In this document: piece by piece, positions 1 to 64,000 of the stretch
Position numbering within the stretch: position 1 is the stretch's first letter
Layout: the number at the start of each line of letters is the position of its first letter
Source: Bryobacteraceae bacterium
GTDB taxonomy: Bacteria > Acidobacteriota > Terriglobia > Bryobacterales > Bryobacteraceae
DNA length: 64,000 nt
Reading direction: 5' to 3'
NCBI GenBank assembly: GCA_052325345.1
Contig: JBKQVG010000251.1
Span: 1-64,000, forward strand
Translations under genes and position numbers: made by a program
Notes under the pieces: generated by a model
What the model saw: the letters and a program-made list of their open reading frames with translations, nothing else
The model's database searches: none
Told to the model about the DNA's origin: nothing

Positions 1-2241
1 GTAGATGTGCATGCCGTCGCCGCCGGTCGTCTTGGGATAGCCGGTGAGCCCGATGCGGTCGAGAATATCGTTCACCACCAGGGCAGCCGCCACGATTTTG
101 TCGAAACCGCACTCTTGCGGGTCCAGGTCGATCAGGAGAAAATCGGGCTGGTCGAGATGCGGCGAGCGGCTCAACCAGGGGTTGTGGTCGATGCAGCCCA
201 GGTTTACCAGGTAGAGCAGGCTGGCGCGGTCTTCCGCAAAGACGTACGAAATCGGGGCCGAGTTGTGGGCGGAGGGAATGCTTTCGGTGCGCAGCCAGGG
301 AGCGAAGCTTTCCCCCGCGCGCTTCTGGAAGAAATACTCGCCGCGAATGCCGTTGGGGTAGCGTTTGAGCGACAGCGGGCGGTCTTTCAGGTGGGGCAGG
401 ATCAGGCCAGCGACGTCGCTGTAATAGCTGAGCACGTCGCCCTTGGTGTAGCCTTCATCCGGATAATAAACCTTGTGAAGATTGGTGAGTTTGAGGGTGT
501 GGCCATCTACGGTGACGGTGGCCTCCTTAGCCTCGTCCTTCACCAGTTCACGCACCACCGCGCCGGCCGGCTTGTCTTGCCTCAAGCCGAGGTATACCGG
601 CGCGCGGAGACGCCGGTCAGGCGTCCAGTTGGCGAACTTTACCTGGCAGACCAGCTCGGGTTTCACCCAGGTCATGCCTGCATCGGGCGAAGGGCGGGGG
701 GAGAACGGGCAGACGGAGGTTTGGAGCGGTTTCAGGCGCGCCGCCAGGTCGTCGAGCGTCCGCTGGTCGAAGCCGGCGCCGACGTTGCCCACCCATTGGA
801 GCACGCTTTTTTCTTGCACCCCCAGCACCAGCGCGCCGAAGTGAGAGCGCGCGCCCCGCGGCGCGGTAAACCCTCCGATGACAAATTCCTGCTCGTGAAC
901 CAGCTTGATTTTGAGCCAGTCGCTGGAGCGCCGCGGTTCGTAGACGCTCGCGGCGCGCTTGGCCATGATGCCTTCCAGGCCGTTCTCACGGGCGGCTTCG
1001 AGCAGGGTTTCGCCGGTATCGGCCGGAAACGCTTCCGAAATCCGCAATATGCCACCGGGCGTCACCGCCTTTTCGAGCAGCGTACGGCGATCCGCCAGGG
1101 CGGCCCCGCGCAGATCGTAGCCATCCAGGTAGAGCAGGTCGAAAACGAAATACACCACCGGCGCCGCGTGCGCCATACGCGCCACGGCGCTCTCATCGGC
1201 ATTGGTGATGCGCGGCTGGATGAGGTGGAACCGCGCTACGCCCTTTTCGTCCAAGGCGGCGATCTCGCCGTCCAGCACAGCCTGGCGCGCCGCGATGTGG
1301 TGCGGGATGACGGCCAGCTCGGGATACTGGCGCTCGGAGCGGATGCCGTTTCGCGAAACCAGCCGCAGCTCTTCGTTATCGACGAAGGCAATGGCGCGGA
1401 CGCCATCCCACTTCACTTCCAGCAGCCAGTCGTCGCCGTGGGGCAGATGGTCGGCCAGCACGGCGGTCATGGGCTCGACGGCATCGGGCATGGAAGCCGC
1501 ACGCGCACCTGTTACACGGCTAAGGTTGCGTTTCTTGATAGCGGAGGGCTTTTTTTGAGCCGCGGCAGGGTTTGGCGCCGCAGCTTTCCGCGCCGGGCCG
1601 GTGCGGCCTGCCGGCCGGCTCTCCCAAACCCGATCGGCCGCGCCGGCGGTGGTCCGCTTGCTTGTGCGCGCCGGCAGGTTCCGCGCGATTTCCTCCTGGG
1701 TGCGGCCGGAACGTACGCTCTGCGCCTGCGCTTCCAGGTCCCATCCCGCTACGGCGAACTCGTCGCGCTTCTTGATCAGCAGCCATTCGTTGCCCTTGCC
1801 GCGCCCCTTCATGCGCACCAGGGCAAAGTTGCCGCGCAGTTTCTCTCCGTGCAGGTAGAATTTGAAATCGCCGCGGGCCAATTGTTCGCCAGCGGAGACG
1901 TCGCCCAGCAGGTCGAAAGTGCCGCGGTCCCACAACATCACGCTGCCGGCGCCGTAATTGCCGGCGGGAATGGTGCCTTCGAAATCGCCGTAATCGATGG
2001 GGTGGTCTTCGACCTGCGCCGCCAGGTGCTTCACGTTGGCGTCGAGCGTCGGCCCTTTGGGCACGGCCCATGACTTGAGCACGCCGCCGATCTCGAGGCG
2101 GAAATCGTAGTGAAGGCGGGTAGCGTCGTGCCGCTGGACGCAGAAATAATGTGGCGGGAACCGCGCGTGCTCCGCATCCGCCGGCCCCGGTTCCGGCGTT
2201 TTCTCGAAGCGGCGTTTGGCTGCGTACTCTTCGAGCGGCAT
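1..2241 (-). CDS. ligD: ATP-dependent DNA ligase LigD, multidomain (3'-phosphoesterase, ligase, polymerase/primase); the 3' end runs off the window
   Basis: Hand translation of the minus strand from the ATG at 2241-2239 stays open to position 1 (747 codons). It has no stop in the window, so it is absent from the ORF track. Motifs: MPLEEYAAKRRFEKTPEP...RHDATRLHYDFRLE...LKSWAVPKGP (phosphoesterase module), EVKWDGVRA (ligase lysine motif), LTNLHKVYYP...KTTGGDGMHIY (polymerase module). Divergent from ku. Confidence 0.9.
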   Translation of the reverse strand, partial: MPLEEYAAKRRFEKTPEPGPADAEHARFPPHYFCVQRHDATRLHYDFRLEIGGVLKSWAVPKGPTLDANVKHLAAQVEDHPIDYGDFEGTIPAGNYGAGSVMLWDRGTFDLLGDVSAGEQLARGDFKFYLHGEKLRGNFALVRMKGRGKGNEWLLIKKRDEFAVAGWDLEAQAQSVRSGRTQEEIARNLPARTSKRTTAGAADRVWESRPAGRTGPARKAAAPNPAAAQKKPSAIKKRNLSRVTGARAASMPDAVEPMTAVLADHLPHGDDWLLEVKWDGVRAIAFVDNEELRLVSRNGIRSERQYPELAVIPHHIAARQAVLDGEIAALDEKGVARFHLIQPRITNADESAVARMAHAAPVVYFVFDLLYLDGYDLRGAALADRRTLLEKAVTPGGILRISEAFPADTGETLLEAARENGLEGIMAKRAASVYEPRRSSDWLKIKLVHEQEFVIGGFTAPRGARSHFGALVLGVQEKSVLQWVGNVGAGFDQRTLDDLAARLKPLQTSVCPFSPRPSPDAGMTWVKPELVCQVKFANWTPDRRLRAPVYLGLRQDKPAGAVVRELVKDEAKEATVTVDGHTLKLTNLHKVYYPDEGYTKGDVLSYYSDVAGLILPHLKDRPLSLKRYPNGIRGEYFFQKRAGESFAPWLRTESIPSAHNSAPISYVFAEDRASLLYLVNLGCIDHNPWLSRSPHLDQPDFLLIDLDPQECGFDKIVAAALVVNDILDRIGLTGYPKTTGGDGMHIY

Positions 2242-2306
2242 AAATCCCTTTACATCCTAGCATTTGCAATGGACAGGCCGGTGTTGTATCTTGGAATTCG
2301 GCTGTT

Positions 2307-3167
2307 ATGGCTGCAAGCGTCTGGAAAGGTCAACTGACTTTCGGGCTGGTATCGTTTCCCATCCGTCTGTTCAGCGCCGCCCGCAGCGAAACCATCAGCT
2401 TCAATCAACTCCACAAAGGCGACAACTCGCGCATCCGCCAGGTGACATATTGCCAGGCGGAAGACAAGCCCGTACCGCGCACCGAACTCGTAAAAGGCTA
2501 CGAATACGAGAAAGACCGCTACGTGGTGATCGACGACGAGGACATCAAAAAGGTGGCGCCAAAAACCGCCAAGGTGATGGAGATCCTCGAATTCGTCAAG
2601 GCCGAACAGGTGGACCCTGTTTATCTCGAAAGTTCCTACTACGTGGCGCCGGACGAGGGCGGCGAGAAGCCCTATGCGCTGCTGTTCCAGGCGCTGCGGG
2701 AATCGAAATACTATGCGCTGGCTAAAGTAGCCATGCACAACCGCGAGCACATCATCGTGCTTCGCCCGGGGGCCAAGGGCATCCTTTCCCACACCATGTA
2801 CTATCAGGACGAAATCCGCCAGGTGGAGGAATTCCGTACCGATACGACGCTGGTGAAGGAAAAGGAACTGGAAATGGCGAAGATGCTGATTTCCACGCTC
2901 GAAGCCGATTTTGAGCCGCAGAAATATCGCGACGAGTACCGCGAGAACCTGCGCGCCATGATCGAAGCCAAGATCGCCGGCCGCAGCGTGGTGGAAACCC
3001 CGGCCGAACACGTGGCGCCGGTGATCGACATCATGGAAGCGCTCAAGAAGAGCCTGGCCGAGAAGCGCAAACCGGCGCAGGTGGCCACCGAAAGCGTGCC
3101 CGCCGAGGCTCAGGCCGAGGCCGCAATGCCCAAGAAACGCACGCGCAAGTCGGCGTCAGGCGGCTAG
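2307..3167 (+). CDS. ku: Ku DNA end-binding protein (NHEJ)
   Basis: MAASVWKGQLTFGLVSFPIRLFSA...VKGYEYEKDRYVVIDDEDI matches the bacterial Ku family. It has a basic C-terminal tail (PKKRTRKSASGG) and lies 65 nt from the divergent ligD. Confidence 0.95.
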   Translation: MAASVWKGQLTFGLVSFPIRLFSAARSETISFNQLHKGDNSRIRQVTYCQAEDKPVPRTELVKGYEYEKDRYVVIDDEDIKKVAPKTAKVMEILEFVKAEQVDPVYLESSYYVAPDEGGEKPYALLFQALRESKYYALAKVAMHNREHIIVLRPGAKGILSHTMYYQDEIRQVEEFRTDTTLVKEKELEMAKMLISTLEADFEPQKYRDEYRENLRAMIEAKIAGRSVVETPAEHVAPVIDIMEALKKSLAEKRKPAQVATESVPAEAQAEAAMPKKRTRKSASGG

Positions 3168-3445
3168 AGGTGGGACAGACGAGCGCCTCTTGCAATTGCC
3201 GTTCTCGGTCCGACTCCGTGAATCGCCAGAATTCCTTGGAGCCAAAGTAGCCGCTGCGGGCGTTACAGGCGCTGGCGCCGGTGGGCGACGCGATTCAGCC
3301 GTCGCCGGGCGCGGGCAGGCGATGTACTCCGGCGAACCAAAAGTTACCGCCTGGCAGGTGGCAATGGCGGGTCTGTACGGCAGAGTTAACCTTTCTTTAC
3401 CGCATCGGGCGCCAGGTTAAGCAGCCGGAGGCGTAACGTAAGTAT

Positions 3446-5236
3446 GTGGAGCTGCCGATAAAGAAAAGGGCCTCGATTTCGATCATGGCTTGGACCAAGA
3501 ACAGGCGGCAGGCCGCTCTCTCCTGGCTGTTCGTGTGCGCGCTGTTTCTGCTTTGCGGGATTTTGGGAGCGCTGCAGTATCGATCGATTGGCGATTTGAG
3601 CGTGGCCACTCGCAAAGATCTGAAAAACGGCCTTCTAACCAACCTGAACCGCCTGAGCCAGGACTTCAACGCCGAGATCGCCGCCGCTTGCCAGGCCGTG
3701 GTACCGGCCGACCTGTCCAGCCTACCGGCCATCGAACGGGACTTTGCCGCCCGTTATGCGCAATGGAGAACCACGGCGCGCCACGGCGCCTTGTTCCACC
3801 GCATCGCTTTCGCCGAGCCGCTGGCCGGGGGAGTGGTCTTGCGGGCTTTCGATCCCGCCACGGGCTCGTTCTCCACCATTGATTGGCCGGCGCAGTGGGC
3901 TTCCATCCGCGATTCGATTCTGGCAATTGCTTCTCCCGATTCGTGGCGGAAGCACGGCGCGCCGGCGCCGCAGCGCGAGCGGGGCCCCGGCCCCGAGGGA
4001 GAAGGGACCGCCTTCGGAATCCCGCTCTTTCGTCCGCGCCAAATCTCCGGGTTTCGCGGGCCTTTCCCCCGTCCGGAGGCCGCCTGGATGATCTTCGATC
4101 TCGACCAGTCCACCCTCGCCAGCCAGGTCCTGCCCGAGCTGGTGCAGCGTCACCTCGAGTCCGGCGGCGAACTGGACTACCAGGTGGAGGTACTGACCCG
4201 GGCACCGCCGCAAACTGTAATCTATCGATCCGACGCCAACCTGGGGAACAATTTTGCGCAGACCGCGGATGCTTCGGTGCGCCTGTTCGATCCGCAGGTT
4301 GTGCGCATGGTCGCCGGTGTACCGGGGGCGGCGCGCGGGCCGGCGCCTATGCCATGGGAGGGGCGGTGGCAAATCTACGCGCGCCATCGCTCCGGTTCGC
4401 TCGAAACCGTGGTGGAAAGCATCCGCCGCCGCAATTTGGCGGTAACCGCCGGCATACTGCTGCTGTTGTTGGTAACCGTGGTGGCGCTCGCCAATTACAC
4501 CCGCCGCGCGCAGCGTCTGGCCGAGTTGCAGATGGACTTCGTAGCCGGCGTTTCCCACGAGCTGCGCACTCCGCTCACCGCCATCCATACCGCGGCTTAC
4601 AATCTACGCGGCAAAGTGGCCCAGAACCCCGCCCAGGTCGAGCGCTACGGCCAGTTGATTCAACAGAAAAGCGGCCGCTTGAAGGAACTGGTGGAACAGG
4701 TTCTGCAGTTCGCCGGCTCCAAAGCCGGCCGCGTGATTCAGGAACGCGAGCCGATTTCGGTGGAGAGCGTGATCCTCGACGCGGTCGAGGCTTCGAGAGC
4801 CATTGCTCCGGTTGCGCAGTGCAACATTGAAACCAAAATCGAACCGGGGCTGCCCGCGGTGTTGGGCGATCCGCTAGCCCTCAAGCAGGTGCTCGAGAAC
4901 CTGATCGGTAACGCCGCCAAGTACGGCGCCCGCGAGGAGCCGTGGATCGGCGTGTCCGCCGCCAGGAATACCGGGCGTAAGGGCCAGATGGTGGAAATCC
5001 GCGTGGCCGATCGCGGCCCGGGCATTCCCAAGGACGAGCAGGCACGCATCTTCGAGCCCTTCTTCCGCGGCCGGCGCGCCTTCGCCGACCAGGTCCAGGG
5101 CACCGGCCTCGGCCTCAGCCTGGCGGAACGCATCGTCGAGGCGCACGGCGGCAGCATTCACGTCAAGAGCGAGCCCATGAAGGGCGCCGAGTTCATCCTC
5201 CGCCTGCCCGTGGCGCCCGCCGGAGCACCGGGATGA
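3446..5236 (+). CDS. Sensor histidine kinase
   Basis: H-box FVAGVSHELRTPLTAI, N-box LIGNAAKYG, G-boxes DRGPGIP and GTGLGLSLAERIV. Two hydrophobic segments flank a roughly 280-aa putative periplasmic region. The track start is GTG at 3446; the ATG at 3485 (MAWTKNRRQ) is an alternative. Confidence 0.85.
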   Translation: MELPIKKRASISIMAWTKNRRQAALSWLFVCALFLLCGILGALQYRSIGDLSVATRKDLKNGLLTNLNRLSQDFNAEIAAACQAVVPADLSSLPAIERDFAARYAQWRTTARHGALFHRIAFAEPLAGGVVLRAFDPATGSFSTIDWPAQWASIRDSILAIASPDSWRKHGAPAPQRERGPGPEGEGTAFGIPLFRPRQISGFRGPFPRPEAAWMIFDLDQSTLASQVLPELVQRHLESGGELDYQVEVLTRAPPQTVIYRSDANLGNNFAQTADASVRLFDPQVVRMVAGVPGAARGPAPMPWEGRWQIYARHRSGSLETVVESIRRRNLAVTAGILLLLLVTVVALANYTRRAQRLAELQMDFVAGVSHELRTPLTAIHTAAYNLRGKVAQNPAQVERYGQLIQQKSGRLKELVEQVLQFAGSKAGRVIQEREPISVESVILDAVEASRAIAPVAQCNIETKIEPGLPAVLGDPLALKQVLENLIGNAAKYGAREEPWIGVSAARNTGRKGQMVEIRVADRGPGIPKDEQARIFEPFFRGRRAFADQVQGTGLGLSLAERIVEAHGGSIHVKSEPMKGAEFILRLPVAPAGAPG

Positions 5237-5919
5237 GTTCGCGTATTCTCCTAATCGAAGATGAGCCCGATGTGGCTCTCACCCTTTCCGACCTCCTCAC
5301 CGGCGAAGGCTATCTCGTCGATACAGCCTACGACGGCGCCGCCGGCCTGGCGCGCGCCGCCACCGGGCCCTTCGACCTGATCGTGCTGGATGTCATGCTG
5401 CCGAAAATGAGCGGCTTCGAGGTGTGCCGCCAGTTGCGCCAGAGAGGCAAAGACGTGGCGATCCTGATGCTAACCGCCCGGTCGCAGCTTACCGATCGCG
5501 TGGTGGGCCTGCGGCTCGGCGCCGACGATTACCTTACCAAGCCTTTCGAGCCTCCCGAGTTGCTCGCGCGCGTCGAAGCCCTGCTGCGCCGCGTCAAGAA
5601 AGAAAAACTGCTCCAGATCGTCGAGTACGATTTCGGCCGCATCAACATTCACTTCGACCGCGCCGAGGTCCGGAAGGACGGCGCTCCCATCGCCCTCGCC
5701 GCCAAGGAATTGGATTTGCTCCGCTACCTGATCGACCGCCGCGGCAAGGTCGTGTCGCGCGAGGAATTGCTCGAAGGCGTCTGGGAATATCAGCCCGGCG
5801 TATCCAGCCGTACCCTCGATGTGCACATCGCCTGGCTGCGCCAGAAGCTGGAAGACAATCCGCAGAACCCGCGCTACATCCACACCGTGCGCGGCGTGGG
5901 CTATCGTTTCGCCCCGTGA
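5233..5919 (+). CDS. OmpR-family response regulator
   Basis: Receiver domain (ILLIEDEPDV...DLIVLDVMLPKMSGF) plus a winged-helix output domain (...IHTVRGVGYRF). The start overlaps the kinase stop (ATGA). Confidence 0.9.
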   Translation: MSSRILLIEDEPDVALTLSDLLTGEGYLVDTAYDGAAGLARAATGPFDLIVLDVMLPKMSGFEVCRQLRQRGKDVAILMLTARSQLTDRVVGLRLGADDYLTKPFEPPELLARVEALLRRVKKEKLLQIVEYDFGRINIHFDRAEVRKDGAPIALAAKELDLLRYLIDRRGKVVSREELLEGVWEYQPGVSSRTLDVHIAWLRQKLEDNPQNPRYIHTVRGVGYRFAP

Positions 5920-6078
5920 CCGAGGGCCGAAGACCGCCCAATGCCGATTATCGGCAGTTGCTTCGGCAAACGACGGACTAATGGCATCCCGAGCACCACA
6001 ATACCGATAGTCTTCCTGGAAACCGAAATGCACTTATGATTCCTTTCGCGGAATCTGAGACCGATATGAAGACAGCGA

Positions 6079-8391
6079 TTGATGACGAACCGCATTCCAC
6101 GCCGGCCCCAACCGGGGTTGACGCCAGGCGAATTCCATTCGATCGTCTCCTGCCTATTCATGGAATGGAACGGGCGGCTGATGCGCCGGGACGCGATCGA
6201 CCGGCTGGGCAACGCCGGAGTGACCACCTTCAACCCGGCTGTGAATTCGGCGGCGGATTTCAGGGGACAACGGGAGGCTTTGGAGATTGAAATGCCGATG
6301 GCCGGCATTTGCCAACGTCCAACGCCGTTCGTGGCGCCACCTGATAGCATCTTCCATGTGGGAGCTCCGGACGCGGTAATTTACAAGGCGCTTTTCGACC
6401 TGTCCCAATCGATCGCCGGCCACAGCGATTTGGAAACTCTCTGTAACTCCCTGGCGGGCTCGTTGCGCCGTGTCGTGTCGTTCGACTTTCTGGCACTGGT
6501 TCTTCACGATCCGGTTCACGATCAGCTTCGCCTGCTGGCGATCAGCGCGACCAGGCCGTACAAGGACAGGGAAATCGTCATTCCCACCGACGGCGACCAT
6601 GTCGGCGCGTGGATCTGGCGCGAGCAGAAGCCACTGGTGTTATCGCCGCTGGAGAACGAAACCCGATGGAGCGACGTGATCCGGGAAGCGCTGGAAGAGG
6701 GCATACGGGCGTTGACGCTGGTGCCTCTTTCGAATGGCGCTCGCCGGCTCGGGATACTCGGGTTCGGATTTACCGCGCCGTTCAAGCCCGACGACGAAGC
6801 ACTGGCATTTCTGCAGCGGGTCGCGTCGGAAGTGGCTGTTTCGGTGGATGGATATCTCACCAGGCAAGCGCTGCTGCGGGAACGGGACCGGACGAGAGTA
6901 TTGTTCGAGATTACCAATGCGCTGGTTTCCAAGCTGCCGATGGACGAGCTGTTCGCGGCGATATCCGAACAGCTCAGCCGCGTGGTGGCGCACGATTTCG
7001 CGGCTATGGCCCTGCTGGACAGAGCCAGCGGCGCAATCCATCTGAGCGGGCTGCACTCGCCGGGCGGCACGCCGTTCGAGCCCGACGAGGATTCGGCCCG
7101 GCCGGAAGGTCTTCCCGCCGGTGAGGCGCTGGCCACCGGGAAGCCGGTCATGACCGTTGGACTCGACTTCGAACGCTTTCCGTCTCCCGTTTATCGCAAG
7201 TATGTCGACCGGGGATTCCGCTCCAACTGTTCGATTCCGCTGGCCGGCGCCAACGGAATGTTGGGGGTCCTCGACCTGGCGCGGAGGAGCGGCGAACCGT
7301 TCACCGAAGACGAGGTGGATTTGCTGGCGCAGGTGGCGCGGCAGATTGCCATTGCCACCGAAAACTCGCTGGCTTACCGCGAGTTGTCGGAGATGAAGGA
7401 AAAACTGGCCACCGAGAAGGTGTATCTGGAAGACGAGATTCGCCTCGATCAGAACGTGGGGAGCATGATCGGGGAGAGCCCGGCGTTCCAGGCGGTGCTC
7501 AGGGGCATTCAGGTGGTGGCGCCCACGGACGCCACGGTACTCATCCAGGGCGAGACGGGGACCGGCAAGGAACTCGTAGCTCGGGCGCTTCACGACTTAA
7601 GCGGACGAAGTAAGCAGTCGTTTATCAAGGTGAATTGCGCCGCTATTCCTTCGAACCTGCTCGAAAGCGAGCTGTTCGGGCACGAGAAGGGCTCGTTTAC
7701 CGGCGCCTTCGCCCAGAAGATCGGCCGGTTCGAGCTGGCGCACCAGGGGACGCTGTTCCTGGACGAGGTGGGTGAGATACCTTTGGAACTGCAATCGAAG
7801 CTGCTGCGCGCTATTCAGGAGCAGGAGCTGGAGCGTGTCGGAGGCAATCGGACCATTCGGGTGGACGTCCGTTACATCGCCGCGACCAACCGCAATCTGA
7901 AACAAATGGTCGACGAAGGCAAGTTCCGCAGCGATCTCTACTACCGGCTGCATGTGTTTCCCTTGACGGTTCCGCCGCTGCGGGAACGCAGGGAAGACAT
8001 CCCGCTGTTGGTCCGCTTTTTCACGCAGAAACACGCCAAGCGGATGAACCGCCCCATCGAATCCATTCCCGCGCGTGCGATGGAAGCCTTGACGAAATAC
8101 GAATGGCCGGGCAACATCCGCGAGTTGCAGAACGTGATCGAGCGATCCGTCATCCTCAGCCCTGGCCGCGTACTCGAAATCGCGATTCCGGAAATTGCCA
8201 AGGCGTCTCCCCCTTCTCGCGGAACTGCTCGCCTGGACGAATCCGCCCAGCGGGATCAGATTCTGGAGGCTTTGCGGGAGTCTGGTGGAAAAGTCGCCGG
8301 CCCCGACGGCGCCGCGGTCCGGATGGGCCTTCGACGCACCACCCTGCAATCCCGCATGAAGAAGCTCAATATTGAGCGTCAATACCGGTAA
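6079..8391 (+). CDS. Sigma54-dependent transcriptional activator (bEBP) with N-terminal GAF-type sensory region
   Basis: AAA+ sigma54-interaction domain: Walker [24 protein letters not shown] (a GAFTGA-loop variant), and REDIPLLV. C-terminal Fis-type HTH ([19 protein letters not shown]). GAF-like segments lie upstream. The true start is uncertain (in-frame M at 6079, 6160 and 6292). Confidence 0.9.
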
Positions 8392-8422
8392 TCTCGGCAG
8401 TTCATCGGCAACTGCCGAGATT
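8390..8422. promoter_or_regulatory. 13-bp perfect inverted repeat (candidate bEBP upstream activating site and/or terminator of the activator gene)
   Basis: aatctcggcagtt (8390-8402) and aactgccgagatt (8410-8422) are exact reverse complements with a 7-nt spacer. The repeat starts inside the TAA stop of the activator and is centred about 75 nt upstream of the -24 element at 8481. Confidence 0.5.
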
Positions 8423-8480
8423 GACGCGAAGAACGTCGGCAACTAGCTTGTAAGTCCTTCATTTTAAGCTCGCTACACGA

Positions 8481-8496
8481 TGGCGCTCGCCTTGCT
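8481..8496 (+). promoter_or_regulatory. Sigma54 (-24/-12) promoter
   Basis: TGGCGC-TCGCC-TTGCT compared with the consensus TGGCAC-N5-TTGCW. The GG and GC dinucleotides are separated by exactly 10 nt. It lies 151 nt upstream of the MFS start codon. Confidence 0.6.
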
Positions 8497-8646
8497 GCTC
8501 CGCGTGGCGACAAGGAAAGGTGAGATGTTCCAAGACCCATCGCTATCGAATTGCCCGGCTGCGTTGCTGGTTGCCGTGCCTGCGTATGCGCGGACTGCCG
8601 TTGCGCCGCCGGAGTTGGCGCTCGCGCAAGCAACCGGGCAGCCGCA

Positions 8647-10224
8647 ATGAGCGCGCCTTCCATGCAGGACGGCGCGGCCGAGTGGTATCCCAGCGTAAAT
8701 CCGTGGCTGATCGCCATCGCGGTCATGGTGGCGACGTTCATGGAGGTTCTGGACACGACGATTACGTCGGTTGCGCTGCCAAACATCGCGGGCAGCCTGT
8801 CGTCCACCAACAACGAGGCTACCTGGGTGCTGACCAGTTACCTGGTGGCCAATGCGGTGGTGCTTCCCGCCAGCGGTTGGTTCGCCCTCCGCTTCGGCCG
8901 AAAGCGCTTCTTGCTGGCGTGTACCGGGCTCTTCACGGCCGCATCGTTCCTGTGCGGGTTGGCCCCGTCGATGCCGGCACTCATCCTGGCCCGGATCTTG
9001 CAAGGCGCGGCGGGCGGGGCTTTACAGCCGCTCTCTCAGGCGATTCTGCTGGAGAGCTTCCCGCGAGAGAGACAGGGGATGGCGATGGCGGCGTTCGGCC
9101 TGGGGGTCGTGGGCGCTCCGATCATAGGTCCGTTTCTGGGCGGATGGCTGACCGACAACTACTCCTGGCGCTGGGTCTTCGACATCAACATCCCCATCGG
9201 CGCCCTCGCGGTGTTTCTGATGGCGCGGTATGTAGAGGACCCGCCATATATCGAGAACGCGAAGCCGGGGACGATCGACGCAATCGGCTTCGGGCTGCTC
9301 ACCGTTTGGCTGGCCACTCTCCAGGTCGTCCTGGATAAGGGACAAGAGGCGGATTGGTTCGCCAGCGCGTGGATCACCTGGTTTAGCGTGATTTCGGCCG
9401 GGTCTCTGTTGGTGCTGATTGTGCGGGAGCTGCGCACGCCCGAGCCTATCGTGGACTTACACGTCTTTCGAGACCGGAATTTCTGGGTTGGCACGAGTAT
9501 CACGGCCATTATCATGGCGGCCGTGTACAGCGCCCTCGCGATGCTCCCCTTGTTCCTGCAGACACTGCTCGGTTATACCTCTCAAAGCGCCGGTCTTGCG
9601 ACGGCGCCACGAGGCATCGGCGCCATGATCGCGATGCCGCTTGTCGGCATATTGATGTCCTACGTGGACGGCAGGTGGCTGATGTCGCTCGGCGTCGCCT
9701 GTACCGCGGCAGCCACGTTGATGTTTGGGAACCTTACGCTCGATGTCTCGATGGGGAGCATTGTATGGCCCAACGTGTTACAAGGATTGGGTGTGGGATT
9801 TGTCATGGTCCCTCTCATGGCCATCTCGGTCGGGACGCTTTCCAGGGAGAAGATCGGCAACGCCAGCGGGATCTTCAACCTGATGCGTAACCTGGGCGGC
9901 AGTATCGGCATATCCGTCTCCACGACCTTCCTGGCGCGTATGACACAGATCCACCAGGCGAATCTCGTCAGTCATATGACGCCATACGATCCGGTGTTTC
10001 AGCAGCGGCTCTCCGCCCTCACTGCCGGGATGGGCCGGTACTCGGCAGAACCGCAGGCCCACCTACAGGCCTATGGGCTGCTTCACGGCATCCTGCTCCA
10101 GCAAGCCAACCTTAAAGCTTACGTGGACATGTTCCGCTGGACAGCGCTCATCATAGCCGCGTGCCTCCCGGCCATATGGCTGCTGAAAAAGGCGTTCACG
10201 AAGGGGAACGTGGCTATCCACTGA
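8647..10224 (+). CDS. MFS transporter, DHA2 (EmrB/QacA-like, 14-TMS) family
   Basis: WLIAIAVMVATFMEVLDTTITSVALPNIAGSL...LPASGWFALRFGRKRFLL...ARILQGAAGGALQP are typical DHA2 motifs. I place the start at the ATG at 8647 (MSAPSMQDG). The Cys/Arg-rich 32-codon extension in the track looks non-coding. Confidence 0.85.
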   Translation: MSAPSMQDGAAEWYPSVNPWLIAIAVMVATFMEVLDTTITSVALPNIAGSLSSTNNEATWVLTSYLVANAVVLPASGWFALRFGRKRFLLACTGLFTAASFLCGLAPSMPALILARILQGAAGGALQPLSQAILLESFPRERQGMAMAAFGLGVVGAPIIGPFLGGWLTDNYSWRWVFDINIPIGALAVFLMARYVEDPPYIENAKPGTIDAIGFGLLTVWLATLQVVLDKGQEADWFASAWITWFSVISAGSLLVLIVRELRTPEPIVDLHVFRDRNFWVGTSITAIIMAAVYSALAMLPLFLQTLLGYTSQSAGLATAPRGIGAMIAMPLVGILMSYVDGRWLMSLGVACTAAATLMFGNLTLDVSMGSIVWPNVLQGLGVGFVMVPLMAISVGTLSREKIGNASGIFNLMRNLGGSIGISVSTTFLARMTQIHQANLVSHMTPYDPVFQQRLSALTAGMGRYSAEPQAHLQAYGLLHGILLQQANLKAYVDMFRWTALIIAACLPAIWLLKKAFTKGNVAIH

Positions 10225-10330
10225 GCGGGCCCATCGCGCGCGAAGCCGCGTCGCACCATTGCGGAACATCTCCCTCACGTTGCGTGCCCACCGCCCGCTG
10301 TTGCGGAGCCATTTCAAGTACACTCAGGCT

Positions 10331-11128
10331 ATGCCACCACAAGCGGAATTGAGGAAGTTTGCCTGCGGCAAGTCCCAAGTCTCAGTCTACCCATCCCGGA
10401 CACTTCTGGGACTTTACGCTGCCCGGAAGGCCGCTGAGATTACCCAGGCGGCCATCGAGAAGCGGGGCCGCGCACGAATCATTGTCGCCACGGGTAACTC
10501 TCAAGTGGATTTCATCACCGCCCTGGTCGGACACAGCGAGGTTAGCTGGTCGCGGGTGGAGTTGTTCCATATGGATGAATACGTCGGTCTGCCGGCACAA
10601 CATCCCGCCAGTTTTCGCTTTTGGATCCAGACCCGGGTGGAGAAAAAATTCCCTCTCGCCGCGGCCAACTATATCCACGGAGATGCGCCCGATGTGGATG
10701 CGGAGATCGCCCGCTATTCGTCCTTGCTGGCGGCCGCTCCCATCGACTGCGCCTTCGTAGGCTTCGGCGAAAACGGCCACATCGCTTTCAACGATCCGCC
10801 GTCGGCTGATTTTGACGACCCCGTCGCCATGAAGGTAGTGGTCCTCGACGAAGCCTGTCGCCGCCAGCAGGTTGGCGAAGGACATTTCAAAGATGTCGAT
10901 TCCGTTCCGCGCACTGCCATCACGATCACCTGCTCGGGTTTGTTTCGAGCCAATGCGTGGATTTGCTGCGTTCCAGAGCGCAGAAAGGCGGCCGCCGTGC
11001 GCGATGCGCTGACCGGCCCAATCTCGACATCCTGCCCGGCCTCGCTGGTCCGCCGCCATCCGGCCGCATGGGCCTTTCTCGACGAGGATTCCTCTTCTTT
11101 GCTCGACACGCGTGATTCCGGATCGTAG
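10331..11128 (+). CDS. Glucosamine-6-phosphate deaminase / 6-phosphogluconolactonase family protein
   Basis: RIIVATGNSQVDF...LFHMDEYVGL...GFGENGHIAFNDPP are NagB/Pgl-family motifs. The start is moved to the ATG at 10331. Confidence 0.7.
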   Translation: MPPQAELRKFACGKSQVSVYPSRTLLGLYAARKAAEITQAAIEKRGRARIIVATGNSQVDFITALVGHSEVSWSRVELFHMDEYVGLPAQHPASFRFWIQTRVEKKFPLAAANYIHGDAPDVDAEIARYSSLLAAAPIDCAFVGFGENGHIAFNDPPSADFDDPVAMKVVVLDEACRRQQVGEGHFKDVDSVPRTAITITCSGLFRANAWICCVPERRKAAAVRDALTGPISTSCPASLVRRHPAAWAFLDEDSSSLLDTRDSGS

Positions 11129-11228
11129 ATCGGGACTATGTACGAGATTCTGAACCGCCCGGCTCAAGTGATGGCAGCGGACGTACGGCGCGCAAACTGA
11201 AAGCGATTACGGAGTAGCTCAGTACTCG

Positions 11229-12491
11229 CTATCGGGGCAGCGAGACGAACCCGGCCCAGAACAGGCTTCGGCCGGCGCCGGTTTCCACGTCGTATTTCCG
11301 GACGAACTCGAGCTTTCCGTCATCGCGCACGCGGAACATCGCCAGGCTTGCCGGAACCACGGTGACGCCGGTCTGAGTACGCACGGATTGCGGCGACTGG
11401 TTGGCCACCACCAGGAATCTGCCGCTAGAGTCCAAAGTGAACGTGCGTGGCTGAAAACCGCGAGTGTCGATGCTCTGGATCAGCGTGGGCTCCCCTGTCT
11501 CTTGATTGATCGAGAATACCGCGATCGTGTTCTCGCCGCCCGCAAAGACTCGTTTCCCCTCGAATTCCACCGTGCCGCTGGCGCGATTCGCCACATACAG
11601 GAACCTGCCGTTGGGATGAACGTGAATCGACGCCGCGGCTTGGCCGCTCCGGCTCTTTGCAGGTTCCATAAGGGTGTCTTTGACGAACAAGGGACTCGTG
11701 CGCAGCGTGCCATCGGCCATGCGGCGGTAAACATGAATCTGATTTTGCCGTTCCAGTGTCACGAACACCCACTTACCGGATGGGTGAAAATCCAGGTGCC
11801 GGACCTGATAACCGAAGCCTCCGCCGGGAGCGACCGAAAGCCGGTTCGTCAACACTCCATCTTTATAGTTGAAGATTTTGAGCGCGCCCGGATCCTCGGG
11901 CTTCGTGGGTGTCGGCCCGTTGCCGCGAGTCACCAGAATGACCGCTCGGTTGGAGGGATCCACGCGCACCTGGTGCCCGTAGATCCCGAAATCCAGCGGT
12001 CCCTGTTGTATCGCGGCGCCGATACTTCCATCGGGCAGAATCCGCTGTACCGTCAACCCACTCGGATTGTTGTAGGCCTCGAGCAGATGCGTGCCGTCGA
12101 TATCGGTGCTGATGAAGATCGGCCGCCAAGCCAACGATACCGGCTTGCCATCTTCAACCAGTGCCCCCGAGGCGGGATCGATGCGATACGCGCTCACTCC
12201 GTGTTGGCCGCGGCTGCCGCTCCAGGCGACATATAAGTACTTCCGCGACGGATGCGGCCACGCTTCCTGTATGATGGCGGGAAGCGTAACCGAGCCTCGC
12301 TTGATGAGTGTGTCGTTGTTCGGGTCGAGATCATATTGCGTGAGCTCAGGTCCCACGGCGGCGTAGAGCACTGTCCTGCCCGGCGCGGTCGCCTTGCTGG
12401 CCCCCGCTGTCTGGCCGGAGAGAACTGTTGCCAACAGCGCGGCGAGAACCGCCGCCAGCCCCAATCGCCCAAGTCTATGGACCACGGGCAT
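11229..12491 (-). CDS. Secreted beta-propeller lactonase-like protein (Pgl/YbhE-type)
   Basis: Repeated propeller-blade pattern, for example HPSRKYLYVAW, HPSGKWVFVT, HPNGRFLYVANRASGTV and DSSGRFLVVANQ. The start is moved to M93 (12491), which gives a signal peptide (MPVVHRLGRLGLAAVLAALLATVLSGQTAGA) and removes the overlap with the next gene. Confidence 0.7.
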   Translation of the reverse strand: MPVVHRLGRLGLAAVLAALLATVLSGQTAGASKATAPGRTVLYAAVGPELTQYDLDPNNDTLIKRGSVTLPAIIQEAWPHPSRKYLYVAWSGSRGQHGVSAYRIDPASGALVEDGKPVSLAWRPIFISTDIDGTHLLEAYNNPSGLTVQRILPDGSIGAAIQQGPLDFGIYGHQVRVDPSNRAVILVTRGNGPTPTKPEDPGALKIFNYKDGVLTNRLSVAPGGGFGYQVRHLDFHPSGKWVFVTLERQNQIHVYRRMADGTLRTSPLFVKDTLMEPAKSRSGQAAASIHVHPNGRFLYVANRASGTVEFEGKRVFAGGENTIAVFSINQETGEPTLIQSIDTRGFQPRTFTLDSSGRFLVVANQSPQSVRTQTGVTVVPASLAMFRVRDDGKLEFVRKYDVETGAGRSLFWAGFVSLPR

Positions 12492-12644
12492 CCTCGAAGC
12501 GCCCCGGCCCAGGCGGCGGAGCGCGGCATTATCGAATCGAACTAAATGCTTCACGCTTAGAGATGATACAATCGCCGGTAATTCGAAGCAAGGGTCGGCG
12601 CCGTCTGGAGCGCCGAGATTGCCGCTTGTAGGAGGAACGAACCT

Positions 12645-13469
12645 GTGAAGTCTTTCTGGATACTCGCATTGTGTTTGCCGCTCGCGGCGCAGGTGGACAA
12701 CGCATCGGAGGTCTATCGGAGCGCCCATCGTCCCCGCGCGCTGGCGGTCATCGGCGACCGTTTTCATAGTCCTATCGTGATGCGGGACGGGCTATCCGCG
12801 GCGCTGGTCCGGGAGAACATCCCGGTCACCTTTCTGGAAGACGTCACGGCATTGACGGCCGAGTCATTGGCGGACTACCAGTTGCTGATCATCGCCCGGA
12901 ACGGCAGATACTGGCCGGACGGGTTCAACATGCGGAGCCCGGCGCCAAAGAACGGCTCGGCGGAAAAGCCGGTCCCGGATAAACCGTTTCGCGAGTGGAT
13001 GACGGAGGCACAGGAGCGCGCAATCAGTGAGTTTGTCGCGCGCGGCGGGGGATTGTTGGCCATGCATAACGCCCAAACGTATTACCCACCGGAATACAGT
13101 AAACTCGTGGGCGCGACTTTTGGCGGCCATCCACACCCTTACACCTTTACCATTGTGGTGGAAAACCCGAATCATCCAATTACCGCCGGAGTCGAAGACT
13201 ACGAGATTTTCGACGAGCAGCACATGTCGAAATACACGCTGGGTCCGGAACATCTTCTCTTGCGATCGCTCAGCAGGGAGAACGTCGAGGCCGCCGCGGG
13301 TTGGTGGCAGGAAGCCGGGAAGGGCCGGGTTTGCTATCTTACTCCGGGTCACACGCCCGAAGCCCTCAATCATCCCATGACGCAACGGTTGATCCGCAAC
13401 GCGGCCCGTTGGCTGGTGCATGAAGATGGCGACAGCGCTTCCGCGCACCCCGGTTCCGCGTCAAAATGA
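12645..13469 (+). CDS. ThuA-domain protein (secreted)
   Basis: Signal peptide MKSFWILALCLPLAAQV. ThuA-like core: FVARGGGLLAMHNA...GATFGGHPHP...NPNHPITAGVEDYEIFDEQ...GKGRVCYLTPGH. Confidence 0.7.
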   Translation: MKSFWILALCLPLAAQVDNASEVYRSAHRPRALAVIGDRFHSPIVMRDGLSAALVRENIPVTFLEDVTALTAESLADYQLLIIARNGRYWPDGFNMRSPAPKNGSAEKPVPDKPFREWMTEAQERAISEFVARGGGLLAMHNAQTYYPPEYSKLVGATFGGHPHPYTFTIVVENPNHPITAGVEDYEIFDEQHMSKYTLGPEHLLLRSLSRENVEAAAGWWQEAGKGRVCYLTPGHTPEALNHPMTQRLIRNAARWLVHEDGDSASAHPGSASK

Positions 13470-13488
13470 ATCGTCCAACCCGCGATAA

Positions 13489-14442
13489 ATGGGGGAGATG
13501 GAAATGCAGACCAGGTTTTCCGGTGTGCTGGCGCCCGCCATCACATCCTTTCGCCGGGATCTCTCGGTAGACGCCGAGCGCTCTGCGCGGCATGCCAAAT
13601 GGCTGTTGCATTTCGGATGCGCCGGCCTTGCCGTATTCGGCACCAATAGCGAAGCGAACTCGCTTTCGGTGGAGGAGCGTGAATCTCTCCTCTCGTCGCT
13701 CATCGAACGGGGAATCCCTCCGGACAGGCTCATGCCCGGGACCGGTTGCTGCGCGCTCCCCGATTCGGTGCGGCTCACGGCACACGCCGTCAAGTCAGGT
13801 TGCGGAGGCGTCTTGATGCTCCCGCCGTTTTATTATAAGGGAGTCAGCGACGATGGTCTTTTTCGCAGTTTTTCGGAAGTCATTCAGCGTGTCGGCGACT
13901 CGCGGCTGCGCTTGTATCTTTATCACATCCCCCCCGTCGCCCAAATACCATTCTCCCTTTCACTCATCGAGCGTTTGCTCAAGGCTTACCCGTCAATCGT
14001 GGCCGGAATGAAGGACAGTTCCAGCGACTGGAGTTACAGTAAGTCGGTATTGGACGCGTTTGCACAAAGAGATTTCGAGTTCTTTGTGGGAAGCGAGACA
14101 TTCCTGCTGGCCAACATGCGTAACGGCGGCGCCGGATGCATCAGCGCCACTGCCAACGTGAATCCGGCGGCCATTCGCCGGCTATATGAGAACTGGCGTT
14201 CGCCCGACGCGGACCGGATGCAAGATGCACTCAATGCAACTCGAGCCACCCTGCAAAAGTACCCTATGATCAGCGCTCTTAAGGCGACCGTAGCGCATTA
14301 TTCCGGTGACCCCGAGTGGACGCACGTGCGGCCTCCGTTGTTAGATCTGACTGCTGCCCAGAGCCAGTCATTGATAGCCGCTCTGGAAAACCTCGGTTTT
14401 TCCATGCAGGGACTGACAGCGAATCAACAAGTTCGAGTTTAA
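13489..14442 (+). CDS. Dihydrodipicolinate synthase (DapA/NAL) family lyase; candidate 2-keto-3-deoxy-sugar-acid aldolase or dehydratase
   Basis: GVLAPAITSF...GCAGLAVFGTNSEANSLSVEERESLL...LYLYHIPPVAQ...GMKDSS (Schiff-base lysine context) fits the DapA family. No signal peptide. Confidence 0.8.
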   Translation: MGEMEMQTRFSGVLAPAITSFRRDLSVDAERSARHAKWLLHFGCAGLAVFGTNSEANSLSVEERESLLSSLIERGIPPDRLMPGTGCCALPDSVRLTAHAVKSGCGGVLMLPPFYYKGVSDDGLFRSFSEVIQRVGDSRLRLYLYHIPPVAQIPFSLSLIERLLKAYPSIVAGMKDSSSDWSYSKSVLDAFAQRDFEFFVGSETFLLANMRNGGAGCISATANVNPAAIRRLYENWRSPDADRMQDALNATRATLQKYPMISALKATVAHYSGDPEWTHVRPPLLDLTAAQSQSLIAALENLGFSMQGLTANQQVRV

Positions 14443-14456
14443 TAAGACTGAAAACA

Positions 14457-15491
14457 ATGAAGATTATGCTAAGAGGGTTAGCCGCGGCGGTAATTGTCTG
14501 CGCCGGCAGCACGGCGGGCATGGCGCAAGCGGGCTCGCGGGGGACACTGCTCGTTGTAACGAAGCAGGCTCATGCGCTTGCCATGGTGGATGCCGCAACA
14601 CTCCAGGTGCTGGCGCGCGTTCCGATCGGCGAGGATCCACATGAGGTGGCGGTGGGGCCGGATGGACGAACGGCGTATGTGTCGAACTACGGAGAAGGTA
14701 CGCTGCACACTCTGGCCGTGGTGGACCTGGTGCATCATACGGCCCTGCCGGCGATCGAACTGGCGCCGTTGGTCGGACCCCATGGCCTGATTTTGCACGA
14801 CAAGTTAATCTGGCTCACGGCCGAGGGCTCCAAAGCCGTGGCAGCATTCAACCCGGCAACCGGCCGCCTGCAGATGGTGCTCGGAACCGGGCAGGACATG
14901 ACGCACATTGTATGGGTTTCGCGGGACGGCGCGAAGGTGGTCGCGTCTAACGCCGGATCCGGAACGATGAGCGTCTTCGATCGAACCGAGGTCAAAAAGA
15001 TCCTGGCAGCCGCTCCAGCGCCTCCGGTTGAGTATACGGTCCACGGCTGGAAGCATACTCTCATCCCCGTTGGGAAAGCCGCCGAAGGTTTCGATGTGTC
15101 GCCCGATGAACGGGAGGTTTGGGTGGGCAACGGCGACGGCACTGTTACCGTAATCGATCTTGTGTCCGAAAAGGCCGCCGCGACGCTCACTCCGGATGTG
15201 CCCGGGGCCAACCGTCTGAAGTTCACTCCGAACGGCCGGCTGGCGCTGGTTACAACCCATGCGGGCAAGGACCTCGTGGTCATCGACGCTCACACCCGTG
15301 AAGTGGTAAAGCGAGTTCCAATTGAACGGCGCGGCGCTTCCGGAATTCAAGTGCAGCCGGATGGCGCCCGGGCTTTCGTTGCCTGTCCTCGCGATCACTA
15401 TGTCGCGGTGGTCGATCTCGGCAGTCTGCGGATGGCGGGCAAAATCGAGGTCGGACTCGAACCCGACGGAATGACGTGGTGGACGCGATAG
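14457..15491 (+). CDS. Secreted YVTN-type beta-propeller repeat protein
   Basis: The start is moved to the ATG at 14457 (MKIMLRGLAAAVIVCAGSTAGMAQA, a signal peptide). Repeats of the type VPIGEDPHEVAVGPDGRTAYVSN, GFDVSPDEREVWVGN and GIQVQPDGARAFVAC. Confidence 0.7.
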   Translation: MKIMLRGLAAAVIVCAGSTAGMAQAGSRGTLLVVTKQAHALAMVDAATLQVLARVPIGEDPHEVAVGPDGRTAYVSNYGEGTLHTLAVVDLVHHTALPAIELAPLVGPHGLILHDKLIWLTAEGSKAVAAFNPATGRLQMVLGTGQDMTHIVWVSRDGAKVVASNAGSGTMSVFDRTEVKKILAAAPAPPVEYTVHGWKHTLIPVGKAAEGFDVSPDEREVWVGNGDGTVTVIDLVSEKAAATLTPDVPGANRLKFTPNGRLALVTTHAGKDLVVIDAHTREVVKRVPIERRGASGIQVQPDGARAFVACPRDHYVAVVDLGSLRMAGKIEVGLEPDGMTWWTR

Positions 15492-15514
15492 GACTCGGAA
15501 AAGCGCCGGACGCC

Positions 15515-16459
15515 CTACTTCGCTTTCTCTAGCGGCGCTACGTGGGAGTTGTTCACGAAGCCGCTGGTCACCATGCGGCAGGATACCCCAGGCCCGGAGT
15601 ATCGCACATTGTGAAACGTCATCTTCGGAATGTAGATCACGTCGCCTTCATTGCCGACAACTAGGTCCTGCCCCTCTACCTTCGCGCTGAACTGCCCGAT
15701 CAGGACCATCATGATTTCGCTGGTCTCCGGGTGATAGGTTCCCAAGGATTTCGGGTCGTCCGGGCCTTGATTCTGCCGCGTGCCGTAGACCACGTTGACC
15801 ACCCCGCGATCGTCGTCCACAAAGCGGTCCTCGAAATTCCGCCCTTTGAATTTATCGCCGGACGCGCGGTAATGTTCCGCGACTTCGCTCAGCGACAGGT
15901 GCGGGAGGTTGCCGTGCCCCCAGGGGCCGGGAGTCCGCCGCAGCACGACGGGTATGAACTCGAAACCGGGCACTGCGGGCGGCTTCGCGCCGCCGGGATA
16001 AAAGGTGGTGGCCCCCGCAACGTTCACTTCATAGCGCACCGCCGGCCCGCTGCCGGTGTTCTCCATGCTGAAGACGGTCTGGCGAGGCGCCTGTACCATG
16101 GCGCCCTTGGTAGCCAGGAACGGCTCCTGGCCTTCGATGCTCACGCGCATCTGGCCTTCCAGAATGGCCCACCAGGTGCGAGTATCGGGATGGAAGCGTG
16201 GCGACACCCCGGCGCCCGGCGCGACCGAGATGAATTCCGCGCGGAGCTTGTCGTCATCCACGATCACCTGGCTCCAGTTCGCTTCCGCCTTGTGGGTTGC
16301 TTTCACGTCCGCCAGTCGGGTCAAAGGCCGATTCGGAGGCGTATATTTGGGCGGGTGAATCGCTTTCATCCCCCAAGAGGCAGGCTCCGGAGAGCGCTGT
16401 GCATATAGAGCGGTTGCCAGCAGCGTAGCGCCCGCCCAGAGGAAGCCCTTCGACGTCAT
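15515..16459 (-). CDS. Secreted bicupin protein
   Basis: Signal peptide MTSKGFLWAGATLLATALYAQ. Two cupin-like modules: PRFHPDTRTWWAILEGQMRVSIEG and YHPETSEIMMVLIGQFSAKVEGQ...GDVIYIPKMTFHNV. Confidence 0.6.
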   Translation of the reverse strand: MTSKGFLWAGATLLATALYAQRSPEPASWGMKAIHPPKYTPPNRPLTRLADVKATHKAEANWSQVIVDDDKLRAEFISVAPGAGVSPRFHPDTRTWWAILEGQMRVSIEGQEPFLATKGAMVQAPRQTVFSMENTGSGPAVRYEVNVAGATTFYPGGAKPPAVPGFEFIPVVLRRTPGPWGHGNLPHLSLSEVAEHYRASGDKFKGRNFEDRFVDDDRGVVNVVYGTRQNQGPDDPKSLGTYHPETSEIMMVLIGQFSAKVEGQDLVVGNEGDVIYIPKMTFHNVRYSGPGVSCRMVTSGFVNNSHVAPLEKAK

Positions 16460-16508
16460 AGATTAGATCCGAGGAAAAATTGTAGCACCGGCATCAACCC
16501 ACCGCGGT

Positions 16509-16540
16509 TCGATTGATGCCCGGTGTCGATTGATACCCGG
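16509..16540. repeat. Tandem 15-nt direct repeat in a divergent promoter region (candidate operator)
   Basis: tcgattgatgcccgg (16509-16523) and tcgattgatacccgg (16526-16540), with one mismatch and a 17-nt period. Confidence 0.6.
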
Positions 16541-16546
16541 ACTTTG

Positions 16547-16667
16547 CCCCGCGAGCCAGGCGCTTAACCGGTCTGGGGATTTCACAGTTTAGGCGCGGAA
16601 ACCGCCAGGGAGCGGTCGACGGGAGCGGATTTTTCCAAGATCGGTTAAGCACCCCCGCGAGCCAGGC
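16547..16667. repeat. Exact 15-nt direct repeat pair with inverted TTAACCG flanks (candidate regulatory sites)
   Basis: ccccgcgagccaggc occurs at 16547-16561 (followed by gcTTAACCGg) and at 16653-16667 (preceded by CGGTTAAgca). Both lie between the divergent cupin and aldo/keto reductase genes. Confidence 0.6.
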
Positions 16668-16723
16668 CCCGCCCACTCGAAGACCGCAGGGTGATATTCT
16701 CAGTCCAAGCGAGGAGCGCATCC

Positions 16724-17695
16724 ATGGACACGTCAAGACGCGAGTTCCTGCAAAGCACGGCCGCGGTGGCCGGCATGGTCGGATCACTCTCCGGCGCCGA
16801 GCTTCCGCTGCCAATGCGCCCGTTGGGGAAGACCGGCGAGCGCGTCTCCATTCTGGCCTTCGGCGGCGGCCAGCGATTTTACCAGCCCCGCAACGACGAG
16901 GACGCCGTGCGCGCGGTTGTCCAGGCCGTGGAAGCGGGCATTACTTACTTCGATACCGCCGACAGCTACGGCCGCGGCCGCAGCGAGCTGTTGTACGGGC
17001 AGGCTTTCCAGGCGCGTGGGGGGAAGCGGGGCCTCTTCGTCGCTACCAAGATCAGCAGCCGCGACGGCGCCGCAGTCCAGGGCACCGTCGAGCGAAGCCT
17101 GAAGAGGCTAGGCGTGGATCAGGTGGATCTCATCCAAATCCACTCCCTTGAAAACGAAGACGACCTCGCCCGCATCGAGGCCAAAGACGGCGTCCTCGAA
17201 GCCCTTCTCAAGGTGCGCGAACAGAAGCTCACGCGTTTCATCGGCATCACCAGCCATGACAGCCCCACCGCCATGAAACTCGCTCTCGAACGCCACGACT
17301 TCGATTGCTGCCAGATGGCTCTCAACGCCGCCATGGCCGATATGATCGGTACGACGAAACCCGTGACCGCCGGCGAACGCAGCTTCGAATCCCTGGCGCT
17401 GCCCGTGGCCCGAGCCAAGAATATGGGTGTGATTGCCATGAAGGTGTTCGCCCGCGACGGGCTCGCCGGCCAGCCGGAGGCCACTCCCCGCAACCTGATC
17501 TACTATGCGCTCTCCCTGCCCGTCGCCACCGCCGTCATTGGGCACCCCACGGCGGCAGACCTGGAGCAGAACATCCGTCTCGCCAAGGCCTTTCAGCCTC
17601 TCCCCAAGACGGAAATGGAGCAACTCGCGCGGGCCCTTTCCACTCGCAACAAGACTGCGCTGGTCGAGTTCTTCCGCCACCACGTGGACGCCTGA
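16724..17695 (+). CDS. Aldo/keto reductase with twin-arginine signal
   Basis: The start is moved to the ATG at 16724: MDTSRREFLQSTAAVAGMVGS (Tat motif). AKR core: LGKTGERVSILAFGG...FDTADSYGRGRSE...ITSH. Confidence 0.85.
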   Translation: MDTSRREFLQSTAAVAGMVGSLSGAELPLPMRPLGKTGERVSILAFGGGQRFYQPRNDEDAVRAVVQAVEAGITYFDTADSYGRGRSELLYGQAFQARGGKRGLFVATKISSRDGAAVQGTVERSLKRLGVDQVDLIQIHSLENEDDLARIEAKDGVLEALLKVREQKLTRFIGITSHDSPTAMKLALERHDFDCCQMALNAAMADMIGTTKPVTAGERSFESLALPVARAKNMGVIAMKVFARDGLAGQPEATPRNLIYYALSLPVATAVIGHPTAADLEQNIRLAKAFQPLPKTEMEQLARALSTRNKTALVEFFRHHVDA

Positions 17696-17742
17696 TCCCG
17701 CGTCGCCCGTACGGTGGCCGCACTTTCCATGGAGGTTCAGAG

Positions 17743-18963
17743 ATGAACAGAAGAGATTTTCTGGCGGCCGGCTCCCTCGTGGGCCTGCCCTTCCAGGCCG
17801 CCGCGATGCCGCAGACGGCGCCCCGCTATACCGGCAAGCCGGAGATCAAGATCACCGACGTCCAGGCGTTCGTCGTCAACGCCGGCCGCAATTACGTCTA
17901 TGTGAAGGTGTCCACCGACCAGGGCGTCCACGGCTGGGGTGAAGCCTACTCCGCCGGGCCCGACGAAGCCACCGCCGCCACCATCCGCGATTTCAAGGAC
18001 TGGCTCGTGGGCAAGGACCCGCGCAACGTCGAGTACCTCTTTGCCACCATGTACAACTTCACCCGCTTCCCCGGCGGGCTGGTCGTCAACGCCGCCATCA
18101 GCGGCATCGAGCATGCTTTATGGGACATCGCCGGCAAAGCCGCCGGCCTGCCCGTCTACATGCTCATGGGCGGAAAGTGCCGCAACGAAGTGCGCTGTTA
18201 TCAGGCGGCCAATAGCCCCGAGCAGGCACAAAACCTCATCTCGAAATACGGGTACACGGCGCTCAAGGCCACACTGGGCTTCACCAGCACCGTCCCCATC
18301 AGTGCCACTGTCCGCGCCTTTGGAGAAAGAGCCGAAGCCATGCGCAAAGCCGTCGGACCGAATGTCGACCTGTGCTTCGACGCCCACGCCAGGATCTTCG
18401 CCCCTTATGTGGCCTACGATCTGGCGGAAGTTCTGAAGCCGGTCCATCCCCTGTTTCTAGAAGAAGCCATCCGCCCCGAAAACATCGATTCCATGGCCGA
18501 ACTGCGCCGCAGGGTCCAGATCCCCATTGCCACCGGCGAGGAACTCTACACCAAGTTCCAGTTTCAGCAGTTGCTGGTGGCCGGCGGAGCGGACATCGTT
18601 CAGCCCGACATTTGTCTGGCCGGCGGATTCCTCGAGCAGAAAAAAATTGCCGCCATCGCCGAATCGCACTATGTCCAAGTGGCGCCGCACAACCCGCTCG
18701 GCCCGCTCGCCACGCTGGTGAACATTCACTTCGCCGCCTGCACCCCGAACTTCGTCATATTGGAATACCACCCGGACGACACGTCTCCCCGGAAAGACCT
18801 CGTCAAGGGCGACACGATCGTCGTGAAAAACGGCTATCTGGCCATCCCCGATAAACCGGGTTGGGGCTATGAAATGGATGAAGAAGCCTTCAAGCGAATG
18901 CCCGCGAAGCCCTGGCACCGCGCGTTCTCGTTCGATCCCGACGGCGCTCCGAGTTTCATCTGA
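17743..18963 (+). CDS. Enolase-superfamily dehydratase (D-galactonate/D-mannonate dehydratase-like) with twin-arginine signal
   Basis: The start is moved to the ATG at 17743: MNRRDFLAAGSLVGLPFQAAA. Then KITDVQAFVV...YVYVKVSTDQGVHGWGEAY...ISGIEHALWDIAGK...CFDAHARI...LEEAIRPEN...IATGEELY...VAPHNPLGP. The 146-codon upstream extension in the track is Arg/Pro-rich shadow sequence. Confidence 0.85.
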   Translation: MNRRDFLAAGSLVGLPFQAAAMPQTAPRYTGKPEIKITDVQAFVVNAGRNYVYVKVSTDQGVHGWGEAYSAGPDEATAATIRDFKDWLVGKDPRNVEYLFATMYNFTRFPGGLVVNAAISGIEHALWDIAGKAAGLPVYMLMGGKCRNEVRCYQAANSPEQAQNLISKYGYTALKATLGFTSTVPISATVRAFGERAEAMRKAVGPNVDLCFDAHARIFAPYVAYDLAEVLKPVHPLFLEEAIRPENIDSMAELRRRVQIPIATGEELYTKFQFQQLLVAGGADIVQPDICLAGGFLEQKKIAAIAESHYVQVAPHNPLGPLATLVNIHFAACTPNFVILEYHPDDTSPRKDLVKGDTIVVKNGYLAIPDKPGWGYEMDEEAFKRMPAKPWHRAFSFDPDGAPSFI

Positions 18964-19084
18964 CGATACCTGCGCGCCGCGGTGGCGTTCTTCGTTGGTC
19001 CCGGAATATACTGCTTCAGCGCAATGACCATTTATCGAGGCCGCAAAGCGGTTCAACTCGAGAGCGATCAACTGCGTGTCACGG

Positions 19085-20062
19085 CTAAGGCTGCTTCCTG
19101 GCGAAATTCCAGGCGTGCCGCACGATCTCCCGCAGGTCCGTATATTCCGGCTTCCAGCCTAACTTGGTGCGGAGTTTGTCGGAAGCGGCGACCAGGATGG
19201 GCGGATCGCCTTCGCGGCGGGGACCGATCGTGTAGGGCACCTTCTTGCCGGTAACTTCTTCCACCGCTCGGATGATGTCGAGCACGCTGTGTCCGCTTCC
19301 GCTGCCCACGTTGAACGCATCCGATCGGCCGCCCGCCAGCAGGTATTCGAGCGCCTGAATGTGCGCCTGCGCCAGGTCGTTGACATGAATGTAATCGCGG
19401 ATACAGGTGCCGTCCGATGTCTCGTAATCGTCCCCGAACACCGTCATCGGCCGCCCGTTGGTCACCGCGCGCAGCACCAGCGGGATCAGGTGCGTCTCCG
19501 GTTCATGGCGCTCCCCCAGCCGGCCCTCGGGATCGGCGCCGCACGCATTGAAATACCGCAACCTGACGTTGGTGATGCCATGAATTTCGTCGAACCACCG
19601 CAGCAGGGTTTCCACCATCACCTTCGATTCGCCGTAGGCACTCACGGGCTGAATGGGAAACGTCTCCGCAATCGGGGTGGCGTGCGGGTTGCCGTATACC
19701 GCCGCGGTGGAGGAAAACACCACGTGCTTGACGCCCGCTTCCACCATGGCAGCCACGAGCGACAGCGATCCGCACACGTTGTTCGAGAAATAACGGGCGG
19801 GCTCGCGCATCGATTCGCCCACCGCGATAAATGCGGCGAAGTGCACCACGGCTTCGGCGCCGGTCTCCTTCAACACCGCCGCCAGTCCCTTGGTGTCGGC
19901 GATATCCATCTCCACCAGGCGCCCTTCCGGAACGTTCTCCCGGTAGCCCTTGGAAAGGTTGTCCACCACGGTCACGTCATGGCCCTGGTCGAGCAGCAGA
20001 CGGACGGTATGCGAGCCGATATAGCCGGCCCCGCCGGTCACTAATATTTTGCACGCTGTCAC
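19085..20062 (-). CDS. galE: UDP-glucose 4-epimerase
   Basis: KILVTGGAGYIGSHTV (Rossmann motif), SSTAAVYG, YGESK (the catalytic YxxxK), and NACGADPEGRLGE. Confidence 0.9.
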   Translation of the reverse strand: MTACKILVTGGAGYIGSHTVRLLLDQGHDVTVVDNLSKGYRENVPEGRLVEMDIADTKGLAAVLKETGAEAVVHFAAFIAVGESMREPARYFSNNVCGSLSLVAAMVEAGVKHVVFSSTAAVYGNPHATPIAETFPIQPVSAYGESKVMVETLLRWFDEIHGITNVRLRYFNACGADPEGRLGERHEPETHLIPLVLRAVTNGRPMTVFGDDYETSDGTCIRDYIHVNDLAQAHIQALEYLLAGGRSDAFNVGSGSGHSVLDIIRAVEEVTGKKVPYTIGPRREGDPPILVAASDKLRTKLGWKPEYTDLREIVRHAWNFARKQP

Positions 20063-20126
20063 GATGAGAACCCCGATTGTAACAGCGGATGAGGCGGCGA
20101 CGGCCGCGCACCGCTACACTGAAACC

Positions 20127-20759
20127 ATGGAGTGGCAACTGGACGCGGCTGAAGTACGGGTGCTCGGCGCGCTGATCGAAAAGGAAATCACCACCCCCGA
20201 TCTATACCCGCTGTCGCTGAATGCGCTGGTGAACGCCTGCAACCAGAGGTCGAATCGCGACCCCGTCGTCGCTTACGACGAGGGGGTGGTGGAGGCGGCG
20301 CTGGCCTCGCTCCGCGCCAAAGGACTGGCCACGCGCATTACCGGAGCGGACGTACGCGTGCCCAAGCATACCGAGCGCTTGATCGAGAAGCTGAACCTGG
20401 GCCGCCGCGAGGTGGCGCTGCTGTGCGTGCTCATGCTGCGCGGGCCGCAAACGCCCGGCGAACTGCGGGGACGCAGCGAGCGCCTGCACACTTTCGACGA
20501 TCTGGAAGCAGTGGAGCACACCCTCGATCGGATGGCCGAAAGCGGCCTGGTAAAGAAGTTGCCGCGCCAGCCCGGATCGCGCGAATCGCGGTTCGCCCAC
20601 CTGCTTTCGGGCGATGTGGAAACGGCCGCGTACGCCGAGGCTTCGGCGAGCGAGGCCCGGCCAGCGGGCCCCAGCGACAGGGAGCGCCTGGCCGCACTGG
20701 AAAACGAAGTCGCCGAGATCAAGCGCGCCTTCGAGGAATTTCGCGCCCGGTTCGAATAG
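20127..20759 (+). CDS. YceH-like DUF480 family protein
   Basis: LDAAEVRVLGALIEKEITTPDLYPLSLNALVNACNQRSNRDPVV is the characteristic YceH N-terminus. The start is placed at M27 (20127), which avoids overlap with galE. Confidence 0.75.
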   Translation: MEWQLDAAEVRVLGALIEKEITTPDLYPLSLNALVNACNQRSNRDPVVAYDEGVVEAALASLRAKGLATRITGADVRVPKHTERLIEKLNLGRREVALLCVLMLRGPQTPGELRGRSERLHTFDDLEAVEHTLDRMAESGLVKKLPRQPGSRESRFAHLLSGDVETAAYAEASASEARPAGPSDRERLAALENEVAEIKRAFEEFRARFE

Positions 20760-20794
20760 GCTGGGCCGGCGTTTGTTCCGTCGCACAGTTACAC

Positions 20795-20807
20795 ATACAC
20801 TGTGTAT
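20795..20807. promoter_or_regulatory. Palindrome abutting the antitoxin start (candidate TA operator)
   Basis: ATACAC-T-GTGTAT is a perfect palindrome immediately 5' of the ATG at 20808. It is nested in CACAGT...ACTGTG. Confidence 0.4.
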
Positions 20808-21038
20808 ATGAAGAACATCACTCTCAGCGTGGACGACGATGTTCTGGCCGCCGTCCGCCGCCATGCCGCCGAGCGCGACTCCAGCGTGAACGCCTTGGTG
20901 CGTGAGTACCTGACCAATCTCGCCGGCCACCAGGACCGCGCCCGCCGCGCCCGCGGGCGGTTGCTCCAATTGAGCAGACAATCTCAAGGCCGGCTTGGCA
21001 AGAAGACCTGGGCACGGGAAGACCTGCATGAGCGCTAG
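20808..21038 (+). CDS. Ribbon-helix-helix-type antitoxin (VapB-like)
   Basis: MKNITLSVDDDVLAAVRRHAAERDSSVNALVREYL is a typical RHH antitoxin N-terminus. It overlaps the downstream PIN gene by 11 nt. Confidence 0.65.
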   Translation: MKNITLSVDDDVLAAVRRHAAERDSSVNALVREYLTNLAGHQDRARRARGRLLQLSRQSQGRLGKKTWAREDLHER

Positions 21039-21441
21039 GGTCTTCTTCGATACCAACGTCCTGGTGTATGCGGCAGTTGGGAGTGGCAAGGAGGAACGCA
21101 AACGCAAGCGTGCCCTCGACCTCGTTGAATCGGAGGACTTCGGCACGTCGGCTCAGGTCTTGCAGGAGTTCTTTGTAACCGTGGTTAAGAAAGCCGTGCG
21201 TCCGCTCTCCGCCGTCCAAGCCCTGGAATGGATCGAGCAGTGGGCGGAGTTTCCCTGCCAGCCCATCGACCGCGAGCTAGTGCAGATCGCTATCGAGCTG
21301 TCGCAGCGCTTTATGATTTCTTATTGGGATGCGGCGATTCTCGCTGCCGCGGAAGCCCTGGGAACGCACACCGTCTACTCTGAAGACTTCAATGACGGTC
21401 ATCAGTACGGACGGATCCGGGTGGTAAATCCATTTTCTTGA
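21028..21441 (+). CDS. PIN-domain toxin (VapC-like)
   Basis: MSARVFFDTNVLVYA (first acidic PIN motif), ...QVLQEFF..., ...SYWDAAILAAA... The start is at the ATG at 21028. Confidence 0.8.
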   Translation: MSARVFFDTNVLVYAAVGSGKEERKRKRALDLVESEDFGTSAQVLQEFFVTVVKKAVRPLSAVQALEWIEQWAEFPCQPIDRELVQIAIELSQRFMISYWDAAILAAAEALGTHTVYSEDFNDGHQYGRIRVVNPFS

Positions 21442-21455
21442 TCGCTTCAGCCCTG

Positions 21456-21488
21456 TTATTTCCACCTGAGCAGTTTCAGCGCGAGTCC
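21456..21488 (-). repeat. Displaced second copy of the last 10 codons plus stop of the ABC-2 permease gene
   Basis: The minus strand reads GGA CTC GCG CTG AAA CTG CTC AGG TGG AAA TAA = GLALKLLRWK*. The native end at 22316-22348 reads GGC CTG GCG CTG AAA CTG TTC CGC TGG AAA TAA = GLALKLFRWK*. That is 28/33 nt identical, and the changes are mostly synonymous. Confidence 0.8.
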
Positions 21489-21524
21489 TGGCTCGCGCGC
21501 CCGGAGACCGGCCGACTGACGCGT

Positions 21525-21941
21525 TCATTTGCGCCTGCCTTCTCGAAACAGGCACACGCGGACGCCGTGGCCCGGTTTCCTCCATCCCGAGTCGGCTGTC
21601 ATCGCGGCCAAATCCAGTTGACGCGCAAGCGTCAGGCACGCCCGATCGGCGAAGGAAAGGCCATTTGTCCAGGCGAGAGAGGAAAGATCGCGGCTCGCCC
21701 ATGCCAACTCCTCGTCCCACGGAATCACTTCGAGATCCAGAGCCCTGAGCAAGCGCTCCACCAGACGCGGTTCCCCTCCCTGGCGAACCAGTTTTGTCAT
21801 CGATTCTGTGAGGCTGATTGCCGATATCACCGAGCGCTCCAGCGCGGCCTGGACCTTCTCCCATCCCTGCTCGCGTCTTACCAGCGCGATAACGGCGGAA
21901 CTGTCAAGCACGTATTGCGGCTGCTCAGTCTTCAACTTCAC
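21525..21941 (-). CDS. PIN-domain toxin (VapC-like)
   Basis: ...YVLDSSAVIALV...ISLTESMTKL...SFADRACLTLA. I place the start at the GTG at 21941 (codon 22 of the track ORF), which overlaps the antitoxin stop by 17 nt. Confidence 0.7.
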   Translation of the reverse strand: MKLKTEQPQYVLDSSAVIALVRREQGWEKVQAALERSVISAISLTESMTKLVRQGGEPRLVERLLRALDLEVIPWDEELAWASRDLSSLAWTNGLSFADRACLTLARQLDLAAMTADSGWRKPGHGVRVCLFREGRRK

Positions 21942-22209
21942 GCCGTGCCTCTTCGCGGCGCGCGGCGACCAGTTCGTCCGACCACACTTCGGTTGCGGGA
22001 GCAAGGCCGCAGAAGTATTCCTGCGCTTCGCGCACGGCAGCCGTCCTGGATTCGAGCACGATCCGCCCGGCGCGGCCTTCCGTGATACTCACCGTCGCGC
22101 CAGGCTGTACGCCGAGCTTTTCGCGAAGCGGAGCCGGTATCAGGATCCGTCCCGCGCTATCTACTTTGCCCCTGTACCTGGCTCCCACTGTTCGACGCAT
22201 TTCCCACAT
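21925..22209 (-). CDS. AbrB/SpoVT/MazE-type antitoxin
   Basis: GKVDSAGRILIPAPLREKLGVQPGATVSITEGRAGRIVL is a swapped-hairpin barrel (AbrB-like) motif. It lies upstream of, and overlaps, the PIN gene. Confidence 0.75.
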   Translation of the reverse strand: MWEMRRTVGARYRGKVDSAGRILIPAPLREKLGVQPGATVSITEGRAGRIVLESRTAAVREAQEYFCGLAPATEVWSDELVAARREEARREVED

Positions 22210-22279
22210 CCTCGCCTTTTGACATTTTACCGCAATCTGCCATCCATGGTCGGAGCAGCGCGCCGCGGTGCCGTGCGGG

Positions 22280-22305
22280 GCTGATCGCTGACTGCTGATC
22301 GCTGA
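22280..22305. repeat. Tandem GCTGATCGCTGA repeat (2 copies, 14-nt period)
   Basis: gctgatcgctga occurs at 22280-22291 and 22294-22305, 10 nt downstream of the ABC-2 permease stop. A related motif cluster is at 26936-27015. Confidence 0.7.
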
Positions 22306-22315
22306 ACGCTATCCG

Positions 22316-23341
22316 TTATTTCCAGCGGAACAGTTTCAGCGCCAGGCCGAAGCAAAGCACCATCCAGGCACCCATGATGCCGAGTTGCGGCGCGACCTGC
22401 GCCAGCGCGGCGCCCTGCAGCATGTTGGCGCGCAGCGAGTCGATCAGCGCGGTCAGGGGCAGCGCGTGGATCATGGGCTGCAGCGCGTCCGGAAACCGCT
22501 CGGCGGAGAAGAATACGCCGGAGAGGATCCACATCGGCATCATGACCAGGTTCATCAGACCGCTGGCGGCCTCGATGGTGTGCACGCGGGAGGCGATGAG
22601 CAGGCCTACCGAACTGAATGCCAGCGAGCCGGTGACGCACACCACCGCCAATCCGCCCAGCGAGCCGCGCATCGGCACGCCAAACACCACCATGCCGAAG
22701 CCCGCCACCACTCCCACTTCCACCACCAGCAGCAGCAGCCGCGAAAGGATAAACGAGAGCAGGTAGTAGTGGCGCGGCATGGGCGTGGCCACCAGGCGCT
22801 TGAGCAGCTTTTTCCGGCGTGCGTCCACCACGGCGAAGCCCACGCCCCAGATGGCGCTGCCCATCATATTCATGCCCAGCAGCCCGGGAATCAAAAAGTC
22901 GATGTAGCGGGAGCCGGGCTCGCGCATCAACCGGTCCTCGATGGGGACTGGATTGGACCGGCCGGCGGCGCGCTGGATGGCGCTATCGGCCAACTGGCGG
23001 GCGGTGCGGCCGTCGGGATTGGTGTCGTCGAAGCGGTATACCACGCCGCCGGCCGAACTCTCCACCACCAGCGCGACCTTGCCTTGCCGCAGCGCTTGGA
23101 TAGCCGAACCTGGCGGGAGCTGGCGAACGTCGAGCTGCTTTTCCTGGCGCAGCGCGCGCACCAGGCCGGGGTTGGTGGCGGCGATCTTCAGCACCTCCGC
23201 CGGCCGGTTGCGAAAAGCCAGGCCCAGGCCGCCGGCCAGCAGGATGGGAAACACGAACACCCAAAAAATGGCTTCCGGCTCGCGCACGAACTCGCGGAAG
23301 CGCACCAGCGTCAATTCGAACAGCGGATGCCGCCTATTCAT
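22316..23341 (-). CDS. ABC-2 type transporter permease
   Basis: Six hydrophobic segments and ABC-2 family features (MNRRHPLFELTLVRFREFVREPEAIFWVFVFPILLA...). The start is at M11 (23341), overlapping the ATPase stop by 8 nt. Confidence 0.8.
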   Translation of the reverse strand: MNRRHPLFELTLVRFREFVREPEAIFWVFVFPILLAGGLGLAFRNRPAEVLKIAATNPGLVRALRQEKQLDVRQLPPGSAIQALRQGKVALVVESSAGGVVYRFDDTNPDGRTARQLADSAIQRAAGRSNPVPIEDRLMREPGSRYIDFLIPGLLGMNMMGSAIWGVGFAVVDARRKKLLKRLVATPMPRHYYLLSFILSRLLLLVVEVGVVAGFGMVVFGVPMRGSLGGLAVVCVTGSLAFSSVGLLIASRVHTIEAASGLMNLVMMPMWILSGVFFSAERFPDALQPMIHALPLTALIDSLRANMLQGAALAQVAPQLGIMGAWMVLCFGLALKLFRWK

Positions 23342-24272
23342 CGCGCAGCCGCCGTCCCGTGAATGCCACAAAAACGTCCTCTAACGTTGCCGAATGCACG
23401 CGCAGCTCGGTGAGCGGTTGCCCTTGCCGCTCCAACTCGTCGAGCAGGGCCGGCAGCGCGTCATGGAGCTGCCCGACCTGGGCTTCCACCGCGCCGTCCT
23501 CCGTCCGCGCGGCGGCCACGCATCCCAGGGCGCCGAAGGCGGCGGCATCGAGCTGGCGGCCGGCCGAAGACAATCGGACCACGTGCCCGGCGCCGATCGA
23601 GGCGATCAGCTCGCCCGGAGTGCCCAGCGCGATCACCTTGCCGTGGTCCATGATGGCCACGCGGTCGCAGAGGCGTTCGGCCTCCTCCATGTAGTGCGTG
23701 GTGAGCAGAATCGTGCGGCCGGCCCGTTGCAATTCCGCGATCAGCTCCCAGAGCTGCCGGCGCGCGTGCGGATCGAGGCCGGTCGTGGGCTCATCGAGGA
23801 ACAGTAGGTCGGGTTCGCCCACCAGCGCGCAGGCCAGCGCCAGCCGCTGCTTCTGGCCGCCGGAAAGGCCGCCCACGCGGGATTCGCGCTTTTCGTCCAG
23901 TTGCACGCGGGCGATCACCTCGTCCGCCGACGGGCCCCGCGGAAAGAAGCTGCGAAACAGCGAGAGCGTCTCGTGCACCGTGAGCTTTTCGGAAAGCTGC
24001 GTCTCCTGGAGCTGAATGCCGAGCCGCTCCCGCAAACGCCGGGCGTCTTTTTCCCACCTCATCCCGAGCACTTCCACGTCGCCCGAATCGCAGCCGGTCA
24101 GCCCTTCGCAGATTTCGATGGTGGTGGTTTTTCCCGCCCCGTTGGGACCCAGCAGGCCGAAACATTCGCCCGCGCGCACTTCCAGATTCAGGCCGTCCAC
24201 GGCTAGCACATCCTGAAACGCCTTGCGGAGATTGCGCACGCGCAATGCCGGCGGCGCGGATGATGGCGACAT
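23334..24272 (-). CDS. ABC transporter ATP-binding protein
   Basis: Walker A GPNGAGKTTT, signature LSGGQKQRL, Walker B LLFLDEPTTGLD. The start is moved to M45 (24272; MSPSSAPPALRVRNLRK). Confidence 0.9.
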   Translation of the reverse strand: MSPSSAPPALRVRNLRKAFQDVLAVDGLNLEVRAGECFGLLGPNGAGKTTTIEICEGLTGCDSGDVEVLGMRWEKDARRLRERLGIQLQETQLSEKLTVHETLSLFRSFFPRGPSADEVIARVQLDEKRESRVGGLSGGQKQRLALACALVGEPDLLFLDEPTTGLDPHARRQLWELIAELQRAGRTILLTTHYMEEAERLCDRVAIMDHGKVIALGTPGELIASIGAGHVVRLSSAGRQLDAAAFGALGCVAAARTEDGAVEAQVGQLHDALPALLDELERQGQPLTELRVHSATLEDVFVAFTGRRLRDE

Positions 24273-24494
24273 CCTAATAGTGTAATTCGCCGGATGGGCG
24301 GATATGCCGTTTGTGGTCATTGCCCCGCTTAAGCCGGTCCAGCCCGGCGCGGCCGCTCCAGCCTGCGGCGAGATTTCGCACTCCTGCAATCTCAAGCCTG
24401 TCAAAGCCTACCCGTTCCCATCCCCCCGCCCGCTCCGCAAATCGCCTGAACTCCAGCTCCCGGCCCGTCGTACTATCTTTTTCGGGGGTTCGGG

Positions 24495-26924
24495 ATGCAC
24501 CTTTGGCACGACGTTCGATATGGGGCGCGCATGCTTCGCGGCTCGCCTGCGTTTTTCGCCACCGCCGTGCTGACCCTGGCGCTCGGCATCGGCGCCACCA
24601 CCGCGGTTTTCAGCGTCTGCGACAGCCTGCTCTGGAAACCCATTCCGCTGCCCGGCTTGGATAGCCTTGCCATGGTGGTGCAGGCCGATCCCGGCAATCC
24701 CGAATATTGGAACGACATTGCTCCGGCGGACGCGGCGGACATCCAGCGCGACAACACGGCCTTCCGGCAGTTCGGCGGTTGGGAATACGGGCTGGCCAAT
24801 ATCGTGGGCGCGGGAAACCAGCCGCTGCGCGTCCAGCAGGCGCTCGTGACCGCCAATTTCTTTGGCGTGATCGGTGTGCGGCCCGCCATCGGGCGCGGCT
24901 TTCAGCCGGGCGAGGACGAGCCCGGGCGCGACCGCGAGGTGATTCTCAGCGACCCGCTCTGGAAGCGGTGTTTCGGAGCCGACCCGGCCATCGTGGGAAA
25001 ATCCGTGCGCCTGGACGATCGCACATTCGTAGTCATTGGCGTCATGCCCTCCAGCTTCGATTTCCCCCTGGCCACCGAGATATGGACACCCCTGGCGCTC
25101 ACCCCGGAACAGCGCACCTCGCGCCGGCTCAACGCCATGGTCGCGGTCGCGCGCCTGAAGCCGCCGGACGGAGTCCCTCAAGCCCAAGCCCGGGTGGACA
25201 GCACCGCCGCGCGCCTTTCGGCGGCGTATCCCGATACCAACAAGAACCGGCATTTTATGGTGTGGCCCGGACGGACATTCCTGGTGGATCGCGAAACCAG
25301 CGACTACCTCACCATGCTGCTGGGCTCGGTCCTCTTCGTGCTGCTGATCGCCTGCGTAAACGTGGCCAACCTGCAGTTCGCGCGCGCCACCGGGCGGTTG
25401 CGCGAGATCGCGCTGCGTACGGCGCTCGGCGCCAACCGTTCCCGCGTGGTGGTGCAGCTCATCACCGAAAGCGTGGTGCTTTCGATCTGCGGAGGAGCGC
25501 TCGGCCTCGGTTTCGCCAACTGGGGCATGAAGGCGATCAAAACCGGGATGCCGCCCGAGATTCAACGCTACATCCTGGGTTGGAAGGATATCGCCCTGGA
25601 CACCCGGACGCTGGGGTTCACCGTATTGGCGGTGGTCGTTAGCGGCATACTGGCGGGATTGGCGCCGGCATGGCAGTGTTCGCGGCCCAATCTCACCGAT
25701 GCTCTGAAGGAAGGCGGCCGCGGCTCTTCCAGCGGCCGCGGGCGGCACGCCCTCCGCAACGTTCTGGTTTCCGCCGAGATCGCGCTCGCCGTGGTCCTGC
25801 TGGTGGGCGCCGGTCTGATGGTTCGCGGCTTCCAGACGCTGCAGAAACGGGGCGCCGAGCTCGAGCCCGATACCCTGCTCACGCTGCGTCTGGCGCTAAC
25901 CGACAACAAGTACGAGCAGCCGCGGCAGAAAGCGGCTTTCTATCGCCAAGTGCTGGAGCGGATCGCGGCGATCCCGCAAGTTCGTTCCGCCTCGGCCGCA
26001 TCCGCCATGCCCTATAGTGAGCACTCCAGCGGCCGCGACTTCACCATAGAAGGCCGCGCGGTCGAGCCGGGCAACGCACCCAATGGCATGTACCAGGTGG
26101 TGAGCGCGAATTTCTTCGAAACCTTGCACGTCCCCTTGCGCGCCGGCCGCTTCTTTAGTAGTGGCGACGGCCCCGAATCGCCTCGCGTCGCCGCCATCAG
26201 CGAGCGCATGGCGCACCGCTGGTGGCCCAACGAGTCGCCCATCGGCCGGCACATCAAGATCGGCGCGCCCGATTCGAAAAACCCATGGGTGACCATCGTG
26301 GGAGTGGTGGGAGACCTCATGCACAATCCCTACGACCGCCAGCCGCGCCGCACCATCTACCTGCCCTATCTGCAGGCGCCGGCGGGGTGGATGGATCTTG
26401 GTATCCGTACCACGGGCGATCCCCTGCGCGTAGCGCCGGCCGTAACCGCCGCCATCCGCTCCGTGGATCCGGAGCAGCCCATCACCGAGATGCAGACGCT
26501 GGAGAAATCGATCCACAATAGCGCCATCGGGCTGAACTATATGGCCGTGCTGATGGGCGTTTTCGGAGCGATCGCCCTGGTGCTCTCGGCCATTGGTGTG
26601 TATGGCGTCATGGCCTACGTGGTCTCCGAACAAACACACGAGATCGGCATCCGCCTGGCGTTGGGCGCGGCAAGACCAAACGTGCTCTTGATGGTATTCC
26701 GCCGCGGCATGTTGACGGCCGCGGTAGGCTTGGCCGTTGGGCTGCCCGCCGCGTACGGGTTCGCGCGGCTGATGGCATCGTTGGTGTACGGCGTCAGCGC
26801 GACCGATCCGGTGACGTTCGCCGGAATCTCGCTCTCGCTCGCCGCCGCCACCGCGCTCGCGGTTTTCGTCCCCGCCCAGCGGGCCATGCGCATCGATCCC
26901 ATCGTGGCGCTGCGGTATGAATGA
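24495..26924 (+). CDS. ADOP-family duplicated MacB-like ABC permease
   Basis: [39 protein letters not shown] is the typical ADOP N-terminus. Two MacB_PCD plus FtsX-like halves. The protein ends [10 protein letters not shown]. Confidence 0.85.
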
Positions 26925-26935
26925 AGTGAAGCGGC

Positions 26936-27015
26936 CAGCAGTCAGCGGTCAGCTTTCAGCTACAGCGGTGTTTGGCTGATTGCTGACCGCTGACCGCTGG
27001 TTGCTGACAGCTTTC
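26936..27015. repeat. GCTGAC/GTCAGC-rich inverted-repeat cluster (REP-like, between convergent genes)
   Basis: cagcagtcagcggtcagc (26936-26953) is the reverse complement of gctgaccgctgaccgctg (26982-26999) with one mismatch. A further hairpin, GCTGAcagctttcTCAGC, follows. Confidence 0.6.
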
Positions 27016-29196
27016 TCAGCGGATACGAAACAGCACCTCGTTCCTCGAGCGGGCTTCGACGGTCATGTTCCACTCCAGCGGGTGGGCCAGAATTGCCTCG
27101 CCGAGAGGGCCGTTGCCGGAATCGCCCACCGGGGCCATCACGTAGCGATAGCCGGCGCGCCTCAACAAACGGGCCACGGCGAACCGCCAGTCCTCCGGCC
27201 GGCGCAGGGTGGCGACGCCGGGTGTGGCGACCTTGCTCCAGTGAAAGTCCAGACCCTGGACCCAGCAATCGAGCGACACGCCGAGCGCCGGAGTATGCGA
27301 CAGGACCACGGCGGTGTCGATGGTGCGCGGCCCATCGAAATCCACTTCCAGGAACATGCCGCGGCGCAACGGCTCCCAGGTCCGCCAGCGCGTCAGCGTC
27401 AGTCCGTCGAAAGCCAGCGGCGCTTCCCACACGTTGGGTTTGGCGCGCAGGGTCCAGGCGGGATTGGAGTCGAGCCGCTCACCGTTCGAAGCGAACTCCA
27501 CTTCGTCCACGTCCCATTCGCTCGGGTAGCCGGCGGGAATCCGAAACTGCACGGCCCGCAGCGATTGGGACGGGAATTCGAAGCGCCAGTCATAGAAGTA
27601 ATCGGTGGTGGCGTTGGCGGCCAGGTGAAACATGTCGTCGAGGCGGTCGCATTCGGCCGACTGCCAGAAAACGCGCACGTCCCGGTCGAGGTAGGCGTTG
27701 GCCACGGCGCTGAAAGAGAAGATGCGTGCGCCGGGAGGGCTATGGGCTTCGATCATCCGCGCGGCGGCGTATTCCGTGGTGTGGGTTGCCAGGTAGTGGG
27801 ACTCCGATTCGATGCGCAGCGCGGCGGCGAGCGGAAATTCGTGCAGGCGGAACGTCCAGGGCGGCTGAAAGGCGTTGAGCAACTGCGGCCAGCAGAGTGC
27901 GGCTTGAAGCCAGAACGCGGCCCAGGCGGCGCGGCGCGGCAGCACCAGGCCCAGCGCCAGCCATCCGAACACCACCGCCGGCATCAGGAAGCGGGCGCCC
28001 TTGTTGCTCAACCAGGGGGTCGAGAGCAGCAGGGCCGCCGCCAAGCACAGCCGGCCGGCACGGCTGCGCCACGCCAGCAAAGCGAGCGGAAGCAGCCATA
28101 GGAGCGGTCCGAAGGTGCCCACCATGCGGTCGCCAAAAGCCAGTTCCCACGGCACGCCCCACCACTTCACCGTGCCCAGGGAAGCCAGGTGCGAAGCAAG
28201 ATCCCGTTCGACGGCGATGTGAAAAAACGGATTGGGAAAGATGCGGTTGCCAAGCGGTGCCAGAGGATTGCCGGTGAGGAAGGCGGCGCGGCCCATCCAC
28301 GGCGCTATGCTCAACGCGGCTCCCGCGGCCAACGGAAACAAGCCGCGCCAACGCCGCTGCGCGATCACGAATAGAACCGTGCCCAACACGGCGGCCGCTC
28401 CCGGCATCTTGATGGCATAACAGAAGCCGGCCGTCAAGCCCGCGGCCAGCAGGTGCGCGCCGCCGCCGGGCACCCGGTCCCGCCATTCGAGGAGAAGCCA
28501 AAACGACGCCAGCGCGAAGAAAACCAGCGCGGCGTCGTTGTAGGACGACGATCCGGTGAGCCCGGCGACGGGAGCGAAGAAGTAGGCTCCCGCGGTGAGC
28601 AGCGCGCCCCCGCGGCTCAATCCCAATCGCGCGGCAATCCGCAAAATCAGCGGAGGCGTGGCGGCAAACAGGGCGAACTCCACCAGTTTTGCGGCCGAGT
28701 GGCGTCCAAAAGCAAACGCCGCCGTAAAGAGCATTTCCATGCCCTGCGGCACCATGTCGAAGAACGTGATGCGGTCGGGAAAAGCGCCCATGCGGACGTA
28801 CTCGGCGGGCAGGCCGAGATGATAGGTGAGGCCGTCGGGCCACGTTTCGGGAACCAGCGCATTGACCAGATACCAGACGCCGTAGGCGAGAAAGGGAATG
28901 ACGGGCAATAAAAAGTCCCAGCCCGAGGCCCGCGGCAGAGGCCGGGTCGCCGCCGCCCGGGAACGCGCCGGCCAGGCGAGCCACGCCAGCGGCGCGGCGC
29001 CCAAGCCGAGATACATGGGCCAACCGCCGGCGCCGCACGCCAGAATGACAAACACCAGCAGGCTTTCGATGGCGGCGCCTGCCGCCAGGGCGATTTCCCA
29101 GGGGATGGAAAGCCGGCGCAATGCCAAAGCTCCCCACGCATAGGCTGAAGCTACGGTGAAAGCACCGCCAAATAAAATGGAGACCAGTTCAGGCAC
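27016..29196 (-). CDS. Polytopic membrane protein, GT-C/PMT_2-like putative glycosyltransferase with a soluble C-terminal region
   Basis: About 12 hydrophobic segments over the first roughly 460 aa, with an ArnT/PMT-like layout. The C-terminal roughly 260 aa is soluble and includes a discoidin-like stretch (AWTLRAKPNVWEAPLAFDGLTLTRWRTWEP...FLEVDF). The family assignment is from pattern recognition only. Confidence 0.55.
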   Translation of the reverse strand: MPELVSILFGGAFTVASAYAWGALALRRLSIPWEIALAAGAAIESLLVFVILACGAGGWPMYLGLGAAPLAWLAWPARSRAAATRPLPRASGWDFLLPVIPFLAYGVWYLVNALVPETWPDGLTYHLGLPAEYVRMGAFPDRITFFDMVPQGMEMLFTAAFAFGRHSAAKLVEFALFAATPPLILRIAARLGLSRGGALLTAGAYFFAPVAGLTGSSSYNDAALVFFALASFWLLLEWRDRVPGGGAHLLAAGLTAGFCYAIKMPGAAAVLGTVLFVIAQRRWRGLFPLAAGAALSIAPWMGRAAFLTGNPLAPLGNRIFPNPFFHIAVERDLASHLASLGTVKWWGVPWELAFGDRMVGTFGPLLWLLPLALLAWRSRAGRLCLAAALLLSTPWLSNKGARFLMPAVVFGWLALGLVLPRRAAWAAFWLQAALCWPQLLNAFQPPWTFRLHEFPLAAALRIESESHYLATHTTEYAAARMIEAHSPPGARIFSFSAVANAYLDRDVRVFWQSAECDRLDDMFHLAANATTDYFYDWRFEFPSQSLRAVQFRIPAGYPSEWDVDEVEFASNGERLDSNPAWTLRAKPNVWEAPLAFDGLTLTRWRTWEPLRRGMFLEVDFDGPRTIDTAVVLSHTPALGVSLDCWVQGLDFHWSKVATPGVATLRRPEDWRFAVARLLRRAGYRYVMAPVGDSGNGPLGEAILAHPLEWNMTVEARSRNEVLFRIR

Positions 29197-29265
29197 TCGA
29201 CCGCAATTCTCACACAGTCGGGTCCGGATAGGCGAACAGAGTCGCCGGTGTGCCCAGTGAACCGG

Positions 29266-29708
29266 TCACGCGGCCTGGTCGTGTACCTGAACGGACAATC
29301 GCTTACCGAGGGCCGCAAACGCCGCCTGCAAACGATCCAACTTTGACCTGTGTTTGATGTCCAGCAACCGGTCAACCTGGCTTGGGGAGCATCGGAGCCT
29401 CCGCGCCAACTCCACTTCCTGACACCGGCTGAGCGCAAGGCCTCGTACAGCATGAACTTCGCCTCGCTCAGCGCCGGAACCGGCACGAGCCGCATTCCCT
29501 TTTTCAAGGTTCCCGGCTTTGGGAGGTCGCGCGAGGCCTCGACGTAAAACGTGAGCGCGAGTTCCAGGGCCTCCTGTGCCATCGCCATCGCCTCGTTGAG
29601 GGTTTCGCCCTCGGTGATCGCCTCCGGAACGTCCGGAAAGGTAACCACGAAGCCGCCCGATGCCTTGTCTTTAACGAATCTCGCCGGATATTCCACAGGT
29701 CGCCTCAC
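29266..29708 (-). pseudogene. hicB: hicB antitoxin, frameshifted
   Basis: The frame from the GTG at 29708 gives MRRPVEYPARFVKDKASGGFVVTFPDVPEAITEGETLNEAMAMAQEAL...YEALRSAGV. The canonical C-terminal HTH (ELARRLRCSPSQVDRLLDIKHRSKLDRLQAAFAALGKRLSVQVHDQAA*, stop at 29268-29266) continues in another frame from about 29420-29428. Compare E. coli HicB, ...QQELARRIGKPKQEITRLFN...LAAKALGKELSL. The 185-aa track ORF is the frameshift read-through. Confidence 0.75.
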
Positions 29709-29797
29709 TTCAGACCGAGCCGCTTCTTGATTCCCGCAACACCGCCCAATAGCAGGCCGACCGTAAGCCTTTCGCGGAAGTTCCGTTCACGTTTTTC
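29705..29797 (-). pseudogene. hicA: hicA toxin remnant (C-terminal roughly 30 codons only)
   Basis: Open frame EKRERNFRERLTVGLLLGGVAGIKKRLGLK*. The end resembles the HicA C-terminus (E. coli ...AILKQLGLS). Its TGA overlaps the hicB GTG (GTGA), the usual hicA-hicB coupling. There is no start codon and no N-terminal half. The frame is closed upstream by the blaI stop codon. Confidence 0.4.
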
Positions 29798-30196
29798 CTA
29801 GAGCAGCGTGGTATCGATGCCGGACGAATATTCCACCCTGGGCAGGGCGGCGGCAGCGGCGGCATCGCTGGGCTGCGCCGCGCTCAGGAAATTACGCAAC
29901 TCGTCTTCGGATCCGTTGAAGAAACCATTGACCAGTTCCCGGACGGCGGCGCGCCGCGTGGCTTCGCGCGTTGCTTGCGGGGCGTACAGGAACGCGCGCC
30001 CGGATTTGCGGCGCGACAGTTTGCCTTTGCGCACCAGCCTTTCGAGCACCGTCATGATGGTGGTGTAGGCCAGCGGGCGAGTGGCGGCCACCACGGCGCG
30101 GACGTCTTTCACCGAACCTTCGCCGGCGGACCAAAGCGCGTTCAGGCACATCAATTCGAGCGGCGGAGGAACTTCGCGAGCGGTCTTTGGCATCAC
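29798..30196 (-). CDS. BlaI/MecI/CopY-family transcriptional repressor
   Basis: LELMCLNALWSAGEGSVKDVRAVV...PLAYTTIMTVLERLVRKGKLSRRKSGRAFLYAP is the winged-helix penicillinase-repressor family pattern. Confidence 0.85.
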   Translation of the reverse strand: MMPKTAREVPPPLELMCLNALWSAGEGSVKDVRAVVAATRPLAYTTIMTVLERLVRKGKLSRRKSGRAFLYAPQATREATRRAAVRELVNGFFNGSEDELRNFLSAAQPSDAAAAAALPRVEYSSGIDTTLL

Positions 30197-31314
30197 TTCT
30201 CCTCGATCGGCAGGGCCGGCTGCAGGGCCTCGATGAGCTTGCTGGCGAAGGGAGAGCTCGCTTCGGCCGGCCGCCCCTCGGAAGCGGGGCTGGAGGCGCG
30301 CGGCGGCGCCGGAACGGCGGGGGTGGCTCCGGCCGTGCCGGCCGCCGGCGGTTCCTCAAGCCGGTAGCGGTCCATTTTCAACACCGGCCGCTCCAGGGCG
30401 CCGTTATAGGCGGTGAAGCAGCCGTCCACCTGGCGGTCGTTCTCGATCAGCGCCCGCATGGATTCCATCTTCGAGTCCATGTCGTCGAGATAGTGCAACA
30501 GCAGCGCTTCGGGAAACATCGGCAGCTTGGGGGAACCGAATTCAAGGTGGCCGTGGTGGCTCAGGATCATATGCTCCACCAGCGTGCGAAGCTCCGGCGG
30601 AAAATCGGGCAGCCCGCGCAGTTTGTCCGCCACCATGCGTAGCGCAATCTGGATGTGCCCGATCAATTGGCCTTCGGTGGAATAGGAAAACCCGCGTTCG
30701 TAATTGAGCTCGTAGATCTTGCCGATATCGTGCAGCACCACGCCGGCCAGCAAAAGATCGCCGTCGATGAACGGATAGTGGGGCGCCACGGTGCCGGCCA
30801 GGGAGCAAAGCGAGAGCACATGTTCCAGCAGCCCTCCCAGAAAGGCATGGTGGATCTGCTTGGCGGCCGGCGCGCGGCGATACCGCTGGGCGATATCCGG
30901 ATCGTCCAGCATGGCGTCGAGCAACGCTTTGAGGTGGGGATTCGCGAGCGCCGCCACGCGCGCCCGCAACTCGCCCCACATTTTTTCCGGATCGCGCCGC
31001 GAGGAAGGGAAATAGTCGCCGTAGTCGACTTCGCTGTCGTCCAGGCGGCGCACCTTGTGGACGGTCAATTGCGGGCGGTTATGAAAAATCTGAATGAGCC
31101 CTTTGACCTTGACAAAGTCGTCGCGGTCGAAGGCGTCGACCACTTCGGCCACGTTATCCCACATCTTGGCGTCAAGCTCGCCGGTGCGGTCCGCCAGCAG
31201 CAACGAAAGATAGATTTCGCCGGTTCGCTTGGTGCGAACCTCCTTGGAATGCACCAGAAAACTGCCGGTGACGATCTTATTCGTTTCCAGCTCGTTCACA
31301 TAGGGCGATTTCAT
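30193..31314 (-). CDS. yhaM: OB-fold plus HD-domain 3'-5' exoribonuclease (YhaM-like)
   Basis: N-terminal OB fold (FLVHSKEVRTKRTGEIYLSLLLADRTGELDAKMWDN). HD domain (HHAFLGGLLEHVL...VLHDIGK...SHHG). Its stop overlaps the blaI start (ATGA). Confidence 0.8.
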   Translation of the reverse strand: MKSPYVNELETNKIVTGSFLVHSKEVRTKRTGEIYLSLLLADRTGELDAKMWDNVAEVVDAFDRDDFVKVKGLIQIFHNRPQLTVHKVRRLDDSEVDYGDYFPSSRRDPEKMWGELRARVAALANPHLKALLDAMLDDPDIAQRYRRAPAAKQIHHAFLGGLLEHVLSLCSLAGTVAPHYPFIDGDLLLAGVVLHDIGKIYELNYERGFSYSTEGQLIGHIQIALRMVADKLRGLPDFPPELRTLVEHMILSHHGHLEFGSPKLPMFPEALLLHYLDDMDSKMESMRALIENDRQVDGCFTAYNGALERPVLKMDRYRLEEPPAAGTAGATPAVPAPPRASSPASEGRPAEASSPFASKLIEALQPALPIEEK

Positions 31315-32549
31315 TGCTTGATGGGCGGCGTGGGCGCCGCGGACGGCGCTTCGGACTGCGGCTGGTCCTTTCGGTCCCCGGACTGAGAGGTATCCACGTC
31401 GGCCCGCTTGGCATTGGTGTCGACGGTGCCTGGGATCGGAATGAACAACAGGTGTTTGCGCTTCCGGTGCTGAGCCGCCACTTCTTCCTTGGTGGTAGTT
31501 TGCGGCTTAAGCTGGGCAACTTCGTGCCAGCGCGTATCTTGGCCCGGAGCGGCCCCGGTATCGATGTAGCCGTCTTTGACTTCCAGAAAAGACGCCTGGC
31601 GCAGCTTGGTGAGATAAGGCCGCATGCGGGCCTCGATCTGCGGTTGGGACAGCTTGTCCTGGATCCCTTCCTTTACTTCGTCGAAAGTTGCCTGCCCCGC
31701 TTCGTAGCGCTCTTCGATCTTCAGAATGACGAACCCCTGAGGACGCTTGAACGGATCGGTGACGTAGCCTTTCTTCTCCTTGAAAACCACGTCCTCCATC
31801 TCCTTCGGCATCACGCCGCGGCCGTATGGAGGCAGTTGGCCGCCGTTGCGCGCGGTCTCCGGATCGTCGGAATTGGCCTGCACCAGCTCGCTGAATTTTT
31901 CGCCTTTGCGCGCGCGCGCCACCAGGTCCTTGGCCTTCTTTTCGGCCGCCGCAACCTGTTCCGGCGTCTTGCCTTCCGTCGAGATCAGGATCTGGCTCAG
32001 GTAGACCTGTTCCTTGCGCACGAACTCTGATTTATGCTCGTCGTAGTACTTGCGGAGATCGGCTTCCGGAATGGTCACGTGCATGCCGATTTCCTGGCCG
32101 ACCACGCGGTGTACCAGGTATTCGTCGGTCATCTTCTGCTTGTATTCCTCGAAGGGCATGCCGGTCTGGTCGCGGATGTAATCGTGGAACTTCTCCGGAT
32201 CGCTGATCTTGCTGAGAACCTGCAATTCGAGCAGCCGCCGCGTCACTTCGCTGTCCACGTTGATCTCCAGTTCCTTGGCCTTCTGCACCAGCAGAAGCTG
32301 ATCGATCTTGTCGCGCAGAATATTCTTGGACTGGTCGTCTACCGCCGCCTGCAAAGTCGGGCCGCTCAGGTGCTGTTCCTGGTGAAGGTAGGTTTCGACC
32401 AGGCGCCGCTGTTCGGACAACTCGCCCTTGGTGACGATTTCGCCGTTGACTTTCGCGGCGATTTCTTCCACTACGCGAATGTCCGCAGCGGGCGCCACGC
32501 CAAACATGCCAAGCGCCAACACGCTGAGTACTACAATACGGCAAATCAT
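31311..32549 (-). CDS. SurA-like periplasmic peptidyl-prolyl isomerase/chaperone
   Basis: Signal peptide MICRIVVLSVLALGMFGVAPA. SurA_N-like region (IAAKVNGEIVTKGEL). PpiC rotamase region (VYLSQILI...ARNGGQLPPYGRGVMPKEMEDVVF). Confidence 0.8.
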   Translation of the reverse strand: MICRIVVLSVLALGMFGVAPAADIRVVEEIAAKVNGEIVTKGELSEQRRLVETYLHQEQHLSGPTLQAAVDDQSKNILRDKIDQLLLVQKAKELEINVDSEVTRRLLELQVLSKISDPEKFHDYIRDQTGMPFEEYKQKMTDEYLVHRVVGQEIGMHVTIPEADLRKYYDEHKSEFVRKEQVYLSQILISTEGKTPEQVAAAEKKAKDLVARARKGEKFSELVQANSDDPETARNGGQLPPYGRGVMPKEMEDVVFKEKKGYVTDPFKRPQGFVILKIEERYEAGQATFDEVKEGIQDKLSQPQIEARMRPYLTKLRQASFLEVKDGYIDTGAAPGQDTRWHEVAQLKPQTTTKEEVAAQHRKRKHLLFIPIPGTVDTNAKRADVDTSQSGDRKDQPQSEAPSAAPTPPIKQ

Positions 32550-32559
32550 AAGTGACTCC

Positions 32560-35500
32560 TTATTTTACCAGCACTGCGGGATTGCTGCTCCCCGGCTTCA
32601 GCAATTGCAGACGGTCGCCCAGGAAGCGCAAAATATCGGCCGCGCCGCTCAAGCCCTCCAAGGGTAGTAGCAATACGCCTGCCGGACTGAATTGCGCGCC
32701 GCGCGTTTGGCTCACCACCTGCATGAGCCGGGCCGGATCCACCCGCGTCTCCTTGTGGAACTTGATACTCAGCAGGTTATGGCGGCGGTCGACGGCTTCG
32801 ATGCCGGCCTGCTCGGCGGAGGTTTTAAGCGCCGAATAGAGCAGCAGGTTGCGCACCGCCTCCGGGACTGTGCCATAACGATCCTCCAGTTCCTTTTCGG
32901 CACGGTCGCGGGCCGCGGCGTCGGCGGCGTTGGCGATCTGCCGGTAGGCGCGCAGCCGCTGGTTTTCGTCGCCAATATAGTCCGGCGGAATGCGGATTTC
33001 CAAACCTAGGTTGATGCTGGAATGGATCTCGGGAGCAACCTCTTCCCCCTTGAGTTCGCGCACGGTCTCGTCCAGCAGGCGGACGTAGGTGTCGAAACCC
33101 ACCGAATTGATGTGGCCGTGCTGCTCGCCGCCCAGCAGGTTGCCGGCGCCGCGTAATTCCAGGTCGAGAGCGGCGATTTTGAAACCGGCGCCTAAATCGC
33201 TGAATTCCTTCAGCGCAGCCAAACGCTTGCGGGCAATTTCGGTGAGCTCCGTATCCACCGGCACGAGCAGATAAGCGTACGCCCGGCGGTTCGAACGGCC
33301 CACCCGGCCGCGCAACTGATAAAGTTCGCTCAAGCCGTATTTCTCCGCGTTTTCGACCACCATGGTATTGGCAAGAGGTATGTCCAAACCATTTTCTATA
33401 ATAGTAGTACATACTAGGACATCGAACTCGTGACGCATGAACTGGAGCATGGTCTTCTCCAGTTCCGCCTCGCCCATCTGGCCGTGGCCCACGCCAATGC
33501 GCGCGTTAGGCGCCAATTGCTGGATGGAGGCGGCGCGCGACCAGATCGAATCCACCCGGTTGTGCAGGAAGTACACCTGCCCGCCACGGCCTAATTCGAG
33601 TTCGATCGCGGAACGAATCAGCTCCGGCTGAAAGGGTGCCACGATGGTATTGATCGAGAGCCTGTCCTTCGGCGGAGTCTCGATCACGGACATGTCCCGA
33701 AGTCCTAACAATGACATATGTAGTGTTCTGGGAATCGGGGTGGCGCTCATGGCGATCACGTCGACCGCCTTCTTGATCTGCTTGAGACGCTCCTTGTGCT
33801 TCACTCCAAAACGCTGCTCTTCGTCCACGACTACCAAGCCAAGATCTTTAAATTCAATGTCTTTGGAAAGCAAGCGGTGAGTGCCGACAGCGATGTCGAC
33901 TTTACCTTCCGCCAAGTCCTCGAGGCTGGTCTTGAGCTCCCTCGGGTTGCGGAAACGGCTGAACATCTCGATGCGCACCGGGAATGGCTGGAAGCGGCGC
34001 TTGAAAGTCTCGAAGTGTTGAAAAACTAAAACAGTAGTAGGAGCAAGAATAGCCACCTGCCGGCCGTCGCCGAGGGCCTTGAAGGCGGCCCGCATCACGA
34101 CTTCGGTCTTGCCGAACCCCACATCGCCACAGAGCAGCCGGTCCATCGGATGAGGGCTTTCCATGTCCCGCTTGATTTCGCGGATGGCGGTGATCTGGTC
34201 CGGGGTGGGCGAAAACTCGAAGGCGTCCTCAAACTCGCGCTGCCAGTTGCTGTCCACCGAGAACTGGAAACCTTCGGCCATTCTGCGGGAGGCGTAAAGC
34301 TTGAGCAGCTCGTCGGCCATGTCTCGCATTTTGGCCTTGATGCGGGTCTTGGTGCGGGTCCAGGTGGCGCCGCCCATGCGATCGAGGGCGGGTTTGCCTT
34401 CACCGGCGCCGCGGAACCGCTGCACCAGGTCCATGCGGGTAAGCGGGACGTAGAGTTTGGCGCCGCCGGCGTACTCGAGCAGCATGTAATCGCCCTTTGC
34501 TTCACCCCGCGAAATCTCGCGCAACCCCAGGTATTGGGCGACACCGTGCTCGGCGTGGACCACGTAATCGCCGGGTTTCAGCTCGATCAGGTCCGCTGAG
34601 AAGGTGGCCAGAGCGGACTTCGAAGCAGGCCCCCGCGCAACCAATTCGGGAGTTTCAAACAGGTCTTCGGATCCAAATACGACAAGTTTCGAATCCGGGA
34701 ACGCGGTGCCGCGCCGGACTTGGCCTTTTACCAGGTAAATGCTGGCGATCGACCCTGCCATGTAAGCGCGCTCGGCCAGGTAAGCGGGCGTGGATTCGAA
34801 TTGCTCCAACCCGAGCTGGTAGGCGACGCCATAGTCGTTCAGGATATCCGCCAGGCGCTCTACTTCACCTGTGGAACTTGCGAACAGGGCCACCCGGTTG
34901 CCGGCTTCTACCAGGGTCCGGGTCTCGCCGATTGCGATTTGCATGTTGCCGTGAAACGCCATGGCGGGGCGGGTGGGCACGTGCAGGCTGTCGCCGGCGA
35001 GGTCCAGGTGCTGGAGCGAAAGCTGAGGGACGGCCGAGACCTGGGCCTGCAACTCTTCCCAACGCAGAAAAATACGATCGGGGTCGTAAATGGGAGAGCG
35101 AGGGGTCTGTTCCAGGCGCGTCCAGAGGCGTTCGGCCGCTCCGTGGACTTGGTCGGGCTCGTCCCAAATCACCAAAGGATGATTGGTGAGAGCGAGGACC
35201 GATCCTTTGCGCTCGCGGACCATACCGGTAAGCAGCTCCCAGCCCGGGAACGCCTCGCCTAGCGGAGGCAGGTCCCTGCCGGGCAAGTCCGCTTCACGCA
35301 TGCGCTCGCCAAGTTCGACAAGTACCGAATTTGATCTCTGAAACTCGGTGAGCGGCAGCAGAACGCACTCTTCAAGTTTCAGAACCGAGCGCTGCGATTC
35401 CACCTCGAAGCGGCGCATCGATTCGACCTGATCGCCGAACAGGTCGATGCGGACGGGTTTGGAAGCTTCGGGCGAAAAAACGTCGAGGATTCCGCCGCGC

Positions 35501-36057
35501 ACCGAGTATTCGCCCACCATCTCGACGGGCTCGCGGCGTTCGTAGCCGATACTTTCCAGGTGCGCCACCAGTTCGTCGAGCGGCACCTCTTCGCCAACCC
35601 GGAGCTTGAGCGCGAGCTGCCGGTAATAATCGGCGGATTCGATGCGGAGGAGAGCGGAAGCCAGCGGGAGAACGGTGATGGGGACGTGCTGCGTGGCCAG
35701 GCGCCACAAACCAACGGCGCGCTGCTCGGAAATCTCGGCGTGAGGCGACAGGTTCTGCAAGGGAAGGACGTCGAGGGCCGGAAGCAGTTGGGGAGCGGCA
35801 CGCTCATCGGCAGCCAGCAGGTGGTAGAACGTCTGGACGGCTTCGGAAAGGGTTTCAGCCTCTTTGTTGCCATCCACGACCACGAGCAGCGGACGCTGAG
35901 TGGATTGCCAGAGCAGAACGATGTAGGCGGCCTTGGCCGTGGTAGTGAGGCCGGAAAGCCCGGCCGAATGGCCGGCTGTCAAGCGCTGCGTGGCTTCCGC
36001 AAAACCGGGGTGACGGCCCAGTTCCACGAAGAGATCTCGTACGGCTGGATGGATCAA
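32560..36057 (-). CDS. mfd: Transcription-repair coupling factor Mfd
   Basis: UvrB-homology region, CarD-like domain (GDYVVHAEHGVAQYLG), superfamily-2 helicase motifs (LLCGDVGFGKTEV, VVDEEQRFG, SATPIPRTL), and a TRCF C-terminal domain. I place the start at the TTG at 36057 (LIHPAVRDL...), which overlaps the rfaE stop as TTGA. The upstream 41 codons in the track overlap rfaE. Confidence 0.95.
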   Translation of the reverse strand: MIHPAVRDLFVELGRHPGFAEATQRLTAGHSAGLSGLTTTAKAAYIVLLWQSTQRPLLVVVDGNKEAETLSEAVQTFYHLLAADERAAPQLLPALDVLPLQNLSPHAEISEQRAVGLWRLATQHVPITVLPLASALLRIESADYYRQLALKLRVGEEVPLDELVAHLESIGYERREPVEMVGEYSVRGGILDVFSPEASKPVRIDLFGDQVESMRRFEVESQRSVLKLEECVLLPLTEFQRSNSVLVELGERMREADLPGRDLPPLGEAFPGWELLTGMVRERKGSVLALTNHPLVIWDEPDQVHGAAERLWTRLEQTPRSPIYDPDRIFLRWEELQAQVSAVPQLSLQHLDLAGDSLHVPTRPAMAFHGNMQIAIGETRTLVEAGNRVALFASSTGEVERLADILNDYGVAYQLGLEQFESTPAYLAERAYMAGSIASIYLVKGQVRRGTAFPDSKLVVFGSEDLFETPELVARGPASKSALATFSADLIELKPGDYVVHAEHGVAQYLGLREISRGEAKGDYMLLEYAGGAKLYVPLTRMDLVQRFRGAGEGKPALDRMGGATWTRTKTRIKAKMRDMADELLKLYASRRMAEGFQFSVDSNWQREFEDAFEFSPTPDQITAIREIKRDMESPHPMDRLLCGDVGFGKTEVVMRAAFKALGDGRQVAILAPTTVLVFQHFETFKRRFQPFPVRIEMFSRFRNPRELKTSLEDLAEGKVDIAVGTHRLLSKDIEFKDLGLVVVDEEQRFGVKHKERLKQIKKAVDVIAMSATPIPRTLHMSLLGLRDMSVIETPPKDRLSINTIVAPFQPELIRSAIELELGRGGQVYFLHNRVDSIWSRAASIQQLAPNARIGVGHGQMGEAELEKTMLQFMRHEFDVLVCTTIIENGLDIPLANTMVVENAEKYGLSELYQLRGRVGRSNRRAYAYLLVPVDTELTEIARKRLAALKEFSDLGAGFKIAALDLELRGAGNLLGGEQHGHINSVGFDTYVRLLDETVRELKGEEVAPEIHSSINLGLEIRIPPDYIGDENQRLRAYRQIANAADAAARDRAEKELEDRYGTVPEAVRNLLLYSALKTSAEQAGIEAVDRRHNLLSIKFHKETRVDPARLMQVVSQTRGAQFSPAGVLLLPLEGLSGAADILRFLGDRLQLLKPGSSNPAVLVK

Positions 36058-36527
36058 GAGGAAGACCCGAGAATCGCGTCGATAATATTGGAAGTGGAAT
36101 GGCCCGGCTCCATGGGTACCATCGCTACCCGTCCACCGGCCGCCTCCACTTCCTCTCGTCCGGCGACGAAATGGCTCCAATCGGCGCCTTTCACCAGAAC
36201 GTCGGGGAGCACCGCGGCGATCAATTCGCGCGGAGTATCTTCGTCGAACAACGCCACGGCATCCACCGCCGCCAGGCCAAGCGCGACGGCCGCGCGATCC
36301 CGCTCCGCCATGATGGGACGCGCCGCCCCTTTCAGCCGATGAACCCCGGCATCCGAATTGAGCGCCAGCACCAGCACGTCGCCCAGGGACCGTGCCCGCT
36401 CCAGCAACCGGATATGGCCCGGGTGCAGCAGATCATAGCAGCCGTTGGTGAGAACCACCACCTTTCCCTGTCGCTTCCAGAGCTGCCGTTGCGCTATGAG
36501 TTCGGCGCGAGAATAATACCGGGACAC
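36054..36527 (-). CDS. D-beta-D-heptose 1-phosphate adenylyltransferase (RfaE domain II-type cytidylyltransferase)
   Basis: VVLTNGCYDLLHPGHIRLLERARSLGDVLVLALNSD...RPI..ERDRA...VLPDVLVKGADW, including the HxGH nucleotidyltransferase motif. Confidence 0.85.
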   Translation of the reverse strand: MSRYYSRAELIAQRQLWKRQGKVVVLTNGCYDLLHPGHIRLLERARSLGDVLVLALNSDAGVHRLKGAARPIMAERDRAAVALGLAAVDAVALFDEDTPRELIAAVLPDVLVKGADWSHFVAGREEVEAAGGRVAMVPMEPGHSTSNIIDAILGSSS

Positions 36528-36577
36528 CGATTTTCAGTTTAGCAGCCGAACGGGGGATGGGCTGAGATTCGGGTGCT

Positions 36578-38722
36578 ATGCTACAGTTCAAATTCTTGTT
36601 ATCGCGCCCGCAAGCCATCGTCGCCAACATCCAGGCTGCCTGGCGAACCCGCCTGGCCGCCGGGGCCGGTCCGCTGCTGCTGATCGCGGTGGTGCTGGCC
36701 GCCGCGCTGGTTTACCAGCTCGAGACCGGGATCAATCGCCCCGCCATCCGGTCGGACGGGGTCGGCTACTACGCCTATCTGCCGCTTTACTTTATCCACC
36801 ATAGCCTGGCCTTTTCGGCTCTGCCGATAAACCACGCGATCTATGGTTTCCGCGTTTCCCCCCATACCGGCCGCCTGGCCGATCTTTATCCGGTAGGGCC
36901 GGCATTGTGCATGGCGCCATTCTTTTTGGCCGGGCATTTGGTTGCGGCCATCGGCGGCTGGCCGGCGGACGGGTATAGCCCTCCCTACCAATGGGCCATT
37001 CTCATCGCGGCTGTCTGCTGGTTTGCGGCGGGCGTGTACGCCACCTGGCAGGTGGTGGCGATCCGCGCCGGACCGGTGCGCGCTTCGGTCGCGCTGGCGC
37101 TGCTCGTACTGGGCGCCAATCTTATGCACTACGCGGTGGCCGAGCCCTCCATGTCTCATGTCTATGCCTTCGGCGCCATCGCCGTCCTGTTGTGGCTGGC
37201 GGACCGTTTCTGGGCCAACCCGACCCGCCGGCGCGCCGCGGCCATCGGCGCCGCCGCCGGCCTCGTCCTGAGCATCCGCACCTACGACATTCTGCTGGCG
37301 CCGGTGGCGCTCTATCCCGCGTTCTGGCCGTCGAACCGGGCAATCGTCCGGCGCCACTGGCTCTCCTTCGGACTGGGCATGGCTTTCGCTCTGTTGCCCT
37401 ACCTCGCGGTGACAACCTACTACCTCGGCGCTCCCTGGCGCACGCCCTACTGGGATTACGCGTTTCATTGGGGCAGCCCGGCCATTCTCCACAATCTGTT
37501 CAGCGTTCCGCAGGGCTGGTGGTTCTGGAGCCCCGTGTCCGCGATTGGCGTCGCCGGTCTGGCCGCCGGGCTGTTTTCGAAGAAACTGAGGTGGTTCTGC
37601 GGCGCCAGCCTGACCGCCATCGCGATCATGACCTATATCCTTGGCTCGTGGGGAGACCCGGCGCTGGGTCATGGCGCGACCTTCGGATCCGGCTTCGGAC
37701 ACCGCATGTACGTCGATCTGCTGCCGGTCGTGGCGGTTGGGCTGGGCGTCGTCTTTTCCAGGATTCCCCGGCCCGTGTGGTGGCTGCTGGGGTTGAATCT
37801 CTACCTGATGGCGGCCTACTGGAACGGCATGATTCAGGGAGCCGGCACCAACTGGGGCGGTTTCGTTCGGGCACTCCGCCAACCCGCGTTGTGGGCCCTG
37901 GGAATCGCACCTGCGGGCGACTCGCGGACACCCGATGGGCTGGCGGCCGTGGTCAGTCTGGCCGACGCCCGCTGGGATGTCGACCGGCTCGCCATCGACG
38001 TCGCCGCCAGCAACTCCGGCTCCGCGCTGTGGCTGGCGGACCCGGGCAAAGGCCAGGTCTTCCTCGCCATCCGCACCTTCGGGAACCCCCGCTGCCAGGG
38101 CGAATCCCTCGGGGAATGGCGCTTTCCCCTCTCCGACAATGTCGCCCCCGGCCAGACGGTTCGCATGGCGGCCGATATTTCCAGGGCGATGCTGGCTGCG
38201 CCGCACCTGGATTATTTCTGCGCCGAAATGATGGCGGAAGGCGTCGCCTGGTTTCGTGACCGCGGCCTGTCCCGGATGGCCGTCTTCAAGCTGGACGGCG
38301 AGACCATCCGCATTCCACCGGCCATCTTTCCGGTCATTCCATTTGGGCGCGTACTGTTCCTCTCGTCTCCGGAAGTGGAACCGCTGCTGGGAGACGGTTG
38401 GTCGGCCGCCGGGGCCGGTTTTCGCTCCATCGTCGGTTCGGAAGCGTTCCTGAACTTCCGCACCTCCCCGGGCCGCCGCTTGCTCCTGCGCGTGGCCGCC
38501 CGCGGCATTGCCGCTAATGAAGCCGGAGCCGGCCAGGTGGTCCAGTTCGGCGTGAATGGAGCCGACGCCGGCGCCTTCCGCTGGGCCAACGGCGAGAGCA
38601 AGACGATCGAGATTCCGGTGCGGCCCGACACCGCTGGCGACATCAGCGTCGCTTTCAAGATCCTTCACCCACCCGGACTCGCCGTCACATCCATTCAACT
38701 CGTGACAGCCAACGGGCTGTAG
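36578..38722 (+). CDS. Polytopic membrane protein with soluble C-terminal domain (possible GT-C-type glycosyltransferase)
   Basis: About 11-12 hydrophobic segments (first roughly 430 aa; SDGVGYYAYLPLYFIHHSLAF near TM1), followed by a roughly 280-aa soluble region. The antisense 734-aa ORF (36599-38803) is an Arg/Gly-rich shadow. Confidence 0.5.
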   Translation: MLQFKFLLSRPQAIVANIQAAWRTRLAAGAGPLLLIAVVLAAALVYQLETGINRPAIRSDGVGYYAYLPLYFIHHSLAFSALPINHAIYGFRVSPHTGRLADLYPVGPALCMAPFFLAGHLVAAIGGWPADGYSPPYQWAILIAAVCWFAAGVYATWQVVAIRAGPVRASVALALLVLGANLMHYAVAEPSMSHVYAFGAIAVLLWLADRFWANPTRRRAAAIGAAAGLVLSIRTYDILLAPVALYPAFWPSNRAIVRRHWLSFGLGMAFALLPYLAVTTYYLGAPWRTPYWDYAFHWGSPAILHNLFSVPQGWWFWSPVSAIGVAGLAAGLFSKKLRWFCGASLTAIAIMTYILGSWGDPALGHGATFGSGFGHRMYVDLLPVVAVGLGVVFSRIPRPVWWLLGLNLYLMAAYWNGMIQGAGTNWGGFVRALRQPALWALGIAPAGDSRTPDGLAAVVSLADARWDVDRLAIDVAASNSGSALWLADPGKGQVFLAIRTFGNPRCQGESLGEWRFPLSDNVAPGQTVRMAADISRAMLAAPHLDYFCAEMMAEGVAWFRDRGLSRMAVFKLDGETIRIPPAIFPVIPFGRVLFLSSPEVEPLLGDGWSAAGAGFRSIVGSEAFLNFRTSPGRRLLLRVAARGIAANEAGAGQVVQFGVNGADAGAFRWANGESKTIEIPVRPDTAGDISVAFKILHPPGLAVTSIQLVTANGL

Positions 38723-38803
38723 CCGGCGGGGCAGGCCGCGGCCGGTCGACAGGGTCGACAAATAGCGATCATCCGTCCCGCGTCTTGACGGAGCACGCCC
38801 CAC

Positions 38804-41452
38804 CTACTCGTCCCGCAAAACTCTGGCCGGATCAATGCGCGCCGCGGCCTGGGCCGGCACCATGCAGGCCAGTGTGGCGACTAATGTCAGCGTCACCGCC
38901 ACGGCCGCCAGCGTGAGGCCGTCGGATGCCGTCACGCCAAAGAGCAGGCTGCGAACCAACCGTCCGGCGGCGAGGGCGGCCGCGACTCCCGACGTCAGTC
39001 CCAGCACCACCGGCCGTAGGCCCTGATAGAGAACTAGGCGGCGCTCTTGGCCGGTGCGCTCACCCAGCGCCACGCGAATGCCCAACTCGCGCCGCCGCAG
39101 CGCAATGCCGTACGCCACCACTCCGTAAATCCCCACCGCGGCCAGCAGCATGGCCGCCATGCCGAAGCCGATTGCCACGTTCATCTGTAAGCGCCGCCGA
39201 GCCACCGTTTCGTCTACAAGCTGGCCCATGGTGCGCATTTTCGGCGCCAGCAGCCCCGGGTCGATTGCCATCAGGGTGCGCCTCACTTCCCGCGGCAGAG
39301 CGTCGGCCGCCATGGAAGATCGCACCACCAGGTCCGCCGCCCACGGCACGCGTTTCCAGATCGGCACATAAACAATCAGGGTGGGGTCGCGATCCAGTTG
39401 CACATTATGAACGTCGGCCACTACCCCCACAACCTGGACGCGACCCACGTCCGAACCGGTCGTCAACCATCTGCCCAGCGGATCCTGCCCCGGCCACAGC
39501 TTCGCCGCCAGGCGCTCGGAGACCACCGCCACGTTGCGGCCGCGGTCACCGGCGCCGATGGCGCGGCCGCGGCGCAGCGGGATGCCGAGAGCGGCGAAAT
39601 AGTCCGGGCCCACGAAACGCACGTTGATCATCACCAGTTGCCGGCCGTGGTCGACCGCCTCGGAGCCCATACCGTCCAGGGTCACGCCGTTCACCTGGGA
39701 TTCGCCGGTCAAGGGGATTGCGTCGACAACTCCAACCGAGCGGACGCCGGGAAGAGCGCGCAAGCGATCGGCGGCCATGTCGAAAAATGCAGCGCGGTCT
39801 TTGGCGTCCTTGTAGCGCCGCGGCAGTTGCACGTGGACGTCCAGCGCCCGGTCGTCGGTAAATCCGCGATCCACGTGCAGCACGTTCCACAGGCTCGTCG
39901 TCATCAGCCCGGCCAACACCAGCAGCAGCGTGCTGAGCGCGACCTCGGCGCTCACCAGCCACTCGCGCAAATGTATCCCGCGCCGGCTGCCGGCCAGGTT
40001 AGGGCTTTCGCCGCGCAAGGCTGTCTGCGGGTCGGTGTGCGATAGGCGCAGCGCCGGCAACAAGCCGAAGAACAAGCCGCAGCCGAGCGACAGAAGAAAC
40101 GCGAAGGCCCACACGCGCGCGTCGACCCGCACTTCATCGAGGCGCGGCAAATCCACGGGCGCCGTGCGCGCGAACGCCTCCAGCGCGGCCCGCGCCGCCA
40201 TTACCCCCAGCAGCCCGCCGGCTCCCGCCAGCAGCAGCGTTTCCACCAGCGCCGAGACTACCAGCCTGGCGCGACCGGCGCCCAACGCAATCCGCAGCGA
40301 ATACTCGCGCGCGCGCGAGCTCGCCCGCGCCAGCACCAGGTTCGCCAGGTTCACGCATACCATCAGCACCAACAGCATCACCGCCGCCAGCAGCACCGTG
40401 AGGCTGGCCTTCACCGGCGCCGCGATGACCTCCTGCAGCGGGCGCAGCTGGGCGCTAAGGGCGTATCCCAAACCGTGCTCGGCCGCGATTCGTTTCTCCA
40501 GCAGGTTCAGCTCGGCGTTGGCCGCCGCCCGGGTGACGCCGTGGCGCAACCGCCCCAGCACCAGGTAATCGTAATCGCCGCCCCAACCGCTGTTCGGCGA
40601 TTGCATGATCTGAAAAGCCTCGGTATTGTCGGCGAGCCGCGACAGAGGCCACAGGTCGTCCTTCTTCGGGAAGCGGAACGAGGCGGGCAGCACGCCGATT
40701 ATGGTTTCCCTGGAGCCGCCGTCCAATTGAACAGTCTGGCCGACAATCGACGGCGAAGCGCCAAACCGCCGGTGCCAGAGCCCGTCCGTGATCACCATGA
40801 CCGCGCTGTTTGAGGGCGCTTCTTCTTCCGCTCGGAACGTCCGGCCGAGCTGCGCCTGCACGCCCAGCATCTCGAACAGGTTGGCCGAAACCGCCGCCGC
40901 GCCTACCGCTTCCGGCTCGCCGCCGCTCATGAGCGGCACCCTTCGCGGGGAAATCAGGGCCAGTCCCTCGAAGGCCCGCGAATGTTCGCGCCAGAACCGA
41001 TAGTGCTCGTAGTTCACCGGCAGGGTGGGATAAATGTGGGCCAGCGCAGGGAGGATTTCCCGCGCCATCACCAGTTCTCCCGGCTCGCGGTACGTCAGCG
41101 GCTTTAGCACCACCGTATTGACCAGCGAAAACAGCGCCGTGGCCGCGCCCGTACCGAGCGCCAGCGAGAGCACGGCTACGATCGTGAATGCCGGCGTGCG
41201 CGCCAGCGTGCGCAGGGCGAAGCGGAGGTCCTGCCGCAGCGTGTCCCAACCGGGGAGCCAAACCGCGCGGGCCTCTTCGCGCGCCCGCGTCAGGCTGCCG
41301 AACGCTACCCGCGCCTGCCGTTCCGCTTCCGGCCGCCCATCCGCGTCTTCCACGGCGAGCGCCAGGTTCGCTCGCAATTCCTCATCCAGCTCCCGCGCGC
41401 GTCTTTGGCGCCGGCCTGGCAGCAGCAACAGCAATCGGCGAAGCCAGAACAT
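38804..41452 (-). CDS. ADOP-family duplicated MacB-like ABC permease
   Basis: N-terminal charged leader (RRARELDEELRANLALAVED...) followed by LRQDLRFALRTLARTPAFTIVAVLSLALGTGAATALF. Two MacB_PCD/FtsX halves. Ends IDPARVLRDE. It lies 4 nt downstream of padR. Confidence 0.85.
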   Translation of the reverse strand: MFWLRRLLLLLPGRRQRRARELDEELRANLALAVEDADGRPEAERQARVAFGSLTRAREEARAVWLPGWDTLRQDLRFALRTLARTPAFTIVAVLSLALGTGAATALFSLVNTVVLKPLTYREPGELVMAREILPALAHIYPTLPVNYEHYRFWREHSRAFEGLALISPRRVPLMSGGEPEAVGAAAVSANLFEMLGVQAQLGRTFRAEEEAPSNSAVMVITDGLWHRRFGASPSIVGQTVQLDGGSRETIIGVLPASFRFPKKDDLWPLSRLADNTEAFQIMQSPNSGWGGDYDYLVLGRLRHGVTRAAANAELNLLEKRIAAEHGLGYALSAQLRPLQEVIAAPVKASLTVLLAAVMLLVLMVCVNLANLVLARASSRAREYSLRIALGAGRARLVVSALVETLLLAGAGGLLGVMAARAALEAFARTAPVDLPRLDEVRVDARVWAFAFLLSLGCGLFFGLLPALRLSHTDPQTALRGESPNLAGSRRGIHLREWLVSAEVALSTLLLVLAGLMTTSLWNVLHVDRGFTDDRALDVHVQLPRRYKDAKDRAAFFDMAADRLRALPGVRSVGVVDAIPLTGESQVNGVTLDGMGSEAVDHGRQLVMINVRFVGPDYFAALGIPLRRGRAIGAGDRGRNVAVVSERLAAKLWPGQDPLGRWLTTGSDVGRVQVVGVVADVHNVQLDRDPTLIVYVPIWKRVPWAADLVVRSSMAADALPREVRRTLMAIDPGLLAPKMRTMGQLVDETVARRRLQMNVAIGFGMAAMLLAAVGIYGVVAYGIALRRRELGIRVALGERTGQERRLVLYQGLRPVVLGLTSGVAAALAAGRLVRSLLFGVTASDGLTLAAVAVTLTLVATLACMVPAQAAARIDPARVLRDE

Positions 41453-41456
41453 GGGG

Positions 41457-41801
41457 TCACTCCGTAACCGGTTTGGGATGCAGAATCAGCGCCACGGCAT
41501 CCACGAATTCTTCCCACCGCGAAACCTCGGCCTCCAGGCGCTTCTTCCCGTCTGCTGTGAGCCGGTAAATCCGCGTGCGGCGCCCGCCCTCGGAGACCTC
41601 CCACGTGCCGGTCAGCAAGCCCTGCAATTCCAGGCGCTGCAACGCCGGGTAGAGCGAGCCCGCCTCCACATGGATCGCCGAATCCGTGGTACGGCGAATC
41701 GCTTGCGCGATCCCGTAGCCGTGCAGCGGCGCGTGCGCCAGGGTGCGCAGAATCAGCATATCCAGGGTCCCTTGTACGAATTCGATTCGCGAGCGCTTCA
41801 T
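41457..41801 (-). CDS. PadR-family transcriptional regulator
   Basis: The start is moved to M50 (41801): MKRSRIEFVQGTLDMLILRTLAHAPLHGYGIAQAIRR...GSLYPALQRLELQGLL...RRTRIYRLTADGKKRL. Confidence 0.9.
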   Translation of the reverse strand: MKRSRIEFVQGTLDMLILRTLAHAPLHGYGIAQAIRRTTDSAIHVEAGSLYPALQRLELQGLLTGTWEVSEGGRRTRIYRLTADGKKRLEAEVSRWEEFVDAVALILHPKPVTE

Positions 41802-41804
41802 GGG

Positions 41805-41828
41805 TATATAGATAGCCAATATATAGAT
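41805..41828. promoter_or_regulatory. AT-rich 9-nt direct repeat just upstream of padR (candidate promoter/operator)
   Basis: tatatagat occurs at 41805-41813 and at 41820-41828 (15-nt period), starting 4 nt upstream of the padR start in an otherwise GC-rich context. Confidence 0.35.
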
Positions 41829-42319
41829 CGTCAAGCCTATAGACGACCTGAGTAAAAAAAAGTTAGCGGTTGCCGGCTCCCAACGGCTCCGGCAACGGGT
41901 TTGGGTGCGAGATTGGGTTCGTTCCATTTTGAGTTCTTTTATTTTCAACGAATTAGTGGGTTCGTTTTCGCAAATGTATCCGGCGGGCGGGAGGGCCCCT
42001 GGCAGGTGAAGTGAAAGCAGCGTTGGCCGGCGAAAGAAGAATGCGTCGCGACGACATCCAGTATCCCGCCAGCAGGATACAACAAGGGTTGGACGGGCGG
42101 CATACGAAGCACTTTGTTTTCAGCGGGAAAATAGGTGTGACTGCCCGGCGCCGGTTTCCATGCCGGGGAACGGCCGCCGTCCTCAAGGCGGGTGACAGCG
42201 CTACTTGACAACCGATTGCTACTGTTGAGCCGTTGATTTTGAAGCCTGCAAAGAGATCCAGTTGATTTATGCAACTGATTTGCAGTAACATTCCGTTTCA
42301 GTCAATGGAGTCCTAATCT

Positions 42320-45300
42320 ATGAAACGCAGTCTTCTCAACACGGCGAACCTCATCGGGACCTGGTTGGCCGCTTCCGTGATGGCGCTCGCGTGCGCGGCC
42401 GCTGCCGATGGCGGCATCGCCGGCACCCTGGCCGATCCCAGCGGCGCGCCGGTGCCCGGCGTAGAGGTGGTAGCGGTAGCAAGTGCCGCTGTTGCAACGA
42501 AAGGAACGGCCACGACCGATGCCGAAGGACATTTCCGAATCGACGGCTTGCCGGCCGGAACTTACCAGGTTACCGTGCGCCAACCCGGATTCCGGACCGA
42601 ACGTCTGGAGGGCGTGGAAGTCCGCGATGGCCGGACGGCGCGCGCCGATATCGGGCTAGAGCTGCTTTCCCGCAACGACGCAGTGGTGGTGACCGAGTCC
42701 TTGTCGCGCGTTGATGCAACCGAGATGCAAATGGGGGAACCCGTCACGGCGGCCGCGGCGACTGCCGCGCCGGTTGCCAGCCGCAGTTACACCGACATGC
42801 TGGCGCTCGAGCCGGGCGTGGTCCCGGTCAGTTCGCAGCAGCCCAACGCCGTGGTGATGTCGGGTTGCACCAGCACGCCTCCTTCGGGCGATCTCAATCC
42901 CGGCAGCTTGTCCATCAACGGCCAGCGCGAGACCGGCAACGGATTTTACGTCAACGGCAACCCCGCCCAGGAGGACTTCAACATGGGCGCGGCGGTGGTA
43001 CCCAACCTGGATTCCATTCAGCAACTGCGCGTGCTGACCAATACGTTCGACGCCGAGTACGGAAACTTCAGCGGCGGCCAGGTGCTGGTCTCGACCAAAT
43101 CGGGCAGCGGCGAATGGCACGGCAGCGCCTTCGAGTTCTTGCGCAATACGGACCTCGATTCCCGCAACTTTTTCGCGTCCAGGCGGGCCCGCTTTCAACG
43201 CAACGAGTTCGGCGGCACACTGGGCGGCCCGCTCCGCAAAGAATCCCTGTTCTTCTTCGCCGATTACCAGGGAACGCGCCTGAAGCAGGGCGTGGATACC
43301 GGGCTGATCCCGGTCCCCTCGCTTGCCAACCGGGCCGGGGATTTCTCCGATTTGGCCGGCACCCTCACGGGAACCGTCAGCGGGCCGTATTGGGCCAACC
43401 TTCTTTCCCAAAAGCTGCACTATGGCGTGACGGTGGGCGAGCACTACTACTTTCCGGGCTGCTCGGACCCCGCCGACTGCGTCTTGCCCAATGCCCGCAT
43501 CCCGCAATCCGCCTGGGCGGCGCCGGCCGAAGCTCTGCTTCCATACGTACCGGCGCCCAACGCCGGAACCAACCTCTTTGAAACCTCGGCTTACAACCAA
43601 ACCCTGGGCGACGACAAAGGCTCGCTGCGCCTCGATGCCAACACACGGCGCGGAACCGTCACCGCCCACTATTTCGCCGACCATTACCGCCTGGACAATC
43701 CTTACCCCACCGGCCAGGGCGGCGCCAGCGTACCCGGCTTCAACGCCACTTCGGTGGGCACTACGCAGATGGCGACCCTGGGATGGACCAGCACGTTCGG
43801 GAGCAGCGCCGTCAACGAGCTTCACGCCGGCTATTTGCGCGACGCCAATAACATCGGCCAACCGGTTGGGGGCGTCGGCCCGTCGCTGGCCTCGCAGGGA
43901 TTCACCGGCATCGTGCCCTTGGCGCCCAAGATTGAAGGCATCGAAAACGTGGCTTTCAACGATTTCACCATCGGCGTGGATACCACCGGCGTGGTTCAGG
44001 CCAACAATACCTACCAGTGGTCCGATCAGTTCTCCAAGACCGCCGGCAAGCACCTGCTCAAGTTCGGCGGCGGCATGCATTTCGACCAGGTGAACATCAA
44101 TCCCGACGCCATCTACAACGGCTCGTTCCTGTTTCAGGGCAGCGAAACGGGAGTGGACTTCGCCGATTTTCTGCTCGGCATCGCCAGCAGTTATTCCCAG
44201 GGTGATTCACAGGCATTCTATCTGCGCAACATTTACGCGGGCTGGTTCGCCCAGGATAGTTGGCGGGTACGGACCGGTCTCACCATCGACCTGGGGCTCC
44301 GCTGGGACCTGCTGCCGCCGTGGCGGGAGAAGTATAACCAGTTACAAACCCTGGTTCCAGGCCAACAATCGGTTGTCTACCCCGGCGCGCCGGCCGGGCT
44401 GGTTTTCCCGGGCGACCCCGGCATCCCGAGTACCCTGGCGCCGGCCGGCCGCGCCAATTTCGCTCCCCGGCTGGGCTTGGCCTGGGCCCGCGGCAAGACG
44501 ACTTTGCGTCTCGGCTACGGCATCTTCTATACGGCGTTCGAGGGGCTGTCCGCGGGCATTATGAGCGCCAATCCGCCGTATGGCTACGACTACGACAGCC
44601 TGGCTCCGCCCCTGTTCACCAATCCCTTCATCGGCGCTTCGGACGGAACCAACGTGGGGCAACGTTTTCCGGAGCCGAATCCCGCACTCGGCGCTTCGGC
44701 GGCGCATCCCAACGGCAGCGTCGATTGGTCCCAGTATCTGCCCATCACCGGGGTGCCCTCCTTCTTCCACGGCAACGTGACACCACGCAGCGAAAGCTAC
44801 GTGATTTCGCTCGATCGGGAACTGGCGCCCGGCACGGTGGCGAGCGTCCGCTACGCCGGCTCTCAGGCGCACCATCTGCTGGTGCTGATCTCCGCCAATC
44901 CGGGAGATCCCGCGCTCTGCCTCAGCCTTAGTCAACCGGCGGAAGTGGCGCCGGGCACTTCGACCTGCGGCCCCTTTGGCGAAAGCGGGGTCTATACTCG
45001 CGCGGATGGAACCGTGGTGGAAGGAACGCGAACCGGGTTTCCCCCTCAGTTCGCCGCCGTCACCTACCAGAAGACCATTGGAAACTCCAACTTCAATGCG
45101 CTCGAAGCCACCCTGCGGCACTCGCGCGGGCCGCTGGAATTGCTGGCCGGATACACCTACGGCAAGTCGCTCGATCAATCGTCGAGCCTGTCGGAGGCGG
45201 TGAACCCGCTCAATCCAAGCCTGAGCCGGGCGCTTTCGGCCTTCGACCTGCGCCACAATTTCGTGGCCAGCGGGGACTGGAAACTGCCGCTCGGCTTCAG

Positions 45301-45766
45301 CGTCTCCGCCATCGCCCGCTTCAGCACCGGCCTGCCGGTTACCCTGTACAACAACAACGATACTTCGTTGTTGGGAACGATTCCGAACGGGATCAACAAT
45401 AACGGCGTCGATACCCCGGATGTTCAGCCCGGAAACCTGGAGGTGAATACCAATCCGCGCAACAGCCGGGCGGCTTTCCGAACCGCTCTTTTCAGCCTGC
45501 CTCAACTGGGGGAAACCGGAACCGCTGCGAGGCGCTCTTTCTACGGACCGGGCATGGCCAATGTGGACCTGGCGCTGCACAAGACCGTGAAGCTTTCGGA
45601 GCGGCGGACACTGGAACTGCGGGCGGAGGCGTTCAACGCTTTCAACCACGCGCAGTTTTTCGGCGCCGCGGCGGTGGACGGCAATATCGCCAGCTCCGGT
45701 TTCAGCCGGATCGTCGGCGCACAACCACCCCGGCTGGTACAGTTGGCGGCTAAGTTCGCCTTCTGA
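42320..45766 (+). CDS. TonB-dependent outer-membrane receptor with N-terminal carboxypeptidase-regulatory-like domain
   Basis: Signal peptide. CarboxypepD_reg domain (GIAGTLADPSGAPVPGVEVV...TDAEGHFRIDGLPAGTYQVTVRQPGF). Plug-like region (SINGQRETGNGFYVNG). Long beta-barrel ending in ...VQLAAKFAF (terminal aromatic residue). Confidence 0.85.
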   Translation: MKRSLLNTANLIGTWLAASVMALACAAAADGGIAGTLADPSGAPVPGVEVVAVASAAVATKGTATTDAEGHFRIDGLPAGTYQVTVRQPGFRTERLEGVEVRDGRTARADIGLELLSRNDAVVVTESLSRVDATEMQMGEPVTAAAATAAPVASRSYTDMLALEPGVVPVSSQQPNAVVMSGCTSTPPSGDLNPGSLSINGQRETGNGFYVNGNPAQEDFNMGAAVVPNLDSIQQLRVLTNTFDAEYGNFSGGQVLVSTKSGSGEWHGSAFEFLRNTDLDSRNFFASRRARFQRNEFGGTLGGPLRKESLFFFADYQGTRLKQGVDTGLIPVPSLANRAGDFSDLAGTLTGTVSGPYWANLLSQKLHYGVTVGEHYYFPGCSDPADCVLPNARIPQSAWAAPAEALLPYVPAPNAGTNLFETSAYNQTLGDDKGSLRLDANTRRGTVTAHYFADHYRLDNPYPTGQGGASVPGFNATSVGTTQMATLGWTSTFGSSAVNELHAGYLRDANNIGQPVGGVGPSLASQGFTGIVPLAPKIEGIENVAFNDFTIGVDTTGVVQANNTYQWSDQFSKTAGKHLLKFGGGMHFDQVNINPDAIYNGSFLFQGSETGVDFADFLLGIASSYSQGDSQAFYLRNIYAGWFAQDSWRVRTGLTIDLGLRWDLLPPWREKYNQLQTLVPGQQSVVYPGAPAGLVFPGDPGIPSTLAPAGRANFAPRLGLAWARGKTTLRLGYGIFYTAFEGLSAGIMSANPPYGYDYDSLAPPLFTNPFIGASDGTNVGQRFPEPNPALGASAAHPNGSVDWSQYLPITGVPSFFHGNVTPRSESYVISLDRELAPGTVASVRYAGSQAHHLLVLISANPGDPALCLSLSQPAEVAPGTSTCGPFGESGVYTRADGTVVEGTRTGFPPQFAAVTYQKTIGNSNFNALEATLRHSRGPLELLAGYTYGKSLDQSSSLSEAVNPLNPSLSRALSAFDLRHNFVASGDWKLPLGFSVSAIARFSTGLPVTLYNNNDTSLLGTIPNGINNNGVDTPDVQPGNLEVNTNPRNSRAAFRTALFSLPQLGETGTAARRSFYGPGMANVDLALHKTVKLSERRTLELRAEAFNAFNHAQFFGAAAVDGNIASSGFSRIVGAQPPRLVQLAAKFAF

Positions 45767-45911
45767 TTCGACTTTTTCCTTGCGGGTTTCCAAGCCGATG
45801 CGCCATATTAAAAATGGCGTCATCTGTAAAGCCGTGTAGAGCGCATTGGCAGTACCGACATTGAGCGTCCGAATGCGCGCTCGGGCTTTCTCCTGACGCG
45901 AGGGACGTTCG

Positions 45912-47156
45912 ATGGCGGATAACTTCCTATTCTTCACCGAATTGATGGGAATGCCGGTGCTGGACCTCAAGGGCCAGCGCATCGGCCGTGTCAAGGACGC
46001 CGCCCTGGTGCCGCGTGAAAACGCCTCCCGCATCGCCCGTTTTCTGGTGGGCGGGGGCGACGCCTGGCTCAGCGTCCGCTACGATCAGGTCCGCACGATT
46101 TCGCTGGACCGGGGGATTACCCTGGCCGACGAGCAGCTCACCCCCTACCACGAGGACGAATTCCTGCTGCGCATCGCCCGCGACCTCCTCGACCAGCAGA
46201 TTATTGACGTCACCGGACGAAAGGTGGTTCGGGTCAACGATCTCACCATGGATATCCGCCAGGAGGAAGGGCGCGACACGCTGGTCGCGCTAGACGTCGA
46301 CATCGGCATCCGCGCCATCCTCCGCCGCCTGCTGCAGGGCGCCCTGCCGCCGCGCTGGATTCGCCGCCTGCAGAGGAGCCTGCCGCCGAATTCGATCCGC
46401 TGGGAATTCTGCAACGTGGTGGAACCGGACCCGTTGCGCCGGCTGCGCCTCAATATTTCGTATGCGCGCCTGGAAAGCCTGCACCCTGCCGACCTGGCCG
46501 ATATTGTCGAGGAATTAAGCCCCGCCGAGCGCGAAGCCATTTTCGAAACCCTGGACACCGAAGTGGCCGCCGATGCGCTCTCCGAGGTAGATCCCAAGAT
46601 GCAGGTCAGCATTCTGGAGTCGCTGGAGCCCGAAAAGGCGGCCGATATCGTGGAAGAAATGGCGCCCGACCTGGCCGCCGATGTGCTCTCCGAACTGGAG
46701 GAGGAAACCAGCGAGGAAATCCTCGATGAAATGGACAGCGAGCCGAAGACCGAGGTGCGGGAACTGCTGGAGTTCGAAGAGGACACGGCGGGCGGCATGA
46801 TGAACACCGAATTCGTGGCCCTGCCGGAGAACGCCTCGGTGGCCGACGCGGTGGCCTCCCTGCGCTCCTACGAAGATGCCCTGGAATCGCTCAATACCCT
46901 GTTCCTGGTGGATCCCGAGGAGCGGCTCACCGCCACCGTGCCGCTGGCCCGGCTGTTTGTGGCCGAAAGCGGCGCGCGGCTGAAGGACCTGGCCAGCGAG
47001 ACCTTGATCCAGGCGCACGTGGACGAGCGGCAGGAGCACGTGACGGAATTGTTCGACAAGTACAACCTGCTGGCGTTGCCGGTGGTGGATAACGACGGCA
47101 AGCTTTCCGGCGTTATCACCGCCGACGACATCATCTCCGTGCTAAGGCAGAAGTGA
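45912..47156 (+). CDS. Soluble MgtE-like cytoplasmic module: PRC-barrel-like repeats plus MgtE N domain plus CBS pair, with no membrane domain
   Basis: The N-terminus has two PRC-barrel-like units (MGMPVLDLKGQRIGRVKDAAL..., IIDVTGRKVVRVNDLTMD). MgtE_N acidic helices (LHPADLADIVEELSPAEREAIFETLDTEVAADALSEVDP...EKAADIVEEMAPDLAADVLSEL). CBS pair (GGMMNTEFVAL...LPVVDNDGKLSGVITADDIISVL). The stop is 3 nt before the transporter gene. Confidence 0.8.
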   Translation: MADNFLFFTELMGMPVLDLKGQRIGRVKDAALVPRENASRIARFLVGGGDAWLSVRYDQVRTISLDRGITLADEQLTPYHEDEFLLRIARDLLDQQIIDVTGRKVVRVNDLTMDIRQEEGRDTLVALDVDIGIRAILRRLLQGALPPRWIRRLQRSLPPNSIRWEFCNVVEPDPLRRLRLNISYARLESLHPADLADIVEELSPAEREAIFETLDTEVAADALSEVDPKMQVSILESLEPEKAADIVEEMAPDLAADVLSELEEETSEEILDEMDSEPKTEVRELLEFEEDTAGGMMNTEFVALPENASVADAVASLRSYEDALESLNTLFLVDPEERLTATVPLARLFVAESGARLKDLASETLIQAHVDERQEHVTELFDKYNLLALPVVDNDGKLSGVITADDIISVLRQK

Positions 47157-47159
47157 CGG

Positions 47160-48404
47160 ATGCGGAAACTCCTGGGGAAGTTCCGCTACCAGATCGTGCT
47201 GTTCTTCGCCGTGATCGGCCCCGGCTTCATTACGGCCATGGTCGACAACGACTCCGGAGGCATTTATACCTACTCCGCCGCGGGGGCCAAGTACGGTTAC
47301 CTTCCGCTGTGGACGCTGGCGCCCATCACGGTGCTGCTGATCATCGCGCAGGAGATGTGCTCGCGCATGGGCGCGGTCACCGGCAAGGGACTGTCGGACC
47401 TGATTCGCGAGGAATTCGGACTGCGCATCACGTTTCTGACCATGGCGCTGCTGGTTTTCGTGAACCTGACCAACGTGATGAGCGAATTCGCCGGGGTGGC
47501 CAGCTCGCTCGAACTGTTCCACGTGAGCCGCTACATTTCCGTGCCGCTGGCGGCCGTCGGCGTATGGCTGCTGGTGGTGCAGGGGACGTACAAGAGCGTG
47601 GAGAAGATTTTTCTGTTTGCCTCCGTCCTGTACATCACCTACATCATTTCCGGCTTCCTGGTGAAACCGGATTGGAAGGAAGCCGCGATCTACAGCGTGA
47701 AGCCGGTGATGATGCTCGATTCCGGCTACATCTACATGCTGATTGGCATGGTGGGCACCACCATCGCGCCCTGGATGCAGTTCTACCTGCAATCGGCGGT
47801 GGTGGAGAAAGGCGTCTCGGCCAGGGAATACGCCGCTTCGCGGGTGGAAGTGGTGGTGGGCTGCATCATGACCAACGTGATCGCGTTCTTTATCATCGTG
47901 GCCTGCGCCGGAGCCATCTACCGCGTGGCGCCGAGGGATATTCAGGACGCCAAGGAGGCCGCGCTGGGCTTGAAGCCGTTCGGGCAATACGCGTTCCTGC
48001 TTTTCAGCGCGGGCCTGTTCAACGCCTCGATTTTCGCCGCCAGCATCCTGCCGCTCTCCACCGCCTATTCGGTCTGCGAAGGCCTGGGGTTCGAGGCCGG
48101 GGTGAACTTCCGGCTGCGGGAAGCGCCGATATTCTATTTCCTCTATACGGCGCTGATCGCGGTGGGGGCGGGCGTGGTGCTGGTCCCCAATTTCCCGCTG
48201 GTGCGCATGATTCTGCTCTCCCAGGTGCTGAACGGCGCGCTGCTGCCCGTGGTGCTGATCTTCATGGTGCTGCTGATCAACCGCAAGGACCTGATGGGCG
48301 AATGGATCAATCCGCCCTGGTACAACCTGGTGTCGTGGATCTCGGTGGCCATCGTGGTGGGATTGACCCTGGCGTTGACGGCGATCGGTTTGAGGGGGAT
48401 GTAG
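47160..48404 (+). CDS. Nramp-family transporter with Nramp-related magnesium transporter (NRMT)-type binding-site residues
   Basis: Nramp fold signatures. TM1 is GPGFITAMVDNDSGGIYTYSAAGA (canonical DPGN replaced by DSGG). TM6 is GMVGTTIAPWMQFYLQS (canonical A..MPH replaced by T..APW). About 11 hydrophobic segments. Confidence 0.85.
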   Translation: MRKLLGKFRYQIVLFFAVIGPGFITAMVDNDSGGIYTYSAAGAKYGYLPLWTLAPITVLLIIAQEMCSRMGAVTGKGLSDLIREEFGLRITFLTMALLVFVNLTNVMSEFAGVASSLELFHVSRYISVPLAAVGVWLLVVQGTYKSVEKIFLFASVLYITYIISGFLVKPDWKEAAIYSVKPVMMLDSGYIYMLIGMVGTTIAPWMQFYLQSAVVEKGVSAREYAASRVEVVVGCIMTNVIAFFIIVACAGAIYRVAPRDIQDAKEAALGLKPFGQYAFLLFSAGLFNASIFAASILPLSTAYSVCEGLGFEAGVNFRLREAPIFYFLYTALIAVGAGVVLVPNFPLVRMILLSQVLNGALLPVVLIFMVLLINRKDLMGEWINPPWYNLVSWISVAIVVGLTLALTAIGLRGM

Positions 48405-48410
48405 AAGAGC

Positions 48411-48722
48411 TCAAGGCCTTCGGGCTTCGCGGCGGAGACCTTCGTGCACCAGCATTTTCAGCAGCGTCTGGTAGCCGATACCCTTGCGGGTTGCGATCTC
48501 GCGGGCCTTGTTCACGTCGGGCGCAGGCAAGCGCAGGGCGATCTGAACGCTTGCCGGCTTGTTCAGTTGGTCGACGAGGCGGGAGCCCTTGGTTGTGCTT
48601 CCTTTTTTGAGCGCTGCCGCCGACTTGCGCTTCACGAATTCGCGGCCCGCGGGGCTCGCCCACCAATCCGCTTCTTCGGCTTCACTCACGAATCTCGGCA
48701 TTTCATTCCGCATTTTTCTCAT
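48411..48722 (-). CDS. brnA: BrnA-type antitoxin
   Basis: ...VQIALRLPAPDVNKAREIATRKGIGYQTLLKMLVHEGL is the BrnA C-terminal RHH-like pattern (GYQT). It lies 4 nt downstream of the BrnT gene. Confidence 0.75.
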   Translation of the reverse strand: MRKMRNEMPRFVSEAEEADWWASPAGREFVKRKSAAALKKGSTTKGSRLVDQLNKPASVQIALRLPAPDVNKAREIATRKGIGYQTLLKMLVHEGLRREARRP

Positions 48723-48726
48723 CGAT

Positions 48727-49011
48727 TCACTCCCCTTGCAACCGACGCATCAGGTAGTCTTTCTTCTGCCCGGCATCCAGTTCATACGCAGTCACGACGC
48801 GGATCCTCTCCCCCCGTTCGGTCACGATAGCGGCCATCAACCGCCCCGCATCGGTCTCGCAGTAATAGACGTAGCGCACTTCTCCTTGGACATCCTGCTC
48901 GTAGATTAGGATCGGAGCGTTCGAAAGACCCTGCTCGACCTCTAGGCGCTTGATTCGATGGGCCCGTATCTTGCGCAAGTTGTTCTCATCCCAGTCGAAC
49001 ACGTTATCCAC
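48727..49011 (-). CDS. brnT: BrnT-type toxin (DUF497)
   Basis: MDNVFDWDENNLRKIRAHRI...EVRYVYYCETDAGRLMAAIVTERGERIRVVTAYEL follows the DUF497/BrnT pattern (F.WD..K...N..KH...F.EA...F....GR.L.VV...R....IRIISAR). Confidence 0.8.
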   Translation of the reverse strand: MDNVFDWDENNLRKIRAHRIKRLEVEQGLSNAPILIYEQDVQGEVRYVYYCETDAGRLMAAIVTERGERIRVVTAYELDAGQKKDYLMRRLQGE

Positions 49012-49046
49012 TATTGTATATGCATTGCATAACAGTTTCCCGCGCT

Positions 49047-49136
49047 CGCCCGCCGTGGTACAACCTGGTGTCGTGGGTGACGGTGGCCATTATGATCGGG
49101 CTGGCGCTGGCGGCGATCAGTCTGCGGGGGATGTGA
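49047..49136 (+). repeat. Second, diverged copy of the 3' end of the Nramp-type gene, with its own stop
   Basis: 49050-49136 reads PPWYNLVSWVTVAIMIGLALAAISLRGM*. The native end at 48312-48404 reads PPWYNLVSWISVAIVVGLTLALTAIGLRGM*. There is a 21-nt perfect core, tggtacaacctggtgtcgtgg (49056-49076 equals 48318-48338). By hand alignment, 70/87 nt are identical with a 2-codon gap. Confidence 0.85.
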
Positions 49137-49321
49137 ACCCGGCAGCCGCACGCGACAAGTCCGGGACAGCAGCCGTTGCGCCGAATTCACCGATCAGTGG
49201 GCGGGCGGCTGCCGAGGCTCTAGACAACCGGGCGCAGGGGTAACTGTGCCCGGTTCCCTCTTTCGCTGCCCTTCTTTCGCCGCCCTTGCCCGAAGGCCGG
49301 TTCTCCAGTATCTTAGTGGGC

Positions 49322-49576
49322 ATGGAAGTGCATCTTGCTCCCGACCTGCAGGCTAAGATCGACCAACTGGTCATCGAAACCGGACGCGCGCCCGATAAGC
49401 TGCTTGAGGACGCCATGGCTGGATACCTTGCCGAGCTTGCGGAAACGCGCGACACGCTCAACAGCCGTTATGACGACCTGAAAAGCGGTAGGGTGAAGCC
49501 CATTCCGGGCAAGGAGGTGGAAGCCTACTTCCGTGAAAAGAGCGCTACCGCGCGTGGTTCGCAGCCCGGTTCATGA
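49322..49576 (+). CDS. ParD/RHH-type antitoxin
   Basis: MEVHLAPDLQAKIDQLVIETGRAPDKLLEDAMAGYLAEL is an RHH-like N-terminus. Its stop overlaps the toxin start (ATGA at 49573). The start is at M13 of the track ORF. Confidence 0.65.
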   Translation: MEVHLAPDLQAKIDQLVIETGRAPDKLLEDAMAGYLAELAETRDTLNSRYDDLKSGRVKPIPGKEVEAYFREKSATARGSQPGS

Positions 49577-49883
49577 CCGGATACGAGTTTCACCCGGAAG
49601 CCCATGTTGACCTCGCCGAGATTTGGGAGTTGATTCGCGCGGATAATCTCGACGCCGCCGACCGGGCGATTGGGGAATTCTGTCCGCCATTCGCGCGTTG
49701 GTTCCATTTCCCTGTCAAGGCCACAGACGCACCGACCTCACCTCGCGTCCATTGCGCTTCATTCGGGTACGCGAATACCTGATAGCCTACGCGCCAGACG
49801 AAAAGCCCCTCTGGGTTCTCGTAGTCATACACGGGCGCCCCAGCCCTCGCGTGATGGCCGCAATCCTCAGAGGCAGGGAGTAG
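49573..49883 (+). pseudogene. parE: ParE/RelE-family toxin, frameshifted
   Basis: The N-terminal part is in one frame (MTGYEFHPEAHVDLAEIWELIRADNLDAADRAIGE). The remainder is in the -1 frame (ILSAIRALVPFPCQGHRRTDLTSRPLRFIRVREYLIAYAPDEKPLWVLVVIHGRPSP...RE*). The junction is at the G run 49672-49675 (tggggaatt). Joined, the two parts give a typical roughly 103-aa ParE. Confidence 0.7.
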
Positions 49884-49942
49884 TGGCCATCGTGGTGGGA
49901 CTGACCCTGGCGTTGACGGCGATCAGCCTGAGGGGGATGTAG
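49883..49942 (+). repeat. Third copy of the 3' end of the Nramp-type gene (last 19 codons plus stop)
   Basis: GTGGCCATCGTGGTGGGACTGACCCTGGCGTTGACGGCGATCAGCCTGAGGGGGATGTAG = VAIVVGLTLALTAISLRGM*. It is 56/60 nt identical to 48345-48404. Its first base is the last base of the parE stop codon. Confidence 0.9.
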
Positions 49943-50004
49943 GTGGGCTGAATGGCCAGGGCCAACAACCGCTCCCTGGCGGTCGCGGCTCGGAAAGGTG
50001 CGTC

Positions 50005-50241
50005 TCACCGCGAGGGGTTCCGCCGGGAGCCGGCTCGCTTGGCGATCTCGGCCAGTGATCGTAGCGCGGCGTTCACCGCGGCGGCGTTCGGAAACAGGTC
50101 AGCGATCTCGGGGTCGACCACAACAACGTTCGACGATCCTCTGAGTTGCTCGACGTATTTCCCGCGGACCAGCGCATGGAAGTCGGAGCGCTTATATTCG
50201 GCGCGAAGTTCGTCCGCGGGCACCCGCTTAGTCTTCCTCAT
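50005..50241 (-). CDS. Antitoxin partner of a DUF497 toxin (BrnA-like, different subfamily from 48411-48722)
   Basis: The start is at M21 (50241): MRKTKRVPADELRAEYKRSDFHALVRGKYVEQL...VVVDPEIADLFPNAAAVNAALRSL. It overlaps the toxin stop by 14 nt. Confidence 0.65.
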   Translation of the reverse strand: MRKTKRVPADELRAEYKRSDFHALVRGKYVEQLRGSSNVVVVDPEIADLFPNAAAVNAALRSLAEIAKRAGSRRNPSR

Positions 50242-50500
50242 ATAGTTTCCTCTCGGACCGCGTGGCCTGCCGCGCGGTAATGATTCGAATGGAGTCGCCA
50301 TGCTGGCCGTGCGCGACCACGAGCAGGCGCCCGGACGACGACGCGCCGAATGTCACGAAACGCCTTTCGTCGAGCGAATGATCCGGATCGTCACCTGTTG
50401 CCGACAGAGGATCAAAGAACACACTTGCAGCCTCCGCAAAGGATATACCGTGTTTCCGCAGGTTCGCGGCAGCCTTTAGAGCATTCCATTCGAAACGCAC
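50228..50500 (-). CDS. brnT: BrnT-type toxin (DUF497), second and diverged copy
   Basis: MRFEWNALKAAANLRKHGISFAEAASVFFDPLS...GRLLVVAHGQHGDSIRIITARQATRSERKLYE matches the DUF497 consensus closely. GTG start at 50500, with GGGAGGTG 11 nt upstream. Confidence 0.8.
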   Translation of the reverse strand: MRFEWNALKAAANLRKHGISFAEAASVFFDPLSATGDDPDHSLDERRFVTFGASSSGRLLVVAHGQHGDSIRIITARQATRSERKLYEED

Positions 50501-50890
50501 CCGGATGTCTTCACCTCCCTACAGTATAGCCAAAGTGAGGCCGTCCTCCCGATCCGTGCCGGCCTATGAGTGCGCCACATAGAAGTGAGGGAACTGTCTA
50601 AGTGCATGCCAGTCGAGAAAATCCGAGCGTAACCTGTACTTACTGCAACTGGCCGTCGGTGGGGCTGTTAGGGGGGACCCCCGTTCCGCCATAGGCGTTA
50701 ATATGACGTCCCAAAGTTGGCCCACCAGTGCTCGTGGTGCAGGCGCCCCGCCTGCACCACCGAGACTCTGGCAGCGGCAAGAAATACAAACACCGCTGTC
50801 TCGGTAAGTCCTCAGCGGCCGCCGCCTGACGGATGAGCCCAAACCAAGCCGCAGCCACAAGGAGCCGGTTTGCAGGGTGTGTCCGGCAGG

Positions 50891-51100
50891 AGAGTGGTGC
50901 AAACGCGGTTCCCAACGGCCCGCAAACATTGCGCGCTCGACGATTCCGGCGAGCGCACCTTGGAGCTGGCCGTCCGCCGCCTGTCGCTCTCGGCGCGCGC
51001 TCACGATCGCATCCTGAAAGTGGCCCGCACCATCGCCGATATCGCCGGCCCGGAAATGTAGCACGTGCGAGGCAGAGGCGGCGACCGGTCTCCGAAGCGT
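50891..51100 (+). pseudogene. comM: C-terminal remnant of a comM/yifB-type Mg-chelatase-like AAA+ gene
   Basis: RVVQTRF...RKHCALDDSGERTLELAVRRLSLSARAHDRILKVARTIADIAGPEM* matches the conserved Mg_chelatase_C end of ComM/YifB (...LSARAYDRILKVARTIADL...). An in-frame TAG at 51059-51061 precedes the expected final roughly 15 codons. No AAA+ or N-terminal part is present anywhere upstream. Confidence 0.7.
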
Positions 51101-51214
51101 CCGTGCGGATCGAACGCGATCTTACGCCGTTCCAGGGCTGCCGCACCTACCGCAACCGAAATCCGCGGCTGCGGCTTACGCCATGGGCTTATTCTTCCAC
51201 CCCGACGGGCTCGA

Positions 51215-52480
51215 TTACGTTTCCTCCAGGGCTTCCCGGGCGGCGGCGATGGTTTGGGCGATATCTTCGTCGGAATGCGCGGCGGATAGGAAAGCGGCTT
51301 CAAATTGCGAGGGCGCGAGATAGATGCCGCGGTCCAGCATGGCGCGGAAGAAACGTCCAAAACGGGCGGTGTCGCTGCGCTTGGCGGAGTCCCAATCGAT
51401 CACGGGCTGGCCGCTGAAGAAGAAGGTGAACATGGAGCCGACGCGATTCACGGTGATGCCGGCCGGGGCGGCGGCGCACAGGCGCGCGGCACGGGTTTCG
51501 AGCCGCGCGTAGATTTCCGGATGGGCCTTCAACTCGCGCAGCATGGCCAGGCCGGCGGCCACGGCGAGCGGGTTGCCGGAAAGCGTGCCGGCCTGGTAGA
51601 CGGGGCCGGAGGGCGCGATCATGCTCATAATGTCCTTGCGGCCGCCATAAGCGCCGACGGGCAAACCGCCGCCGATCACCTTGCCGAGGGTGGTGAGGTC
51701 GGGGCGGATGCGGTAAAGCTGCTGGGCGCCGCCGAACGCTACCCGGAAGCCGGTCATGACTTCGTCGAAGATCAGCAGGGCGCCGTGCCGTTCGGTGATG
51801 GCGCGCAGTCCTTCGAGGTAACCGGGCTGAGGCGGCACGCAGCCCATGTTGCCCACCACCGGCTCCACGATTACCGCCGCGATGGCGGGCCCGTGCATGC
51901 GGAAGGCGGCTTCCACGGCGTCGAGCGAATTGTAAGGCAGGGCCAGGGTGGTATCGCAGAAGGCCTTGGGCACGCCCTGGGTATCGGCGATGCCGAGAGT
52001 GGCCACGCCCGAACCGGCCTTCACCAGCAGGGAATCGACGTGGCCGTGATAGCAGCCTTCGAATTTGACGATCAGGTCGCGGCCGGTGAATGCGCGCGCC
52101 AGGCGAATGGCCGACATGGTGGCTTCGGTGCCGGAATTCACCAGCCGCACCATTTCGATGGAGGGAACGGCGGCGCTAATGGCTTCGGCCAGCTCGACCT
52201 CGCGTTCGGTGGGCGCGCCGAAGCTGGTGCCGATGGCCAGTGCCTCTTCCAGGGCCCGGATGATGGCGGGATGGCGATGGCCCAGCAGCAGCGGCCCCCA
52301 GGAGCAGACGTAATCGATGTAGCGGTTGCCATCGACGTCGAACAGATACGCGCCTTCACCGCGCTCCACGAAGACGGGGTTGCCGCCCACGCTACGAAAC
52401 GCCCGCACCGGGGAGTTGACGCCGCCGGGAATCAGAGTTTCCGCGCGGCGCATTAGAATGTCCGATCGAGAATGGTTCAT
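51215..52480 (-). CDS. hemL: Glutamate-1-semialdehyde 2,1-aminomutase
   Basis: [13 protein letters not shown]...[25 protein letters not shown]...FDEVMTGFR...[17 protein letters not shown] (PLP lysine context). Confidence 0.95.
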
Positions 52481-52502
52481 GGCAGATACCCAAGCACAAA
52501 AG

Positions 52503-53693
52503 TCACGGCCGCGGTTGGGAGAAGCGCCATGGCACGACGCGGCTGAAGCCCAGGTTCATGCCCATCTCGTACAGGCTGCCGTTGAGGTTGCTCAGCAGAC
52601 GGCGTTTCAGGCCGGTGTAGGGCTGGCGGCCGGCGAACAGATCTTCCATCACGGCGGCGAAACGCTGGCTGTGGCGCGTGAACTCCACCATGCGCCGGGG
52701 CACCGAGCCGCAGAGGAAGCGCCCCAGGAACACGCGCTTGGCCAGTCGTGAGCCGAATTCCAAATCGGTGGCAAAATCGCGCCGCAGCAGGCGGCGGTAC
52801 TGGGCGGCGGGTTCAGCGGCGGGGACTTCGGCAAGCAACGCCTGCGCGGCCAGGTCGCCGGAACGGATGGCGTAGTAGATGCCTTCGCCGGTGATGGGGT
52901 CGACCAGGCCGGCGGCGTCGCCCACCGCCATCCAGCCGTCGCCGGCTACGCGATTATGGCGCCACGAGGCCTTATCGAGACACGGCAGCAGATGCGAATA
53001 GAAACGCGCCCCGGCGGAGGAAATGCCACGCTCGCTCATGTAGCGATCCAGCCTTTTTCGCAGCTCGAGGGCGGGCACGCCCTTGCCGCAGATGCCGACC
53101 GAAAGATGACCGCAGCGCGGAAAAACCCAAGCGTAGCCTTCCAGCCCATCGAAGAACTGAATGTCGATGTTTTCCTGCTCGCCGGCCACGTAGTAGCCCA
53201 ACGCCGCCATGGTGTCGCGCGACTGCAGTTGGGTGCCGAAATCGCGCAGCGAATTGCGCGCGCCGGTGGCCAGGATCGAGTAGTCGGCTTCCGCCATGCC
53301 GGCGCTGGTGCGCAGCCGCCAACCCGAGCCGGCGCGGGACATTTCGAGGACACGGGCTTTTTCGATCTGGGCGCCGGCCCGCTCGGCGCGATCGAGCAGC
53401 ATGCGGTTCAGGTCCAGGCGCGAGTAGATCAGCAGCGGATCGTGCAGCTTCAGCCGCGCTTCGCCGGCGCCGGCCGCGCCCAGCGTGGTCTCCGTGACGA
53501 GGCGCTTCGGGGTGGCGTTGTGGAGCAGAAACGGGTACTGGTGATAGGCCTTAAAGGTCAGGCCGCCGCCGCAAGGCTTTTCCCAGGCCAGTTTTTCGTC
53601 GAACAGTTGCACCGCCAGGCCGGCGGAAGCCAGTTGCGCGGCGGCGAAAGAACCCGCCGGGCCTCCTCCGAGGATGGCGACGCGCCGAATCAT
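52503..53693 (-). CDS. FAD-dependent oxidoreductase, geranylgeranyl reductase-like family
   Basis: The start is moved to M53 (53693): [34 protein letters not shown] (a GxGxxG dinucleotide fold). ...[27 protein letters not shown]. Confidence 0.75.
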
Positions 53694-54142
53694 TTCTTCT
53701 TCCCGGCAGGTGGCAGATCCTCTGGCGAGGGCATGGAAGCCGGTCCGCCGCCCGCCGGAGGAGCCATCCCGCCGTGCGGATTCGCACCGCCCGGCATGGC
53801 GCCGCCGTGGGGCGTCCCGCCTGAATCCTTGCGGCCCACCACCACCCACTTGCCGCCCTGCCGCTCGAGCTGGTACTGAATCGCCATGCCCGCCCCGGCG
53901 GGTGCGCCTTTGGGAACGAAACTCGCGGTGGCATTGGCCTTGTTGCCGTTGAACTCCACGGAAGTGACCGTCAGCTCCATGGCTCCCATGTTGAGACCCG
54001 CTTTACTGACGTGGTCGATGATCCCCTGTCGGACCGCTTCCTTGTCCGTATTGCTGCGATTGCAGGCAGCCAGACAAAGGATCAGCGCGAGTATGCACCA
54101 TAATCTCACAAGGTTGATTATAACCGGGAAGGGAGGCGGCAT
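53690..54142 (-). CDS. Lipoprotein with Gly/Pro/His/Met-rich C-terminal tail
   Basis: Lipobox LCLAAC. An alternative GTG start at 54109 gives (M)RLWCILALILCLAAC, with TATAAT 10 nt upstream. The tail is [43 protein letters not shown]. Its stop overlaps the next start (ATGA). Confidence 0.5.
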   Translation of the reverse strand: MPPPFPVIINLVRLWCILALILCLAACNRSNTDKEAVRQGIIDHVSKAGLNMGAMELTVTSVEFNGNKANATASFVPKGAPAGAGMAIQYQLERQGGKWVVVGRKDSGGTPHGGAMPGGANPHGGMAPPAGGGPASMPSPEDLPPAGKKK

Positions 54143-54182
54143 CCCGAAAGCGGGGCAAAAAACGGGTCAGCCTGAACTAATA

Positions 54183-54204
54183 CCTTTTCGATCGATCGAA
54201 AAGG
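54183..54204. repeat. 22-nt perfect palindrome (REP-like hairpin)
   Basis: ccttttcgatcgatcgaaaagg is self-complementary. It is followed by aggcagaggtgactggca, which recurs as aggcagagccgactgccc at 54951-54968. Confidence 0.8.
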
Positions 54205-54259
54205 AGGCAGAGGTGACTGGCACAATTACAGAGAATCGCGAGGGTGTCGGCACACGGTA

Positions 54260-54985
54260 TTGTGTATGCCTCGACATCCTCGCTGTGTCTTTCCAGGAAC
54301 TGCGTTTCATGTCACGCAGCGCGGCGTCAATCGCGCCGATGTCTTTTTCTCTCGAGCGGATCGCGAAACCTACCTGGGCCTGGTCCGCGACCAGCGGCAG
54401 GAAGCCGGCGTACGGGTGCTGGGCTGGTGCCTGATGAGGAATCACGTCCACTGGGTGGTGGTGCCGGAGCGGGAGGATTCGCTGGCGGTGTTGTTTCGGC
54501 GAGTGCACGGCCGGTATGCGCAGTATCTCAACGCACGGCGTGGGCGAACGGGCCATCTATGGCAAAACCGGTACTTCGGTTGTCCGGTGGCAGCGGCGCG
54601 CGAGCTGAGCCTGCTGCGGTACGTGGCGTGGAACCCGGTGCGGGCGGGGTTGGTGGAGAGCCCGGAAGTTTGGCGCTGGTCGAGCGCGAAGGCCCATTTC
54701 GGTGGGCCGGAGGCCGAGGATATCGCCATATTGGATTGGAATTACTGGCGGGAGCGGGGCGATGCGGCATGGTGGAAAGAAGCGCTGTCGCAGCCGGACG
54801 ACCCGCGGCACTGGCAGCAACTCAGGCGGTCAACCTACGCGGGCGCACCGCTGGGCCCGGCGGAATTCGTAGCGGAAATGGAGCGGCGATTCGGTCGCCA
54901 ATGGAGGTGGCAAGGCCGCCCGCGGCGAGGGATGGGAAAAGCCGAAAAGGAGGCAGAGCCGACTGCCCCCTTTTCGGCTGCATGA
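54260..54985 (+). CDS. IS200-like Y1 (HUH) transposase of the REP-associated (RAYT) type
   Basis: MPRHPRCVFPGTAFHVTQRGVNRADVFF...GWCLMRNHVHWVVVP (HUH motif as HVH)...RVHGRYAQYLNARRGRTGHLWQNRYF (catalytic Tyr region). Confidence 0.8.
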   Translation: MCMPRHPRCVFPGTAFHVTQRGVNRADVFFSRADRETYLGLVRDQRQEAGVRVLGWCLMRNHVHWVVVPEREDSLAVLFRRVHGRYAQYLNARRGRTGHLWQNRYFGCPVAAARELSLLRYVAWNPVRAGLVESPEVWRWSSAKAHFGGPEAEDIAILDWNYWRERGDAAWWKEALSQPDDPRHWQQLRRSTYAGAPLGPAEFVAEMERRFGRQWRWQGRPRRGMGKAEKEAEPTAPFSAA

Positions 54986-55065
54986 AAAGGTGCAAGTTCA
55001 GGCTGACCCATTTTCCTCTTTTCGGCTGCATGAAAAGGTGCAAGTTCAGGCTGACCCGTTTTCCT
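54970..55065 (+). repeat. 48-bp tandem duplication (2 copies, 1 mismatch) spanning the transposase stop
   Basis: cttttcggctgcatgaaaaggtgcaagttcaggctgaccc[a/g]ttttcct occurs at 54970-55017 and 55018-55065. Each unit contains the hairpin CCTTTTC-ggctgcat-GAAAAGG. It is followed to about 55100 by a run of short (c/g)(a/g)ttttcct(a/c) repeats. Confidence 0.9.
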
Positions 55066-55212
55066 CGCATTTTCCTACCCATTTTCCTCGTTTTCCTACG
55101 GTTTGTGGCGATCTATCGCTTGTGAAGCAGGTGAGCGACGATCACGAGATCCGTTCTTCTATCACCACAGATGCTCGGAGCTATCCTAGTAGTTTCTATT
55201 AGGAGCTTCCCA

Positions 55213-56685
55213 ATGACGATCTCCCGCAGACGGTTACTGCAAACGGCATGCGTCGGTCCGTTCGTGGCCCGCGCCCAAACCCGGCCTGACAGGCTGCTAA
55301 AGCGCGACTTCGGCCGGCTGAACTTCGAGGCGACCACCCTGGGTCTGGGCGGTCAGGCTTCCCTGCAATGGACACCCGAGGGCATGGACCCAGTCCCAAT
55401 CATCCTCAAGGCCTTTCACCTGGGCATCAACTACTTCGACACGTCAAACGCTTACGGTCCCAGCCAGTTGAACTACGGCAAGGCGTTCCGTGAGCTGCAC
55501 CTGATCCCCGGCGAACCAGGGTACAACCAGAAGCTGCGGGAATCCATCTTCCTCACCAGCAAAACCGGTCTCCGCTGGGCCAAAGGCGGCATCCCCAACC
55601 CCAAGATCCGCAATTTCGGCAACGGACCGGCGGGCTCGCACGCCGCCGACGACGTCCGGCGCACGCTCAGCCAGATCTTCGGCGATGGAGCGGGGAACTA
55701 TCCGAAGGGTGCGTACCTGAACCTGGTGTTGTGCCATGCCCTGGTCACTCCGGAAGAAGTCGAGGCCCTCTACACCGGGCTCGACAAGACCGATCCCAAG
55801 GCCGAGCACATCGGCACCCTGGCCGTTCTGCGCGATCTGCGCGATGGCACCAATCTTACCGGCCTCAATCCCAAAGAGGAAAAGGCGATCCGGCACGTCG
55901 GATTCTCCGGCCACAACTCACCTCCGGTGATGATCGAGATGCTGCAGCGCGACACGGGGAACCTGCTGGACGGCATGCTGGTGGCCATCAACGCCAACGA
56001 CCGCCTTAATTTCAACATGCAGTATAACAACATTCCGGTGGCAGCCGCCCGCAAGATGGGCCTCATCGGCATGAAGACCTTCGCCGACGGATCCATGTAC
56101 GGCAAGCCGCCCATGTTCTCCAACAACCCTTCGCACGTGATCCGCACGGTCGGCAGCCCGTCGCTCCCCAGCCATCCGCTGATCCGGTATTCCCTGACCA
56201 CGCCCGGCATCTGCACGCTGATCGTGGGCACGGGCCAGATCGACGACGACCCCAAGAAGTGCCAGTTGGAGCAGAACCTGATCGCCGCGCAGATCAAATC
56301 CAATGGCCTGTCGGTGTCCGATCGCCGCGCCATCGAGAAAAGCACTGCCACGGTCCAGGACGGCAAAACCAACTACTTCCAATTGCCGCACCAGGATCTG
56401 ACGCCGCCGCGGAACGTGGCGCTCGCGCAGGACTCGGCCGGCGGGAAGCGCATCGTCAAGCTGACGTGGCAGACCGCCTACGCCGGCAGCGAGCCCATCT
56501 CGCACTATGAGATCTTGCGCGACGGCCAGACGATCGGCCGCGTGGACTATCGTCCGCAAGTCGACAAGACCCCCTTCCTGTTTGAAGACAAAACCGCAAT
56601 GGCGGGCGCTCACAAATATGCGGTCGCGACGATAGACGCGATCGGCCACCGCGCCGAGGCGGGCGCCCTGACGGCGTCCGAGTGA
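55213..56685 (+). CDS. Aldo/keto reductase with twin-arginine signal and C-terminal FN3/Ig-like domain
   Basis: The start is at M15 (55213): MTISRRRLLQTACVGPFVARAQT. AKR core (LGLGGQASL...FDTSNAYGPSQ...). C-terminus: KLTWQTAYAGSEPISHYEILRDGQTIGRV...HKYAVATIDAIGH. Confidence 0.8.
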   Translation: MTISRRRLLQTACVGPFVARAQTRPDRLLKRDFGRLNFEATTLGLGGQASLQWTPEGMDPVPIILKAFHLGINYFDTSNAYGPSQLNYGKAFRELHLIPGEPGYNQKLRESIFLTSKTGLRWAKGGIPNPKIRNFGNGPAGSHAADDVRRTLSQIFGDGAGNYPKGAYLNLVLCHALVTPEEVEALYTGLDKTDPKAEHIGTLAVLRDLRDGTNLTGLNPKEEKAIRHVGFSGHNSPPVMIEMLQRDTGNLLDGMLVAINANDRLNFNMQYNNIPVAAARKMGLIGMKTFADGSMYGKPPMFSNNPSHVIRTVGSPSLPSHPLIRYSLTTPGICTLIVGTGQIDDDPKKCQLEQNLIAAQIKSNGLSVSDRRAIEKSTATVQDGKTNYFQLPHQDLTPPRNVALAQDSAGGKRIVKLTWQTAYAGSEPISHYEILRDGQTIGRVDYRPQVDKTPFLFEDKTAMAGAHKYAVATIDAIGHRAEAGALTASE

Positions 56686-56888
56686 CGCAGCGGCCAGGCG
56701 GCGCCGATTGGCAATCGGCGGCAGGATGCCATCCCGCCCCACACAGCAGCATAGCCGCAACCAAGGCGGGGGCTATCTCAGCGTTTGCGGGGAGCGGGAA
56801 AAGTTATGCGAGAGGAGCGCCGGGAAGAGTCCCGGCGTGGCAGACTTAGAGTCCGCTCCACGACACAGTGCAATACGTGCTTGGCGGC

Positions 56889-58436
56889 TCAGTGTTTGGC
56901 GAACATCGCCTGCACGTCTTTGCGCAAGGCGCCTTGGCTGTCGGGACGGCTATAGAACATGTGGCCGCCGGGATATTCCTGAACGGCGACACGCGCCGGA
57001 TCGCCCATCACAGGCATCTGGTCGACCGTGAGCACGGAGCCCATGAAGGGGCACGAGAGATCGTTCCAGCCGTGCGCGATGACGATGCGCAACTTCGGAT
57101 CGGCCGCAACCGCCTCCCGCAGGTCGGGCACGGCGCCCATGAGCAGGGAACGGCTGTCGCGATCCCACTGGTTATTGACGTCGTAGCTGAGCGTGTTGTA
57201 GCGCGCATCGGTCTTCCAGCCGACGACGCGCGTCACAAAATCCACCATCGCGGTAGTGGTCGGCGCGATGATGCTCTCGAGGATGGGATCGTTGGCGCGC
57301 TGTTCGGGGGCAAAAGGAAACGGGTCGTACCCGGTCACATTCGAGTCGTAGACGCTGCCGATCTTGCCGCTCTCGCGGAAGACCTCGCGCAGATAGGCGC
57401 GGGTGTCCAGGCGGCCGCCGGCCCGCCGCACGAATTTCTCCTCCAAGCCGGTCATCTCGGTCACGCGTTTCACGATGCGAGGCGTGGCCTCCGGATCGGA
57501 GCGGCCTTTCAGCAAGTCGGTGGCATACTCGCCGCGAGTGTACGCAATGACAGGCGCCATGGCTTCCGGGGTGAGCTTGTGCTGGCGCTCCAGGCGCGCC
57601 GCCGTGATCGATGGCAGCGTGAGCATCCAGGGAATGGGAGAGATGTCGCGGTTCTCGTCCAGCGCCGGATTCAGATACGGCGAGACCAGCACGACGCCGT
57701 TCATCGCCACGCCGAGCTGGGATTGGAGGTAATGGGTGATGCGCGGGCCGCGATAGCCGCCGTAGCTCTCTCCGACCAGATATTTTCGCGAGCTCAGGCG
57801 GCCGTTCTTCACCAGCCAGTCGTAAACGATGCGCGAGAGATAATGGATGTCGTTATCGGTGCTGTAAAACTGTTTCTTGGTTTCGTCGGCGGAAACCAGC
57901 GACCGGCTATAGCCCGTGCCGACGGGATCGATGAACACCATGTCGGTGAAATCCAGCCAGGTGCCGGGATTGTCGGTTAACTTGGCGGGATCGGACGGGC
58001 TGTCCCCTTCCTCGCCGAACTCGATGTGCTTCGGTCCGATGGCGCCGAAATTCAGAAAGACGGAAGCCGCGCCGGGGCCGCCATTCAGGGCGAAGGTGAC
58101 CGGACGGTCCTGGCCCTCGATGGTGTACGCGGTAAAGACCACTTCGGCAATCTTCTTGCCGGTGTTGTCGTTCACCGGCAGCGTGCCCACGAGCACCGTG
58201 TAGTGCAGCGTTTTGCCGTCGAGCTGAATGCTCTGCGCTACGTGCGCGTCGGCGGGCAGCGGAGCCGGCTTCTCGGCCGCTTTCTCTTTGGCGGCATCTT
58301 TCGCATCGGCCGGCGCCGCAGGCCCAGGTTTGGTCTCCTGGGCCACGGCAACGGAAGAGCCAAAGGCCAGCAGGAGCACGGCGAGGATGCCGGCATGGGC
58401 ATGGTCACGAACTAAGGGCAGCGGGATGGATCTCAT
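56889..58436 (-). CDS. Secreted S10-family serine carboxypeptidase-like peptidase
   Basis: The start is at M43 (58436), which gives a signal peptide. Motifs: LNGGPGAASVF and the catalytic-serine motif YLVGESYGGYRGP. Confidence 0.8.
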   Translation of the reverse strand: MRSIPLPLVRDHAHAGILAVLLLAFGSSVAVAQETKPGPAAPADAKDAAKEKAAEKPAPLPADAHVAQSIQLDGKTLHYTVLVGTLPVNDNTGKKIAEVVFTAYTIEGQDRPVTFALNGGPGAASVFLNFGAIGPKHIEFGEEGDSPSDPAKLTDNPGTWLDFTDMVFIDPVGTGYSRSLVSADETKKQFYSTDNDIHYLSRIVYDWLVKNGRLSSRKYLVGESYGGYRGPRITHYLQSQLGVAMNGVVLVSPYLNPALDENRDISPIPWMLTLPSITAARLERQHKLTPEAMAPVIAYTRGEYATDLLKGRSDPEATPRIVKRVTEMTGLEEKFVRRAGGRLDTRAYLREVFRESGKIGSVYDSNVTGYDPFPFAPEQRANDPILESIIAPTTTAMVDFVTRVVGWKTDARYNTLSYDVNNQWDRDSRSLLMGAVPDLREAVAADPKLRIVIAHGWNDLSCPFMGSVLTVDQMPVMGDPARVAVQEYPGGHMFYSRPDSQGALRKDVQAMFAKH

Positions 58437-58597
58437 GTGGCTACGATAGCGTAAAATGGGCGGCTTGCGGCTTGCCCCAGGCCGGCATCGACGGATTGGC
58501 CGCGCCACGGGGCGGCCGCTTCGCGTGGCCGAAGGCCGACCGCCGAGCACTGACAGCTTCACGTCTCCTCGCCTATAATCTGCGCCTATAATCGGTT

Positions 58598-59476
58598 ATG
58601 CGGAATGTGTCGCGCCGCTTATTTCTGGGAGCCTCTGCCGTGAGCGCATTCGCCGCCGAATACCGCATCATCGATCCGCACGTACACGTGTGGAAGCACG
58701 ATCCCGAGTATCGGTTCGCAGCCGGGGCCAGAGTGCCCGACCGCGACGCCACGCCGGAGCAACTGCTGGCGCTCATGAAAGCCAACGGGGTTGCCCGCAC
58801 CGTCATCATTCAGGTGATTCACTACCGGTACGACAACCGCTACCTGGCCTCGGTCCTGAAACGCTACCCCGGTATCTTTCAAGGGGTGGCGCGCGTCGAT
58901 CCGCTCGATCCCGCCGCTCCGGACCACCTGTCGCGCCTCACCGCGGATGGCTTTCGCGGGGTTCGTTTGAGCCCTTCCGGGGGAGCGTCCGGCGATTGGT
59001 TCCACGGCCCGCTGATGCCGCCGCTCTGGAAGCGCTGCCAGGAGTTAAAGGTCCCCATGACCGTGCTGGCGCCGATCGGCCGCATGCCCGAAGTGGGGTT
59101 GTTGCTCGAACGCACACCGGATCTCACCGTGGTGATCGATCACATGGCCGATTGCCCCGTCGATCAGCCGCTCGAGCTGGAGAAGTTGATCGCCCTGCGG
59201 CGCTATCCCAACCTGTTCGTGAAAATCTCCCACACCTGGTCGCTCTCGCACCAGAGTTACCCCTGGCTCGACGCGCAGGAACTGGTGCGCCGCCTGCACG
59301 CCGCGTTCGGCCCCGAGCGTTTGATGTGGGCCACGGATTGGCCAATTATCGAGGCCACGGCCACCTACCATCAAGCCTTGACAGTGGTTCGCGACGACAT
59401 GAAGTTTCTCAACGCCGAAGACAAACGCTGGATTCTCAGCAAAACGATCGAACGCGTGTGGCCTTTTGGCATTTAG
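58598..59476 (+). CDS. Amidohydrolase_2-family metal-dependent hydrolase/lactonase with twin-arginine signal
   Basis: MRNVSRRLFLGASAVSAFAAE followed by YRIIDPHVHVW (the HxH metal motif), ...VIDHMAD..., ...MWATDWP. Confidence 0.8.
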   Translation: MRNVSRRLFLGASAVSAFAAEYRIIDPHVHVWKHDPEYRFAAGARVPDRDATPEQLLALMKANGVARTVIIQVIHYRYDNRYLASVLKRYPGIFQGVARVDPLDPAAPDHLSRLTADGFRGVRLSPSGGASGDWFHGPLMPPLWKRCQELKVPMTVLAPIGRMPEVGLLLERTPDLTVVIDHMADCPVDQPLELEKLIALRRYPNLFVKISHTWSLSHQSYPWLDAQELVRRLHAAFGPERLMWATDWPIIEATATYHQALTVVRDDMKFLNAEDKRWILSKTIERVWPFGI

Positions 59477-59506
59477 CGCGAAGCTGTCAACTAACGGCGG
59501 CGCGCC

Positions 59507-59533
59507 CAACCGGCGCGCGGGAGGCGCCGGTTG
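59507..59533 (+). terminator. GC-rich hairpin downstream of the amidohydrolase gene (terminator-like, no U tract)
   Basis: caaccggcgc (59507-59516) and gcgccggttg (59524-59533) form a 10-bp perfect stem with a 7-nt loop. Confidence 0.35.
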
Positions 59534-59658
59534 CCGCGTTGAGAGCTATTGGCCGATTGAACAGAGGCAACGTGCGGATACGCACACCCTCGCCGTCCTC
59601 TTGTCCGGCTGGAGTATCCTCAGGCCGGGATAAGACGTCCTGATAAGCGGAGGGGTTT

Positions 59659-59979
59659 ATGAATATCCACGTGCGGATGCACCGCTGGGTTGTGTGGTGG
59701 ATCTATGTGGGCGTGGTCTGCGGTGTCGTCGCTCTGGTCAATATTTTTGGCCGGGACCTTTCTCGAGCGCAGGAAAGGCTGATTCTGCTGGTCGGTGTCT
59801 TGCATTGGGTGGTGGGAGGCCTGGTGTGCTACGCCTGCGACGCCATTCGAATCGACGGGGCGTCCGAGGAACCGGGAAACCGGGAACCGCCGAAACCGCG
59901 GGAGGGGCGGGAATGGCATCCCGCATCCGATTTTCTTCTCCCCGGAGGCAAGAAAAGCCTTCTGCCGCCGAGATACTGA
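59659..59979 (+). CDS. Hypothetical small membrane protein (2 predicted TM helices)
   Basis: WVVWWIYVGVVCGVVALVNIF and LILLVGVLHWVVGGLVCYAC are hydrophobic helices. I recognise no family and coding status is uncertain. Confidence 0.35.
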   Translation: MNIHVRMHRWVVWWIYVGVVCGVVALVNIFGRDLSRAQERLILLVGVLHWVVGGLVCYACDAIRIDGASEEPGNREPPKPREGREWHPASDFLLPGGKKSLLPPRY

Positions 59980-60089
59980 ACCCGGCGCCCGCCGGGGGGT
60001 TCAACGATGAAGTTGGGCGGCCGGCGCCTTTTGAACTCCTTTTTAGCGGCGGCGCGTAACCTTTTCCGCCTCGCACAGTATAACGGTCG

Positions 60090-62597
60090 ATGGCCGCCAT
60101 ACTGCAGGACTTCCGGTATTCGGTCCGCTCTCTGCGCAAGTCGCCCGTTTTCCTGGCCGTGGCCGTGCTTTCGCTGGCTTTGGGCATCGGCGCCAACACG
60201 GCCATCTTCACCCTCATTAACCAGCTCATTTTGCAGCCGCTTCCGGTGACAGATCCGGAGCAGCTCGTGATGCTGGCCGGACGCGGCAAGCACTACGGCG
60301 GCAACAACGGGCGGGATAAGATTTCTTACCCGATGTACCGGGAAATCCGCGACAAGAACCAGGTTTTCAGCGGTATGTTCTGCACCTACCCGAGCACGGT
60401 GAGCGCGTCGTTCGAAGGCCGCACGGAGCTGATCGGGGCCGATTTCGTTTCGGGCAACTACTTCCCGGTTCTGGGTATCGGCGCGGCGGTGGGCCGTGTG
60501 TTCCACGCTTCCGACGACCTGATTCAGGGCGGGCACCCGCTGGCGGTGCTCAGTTACGGGTATTGGCGCGCGCGTTTTGGCGCGGACCGGAGCATCGTAG
60601 GAAAGAAGATCGTGGTCAACGGCCGGACGTTGACGATTATCGGCGTGAGCCAGGCCGGATTCGACGGCGTGGAACCGGGCCGCGCGCCCCAGATTCGCAT
60701 TCCGATGACCATGAAAGACGACCTGCCGCGCGCGTCGGGTTACATCGGCCGTTTGAACGACGACCGTTTCCGCTGGACCGAAGTATTCGGCCGTCTCAAG
60801 CCCGGCATGACCATGGAAAAGGCGCAGGCGGGGCTGCAGCCGCTGTTCCACCAGATCCTGAACCGGGAAGTGACGGAGAAGCCGTTTGCGAAGGCCTCGC
60901 CGCTGGTCAAACGGGAGTTTCTGAGAATGTGGATGCAGGCGATGCCCGGATCGAAGGGTCGCTCCAACCTGCGGAGCACGTATGCCAAGCCGCTTTTTGC
61001 GTTGATGGGCATCGTCGGCCTGGTGCTGTTGATCGCCTGCTCGAACCTGGCCAATCTGCTGATCGCGCGGGCCTCGGCGCGGCAGAAGGAGATCGCCGTG
61101 CGCCTGGCGTTGGGCGCGGGGCGCGGCCGGCTCATCGGCCAACTGCTGGTGGAAAGTCTCGTGCTGGCCGCGGTGGGCGGCGTTCTGGGGGTTGGTCTGG
61201 CGGTCTTCATCGACCAGGCGTTGATCGATTTCCTGCCCTCGGGCCACACCCCGCTGTCGCTTTCCGCCACGCCGGATTGGACCGTTCTCGGCTTCACCTT
61301 CGCCGTCTCGCTCGGGGCCGGCGCTTTATTCGGATTGGTTCCGGCCTGGCAATCCACGCGGCCGCAACTGGCGAGTACCTTGAAGGACCAGGCGGGCGCG
61401 GTAATTCACGGCGGCTCCGCCGGCTTGCGCAAGGCCCTGGTGGTGGCGCAGGTTTCGCTGTCGCTGCTGCTGCTGATCGGCGCCGGATTGTTTCTGCAGA
61501 GCCTGCGCAACCTCAAGACCCTGAATCCGGGCTTCGAGGTCAAGAATTTGGCCGCGTTCGATGTCGACCCCACCTTGAGCCGCTATGATCCGAAGTGGAC
61601 CGCGGATTACTACCGCCGCCTGCACGAGCGGTTGAGCGCGCTCGCCGGGGTAGAGTCTCAAGCCTTCGCGGAGGTTCCGGTGCTGGAAGACGACGAGTGG
61701 GATAACTGGATTACCATCGAGGGCTATTCGGTAAAGCCGGATGAGCGTCCCGATCCGCACATGCAGTATTGCAGTCCCGGGTTCTTCAAGACCCTCAAAA
61801 TCCCGGTGCTGCTGGGCCGCGACTTCGACGACCGCGACGCCGCCGGCGCGCCCAGGGTGGGAATCGTGAACCAGAAATTCGTGAAGCGATATTTTGGAGA
61901 CGCCAATCCTCTGGGCCGCCACGTCGGCTTCGGCATCGACCCGGGGACCAAGACGAATATCGAGATCGTGGGCGTGGCGGGAGACACGAAATACGAAAGC
62001 ATGCGCGACGAAATTCCTTACGAACTGTACATTCCCGACACCCAGAAAGGGTTTGCGGACGGGGAAACGGTTTACGTGCGCGCGCAGGGCGACCCGGCCC
62101 GCCTGTTCCATACCCTGCGCGCGGCGGTGGCGGGAGTGGATGCCAGCGTGCCGATGCACGACATGCGCACCTTGGACGACCAAATGGACATCTCGCTGCT
62201 CACCGAGCGGCTGCTGGCCACGCTTTCGAGCGTCTTCGGGTGTCTGGCAATACTATTGGCCGCGCTGGGGCTCTATGGGGTGATGGCTTTTATGGTGGCG
62301 CGCCGCACGCGCGAGATCGGCATTCGGATGGCGCTGGGCGCGGCGCAAGGCTCGGTGATGTGGATGGTTCTGCGCGAGACCCTGACGCTGGCCGGAATCG
62401 GCGTGGCCATCGGGCTTGGCGGCGCCTACGCCGTAACGCGGCTGATTCAAGCGCAGCTATTCGGAGTCGAACCCACCGACCTGCTCACCCTGGCCGCCGC
62501 ATCGCTGGGAATCGCAGCCGTGACCGCGCTGGCGGGCTACATCCCGGCCCGGCGAGCGACGGCGATCGATCCGATGACCGCCTTGCGCTGGGAGTAG
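60090..62597 (+). CDS. ADOP-family duplicated MacB-like ABC permease
   Basis: MAAILQDFRYSVRSLRKSPVFLAVAVLSLALGIGANTAIF. Two MacB_PCD/FtsX halves. Ends IDPMTALRWE. Confidence 0.85.
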   Translation: MAAILQDFRYSVRSLRKSPVFLAVAVLSLALGIGANTAIFTLINQLILQPLPVTDPEQLVMLAGRGKHYGGNNGRDKISYPMYREIRDKNQVFSGMFCTYPSTVSASFEGRTELIGADFVSGNYFPVLGIGAAVGRVFHASDDLIQGGHPLAVLSYGYWRARFGADRSIVGKKIVVNGRTLTIIGVSQAGFDGVEPGRAPQIRIPMTMKDDLPRASGYIGRLNDDRFRWTEVFGRLKPGMTMEKAQAGLQPLFHQILNREVTEKPFAKASPLVKREFLRMWMQAMPGSKGRSNLRSTYAKPLFALMGIVGLVLLIACSNLANLLIARASARQKEIAVRLALGAGRGRLIGQLLVESLVLAAVGGVLGVGLAVFIDQALIDFLPSGHTPLSLSATPDWTVLGFTFAVSLGAGALFGLVPAWQSTRPQLASTLKDQAGAVIHGGSAGLRKALVVAQVSLSLLLLIGAGLFLQSLRNLKTLNPGFEVKNLAAFDVDPTLSRYDPKWTADYYRRLHERLSALAGVESQAFAEVPVLEDDEWDNWITIEGYSVKPDERPDPHMQYCSPGFFKTLKIPVLLGRDFDDRDAAGAPRVGIVNQKFVKRYFGDANPLGRHVGFGIDPGTKTNIEIVGVAGDTKYESMRDEIPYELYIPDTQKGFADGETVYVRAQGDPARLFHTLRAAVAGVDASVPMHDMRTLDDQMDISLLTERLLATLSSVFGCLAILLAALGLYGVMAFMVARRTREIGIRMALGAAQGSVMWMVLRETLTLAGIGVAIGLGGAYAVTRLIQAQLFGVEPTDLLTLAAASLGIAAVTALAGYIPARRATAIDPMTALRWE

Positions 62598-62805
62598 CCG
62601 GCCGCAATGAACTCAGACTCCCAGATCGGAATCACGCCACGGCCGAATGCCGCCCGTTAGCGGGAATTAACGCCCGGCGCGAAGCCGCAACGACAACCGC
62701 GGGCGAAAACGTCCGCTCCGCGACATCAATAACGCCTTTTAACTCCGCCAAGTCCGTGGATAGGCGCTAACCTGAATCTTTCAGGGCGAGGTTTTCGCTT
62801 CCGAT

Positions 62806-63492
62806 ATGGAACACTCTTCTCTACCCGCGGTGGAACTGGTGGTGCGGACCATGGCGGAAACGGCTGTAGCCAACGAGAACTACTTCAGCCAACTGGACTC
62901 GGTAGTAGGCGACGGGGATTTCGGGTACTCTCTGGCACGAGGTTTCGAAAAGGTGCTGGAGGGTTTCGAAAGCTTCGACCGCTCGAGCCCGGGGGCCTTT
63001 CTCAAGAAGATCGGTCTCACCATCGCCAGCCGGGTTGGTGGAACATCCGGTCCGATCTGGGGGACGGCATTTCTCCGCGCCGGAACCGTGGCCGGTGACA
63101 AGCTGGCGCTTTCGCACCGGGACGTGGTGGCGATGCTGCGCGCCGCGGTGGAAGGGATCATGGCCCGGGGAGGCGCTTCACTGGGCGAGAAGACGCTGCT
63201 GGACGCGCTTGTCCCGGCGATCGATCGCCTGGCGGCCGATCTCGAAAGCGACACCCATGACAACGGAGTTCAAGCGCTGCGGAACGCGGCCCAGGCGGCG
63301 GAGCGCGCAGCCGCCGAAACTTCGAGCATGATCGCCAAGCGGGGCCGGGCCGCGTACACGGGAGAGAGAAGCATAGGTTCTCCGGATCCCGGCGCGGTGG
63401 CGATCGGAGTGATTGCCGGCCGCGTGAGCACGGCCTGGCGCGACTACTGCGCGGCGAAAGGAGCGACTCACCATGAGAAAGTTTGTGAATGA
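62806..63492 (+). CDS. dhaL: Dihydroxyacetone kinase subunit L (Dak2 domain)
   Basis: LDSVVGDGDFGYSLARGF...GGTSGPIWGTAFLRAG...GEKTLLDALVPA...GRAAYTGERSIG. Confidence 0.85.
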   Translation: MEHSSLPAVELVVRTMAETAVANENYFSQLDSVVGDGDFGYSLARGFEKVLEGFESFDRSSPGAFLKKIGLTIASRVGGTSGPIWGTAFLRAGTVAGDKLALSHRDVVAMLRAAVEGIMARGGASLGEKTLLDALVPAIDRLAADLESDTHDNGVQALRNAAQAAERAAAETSSMIAKRGRAAYTGERSIGSPDPGAVAIGVIAGRVSTAWRDYCAAKGATHHEKVCE

Positions 63493-64000
63493 TCCGAAGC
63501 GGTTCGTGCCCGAGATGCTGAAGGGGATCGCCATGGCGAACCCCGCCACGCTGCGTTACGTACCGGCCTACAACCTGATTATGCGAGCCGATGCGCCCAG
63601 CGAGGATAAAGTGTCCATCATTCAGGGCTCCGGCTCCGGCCATGAACCGGCCCACGTGATGCTGGTTGGCAAAGGGATGCTGGACGCCGCCTGTCCCGGA
63701 GACGTTTTCTCGGCGCCTCCGGTCGACTACGTGTACGAAACCACGCGATTACTGAAGTCCCCGAAAGGGGTCCTCTACCTGGTCAACAACTACACGGGAG
63801 ACCGGCTCGCGTTTGAGATGGCTCGCGAGTTGGCCGAGGCCGACGGAATTCGCGTGGAAACACTGCTGATCGACGATGACGTAGCCGTGGTGGATTCGAC
63901 GCACACCGTAGGCCGCCGGGGCGTGGCGGGGAATTTCTTCGTGATGAAAGCCGTGGGGGCCGCGGCGGAGCATGGAGCGGCGCTGGACACGCTGGTTGCC
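63473..64000 (+). CDS. dhaK: Dihydroxyacetone kinase subunit K (Dak1 domain); the 3' end runs off the window
   Basis: Hand translation from the ATG at 63473: MRKFVNDPKRFVPEMLKGIAMANP...VSIIQGSGSGHEPAHVMLVGKGMLDAACPGDVFSAPP...LYLVNNYTGDRLAFEMA. The frame is open to the window end (176 codons) and is not in the ORF track. It overlaps dhaL by 20 nt. Confidence 0.85.
   Translation, partial: MRKFVNDPKRFVPEMLKGIAMANPATLRYVPAYNLIMRADAPSEDKVSIIQGSGSGHEPAHVMLVGKGMLDAACPGDVFSAPPVDYVYETTRLLKSPKGVLYLVNNYTGDRLAFEMARELAEADGIRVETLLIDDDVAVVDSTHTVGRRGVAGNFFVMKAVGAAAEHGAALDTLVA

Follow-up and report, generated by a model that had tools for sequence, protein, structure and literature searches.

The last ten codons of an ABC-2 type permease gene from the genome of a soil Acidobacterium of the Bryobacteraceae occur twice at one locus, once at the end of the gene and once as a diverged, non-coding segment downstream, and a complete toxin-antitoxin (TA) operon lies between the two copies. 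The best reading of the displaced segment is that it is the relic of an old insertion at the permease gene end. We tentatively favour a process in which addiction cassettes insert at conserved gene ends with the homology of these ends as the anchor, an explanation to which we would give somewhat less than an even chance. The whole stretch that was analysed (the window) comprises 64,000 nt of a contig from a metagenome-assembled genome, and its features are collected in Table 1.

Table 1. Coordinates of the features discussed, numbered from the first nucleotide of the window.
Feature	Position	Strand	Remarks
Second TA module	20802..21441	+	convergent with the permease; Pfam RHH_1, PIN
RHH antitoxin	20802/20808-21038	+	
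PIN/VapC toxin	21028-21441	+	
Flank between displaced stop and convergent VapC stop	21442..21454	.	conserved with L161
Displaced copy (GLALKLLRWK, stop)	21455..21488	-	non-coding; Phe to Leu at family-invariant position
Linker, PIN stop to displaced tail	21489..21524	-	36 nt
MazE/AbrB-PIN toxin-antitoxin cassette unit	21525..22246	-	borders from homology to L164
PIN toxin	21525-21941	-	GTG start; PIN 4.2e-15, 116/120 profile positions
MazE/AbrB-like antitoxin	21925-22209	-	Pfam MazE_antitoxin 2.5e-8, above Pfam cut-off
Promoter/operator region of cassette unit		-	~37 nt, upstream of antitoxin ATG
Spacer, permease stop to cassette	22247..22314	-	68 nt
Attached copy, last 10 codons (GLALKLFRWK)	22315..22348	-	includes stop + 1 nt
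ABC-2 type transporter permease gene	22316..23341	-	Pfam ABC2_membrane_3 1e-32, ABC2_membrane 1e-27
Partner ATPase gene of ABC-2 permease	23334-24404	-	
Nramp locus, whole	48312..49942	+	three tail copies separate two TA cassettes
Nramp gene end, tail1	48312-48404		
CopG-type antitoxin + BrnT toxin	48411-49011	-	
Nramp tail2	49050-49136		
ParD + frameshifted ParE	49278-49882		
Nramp tail3	49883-49942		

A permease gene end in two copies

The direct repeat is 34 nt long and 29 of these positions are identical (28/33 without the base after the stop). Both copies read as the first-pass annotation had given them, the permease ending in GLALKLFRWK and a stop at 22348-22316 and the displaced segment giving GLALKLLRWK and a stop at 21488-21456, with the claimed match of 28/33 nt. 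Two of the codon differences are synonymous (GGC/GGA and CTG/CTC), one replaces Phe by Leu (TTC/CTC) and one keeps Arg with two bases differing (CGC/AGG). The five substitutions fall at codon positions 2/0/3, which fits drift, and an argument built on four of five changes being synonymous was therefore dropped. Unbroken identity extends over 12 nt at most, with a second run of 10 nt. The significance calculation proposed in the first-pass annotation speaks for a genuine repeat: under a simple composition model, the probability of at least 29/34 matches is ~1.5e-12 per position and ~2e-9 for 1.5 kb; the next-best 34-mer match in the entire 64-kb window, both strands included, is 23/34, and the pair has a local alignment score of 25, whereas shuffled sequences reached 16 at most. 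Some similarity had also been noticed past both stops (AGCGATCA). Although it resembles the weak extensions of 7-20 nt seen in all the repeat pairs described here, it is not significant alone (p ~0.2 by free local alignment, p ~0.06 in a collinear anchored test), and we treat it as suggestive only.

The permease is 341 aa long counted from its ATG, the mechanical open reading frame extending to a TTG at 23371. Its orthologues end in FRW[RKQ] and a stop in all 158 Bryobacterales/Acidobacteriota loci. The attached copy fits the C-terminal consensus of the family (LFRW[RK] and a stop), and its amino acids are identical to those of the related loci L001, L002, L003 and L161.

The AbrB-type antitoxin and PIN toxin that had been recognised between the copies are borne out by Pfam, with MazE_antitoxin/AbrB-like and PIN matches. 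The two genes overlap by 17 nt, the antitoxin gene lying upstream, and inspection of the PIN translation reveals the conserved acidic residues in VLDSS (Asp), LTES (Glu), FADRA (Asp) and TADSG (Asp). By these features the cassette is a predicted type II TA module, VapBC-like, which combines an antitoxin of the AbrB-MazE fold with a PIN toxin. Its edges are sharp: it begins ~37 nt before the antitoxin ATG and ends with the toxin stop. An 86.7% identical copy of the unit is found at a different locus (L164 3695-4417), and several lineages carry it in an unrelated slot, between a glycosyltransferase gene and a DAO gene that both point towards it. An ~87% identical unit in an unrelated slot indicates that the cassette moves as a unit.

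The two TA genes are the only genes between the repeat copies, and the remaining, non-cassette DNA amounts to 68 + 36 nt. The 68-nt spacer includes a 14-nt tandem duplication (GCTGATCGCTGA at 22280-22291 and 22294-22305, plus strand) and has no homology to the REP-like spacer found in both L001 and L161 at the same place. In the 36-nt linker, homology with L001 and L161 ends a few nt past the PIN stop. A 7-bp hairpin across the junction of linker and displaced tail is weakly stable and unconvincing (z -1.9). Rfam returned zero matches for 20600-22500 at E<=1, and a promoter/terminator scan of the permease-cassette locus gave nothing above shuffles. The PIN stop and the displaced tail, 69 nt from each other, share a reading frame; we regard this as a one-in-three coincidence, as the frame is not kept at the Nramp locus.

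On its other side the displaced copy faces a second TA module. The stop of its VapC gene (21439-21441) had been described as abutting the displaced tail, whereas it lies 14 nt from the displaced stop. From 21470 to 20780 the window aligns at 90.6% to L161 5343-6035, and the final 15 nt of the displaced copy are kept at L161 5343-5357 (CTC CGC TGG AAA TAA). This remnant retains the CTC Leu codon and the flank up to VapC, and therefore the duplication predates the split between the window species and L161. Over the part common to L161, the ancestral state reconstructed for the displaced tail agrees with the attached copy at 14/15 positions. Since the displaced copy is contiguous with VapC-RHH in both the window and L161, it belongs with the old downstream block. 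The VapC-RHH module is present in L161/L162 and absent in L001. In other Bryobacteraceae the usual site of its family is just after ftsZ, and no duplication of the ftsZ tail was found around the VapC homologues located there.

Two sister species of the window species (the L161 group and L001) have the same cassette at the same permease site, and its identity to theirs is 93% against 87-90% for the flanking genes. In L001 the cassette is present and the displaced tail and VapC-RHH are both missing, which calls for a subsequent deletion in L001 or for events in another order. The first-pass annotation had proposed to polarise the event by asking which copy is closer to the gene ends of relatives. 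The attached copy is indeed the closer one for most of them: the gene ends of L001 and L161 match it at 32/33 and the displaced copy at 27-29/33, and that of L002 at 27 against 25, L003 giving 28 against 28 (L002 and L003 counted by hand). The comparison does not polarise the event, however, because purifying selection alone gives the same outcome. For polarity, the arrangement of the flanking sequence is more informative than copy similarity.

The relatives examined comprised 80 genome and 80 metagenome loci around permease orthologues. None of these 160 loci has an empty site in which the permease is followed directly by VapC-RHH, nor did the contexts of VapC homologues (85-93% identity) include a permease-VapC junction without the cassette, and we therefore infer the pre-insertion state. 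In the cassette-free loci L002, L003, L081 and L082, the gene end is single-copy and the downstream DNA is unrelated.

Gene tails at other loci

As had been claimed, the succession of gene end, TA cassette and diverged gene end occurs at two unrelated genes of the window, the permease and Nramp, the latter with three tails. Alignment scores at the Nramp locus are 55 for tail1 and tail3 and 49 for tail1 and tail2, with a shuffle maximum of 17. The differences between tail2 and tail1 fall at codon positions 9/1/7, plus an in-frame 6-nt deletion; the replacements are all conservative and directed towards the wider family consensus VTVAIMIGL, and the probability of at most 1 of 17 changes at second positions is ~0.01 (binomial, by hand). 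Such coding-like divergence argues that tail2 evolved at the end of a functional gene of another lineage and was brought in from outside: by its sequence, it seems foreign and not copied from the local target. Tail2 switches from genus-like (PPWYNLVSW) to foreign-like sequence around position -60, the position that corresponds to the left edge of tail3. Tail3 itself matches the nearest relatives (AISLRGM) and the attached tail1 has a unique Gly; the homology between the window and locus L181 ends exactly at the left edge of tail3.

In an unrelated species (loci L019/L092), a different TA pair, FitA-like RHH + PIN on the opposite strand, lies between duplicated ends of the same permease gene. 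The repeat there is 58 nt long (46/58) and spans the permease stop. This event arose independently at the permease gene. The differences of the L019 pair fall at codon positions 3/3/5 (counted by hand) and replace conserved residues (Leu to Pro, Trp to Arg), which is drift-like. All tail-bracketed units are type II TA modules, from four TA families, and the length of the repeat varies by event (34, 58, 60 and ~90 nt).

Gene-tail duplications were also looked for across ~1.6 Mb of related loci, by self-BLAST and by a scan with stop-anchored 30-mers that had an upstream control. Beyond the window loci and L019/L092, this yielded only REP-like repeats, paralogous genes and repeat proteins (checked: L053, L075, L006). 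Most TA cassettes of the same families in these ~1.6 Mb occupy narrow gaps between genes and are not flanked by a duplication, and the gene-tail scar is therefore not an obligatory product of their movement. The proposal that this route is general in the genome was too broad, as 64 kb of it were examined and most related cassettes lack a duplication.

Proposed routes of insertion

In the homology-anchored insertion that we favour, the self-contained MazE/AbrB-PIN cassette would have entered at the last ~11 permease codons and thereby produced two copies of the gene end. The gene-borne copy would have stayed under selection, and the other, ~860 nt downstream and joined to the former neighbour VapC, would be decaying. 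The DNA of a related cell would have supplied a conserved gene end plus cassette, the short gene-end homology acting as the anchor, and the joint could have formed by one-sided (homology-facilitated illegitimate) recombination or by a Campbell-type single crossover, in either case with no need for an element-encoded integrase. A conserved gene end would be the last homology beside a hypervariable slot, so that joints would fall there; the gene would survive because its end is duplicated or replaced; the insert, being an addiction module, would be hard to lose again; and repeated rounds would line up TA cassettes with gene tails between them, as seen at the Nramp locus. The recombination route and the identity of the donor-derived copy are what we infer here, and the unlike spacers of the window and of L001/L161 count against this explanation, as do the lack of an empty site among the loci examined, the tail-less state of L001 and the many related cassettes that have no duplication beside them.

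Plain target duplication would explain the permease locus equally well. The cassette would have been ligated, by NHEJ and fill-in for instance, into a widely staggered double-strand break across the permease stop, leaving two initially identical copies of ~34-55 nt of which the displaced one drifted. The five differences at the permease look like drift (codon positions 2/0/3), as do those of the L019 pair (3/3/5, with Leu to Pro and Trp to Arg), and the ancestral tail agrees with the attached copy at 14/15. The window encodes a Ku homologue (2307-3167), and the outcome fits the published class of insertions with long target duplication. The 7-20 nt of similarity past the stops in all pairs would be expected if the target spanned the stop, but this similarity is not significant. 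Target duplication cannot account for Nramp tail2, which avoids changes at second codon positions and keeps its frame over the 6-nt deletion; moreover, we know of no enzyme that makes 34-93-nt staggered cuts. Overall, we consider target duplication rather unlikely.

The repeats could also be attL and attR of an element that targets gene 3' ends and supplies a substitute end, either a larger island that decayed until the addictive TA genes alone were left (CIME-like) or a mini-cassette mobilised in trans by a recombinase encoded elsewhere. While the restored gene end and displaced old end, the serial Nramp tails (which resemble tandem accretion at an att site), the switch of tail2 near -60 at the left edge of tail3 (as a crossover-point model predicts) and the exact break of L181 homology at a tail edge all agree with site-specific integration, several findings argue against it: (i), no integrase or transposase lies within or beside the TA cassettes, and 68 + 36 nt leaves no room for a remnant of one. 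(ii), a Pfam scan of ~45 window ORFs found no recombinase or integrase, and the sole mobility gene among them, an IS200-like Y1 transposase (54260-54985), is 32 kb away. (iii), repeat lengths are unlike at every event (34, 58, 60 and ~90 nt), and the longest identical runs at the permease are 10 and 12 nt. (iv), four different TA families are involved. No tRNA or tmRNA gene occurs across the whole window, and the cassette DNA gave zero matches to plasmids and phages. We regard site-specific integration as unlikely. An integron gene cassette was also considered, and the sequence speaks against one. The hallmarks of such cassettes are an attC with a GTTRRRY core at the borders and a nearby intI; the border found here, GTTATTT, does not fit the core, there is no integrase among the scanned window ORFs, and the fold at the junction has low stability (z -1.9).

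A bolder form of homology-anchored insertion would have the TA cassettes of the Bryobacteraceae travel with a short host-gene 3' end as a portable homology handle and integrate at the orthologous gene end of a new host, without a dedicated recombinase. Each arrival would replace the working gene end and shift the previous one downstream, giving integron-like arrays whose gene-tail repeats might also serve to excise cassettes as circles; we think this distinctly improbable.

Deletion of the 5' part of a second, paralogous or tandem-duplicated permease, with the TA cassette merely caught between former genes, would leave a correctly oriented 3'-terminal coding fragment such as the displaced tail. 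This is very hard to credit: the similarity does not extend upstream beyond the 34 nt, no relative has tandem permease genes downstream, and such a deletion would have to have taken place four times (permease, L019 and Nramp twice), each time sparing 34-93 nt of 3' end and always around a TA pair. Chance similarity (P ~2e-9, next-best match 23/34) or an artefact of metagenome assembly is a negligible prospect, since the cassette site and tail remnant are reproduced in independent assemblies from other samples (L161-L163) and a mis-assembly cannot produce a diverged repeat.

Relation to known systems

To our knowledge, the movement of minimal chromosomal TA operons is poorly understood. These operons usually come without repeats, integrases or transposases, and gene-tail scars are rare physical traces of a TA insertion event. 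The data suggest that conserved gene ends bordering hypervariable slots are recombination anchors for addiction modules. No new kind of molecular machine is revealed, and both the permease and the TA pair are biologically ordinary. A gene-tail repeat downstream of a conserved gene is a simple signature for which whole genomes may be searched in order to date TA acquisitions and establish their polarity.

Elements that target gene 3' ends and carry a substitute end include prophage e14 at icd, tRNA/tmRNA islands and the integrase-less CIMEs flanked by att sites. Like them, the loci described here show a gene that is intact, with an end that the element may have supplied, a second end that is displaced and diverged, and tandem accretion with several repeat copies. 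Unlike them, they have no integrase or other element gene, the inserts are single operons of 0.7-1.1 kb, and the repeat length is event-specific with no conserved core identified. Another parallel is offered by the orphan toxin/immunity modules downstream of cdiA and rhs, where displaced cassettes keep a fragment of the host gene as a recombination handle. In both situations, successive cassettes are pushed downstream with a conserved host-gene fragment. However, the fragment in cdiA/rhs precedes a new C-terminal toxin domain and is part of the protein, whereas the host protein is unchanged here and the cassettes are independent operons.

The suggestion that this route was undescribed does not hold, as insertions with long target duplications have been published for restriction-modification (R-M) systems (PMC2853133) and a repeat-flanked ParDE for Microcystis (PMC7935541); our literature search on TA systems combined with homology-facilitated illegitimate recombination or target duplication returned nothing specific beyond the work cited here. 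In the R-M insertions, gene complexes that have no mobility genes lie between duplicated target sequences that exceed 30 bp and vary in length (Nobusato et al. 2000, Gene 259:99; Furuta, Abe & Kobayashi 2010, PMC2853133). In H. influenzae, 46-bp repeats overlap a gene 3' end by 15 bp and 2 bp, and a life cycle was proposed in which the repeats serve excision and re-invasion (PMC2853133). The similarities to the present loci are clear: an addiction-type module, no linked mobility gene and direct repeats of variable length above 30 bp. The differences are that the cargo here consists of type II TA pairs, that the repeats are mainly the coding 3' end of a conserved gene, that Nramp tail2 looks foreign and that serial insertions form an array. 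The R-M class has repeats that are identical at insertion, with which the permease and L019 pairs are compatible and Nramp tail2 is not. On the reading favoured here, the loci would be the TA counterpart of that class, and the long-target-duplication picture would extend from restriction-modification to TA systems.

In Microcystis aeruginosa, ParE/ParD lies between a pair of identical 152-bp direct repeats that begin 14 bp past the stop codon of MaOC1 (PMC7935541). As at the permease, a type II TA pair lies directly downstream of a host gene, with direct repeats and no mobility gene. The Microcystis repeats, however, are wholly past the stop, identical, and contain an internal inverted repeat, whereas the repeats described here are the last codons of the gene itself and have diverged.

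A permease gene end repeated beyond a toxin-antitoxin cassette

The end of the ABC-2 permease gene (the attached tail) recurs as a diverged copy (the displaced tail) beyond a toxin-antitoxin (TA) cassette. The first-pass annotation correctly placed the cassette between these two tails: a direct repeat of 34 nt (21455-21488 vs 22315-22348; 85% identity by the repeat finder, 29/34 identical) brackets a MazE/AbrB-PIN pair. The runner-up in a scan of both strands of the 64-kb window matched at 23/34, and a composition model gives P ~1.5e-12 per position, or ~2e-9 across the adjoining 1.5 kb, for a match of at least 29/34; in local alignment the pair scores 25, and shuffles reach at most 16. Two further details did not hold. 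The convergent VapC stop, said to abut the displaced tail, lies 14 nt from the displaced stop, and the weaker similarity described past both stops (AGCGATCA) is not significant alone (p ~0.2 in free local alignment, ~0.06 when anchored and collinear).

Features of the window and gene orders at the permease locus
Feature	Position	Remarks
Permease gene end (attached tail)	22348-22316 (minus)	GGC CTG GCG CTG AAA CTG TTC CGC TGG AAA TAA
Displaced tail	21488-21456 (minus)	GGA CTC GCG CTG AAA CTG CTC AGG TGG AAA TAA
MazE/AbrB-type antitoxin	21925-22209	between the two repeat copies; Pfam above threshold
PIN toxin	21525-21941	between the two repeat copies; GTG start, 17-nt overlap with antitoxin; Pfam above threshold
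RHH-VapC module	20802-21441 (plus)	convergent with permease
Nramp gene	47160-48404	
CopG-type antitoxin and BrnT	48411-49011 (minus)	after Nramp gene
Nramp tail2	49050-49136	in-frame, between BrnTA and ParDE cassettes
ParD and frameshifted ParE	49278-49882	ParE frameshifted, 49573-49883
Nramp tail3	49883-49942	
REP-like hairpin	49957-49997	downstream of Nramp tail3
Third BrnT toxin	50228-50500 (minus)	3' of Nramp tail3; partner ORF 50005-50301 (minus)
ComM/YifB Mg-chelatase-like orphan C-terminal fragment	50870-51061	Mg_chelatase_C 2e-15; faces hemL
Ku homologue	2307-3167	Pfam Ku 1.6e-48
HicB-like antitoxin	29151-29708	
IS200-like Y1 transposase	54260-54985	possibly REP-associated
Order, window		permease, 68-nt spacer, cassette, 36 nt, displaced tail, 14 nt, convergent VapC-RHH, DUF480
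Order, L161/L162/L163		permease, REP-like spacer, cassette, ~920 nt including 208-aa gene, tail remnant, short flank, VapC-RHH, DUF480
Order, L001		permease, REP-like spacer as in L161, cassette, 290 nt, DUF480

The window comes from a MAG of Bryobacteraceae (Acidobacteriota). Across permease orthologues from 80 species-representative genomes and 80 metagenome contigs, the C-terminus ...A[LV][KR][LI]FRW[RKQ]-stop is near-universal. The attached tail encodes the same protein end as in the nearest relatives (GLALKLFRWK) and the displaced tail (GLALKLLRWK) has Leu at a position that is Phe in every orthologue, so that the attached copy is the working gene end; the displaced copy is non-coding DNA. 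The five differences between the tails are distributed 2/0/3 over codon positions. The displaced tail shares a reading frame with the PIN toxin gene (21456-21527; stops 69 nt apart), and readthrough of the PIN UGA would add 22 residues ending ...LLRWK; the shared frame is probably a coincidence. A 7-bp hairpin (GCGCGAG/CUCGCGC, z -1.9) lies across the left edge of this tail.

The permease slot in other species and the cassettes elsewhere

Three roughly equidistant species (the window, the L161 group and L001) carry the cassette straight after the permease; their flanking genes are at ~88-90% nucleotide identity, and the cassette is at 93% across the three vs 87-90% in the flanks. The tail remnant of L161 (5343-5357, CTC CGC TGG AAA TAA) is followed by the same short flank as in the window and shares the CTC (Leu) codon of the window's displaced tail. 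The duplication and the Phe-to-Leu change are thus older than the window/L161 split, the displaced tail belongs with the VapC-RHH block and the CGC-to-AGG change is confined to the window lineage. Over 15 comparable nt, the displaced tail inferred for the ancestor is 1 base away from the attached one. The permease scar is old. L001 has neither displaced tail nor VapC-RHH, the DNA beyond the permease stop is unrelated in four cassette-free relatives (L002, L003, L081, L082), and no true empty site was found among the loci from the 80 genomes and 80 metagenome contigs. An opposite-strand gene without a Pfam family (208-221 aa; L161 4474-5100, also L162 838-1503) separates the PIN cassette from what is left of the displaced tail, whose first ~18 nt it replaces. 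A LacI-family regulator gene lies between DUF480 and a GalE-like epimerase in L001 (8853-9921) and L161 (6930-7985); in the window, which lacks it, the two genes abut at 20049-20062.

In several lineages the MazE/AbrB-PIN unit also occupies a different, conserved slot, bordered on one side by a glycosyltransferase-type gene and on the other by a convergent FAD oxidoreductase gene (protein identity 85-88%; nucleotide identity 86.7% in locus L164). Homology with the window covers exactly the stretch that begins ~37 nt before the antitoxin ATG and ends at the toxin stop (window 22246-21525), and the unit has no duplication on either side at this slot. The usual site of the RHH-VapC family in other Bryobacteraceae is just after ftsZ, and no duplication was found at the ftsZ-linked copies. 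Such comparisons show the TA cassettes to be mobile, sharply bordered units, which can move without leaving a gene-tail scar. Since the typical homes of both families lie elsewhere, the two pairs found between permease and DUF480 are secondary copies of modules typical of their families, which arrived in a hypervariable slot. The module that directly follows ftsZ, where the dcw cluster ends, is conserved in several lineages (L170-L180; ~3780-4414 in L170-L175 and L180), with a conserved palindromic operator (TTACACAGTTACACATATACTGTGTATATG). The window's HicB-like antitoxin gene is a further TA component, with no detected gene-tail repeat associated.

Of the 127 permease loci that have 1.5 kb or more of sequence beyond the gene, the only others with such a repeat are L019 and L092, two loci of one species whose permease is 72% identical in protein. 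There, a second copy of the permease end, together with 7 nt beyond its stop, lies 1.17 kb downstream (6967-7024 and 8138-8195; 46/58 identical, score 34 vs shuffle maximum 16), and between the two copies, on the opposite strand, lie a FitA-like RHH antitoxin and a PIN toxin. The L019 tail differences (3/3/5 over codon positions) destroy conserved residues; this pattern and that of the window's permease are what neutral decay of a duplicate, near-identical at first, could produce. The gene-tail/TA pattern is recurrent, yet not common.

Three tails at the Nramp locus

The claim that the same pattern exists at a second, unrelated gene stands for Nramp, with three tail copies (48312-49942) and not two. 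These tails and the permease pair are the window's only strong mid-range direct repeats, and all four bracketed units (permease, L019 and two at Nramp) are type II TA modules. The Nramp locus is the more informative of the two. Its tail2 differs from the attached tail1 at codon positions 9/1/7 and by a 6-nt deletion that keeps the frame; each of its six replacements is conservative (I/V, S/T, V/M, V/I, T/A, G/S), four of them restoring VTVAIMIGL, the state of the wider Nramp family and not of this genus, and the binomial probability that 1 or fewer of 17 changes fall at second positions is ~0.01. Such coding-like divergence indicates that tail2 diverged as a functioning gene end in another lineage; at least this tail came in with foreign DNA.

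Tail3 is the consensus of 95-98% relatives (AISLRGM), attached tail1 has a unique Gly, and tail2 switches from genus-like to foreign-like near the position where tail3 starts. In L181, a related locus whose Nramp is 98% identical, the place directly behind the stop is taken by a HigBA pair instead of BrnTA; L181 and the window have ParD and a ParE remnant in common, and their homology ends exactly at the left edge of tail3. Several metagenome contigs break ~190 nt past the Nramp stop. Tail edges, homology breaks and contig breaks together indicate that the ends of these conserved genes are recombination boundaries adjoining fast-turnover slots. Four independent metagenome assemblies of the same Nramp locus (L183-L186) all end at that distance, just past a hairpin (~5930-5950), which suggests strain-level heterogeneity at that hot spot. 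With its third BrnT, REP-like hairpin and ComM/YifB fragment (49943-51215), the Nramp-hemL interval is a graveyard of TA modules and gene fragments.

Origin of the displaced tails and known parallels

We tentatively favour a homology-anchored insertion, in which DNA of a related cell would bring a gene end together with an addiction cassette, entering by one-sided homologous plus illegitimate recombination or by a Campbell-type single crossover. The gene end would be duplicated or replaced, so that the gene is preserved and its former end moved away, and the addictive cargo would favour retention. This single model would cover the permease tails, whose near-identity would reflect a close donor or a self-copy, as well as the foreign tail2 of Nramp. 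Taken alone, the permease locus is adequately explained by ordinary duplication-with-insertion. A long target duplication at a staggered break, followed by drift, would account for the permease pair, the L019 pair and the weak similarity beyond the stops. The window carries a Ku gene, so NHEJ is probably present in the organism, a point relevant to models in which break repair captures cassettes. The staggered-break reading does not fit Nramp tail2, and we consider it rather unlikely. Site-specific att-type integration, from a decayed island or by a recombinase acting in trans, would explain the restored gene end and the serial tails; it is doubtful, given that neither the cassettes and their surroundings nor ~45 scanned ORFs yielded a recombinase, that the repeat length differs at every event and that four TA families are involved. 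A remnant of a deleted paralogue is highly improbable and effectively excluded, relatives having no second permease downstream, and the negligible case for chance or assembly artefact is effectively excluded by the 29/34 match (next best 23/34) and by independent assemblies with the same site.

Integrative elements that substitute gene ends, such as e14 at icd, tRNA islands and CIMEs, are a functional parallel, and the orphan modules downstream of cdiA and rhs a structural one. The first-pass suggestion of an undescribed route must be given up: restriction-modification (R-M) complexes, addiction modules without mobility genes, show "insertion with long target duplication" with variable repeats >30 bp (PMC2853133; summarised in PMC3874152), two H. 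influenzae R-M cases have repeats overlapping a gene 3' end (PMC2853133), and a Microcystis ParDE pair lies between identical 152-bp repeats starting 14 bp after a gene stop (PMC7935541). The R-M duplications are the closest described phenomenon, and the permease locus works like that class; what is claimed is this likeness, not membership. Apparent differences here are the TA cargo and repeats taken from the coding end of a conserved gene, and at Nramp the demonstrably foreign tail and the serial array.

REP-like hairpin repeats containing ...CCGCGACCG..AGGGAGCGGT... fill the variable spacers that adjoin the stops of permease and Nramp (window, L001, L003, L161 and L181), and the window also carries an IS200-like Y1 transposase.

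Follow-up and report, generated by a model that had tools for sequence, protein, structure and literature searches.

Integrase-mediated insertion into the 3' end of a gene typically restores that end and displaces the original, and in ICE/CIME-type accretion and the island arrays at tmRNA and tRNA genes the end is likewise restored by the element and the original displaced, with the units lying in series. Toxin-antitoxin (TA) cassettes are thought to stabilise chromosomal integron arrays. For Rhs genes, circular intermediates that integrate by a single crossover were proposed as the route of "C-terminal displacement" (Jackson et al., 2009, PMC2935791), while T6SS effector-immunity modules of Vibrio cholerae undergo sequential displacement by homology-facilitated illegitimate recombination (HFIR) (Kirchberger et al., 2017, PMC5361080). 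In Escherichia coli, insertion-duplication from DNA with one-sided homology generates gene-end duplications of 109-950 bp (Amarir-Bouhram et al., 2011, PMC3240628).

In a peat-soil acidobacterium, a manganese-transporter gene has successively gained three small TA pairs on its downstream side. The window, meaning the whole stretch of 64,000 nt (64 kb) that was analysed, contains the following features at this site, and the coordinates given for copies and genes in a first-pass annotation of the same DNA were all confirmed:

45912..47156, plus strand: MgtE_N/CBS-domain gene (Pfam MgtE_N, CBS, PRC), upstream partner of the Nramp gene
47160..48404, plus strand: Nramp/MntH-type transporter gene, intact (PF01566, E=1.9e-86)
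48312..48404, plus strand: copy 1, the gene end in current use (PPWYNLVSWISVAIVVGLTLALTAIGLRGM and stop), last 93 nt of the Nramp gene
48411..48722, minus strand: TA1 antitoxin, CopG/RHH type (PF12441, E=7e-8)
48727..49011, minus strand: TA1 toxin, BrnT family (PF04365, E=8e-10)
49012..49035, minus strand: TA1 promoter/operator stretch, a near-palindrome (TATGCAaTGCATA), outer limit of homology to the L006 cassette
49036..49049, no strand: 14-nt filler separating TA1 from copy 2 (joint 1), matching neither Nramp nor the L006 cassette
49050..49136, plus strand: copy 2, displaced gene end (PPWYNLVSWVTVAIMIGLALAAISLRGM and stop) with a 2-codon deletion
49296..49576, plus strand: TA2 promoter region and ParD-like antitoxin (CDS 49322-49576)
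49573..49883, plus strand: TA2 toxin ParE, a pseudogene with a 1-nt deletion at about 49672/49673 and split ORFs
49883..49942, plus strand: copy 3, displaced gene end (VAIVVGLTLALTAISLRGM and stop), 56/60 nt identical to copy 1
49966..49993, plus strand: short dispersed repeat (CCGCTCCCTGGCGGTCGCGGCTCGG) between copy 3 and TA3
50005..50241, minus strand: TA3 antitoxin, 78 aa, overlapping the BrnT end by 14 nt, likewise in L161
50228..50525, minus strand: TA3 toxin BrnT and promoter/RBS stretch (CDS 50228-50500; PF04365, E=3e-26)
50870..51061, plus strand: orphan Mg-chelatase/ComM-like gene fragment, C-terminal domain only (PF13335, E=2e-15)
51215..52480, minus strand: hemL, first conserved gene past the variable segment (ORF and identification in the first-pass annotation)

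Copy 2 agrees with copy 1 at 71/87 positions (70/87 in the earlier hand alignment); the alignment needs a single gap of 6 nt (2 codons) and contains a perfect common core of 21 nt (TGGTACAACCTGGTGTCGTGG), and the span, gap and core had been described correctly before. The 56/60 match of copy 3 held on recomputation, as did the single base that is both the last of the ParE stop codon and the first of copy 3. In local alignments of the 93-nt tail, copy 2 scored 41 and copy 3 scored 50, against a maximum of 13 (mean 8.4, sd 1.2) among 627 further 200-nt segments taken from both strands of the window, so that similarity no better than chance, which had been named as a possible objection, is excluded.

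All sequences are metagenome assemblies, the source here being a MAG contig, and an assembler could have joined strain variants with a common Nramp end and different downstream parts. Contigs of relatives often stop about 200 nt past the Nramp stop codon, and the metagenome contig JBLFKS010202795.1 (L170, 1771 nt) stops 90 nt before copy 3, which points to a tangled assembly graph here. However, this separate record repeats window positions 48022-49792 at 100% identity and covers copy 1, TA1, copy 2 and ParD, which makes an artefact unlikely for the left two-thirds of the array; the ParE/copy 3 junction is attested by one contig only. In addition, no shared k-mers mark the TA1/copy 2 and ParE/copy 3 joints, to the left of which the sequence is unrelated to Nramp, the copies differ from one another and so are neither collapsed nor expanded repeats, and an analogous structure (L021, see below) is repeated in an unrelated JGI contig (L132). 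A chimera is, in our judgement, very improbable.

The three cassettes between and after the copies are unrelated type II TA modules. The TA1 antitoxin has 72% aa identity to its counterpart in the orthologous cassette of L006/L089 (tblastn), and the cassette DNA is 72% identical across 625 nt in an alignment running from CTGTtATGC to the CopG stop codon. For the ParD-like antitoxin of TA2 Pfam gave no confident match; it has 3163 homologues, after which ParE consistently comes next, and the stretch from 49296 to 49882 shares 84% nt identity with a cassette in L171-L175. The ParD/ParE-like pair of the first-pass annotation is present, but the 1-nt deletion that frameshifts ParE had been overlooked: alignment to intact homologues (103 aa) reveals the missing base, the repaired frame matches PF05016 over its full length (E=4.9e-11), and the frameshift is also present in contig L170. 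The TA3 antitoxin, which matches no Pfam family, is itself a conserved neighbour of BrnT on other contigs, and TA3 BrnT has 926 homologues at 82-91% aa identity; homology of this cassette to that of L161 (~85% nt) ends at the promoter on one side and close to the antitoxin stop codon on the other. The two BrnT pairs are clearly different, as had been stated, with the toxins sharing only 30% identity over 43 aa and the antitoxins being unrelated. Since the same TA cassettes are found elsewhere without tail duplication, the duplication is a by-product of the position of the joint rather than a feature of the cassettes.

The Nramp protein is 95-97% identical at the aa level to those of seven close Bryobacteraceae loci. 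Nucleotide identity with L001-L004 is 88-91% from the MgtE_N gene up to the Nramp stop codon, and this codon is the end of homology in 7/7 close relatives (88-91% nt), with a different downstream gene in each lineage, so that only one-sided homology is on offer to incoming DNA. hemL lies beside Nramp in none of the close relatives, the ComM-like fragment is debris within the variable segment, and the short dispersed repeat recurs in L003 (twice), L053, L113 and L154. The last ~100 nt of the Nramp gene, where copy 1 lies, are 80-85% identical to the relatives, compared with ~93% for its remainder. Copy 3 is the closest to the tails of the relatives, with 92% to L002, at the gene-wide level, whereas the same 60 nt of copy 1 reach 85% and fall below it. 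The pN/pS ratio is 0.37 for copy 1 versus copy 2 and 0.14 for copy 1 versus copy 3, with 0.18 and 0.10 in two analogous cases, and the four tail pairs pooled have about 30 synonymous versus 15 non-synonymous differences. As the differences are mostly synonymous, the copies were working gene ends that diverged under purifying selection in related lineages and not slippage products, and the ratios, together with the 92% match of copy 3, support the earlier view of the extra copies as ends of once-functional orthologues. Judged by these comparisons, the copies are xenologous in origin, and copy 3 is probably the oldest resident end.

A simple local duplication of the gene end, with divergence in place and later insertion of the TA pairs between the copies, would have the merit that tandem direct repeats are the expected product of slippage or unequal crossing-over. 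A displaced, non-coding end should, however, drift neutrally, while a synonymous bias is seen (pN/pS 0.10-0.37); the divergence between copies 1 and 2 (about 20%) exceeds that between this genome and its sister species (about 7-10%), which are without the array; and the three cassettes are unrelated. Local duplication, which had been considered from the outset, is therefore disfavoured and hardly credible.

A further instance of the layout, overlooked in the first-pass annotation, lies in the same window at an ABC-2 permease gene:

22316..23371, minus strand: ABC-2 permease gene (PF12698/PF01061)
22316-22348, minus strand: ABC-2 gene end (LALKLFRWK and stop), duplicated downstream
21925-22209, minus strand: MazE/AbrB antitoxin (PF04014, E=2.5e-8)
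21525-21938, minus strand: PIN toxin (PF01850, E=2.8e-15)
21455..21488, minus strand: displaced ABC-2 gene-end copy, 34 nt (LALKLLRWK and stop, stop codon aligned), 29/34 identical

The displaced ABC-2 copy scored 21.5, while the best of 240 control 1-kb segments reached 17. As at Nramp, synteny with orthologues, here 88% identical, breaks off at the stop codon of the gene. The order of gene, tail, insert and displaced tail was also found in three related Bryobacterales loci:

L011: aldehyde-dehydrogenase gene end, insert of GT2 and BrnT/RHH, ~560 nt duplicated, 94-95% identical
L130: radical-SAM gene end, insert of HicAB, 110 nt, 88% identical
L021 (the same as L132): Nramp end, insert of a DedA-rhodanese gene, 181 nt, 92% identical

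Together with the ABC-2 site and the two Nramp events of the window (93- and 60-nt gene-end pieces), these bring the independent events to six, the duplicated pieces measuring 34, 60, 93, 110, 181 and about 560 nt. TA genes are present in the inserts of five of the six, an apparent bias within this set of events. In a gene-end scan of the kind suggested in the first-pass annotation, covering 1852 predicted genes, there were 11 downstream hits versus 2 in the upstream control; seven of the 11 belong to the five events that the scan detected, and another two come from tandem paralogues. L021 carries a 40-nt 3' fragment of tRNA-Gln, which at the joint overlaps an internal Nramp site by 5 nt (GCTCC/GCCCC, one mismatch). 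Outside the array, the window also contains a gene for a non-homologous end-joining component, which gives context for an illegitimate join:

2307..3167, plus strand: Ku gene (PF02735, E=1.6e-48)

A restored gene end with the original displaced, as is typical of integrase insertion, would also be left by remnants or miniatures of site-specific integrative elements that bring a replacement end within their attachment site and accreted in tandem at the gene 3' end in CIME/ICE fashion, their integrase lost or acting in trans. Perfect runs against copy 1, one of 21 nt that begins 6 nt from the copy 2 border and one of 18 nt at the copy 3 border, fit such elements, and the tRNA-Gln 3' fragment of L021 is a classical integrase footprint. 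However, a search with one Xer-based profile and a motif, with 64 kb of the genome visible, detected no tyrosine recombinase, either in the whole window or, across 160 loci, in the 10 kb on the downstream side of Nramp, which bears out the absence of an integrase reported earlier. The units measure only 0.7-0.9 kb and consist solely of a TA pair and spacers, and the same cassettes occur elsewhere without repeats. Left borders differ per event, even in one gene, with three inside the last ~280 nt of Nramp, duplications range from 34 to ~560 nt, and no motif is common to the borders, which agrees with the earlier argument against a single att core. We regard integrative elements as unlikely.

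The reading that we favour, and to which we would give about an even chance, is an integrase-free displacement array, with homology-anchored entry and the far end joined illegitimately in the resident gene end. DNA from related Bryobacteraceae would enter with the 3' part of Nramp and whatever followed it in the donor, here a TA pair, and its left side would recombine by homology within the conserved MgtE_N-Nramp block, the MgtE_N/CBS gene presumably acting as part of the anchor. Because gene order in the group breaks exactly at the stop codon, there would be no homology on the right, and this end would be joined illegitimately, by microhomology or end joining. With the joint inside the resident last codons, the gene would obtain a complete donor-supplied end and the resident end would remain behind the insert as a truncated fossil. 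Repeats of the process would lead to copy 1-TA1, copy 2-TA2 and copy 3-TA3, with the newest unit nearest the gene. Recombination readily removes an insert that lies between direct repeats; TA addiction would guard against this loss, and the retention of addictive inserts would explain the TA bias. Counted in favour of the displacement array are the chance-excluding scores, the synonymous bias, the match of copy 3 to the tails of relatives, the homology that ends at the stop codon, the six events, the differing left borders, the outcome of the gene-end scan, the L021 overlap, the negative recombinase search, the occurrence of the cassettes elsewhere without tail duplication, the published precedents and Ku. 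Against it count that classical HFIR usually produces an insertion with a deletion, not a duplication (PMC3240628), that neither a donor nor an "empty site" state of the Nramp locus was recovered, and that copies 1 and 2 are near-identical over the first 27 nt and then drop sharply, which resembles a recombinase core. The successive, homology-anchored pushing of resident ends downstream that the first-pass annotation had envisaged is favoured by the evidence, as a mechanism that we infer.

A less likely alternative places a crossover inside the gene end. Circular intermediates of a gene 3' piece and a TA pair, closed by ligation, end joining or recombination between tails of an existing array, could insert by a single RecA crossover in the gene end (Campbell-type insertion-duplication, as in the Rhs-tip model), which would duplicate exactly the carried piece. 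Such a route gave gene-end duplications of 109-950 bp in 56/60 E. coli clones (PMC3240628), and the published Rhs model accounts for core fragments of variable length too (PMC2935791). Circles fit the long duplications of L011 (~560 nt), L021 (181 nt) and L130 (110 nt) and the tRNA-Gln and Nramp fragments interleaved in L021, where the joint resembles a circle closure, and the Ku gene would suit them as well. Yet the crossover must fall in the duplicated piece, and those of the window are 93, 60 and 34 nt long; the longest identical run between copies 2 and 3 is at most 10 nt and the ABC-2 tails match at 29/34, which falls short of the roughly 25-30 bp usually quoted as the least that RecA needs for pairing (PMC2884548). 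Later divergence could mask an initially better match. The short runs between copies 2 and 3 make a crossover inside the duplicated segment unlikely and favour the upstream anchor of the displacement array.

The first-pass annotation knew of no described mechanism for such accretion, but the same logic has been published (PMC2935791, PMC5361080): the principle is known for Rhs, T6SS and E. coli insertion-duplication, and is not described for housekeeping genes with TA cargo. ICE/CIME accretion shares the restored end, the displaced original and the serial units, but requires an integrase and a fixed core per junction, whereas the Nramp array has no detectable integrase and its borders vary. 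Chromosomal integron arrays with TA cassettes are similarly compact and serial, with the newest cassette first; in contrast, the Nramp array is without IntI or attI, its separators are gene-end copies and presumably not attC sites, and its cassettes lie in both orientations. In E. coli insertion-duplication and HFIR in naturally competent bacteria, foreign DNA is likewise flanked by a variable gene-end duplication or a 3-10 bp microhomology joint, but these are laboratory events with engineered substrates, and natural arrays of repeated events and a TA bias are not described there.

Rhs, orphan cdiA-CT/cdiI and mafB arrays are alike in that detached 3' fragments line up behind an intact gene and each of them retains conserved upstream sequence of variable length, with lateral origin from relatives, the newest fragment joined to the gene, no integrase, and toxin/antidote genes between the fragments. 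There, however, the displaced end is the toxin domain, the adjacent gene encodes its immunity and diversification of the gene end is the purpose, whereas the Nramp gene encodes a metal transporter with a housekeeping role, all copies of its end are functionally equivalent, independent type II TA modules merely ride along, and the Nramp and ABC-2 pieces are much shorter (34-93 nt in the window). The Vibrio T6SS modules share the conserved upstream anchor, the illegitimate other end, the older genes pushed downstream and the lack of an integrase, but the old effector is lost and only immunity genes stay, while the Nramp array keeps the old gene end as a fossil and carries complete TA pairs as cargo. 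The selective logic would differ, being immunity hoarding in Vibrio and addiction in the Nramp array.

The array follows an Nramp/MntH-type transporter gene, the product of which matches PF01566 over its full length (residues 36-384 against profile positions 2-355 of 357) and ends in ...PPWYNLVSWISVAIVVGLTLALTAIGLRGM before the stop codon. The first-pass annotation had described three toxin-antitoxin (TA) cassettes behind this gene, separated by further copies of its last codons, and this layout was borne out in coordinates, copies and cassettes, with one correction to ParE and with every ORF of the array accounted for:

47160-48404, Nramp/MntH-type transporter gene (PF01566, E=1.9e-86); its end in use, copy 1, spans 48312-48404
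48411-48722, CopG-type antitoxin of the first cassette (TA1), convergent with Nramp and starting 6 nt after its end
48727-49011, BrnT toxin of TA1, convergent with Nramp
49050-49136, copy 2 of the Nramp end, 71/87 nt identical with one 2-codon gap, with its own stop codon
49322-49576, ParD-like gene of the second cassette (TA2)
49573-49883, ParE of TA2
49883-49942, copy 3 of the Nramp end (last 60 nt, 56/60 identical), its first base being the last base of the ParE stop codon
50005-50241, 78-aa partner of BrnT in the third cassette (TA3)
50228-50500, BrnT of TA3

The three Nramp ends are 93, 87 and 60 nt long, code for the last transmembrane stretch and are near-identical in protein sequence. 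A check against chance similarity gave tail scores of 41 for copy 2 and 50 for copy 3, against a background maximum of 13 among 627 control segments of the window. By gene adjacency and family matches, the pairs are predicted type II toxin-antitoxin modules, in which the BrnT and ParE toxins are separate genes with their own promoters. The Pfam families represented are BrnT (twice), CopG antitoxin and, after frameshift repair, ParE, while no Pfam family matches the ParD-like or the TA3 antitoxin, both of which are nevertheless conserved partners of their toxins. The two BrnT proteins are 30% identical across 43 residues, and the antitoxins paired with them are unrelated to each other, hence the array is not a local tandem duplication. 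Exact-protein look-ups of the window Nramp and of the TA1 and TA3 BrnT proteins returned no entry on record.

The ParD/ParE-like pair is present as annotated, but ParE is a pseudogene, in which one nucleotide has been deleted near 49672/49673. Once repaired, the frame matches PF05016 end to end, and intact 103-aa homologues exist. Damaged toxins also occur in analogous cassettes elsewhere, namely a BrnT with a 35-nt deletion (locus L006) and a split HicA (L130), and in all three cassettes the antitoxin remains intact. Between copy 3 and the stop codon of the TA3 antitoxin lies a short dispersed repeat (49966-49993, core GCGGTCGCGGCTCGG), which is also present at 11294-11336 and 14239-14281 of L003 and in L053, L113 and L154. 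The stretch from 50500 to 51215 is without a convincing gene and carries an orphan 63-codon fragment (50870-51061) matching the C-terminal domain of Mg-chelatase/ComM-like proteins (PF13335), of which no intact gene was found in the window. No tRNA, tmRNA or Rfam family was found anywhere in the window, and therefore no RNA-gene attachment site.

An assembly chimera is an unlikely source of this structure. The joints do not lie at sequences shared with Nramp, which makes a k-mer chimera improbable, and a separate metagenome contig (JBLFKS010202795.1, L170) is identical to window positions 48022-49792 over 1771 nt, a span taking in copy 1, TA1, copy 2, ParD and the ParE frameshift. This contig stops at 49792, and the junction of ParE with copy 3 has the window as its single witness. 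Three contigs of the comparison set (L001, L081, L082) end about 190-210 nt past the Nramp stop codon, and L170 ends just before copy 3; such repeated breaks are consistent with strain-level variability or repeats at a hotspot.

The proposal that the extra copies are ends of once-functional orthologues is supported by a bias of their differences to synonymous sites (pN/pS 0.37 for copy 1 versus copy 2 and 0.14 for copy 1 versus copy 3). Copy 3 is nearest to the tails of the closest relatives, with 92% identity to L002 against a gene-wide level of about 93%, whereas copy 1 reaches 85% over the same 60 nt, a length at which the closer affinity of copy 3 is only suggestive. Copy 2 keeps the clade-specific motifs PPWYN and AISLRGM, though it is more diverged. 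Duplication of the gene end in place, followed by drift, does not fit, because copies 1 and 2 differ by about 20%, which exceeds the divergence of the window genome from array-less sister species.

The comparison set comprised 160 Nramp loci from genomes and metagenomes. In 7/7 close relatives, nucleotide homology of 88-91% extends across the MgtE_N gene and on to the Nramp stop codon, but no further, and the gene that follows Nramp differs in every close-relative lineage. In none of them does hemL (51215-52480, minus strand), the first conserved gene beyond the variable segment, adjoin Nramp, so that there is no "empty site" to align. When the Nramp block was compared with five relatives, its sliding identity fell no more than modestly over the last ~160 nt, which is too little for a crossover to be placed. 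A more distant clade has an aldehyde-dehydrogenase gene beginning a few nt past the Nramp stop codon in ten loci, while in six others (five distinct sites) this gap is occupied by a BrnT/CopG pair (L006/L089), a ParDE pair (L011) or other genes. The pair in L006 is the orthologue of TA1, with 72% nucleotide identity from promoter to antitoxin stop codon, in the orientation opposite to TA1. Cassettes of the TA2 and TA3 types (3163 and 926 homologues, many at 82-93% amino acid identity) abound in contigs from peat and soil and are strongly conserved. In other contexts, their homology to the window does not reach beyond the promoter on one side and the stop codon on the other; a context scan of such cassettes (L171-L179 and L161-L169, respectively) found no flanking gene-end repeats. 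Related genomes, too, tend to have TA pairs side by side immediately past the stop codon of a conserved gene: a PIN gene and partner lie beside a BrnT and partner in L161 (4079-5487), and ParDE and BrnT/RHH pairs flank one gene on either side in L011 (6486-6970 and 9538-10072).

Displaced gene ends were sought by a repeat scan, a systematic "gene-end echo" scan of 1852 predicted genes (2.16 Mb) and a targeted self-scan of the window. The search of gene ends against downstream sequence, as the first-pass annotation had envisaged, gave 11 matches against 2 in the upstream control, and the pattern recurs. Two of the matches (L014, L084) come from tandem paralogues, not from displaced ends, and weak repeats in L012, L016, L019, L062 and L076 did not fit the pattern. 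In L011, an aldehyde-dehydrogenase gene is followed by a GT2 gene with a BrnT/RHH pair and then by about 560 nt of displaced gene end (94-95%), and in L130 a radical-SAM/SPASM gene is followed by the broken HicA with HicB and a 110-nt displaced end (88%, pN/pS 0.18). In L021, the order is Nramp, a DedA-rhodanese gene, a tRNA-Gln/Nramp fusion and a 181-nt displaced end (92%), an arrangement repeated in the unrelated contig L132. At this fusion (12289-12350 and 13926-13999 of L021; likewise in L132), 40 nt from the 3' part of tRNA-Gln are joined to an internal Nramp site. This fragment matches the intact tRNA gene, which lies 1.6 kb away, at 100%, and the tRNA and Nramp-end duplications are interleaved. 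A second site lies in the window itself:

23371 to 22316, minus strand, ABC-2 permease gene, with its end LALKLFRWK plus stop codon at 22316-22348
21455-21488, minus strand, displaced ABC-2 end LALKLLRWK plus stop codon, 34 nt with 29/34 identical and the stop codon aligned

A MazE/AbrB and PIN pair sits between the two ends, the tail scores 21.5 while no control exceeds 17, and synteny with 88%-identical ABC-2 orthologues stops at the stop codon; an RHH and PIN pair (20802-21441) is located just past the displaced end. Six events were thus found in total, with duplications of 34 to about 560 nt and TA genes in 5/6 inserts.

Other repeats were noticed near gene ends. A palindromic REP-like element (GTGGGACAGACGAtCG...CGTCTGTC) starts 0-3 nt from the stop codons of unrelated genes, with Ku, Nramp and a radical-SAM gene as neighbors (window 3170-3185; L001 11246-11262; L081 9246-9262; L130 12046-12060); BLAST also located it in L008 and L009, where it lies in both orientations, and an exact pattern search did so in L008 and L010. 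Upstream of a housekeeping Xer gene in L012, two small ORFs (3764-4009 and 4798-4992) with a common 69-nt repeat end like the C-terminus of a tyrosine recombinase (LGH...VYRK) and may be displaced integrase ends.

A site-specific integration system is disfavored, because no tyrosine recombinase was detected in the window or, for the 160 loci, in the 10 kb following Nramp (by a Xer-seeded profile and motif scan with limited sensitivity to distant integrases) and no motif is common to the borders, although an enzyme may act in trans. As the first-pass annotation had argued, there is no single fixed att core: core and position differ between junctions in the same target, Nramp having three different borders (in the window the equivalents of 48312 and 48345, in L021 about -280/-171 nt). 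The idea of a dif/Xer-type or integron-type system was dropped, as no recombinase was found and the palindrome at 49012-49035, conserved together with the cassette, resembles an operator of that cassette.

The homology-anchored reading favored in the first-pass annotation holds. Homology with close relatives is one-sided at both sites, alignments ending at the Nramp and ABC-2 stop codons. Incoming DNA of relatives would be anchored by homology on the left side only, since relatives have only the left flank in common, and its right end would be joined illegitimately. A joint inside the resident gene end would leave a displaced fossil end, and a joint beyond the stop codon would leave no repeat, as in L006 and at the ParDE pair of L011. 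The L021 joint between the tRNA-Gln fragment and the internal Nramp site shows a 5-nt overlap with one mismatch, while at the border of ParE and copy 3 a possible GGCC overlap is suggested only through comparison with the TA2-like locus L171. The window encodes a component of non-homologous end joining, Ku (2307-3167, PF02735); LigD was not identified, and the large ORF upstream of Ku (7-2073, plus strand) has no Pfam match.

The first-pass annotation knew of no described mechanism; however, close analogues are published. Homology-facilitated illegitimate recombination (HFIR) was proposed for T6SS effector-immunity arrays (PMC5361080) and circularization followed by a single crossover for Rhs tips (PMC2935791), and the latter route was shown in E. 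coli, with gene-end duplications of 109-950 bp in 56/60 clones (PMC3240628). The circle route plausibly made the long duplications in L011, L021 and L130. It is less plausible in the window, where a homology anchor lying upstream of the duplication, combined with illegitimate joining on the right, fits better, because copies 2 and 3 are nowhere identical over more than 10 consecutive nt and the tails at the ABC-2 site measure only 34 nt. The bias toward TA genes would most simply come from survival, as repeat-flanked inserts would be prone to deletion and addictive modules would resist loss, a reading that sits a little uneasily with toxin decay in the window ParE, the L006 BrnT and the L130 HicA.

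Soil bacteria carry very many chromosomal TA modules, most of which, to our knowledge, lack a neighboring transposase or integrase, hence their movement is poorly explained. The arrays offer a concrete and testable route, one-sided homologous recombination with relatives, and suggest that TA addiction keeps repeat-flanked insertions that would otherwise be lost. The displaced gene ends are a natural record by which insertions can be dated and ordered, and a simple gene-end echo scan could chart such hotspots of integrase-free insertion across any set of genomes. The phenomenon recurs, lends itself to clean tests and bears on the spread of TA modules. A bolder and rather improbable idea is that gene ends serve as portable homology tags making TA pairs mobile without a recombinase of their own: host recombination between two tails around a cassette could release a "tail + TA" circle, and this circle could integrate again after that conserved gene in any related genome, giving self-growing TA docks. 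If so, the TA module would punish loss and the ends of housekeeping genes would record the order of acquisition.

A literature search for TA modules with flanking gene-end repeats, or in Acidobacteria, found nothing specific. Integron arrays are defined by intI, attI and attC, whereas here no tyrosine recombinase was detected and the separators are gene-end copies. HFIR and single-crossover insertion-duplication require donor homology on one side only, as observed at both sites; their further marks are microhomology of 3-10 bp where the non-homologous ends meet, and dependence on RecA, on end joining or ligation and on the uptake or transfer of DNA. C-terminal displacement in Rhs, CDI and MafB systems likewise leaves an intact gene with dissociated 3' fragments of variable length; there, however, what is displaced is a variable tip encoding a toxin domain, with the matching immunity gene behind it, while here the tails are those of Nramp and the toxins belong to separate type II modules. 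For this reason the array stands outside the Rhs/CDI and T6SS systems, although its architecture works in the way of Rhs/CDI C-terminal displacement and of the sequential displacement of Vibrio T6SS loci. The recombination logic is already established, and the array extends the displacement principle from polymorphic toxin loci to ordinary genes.
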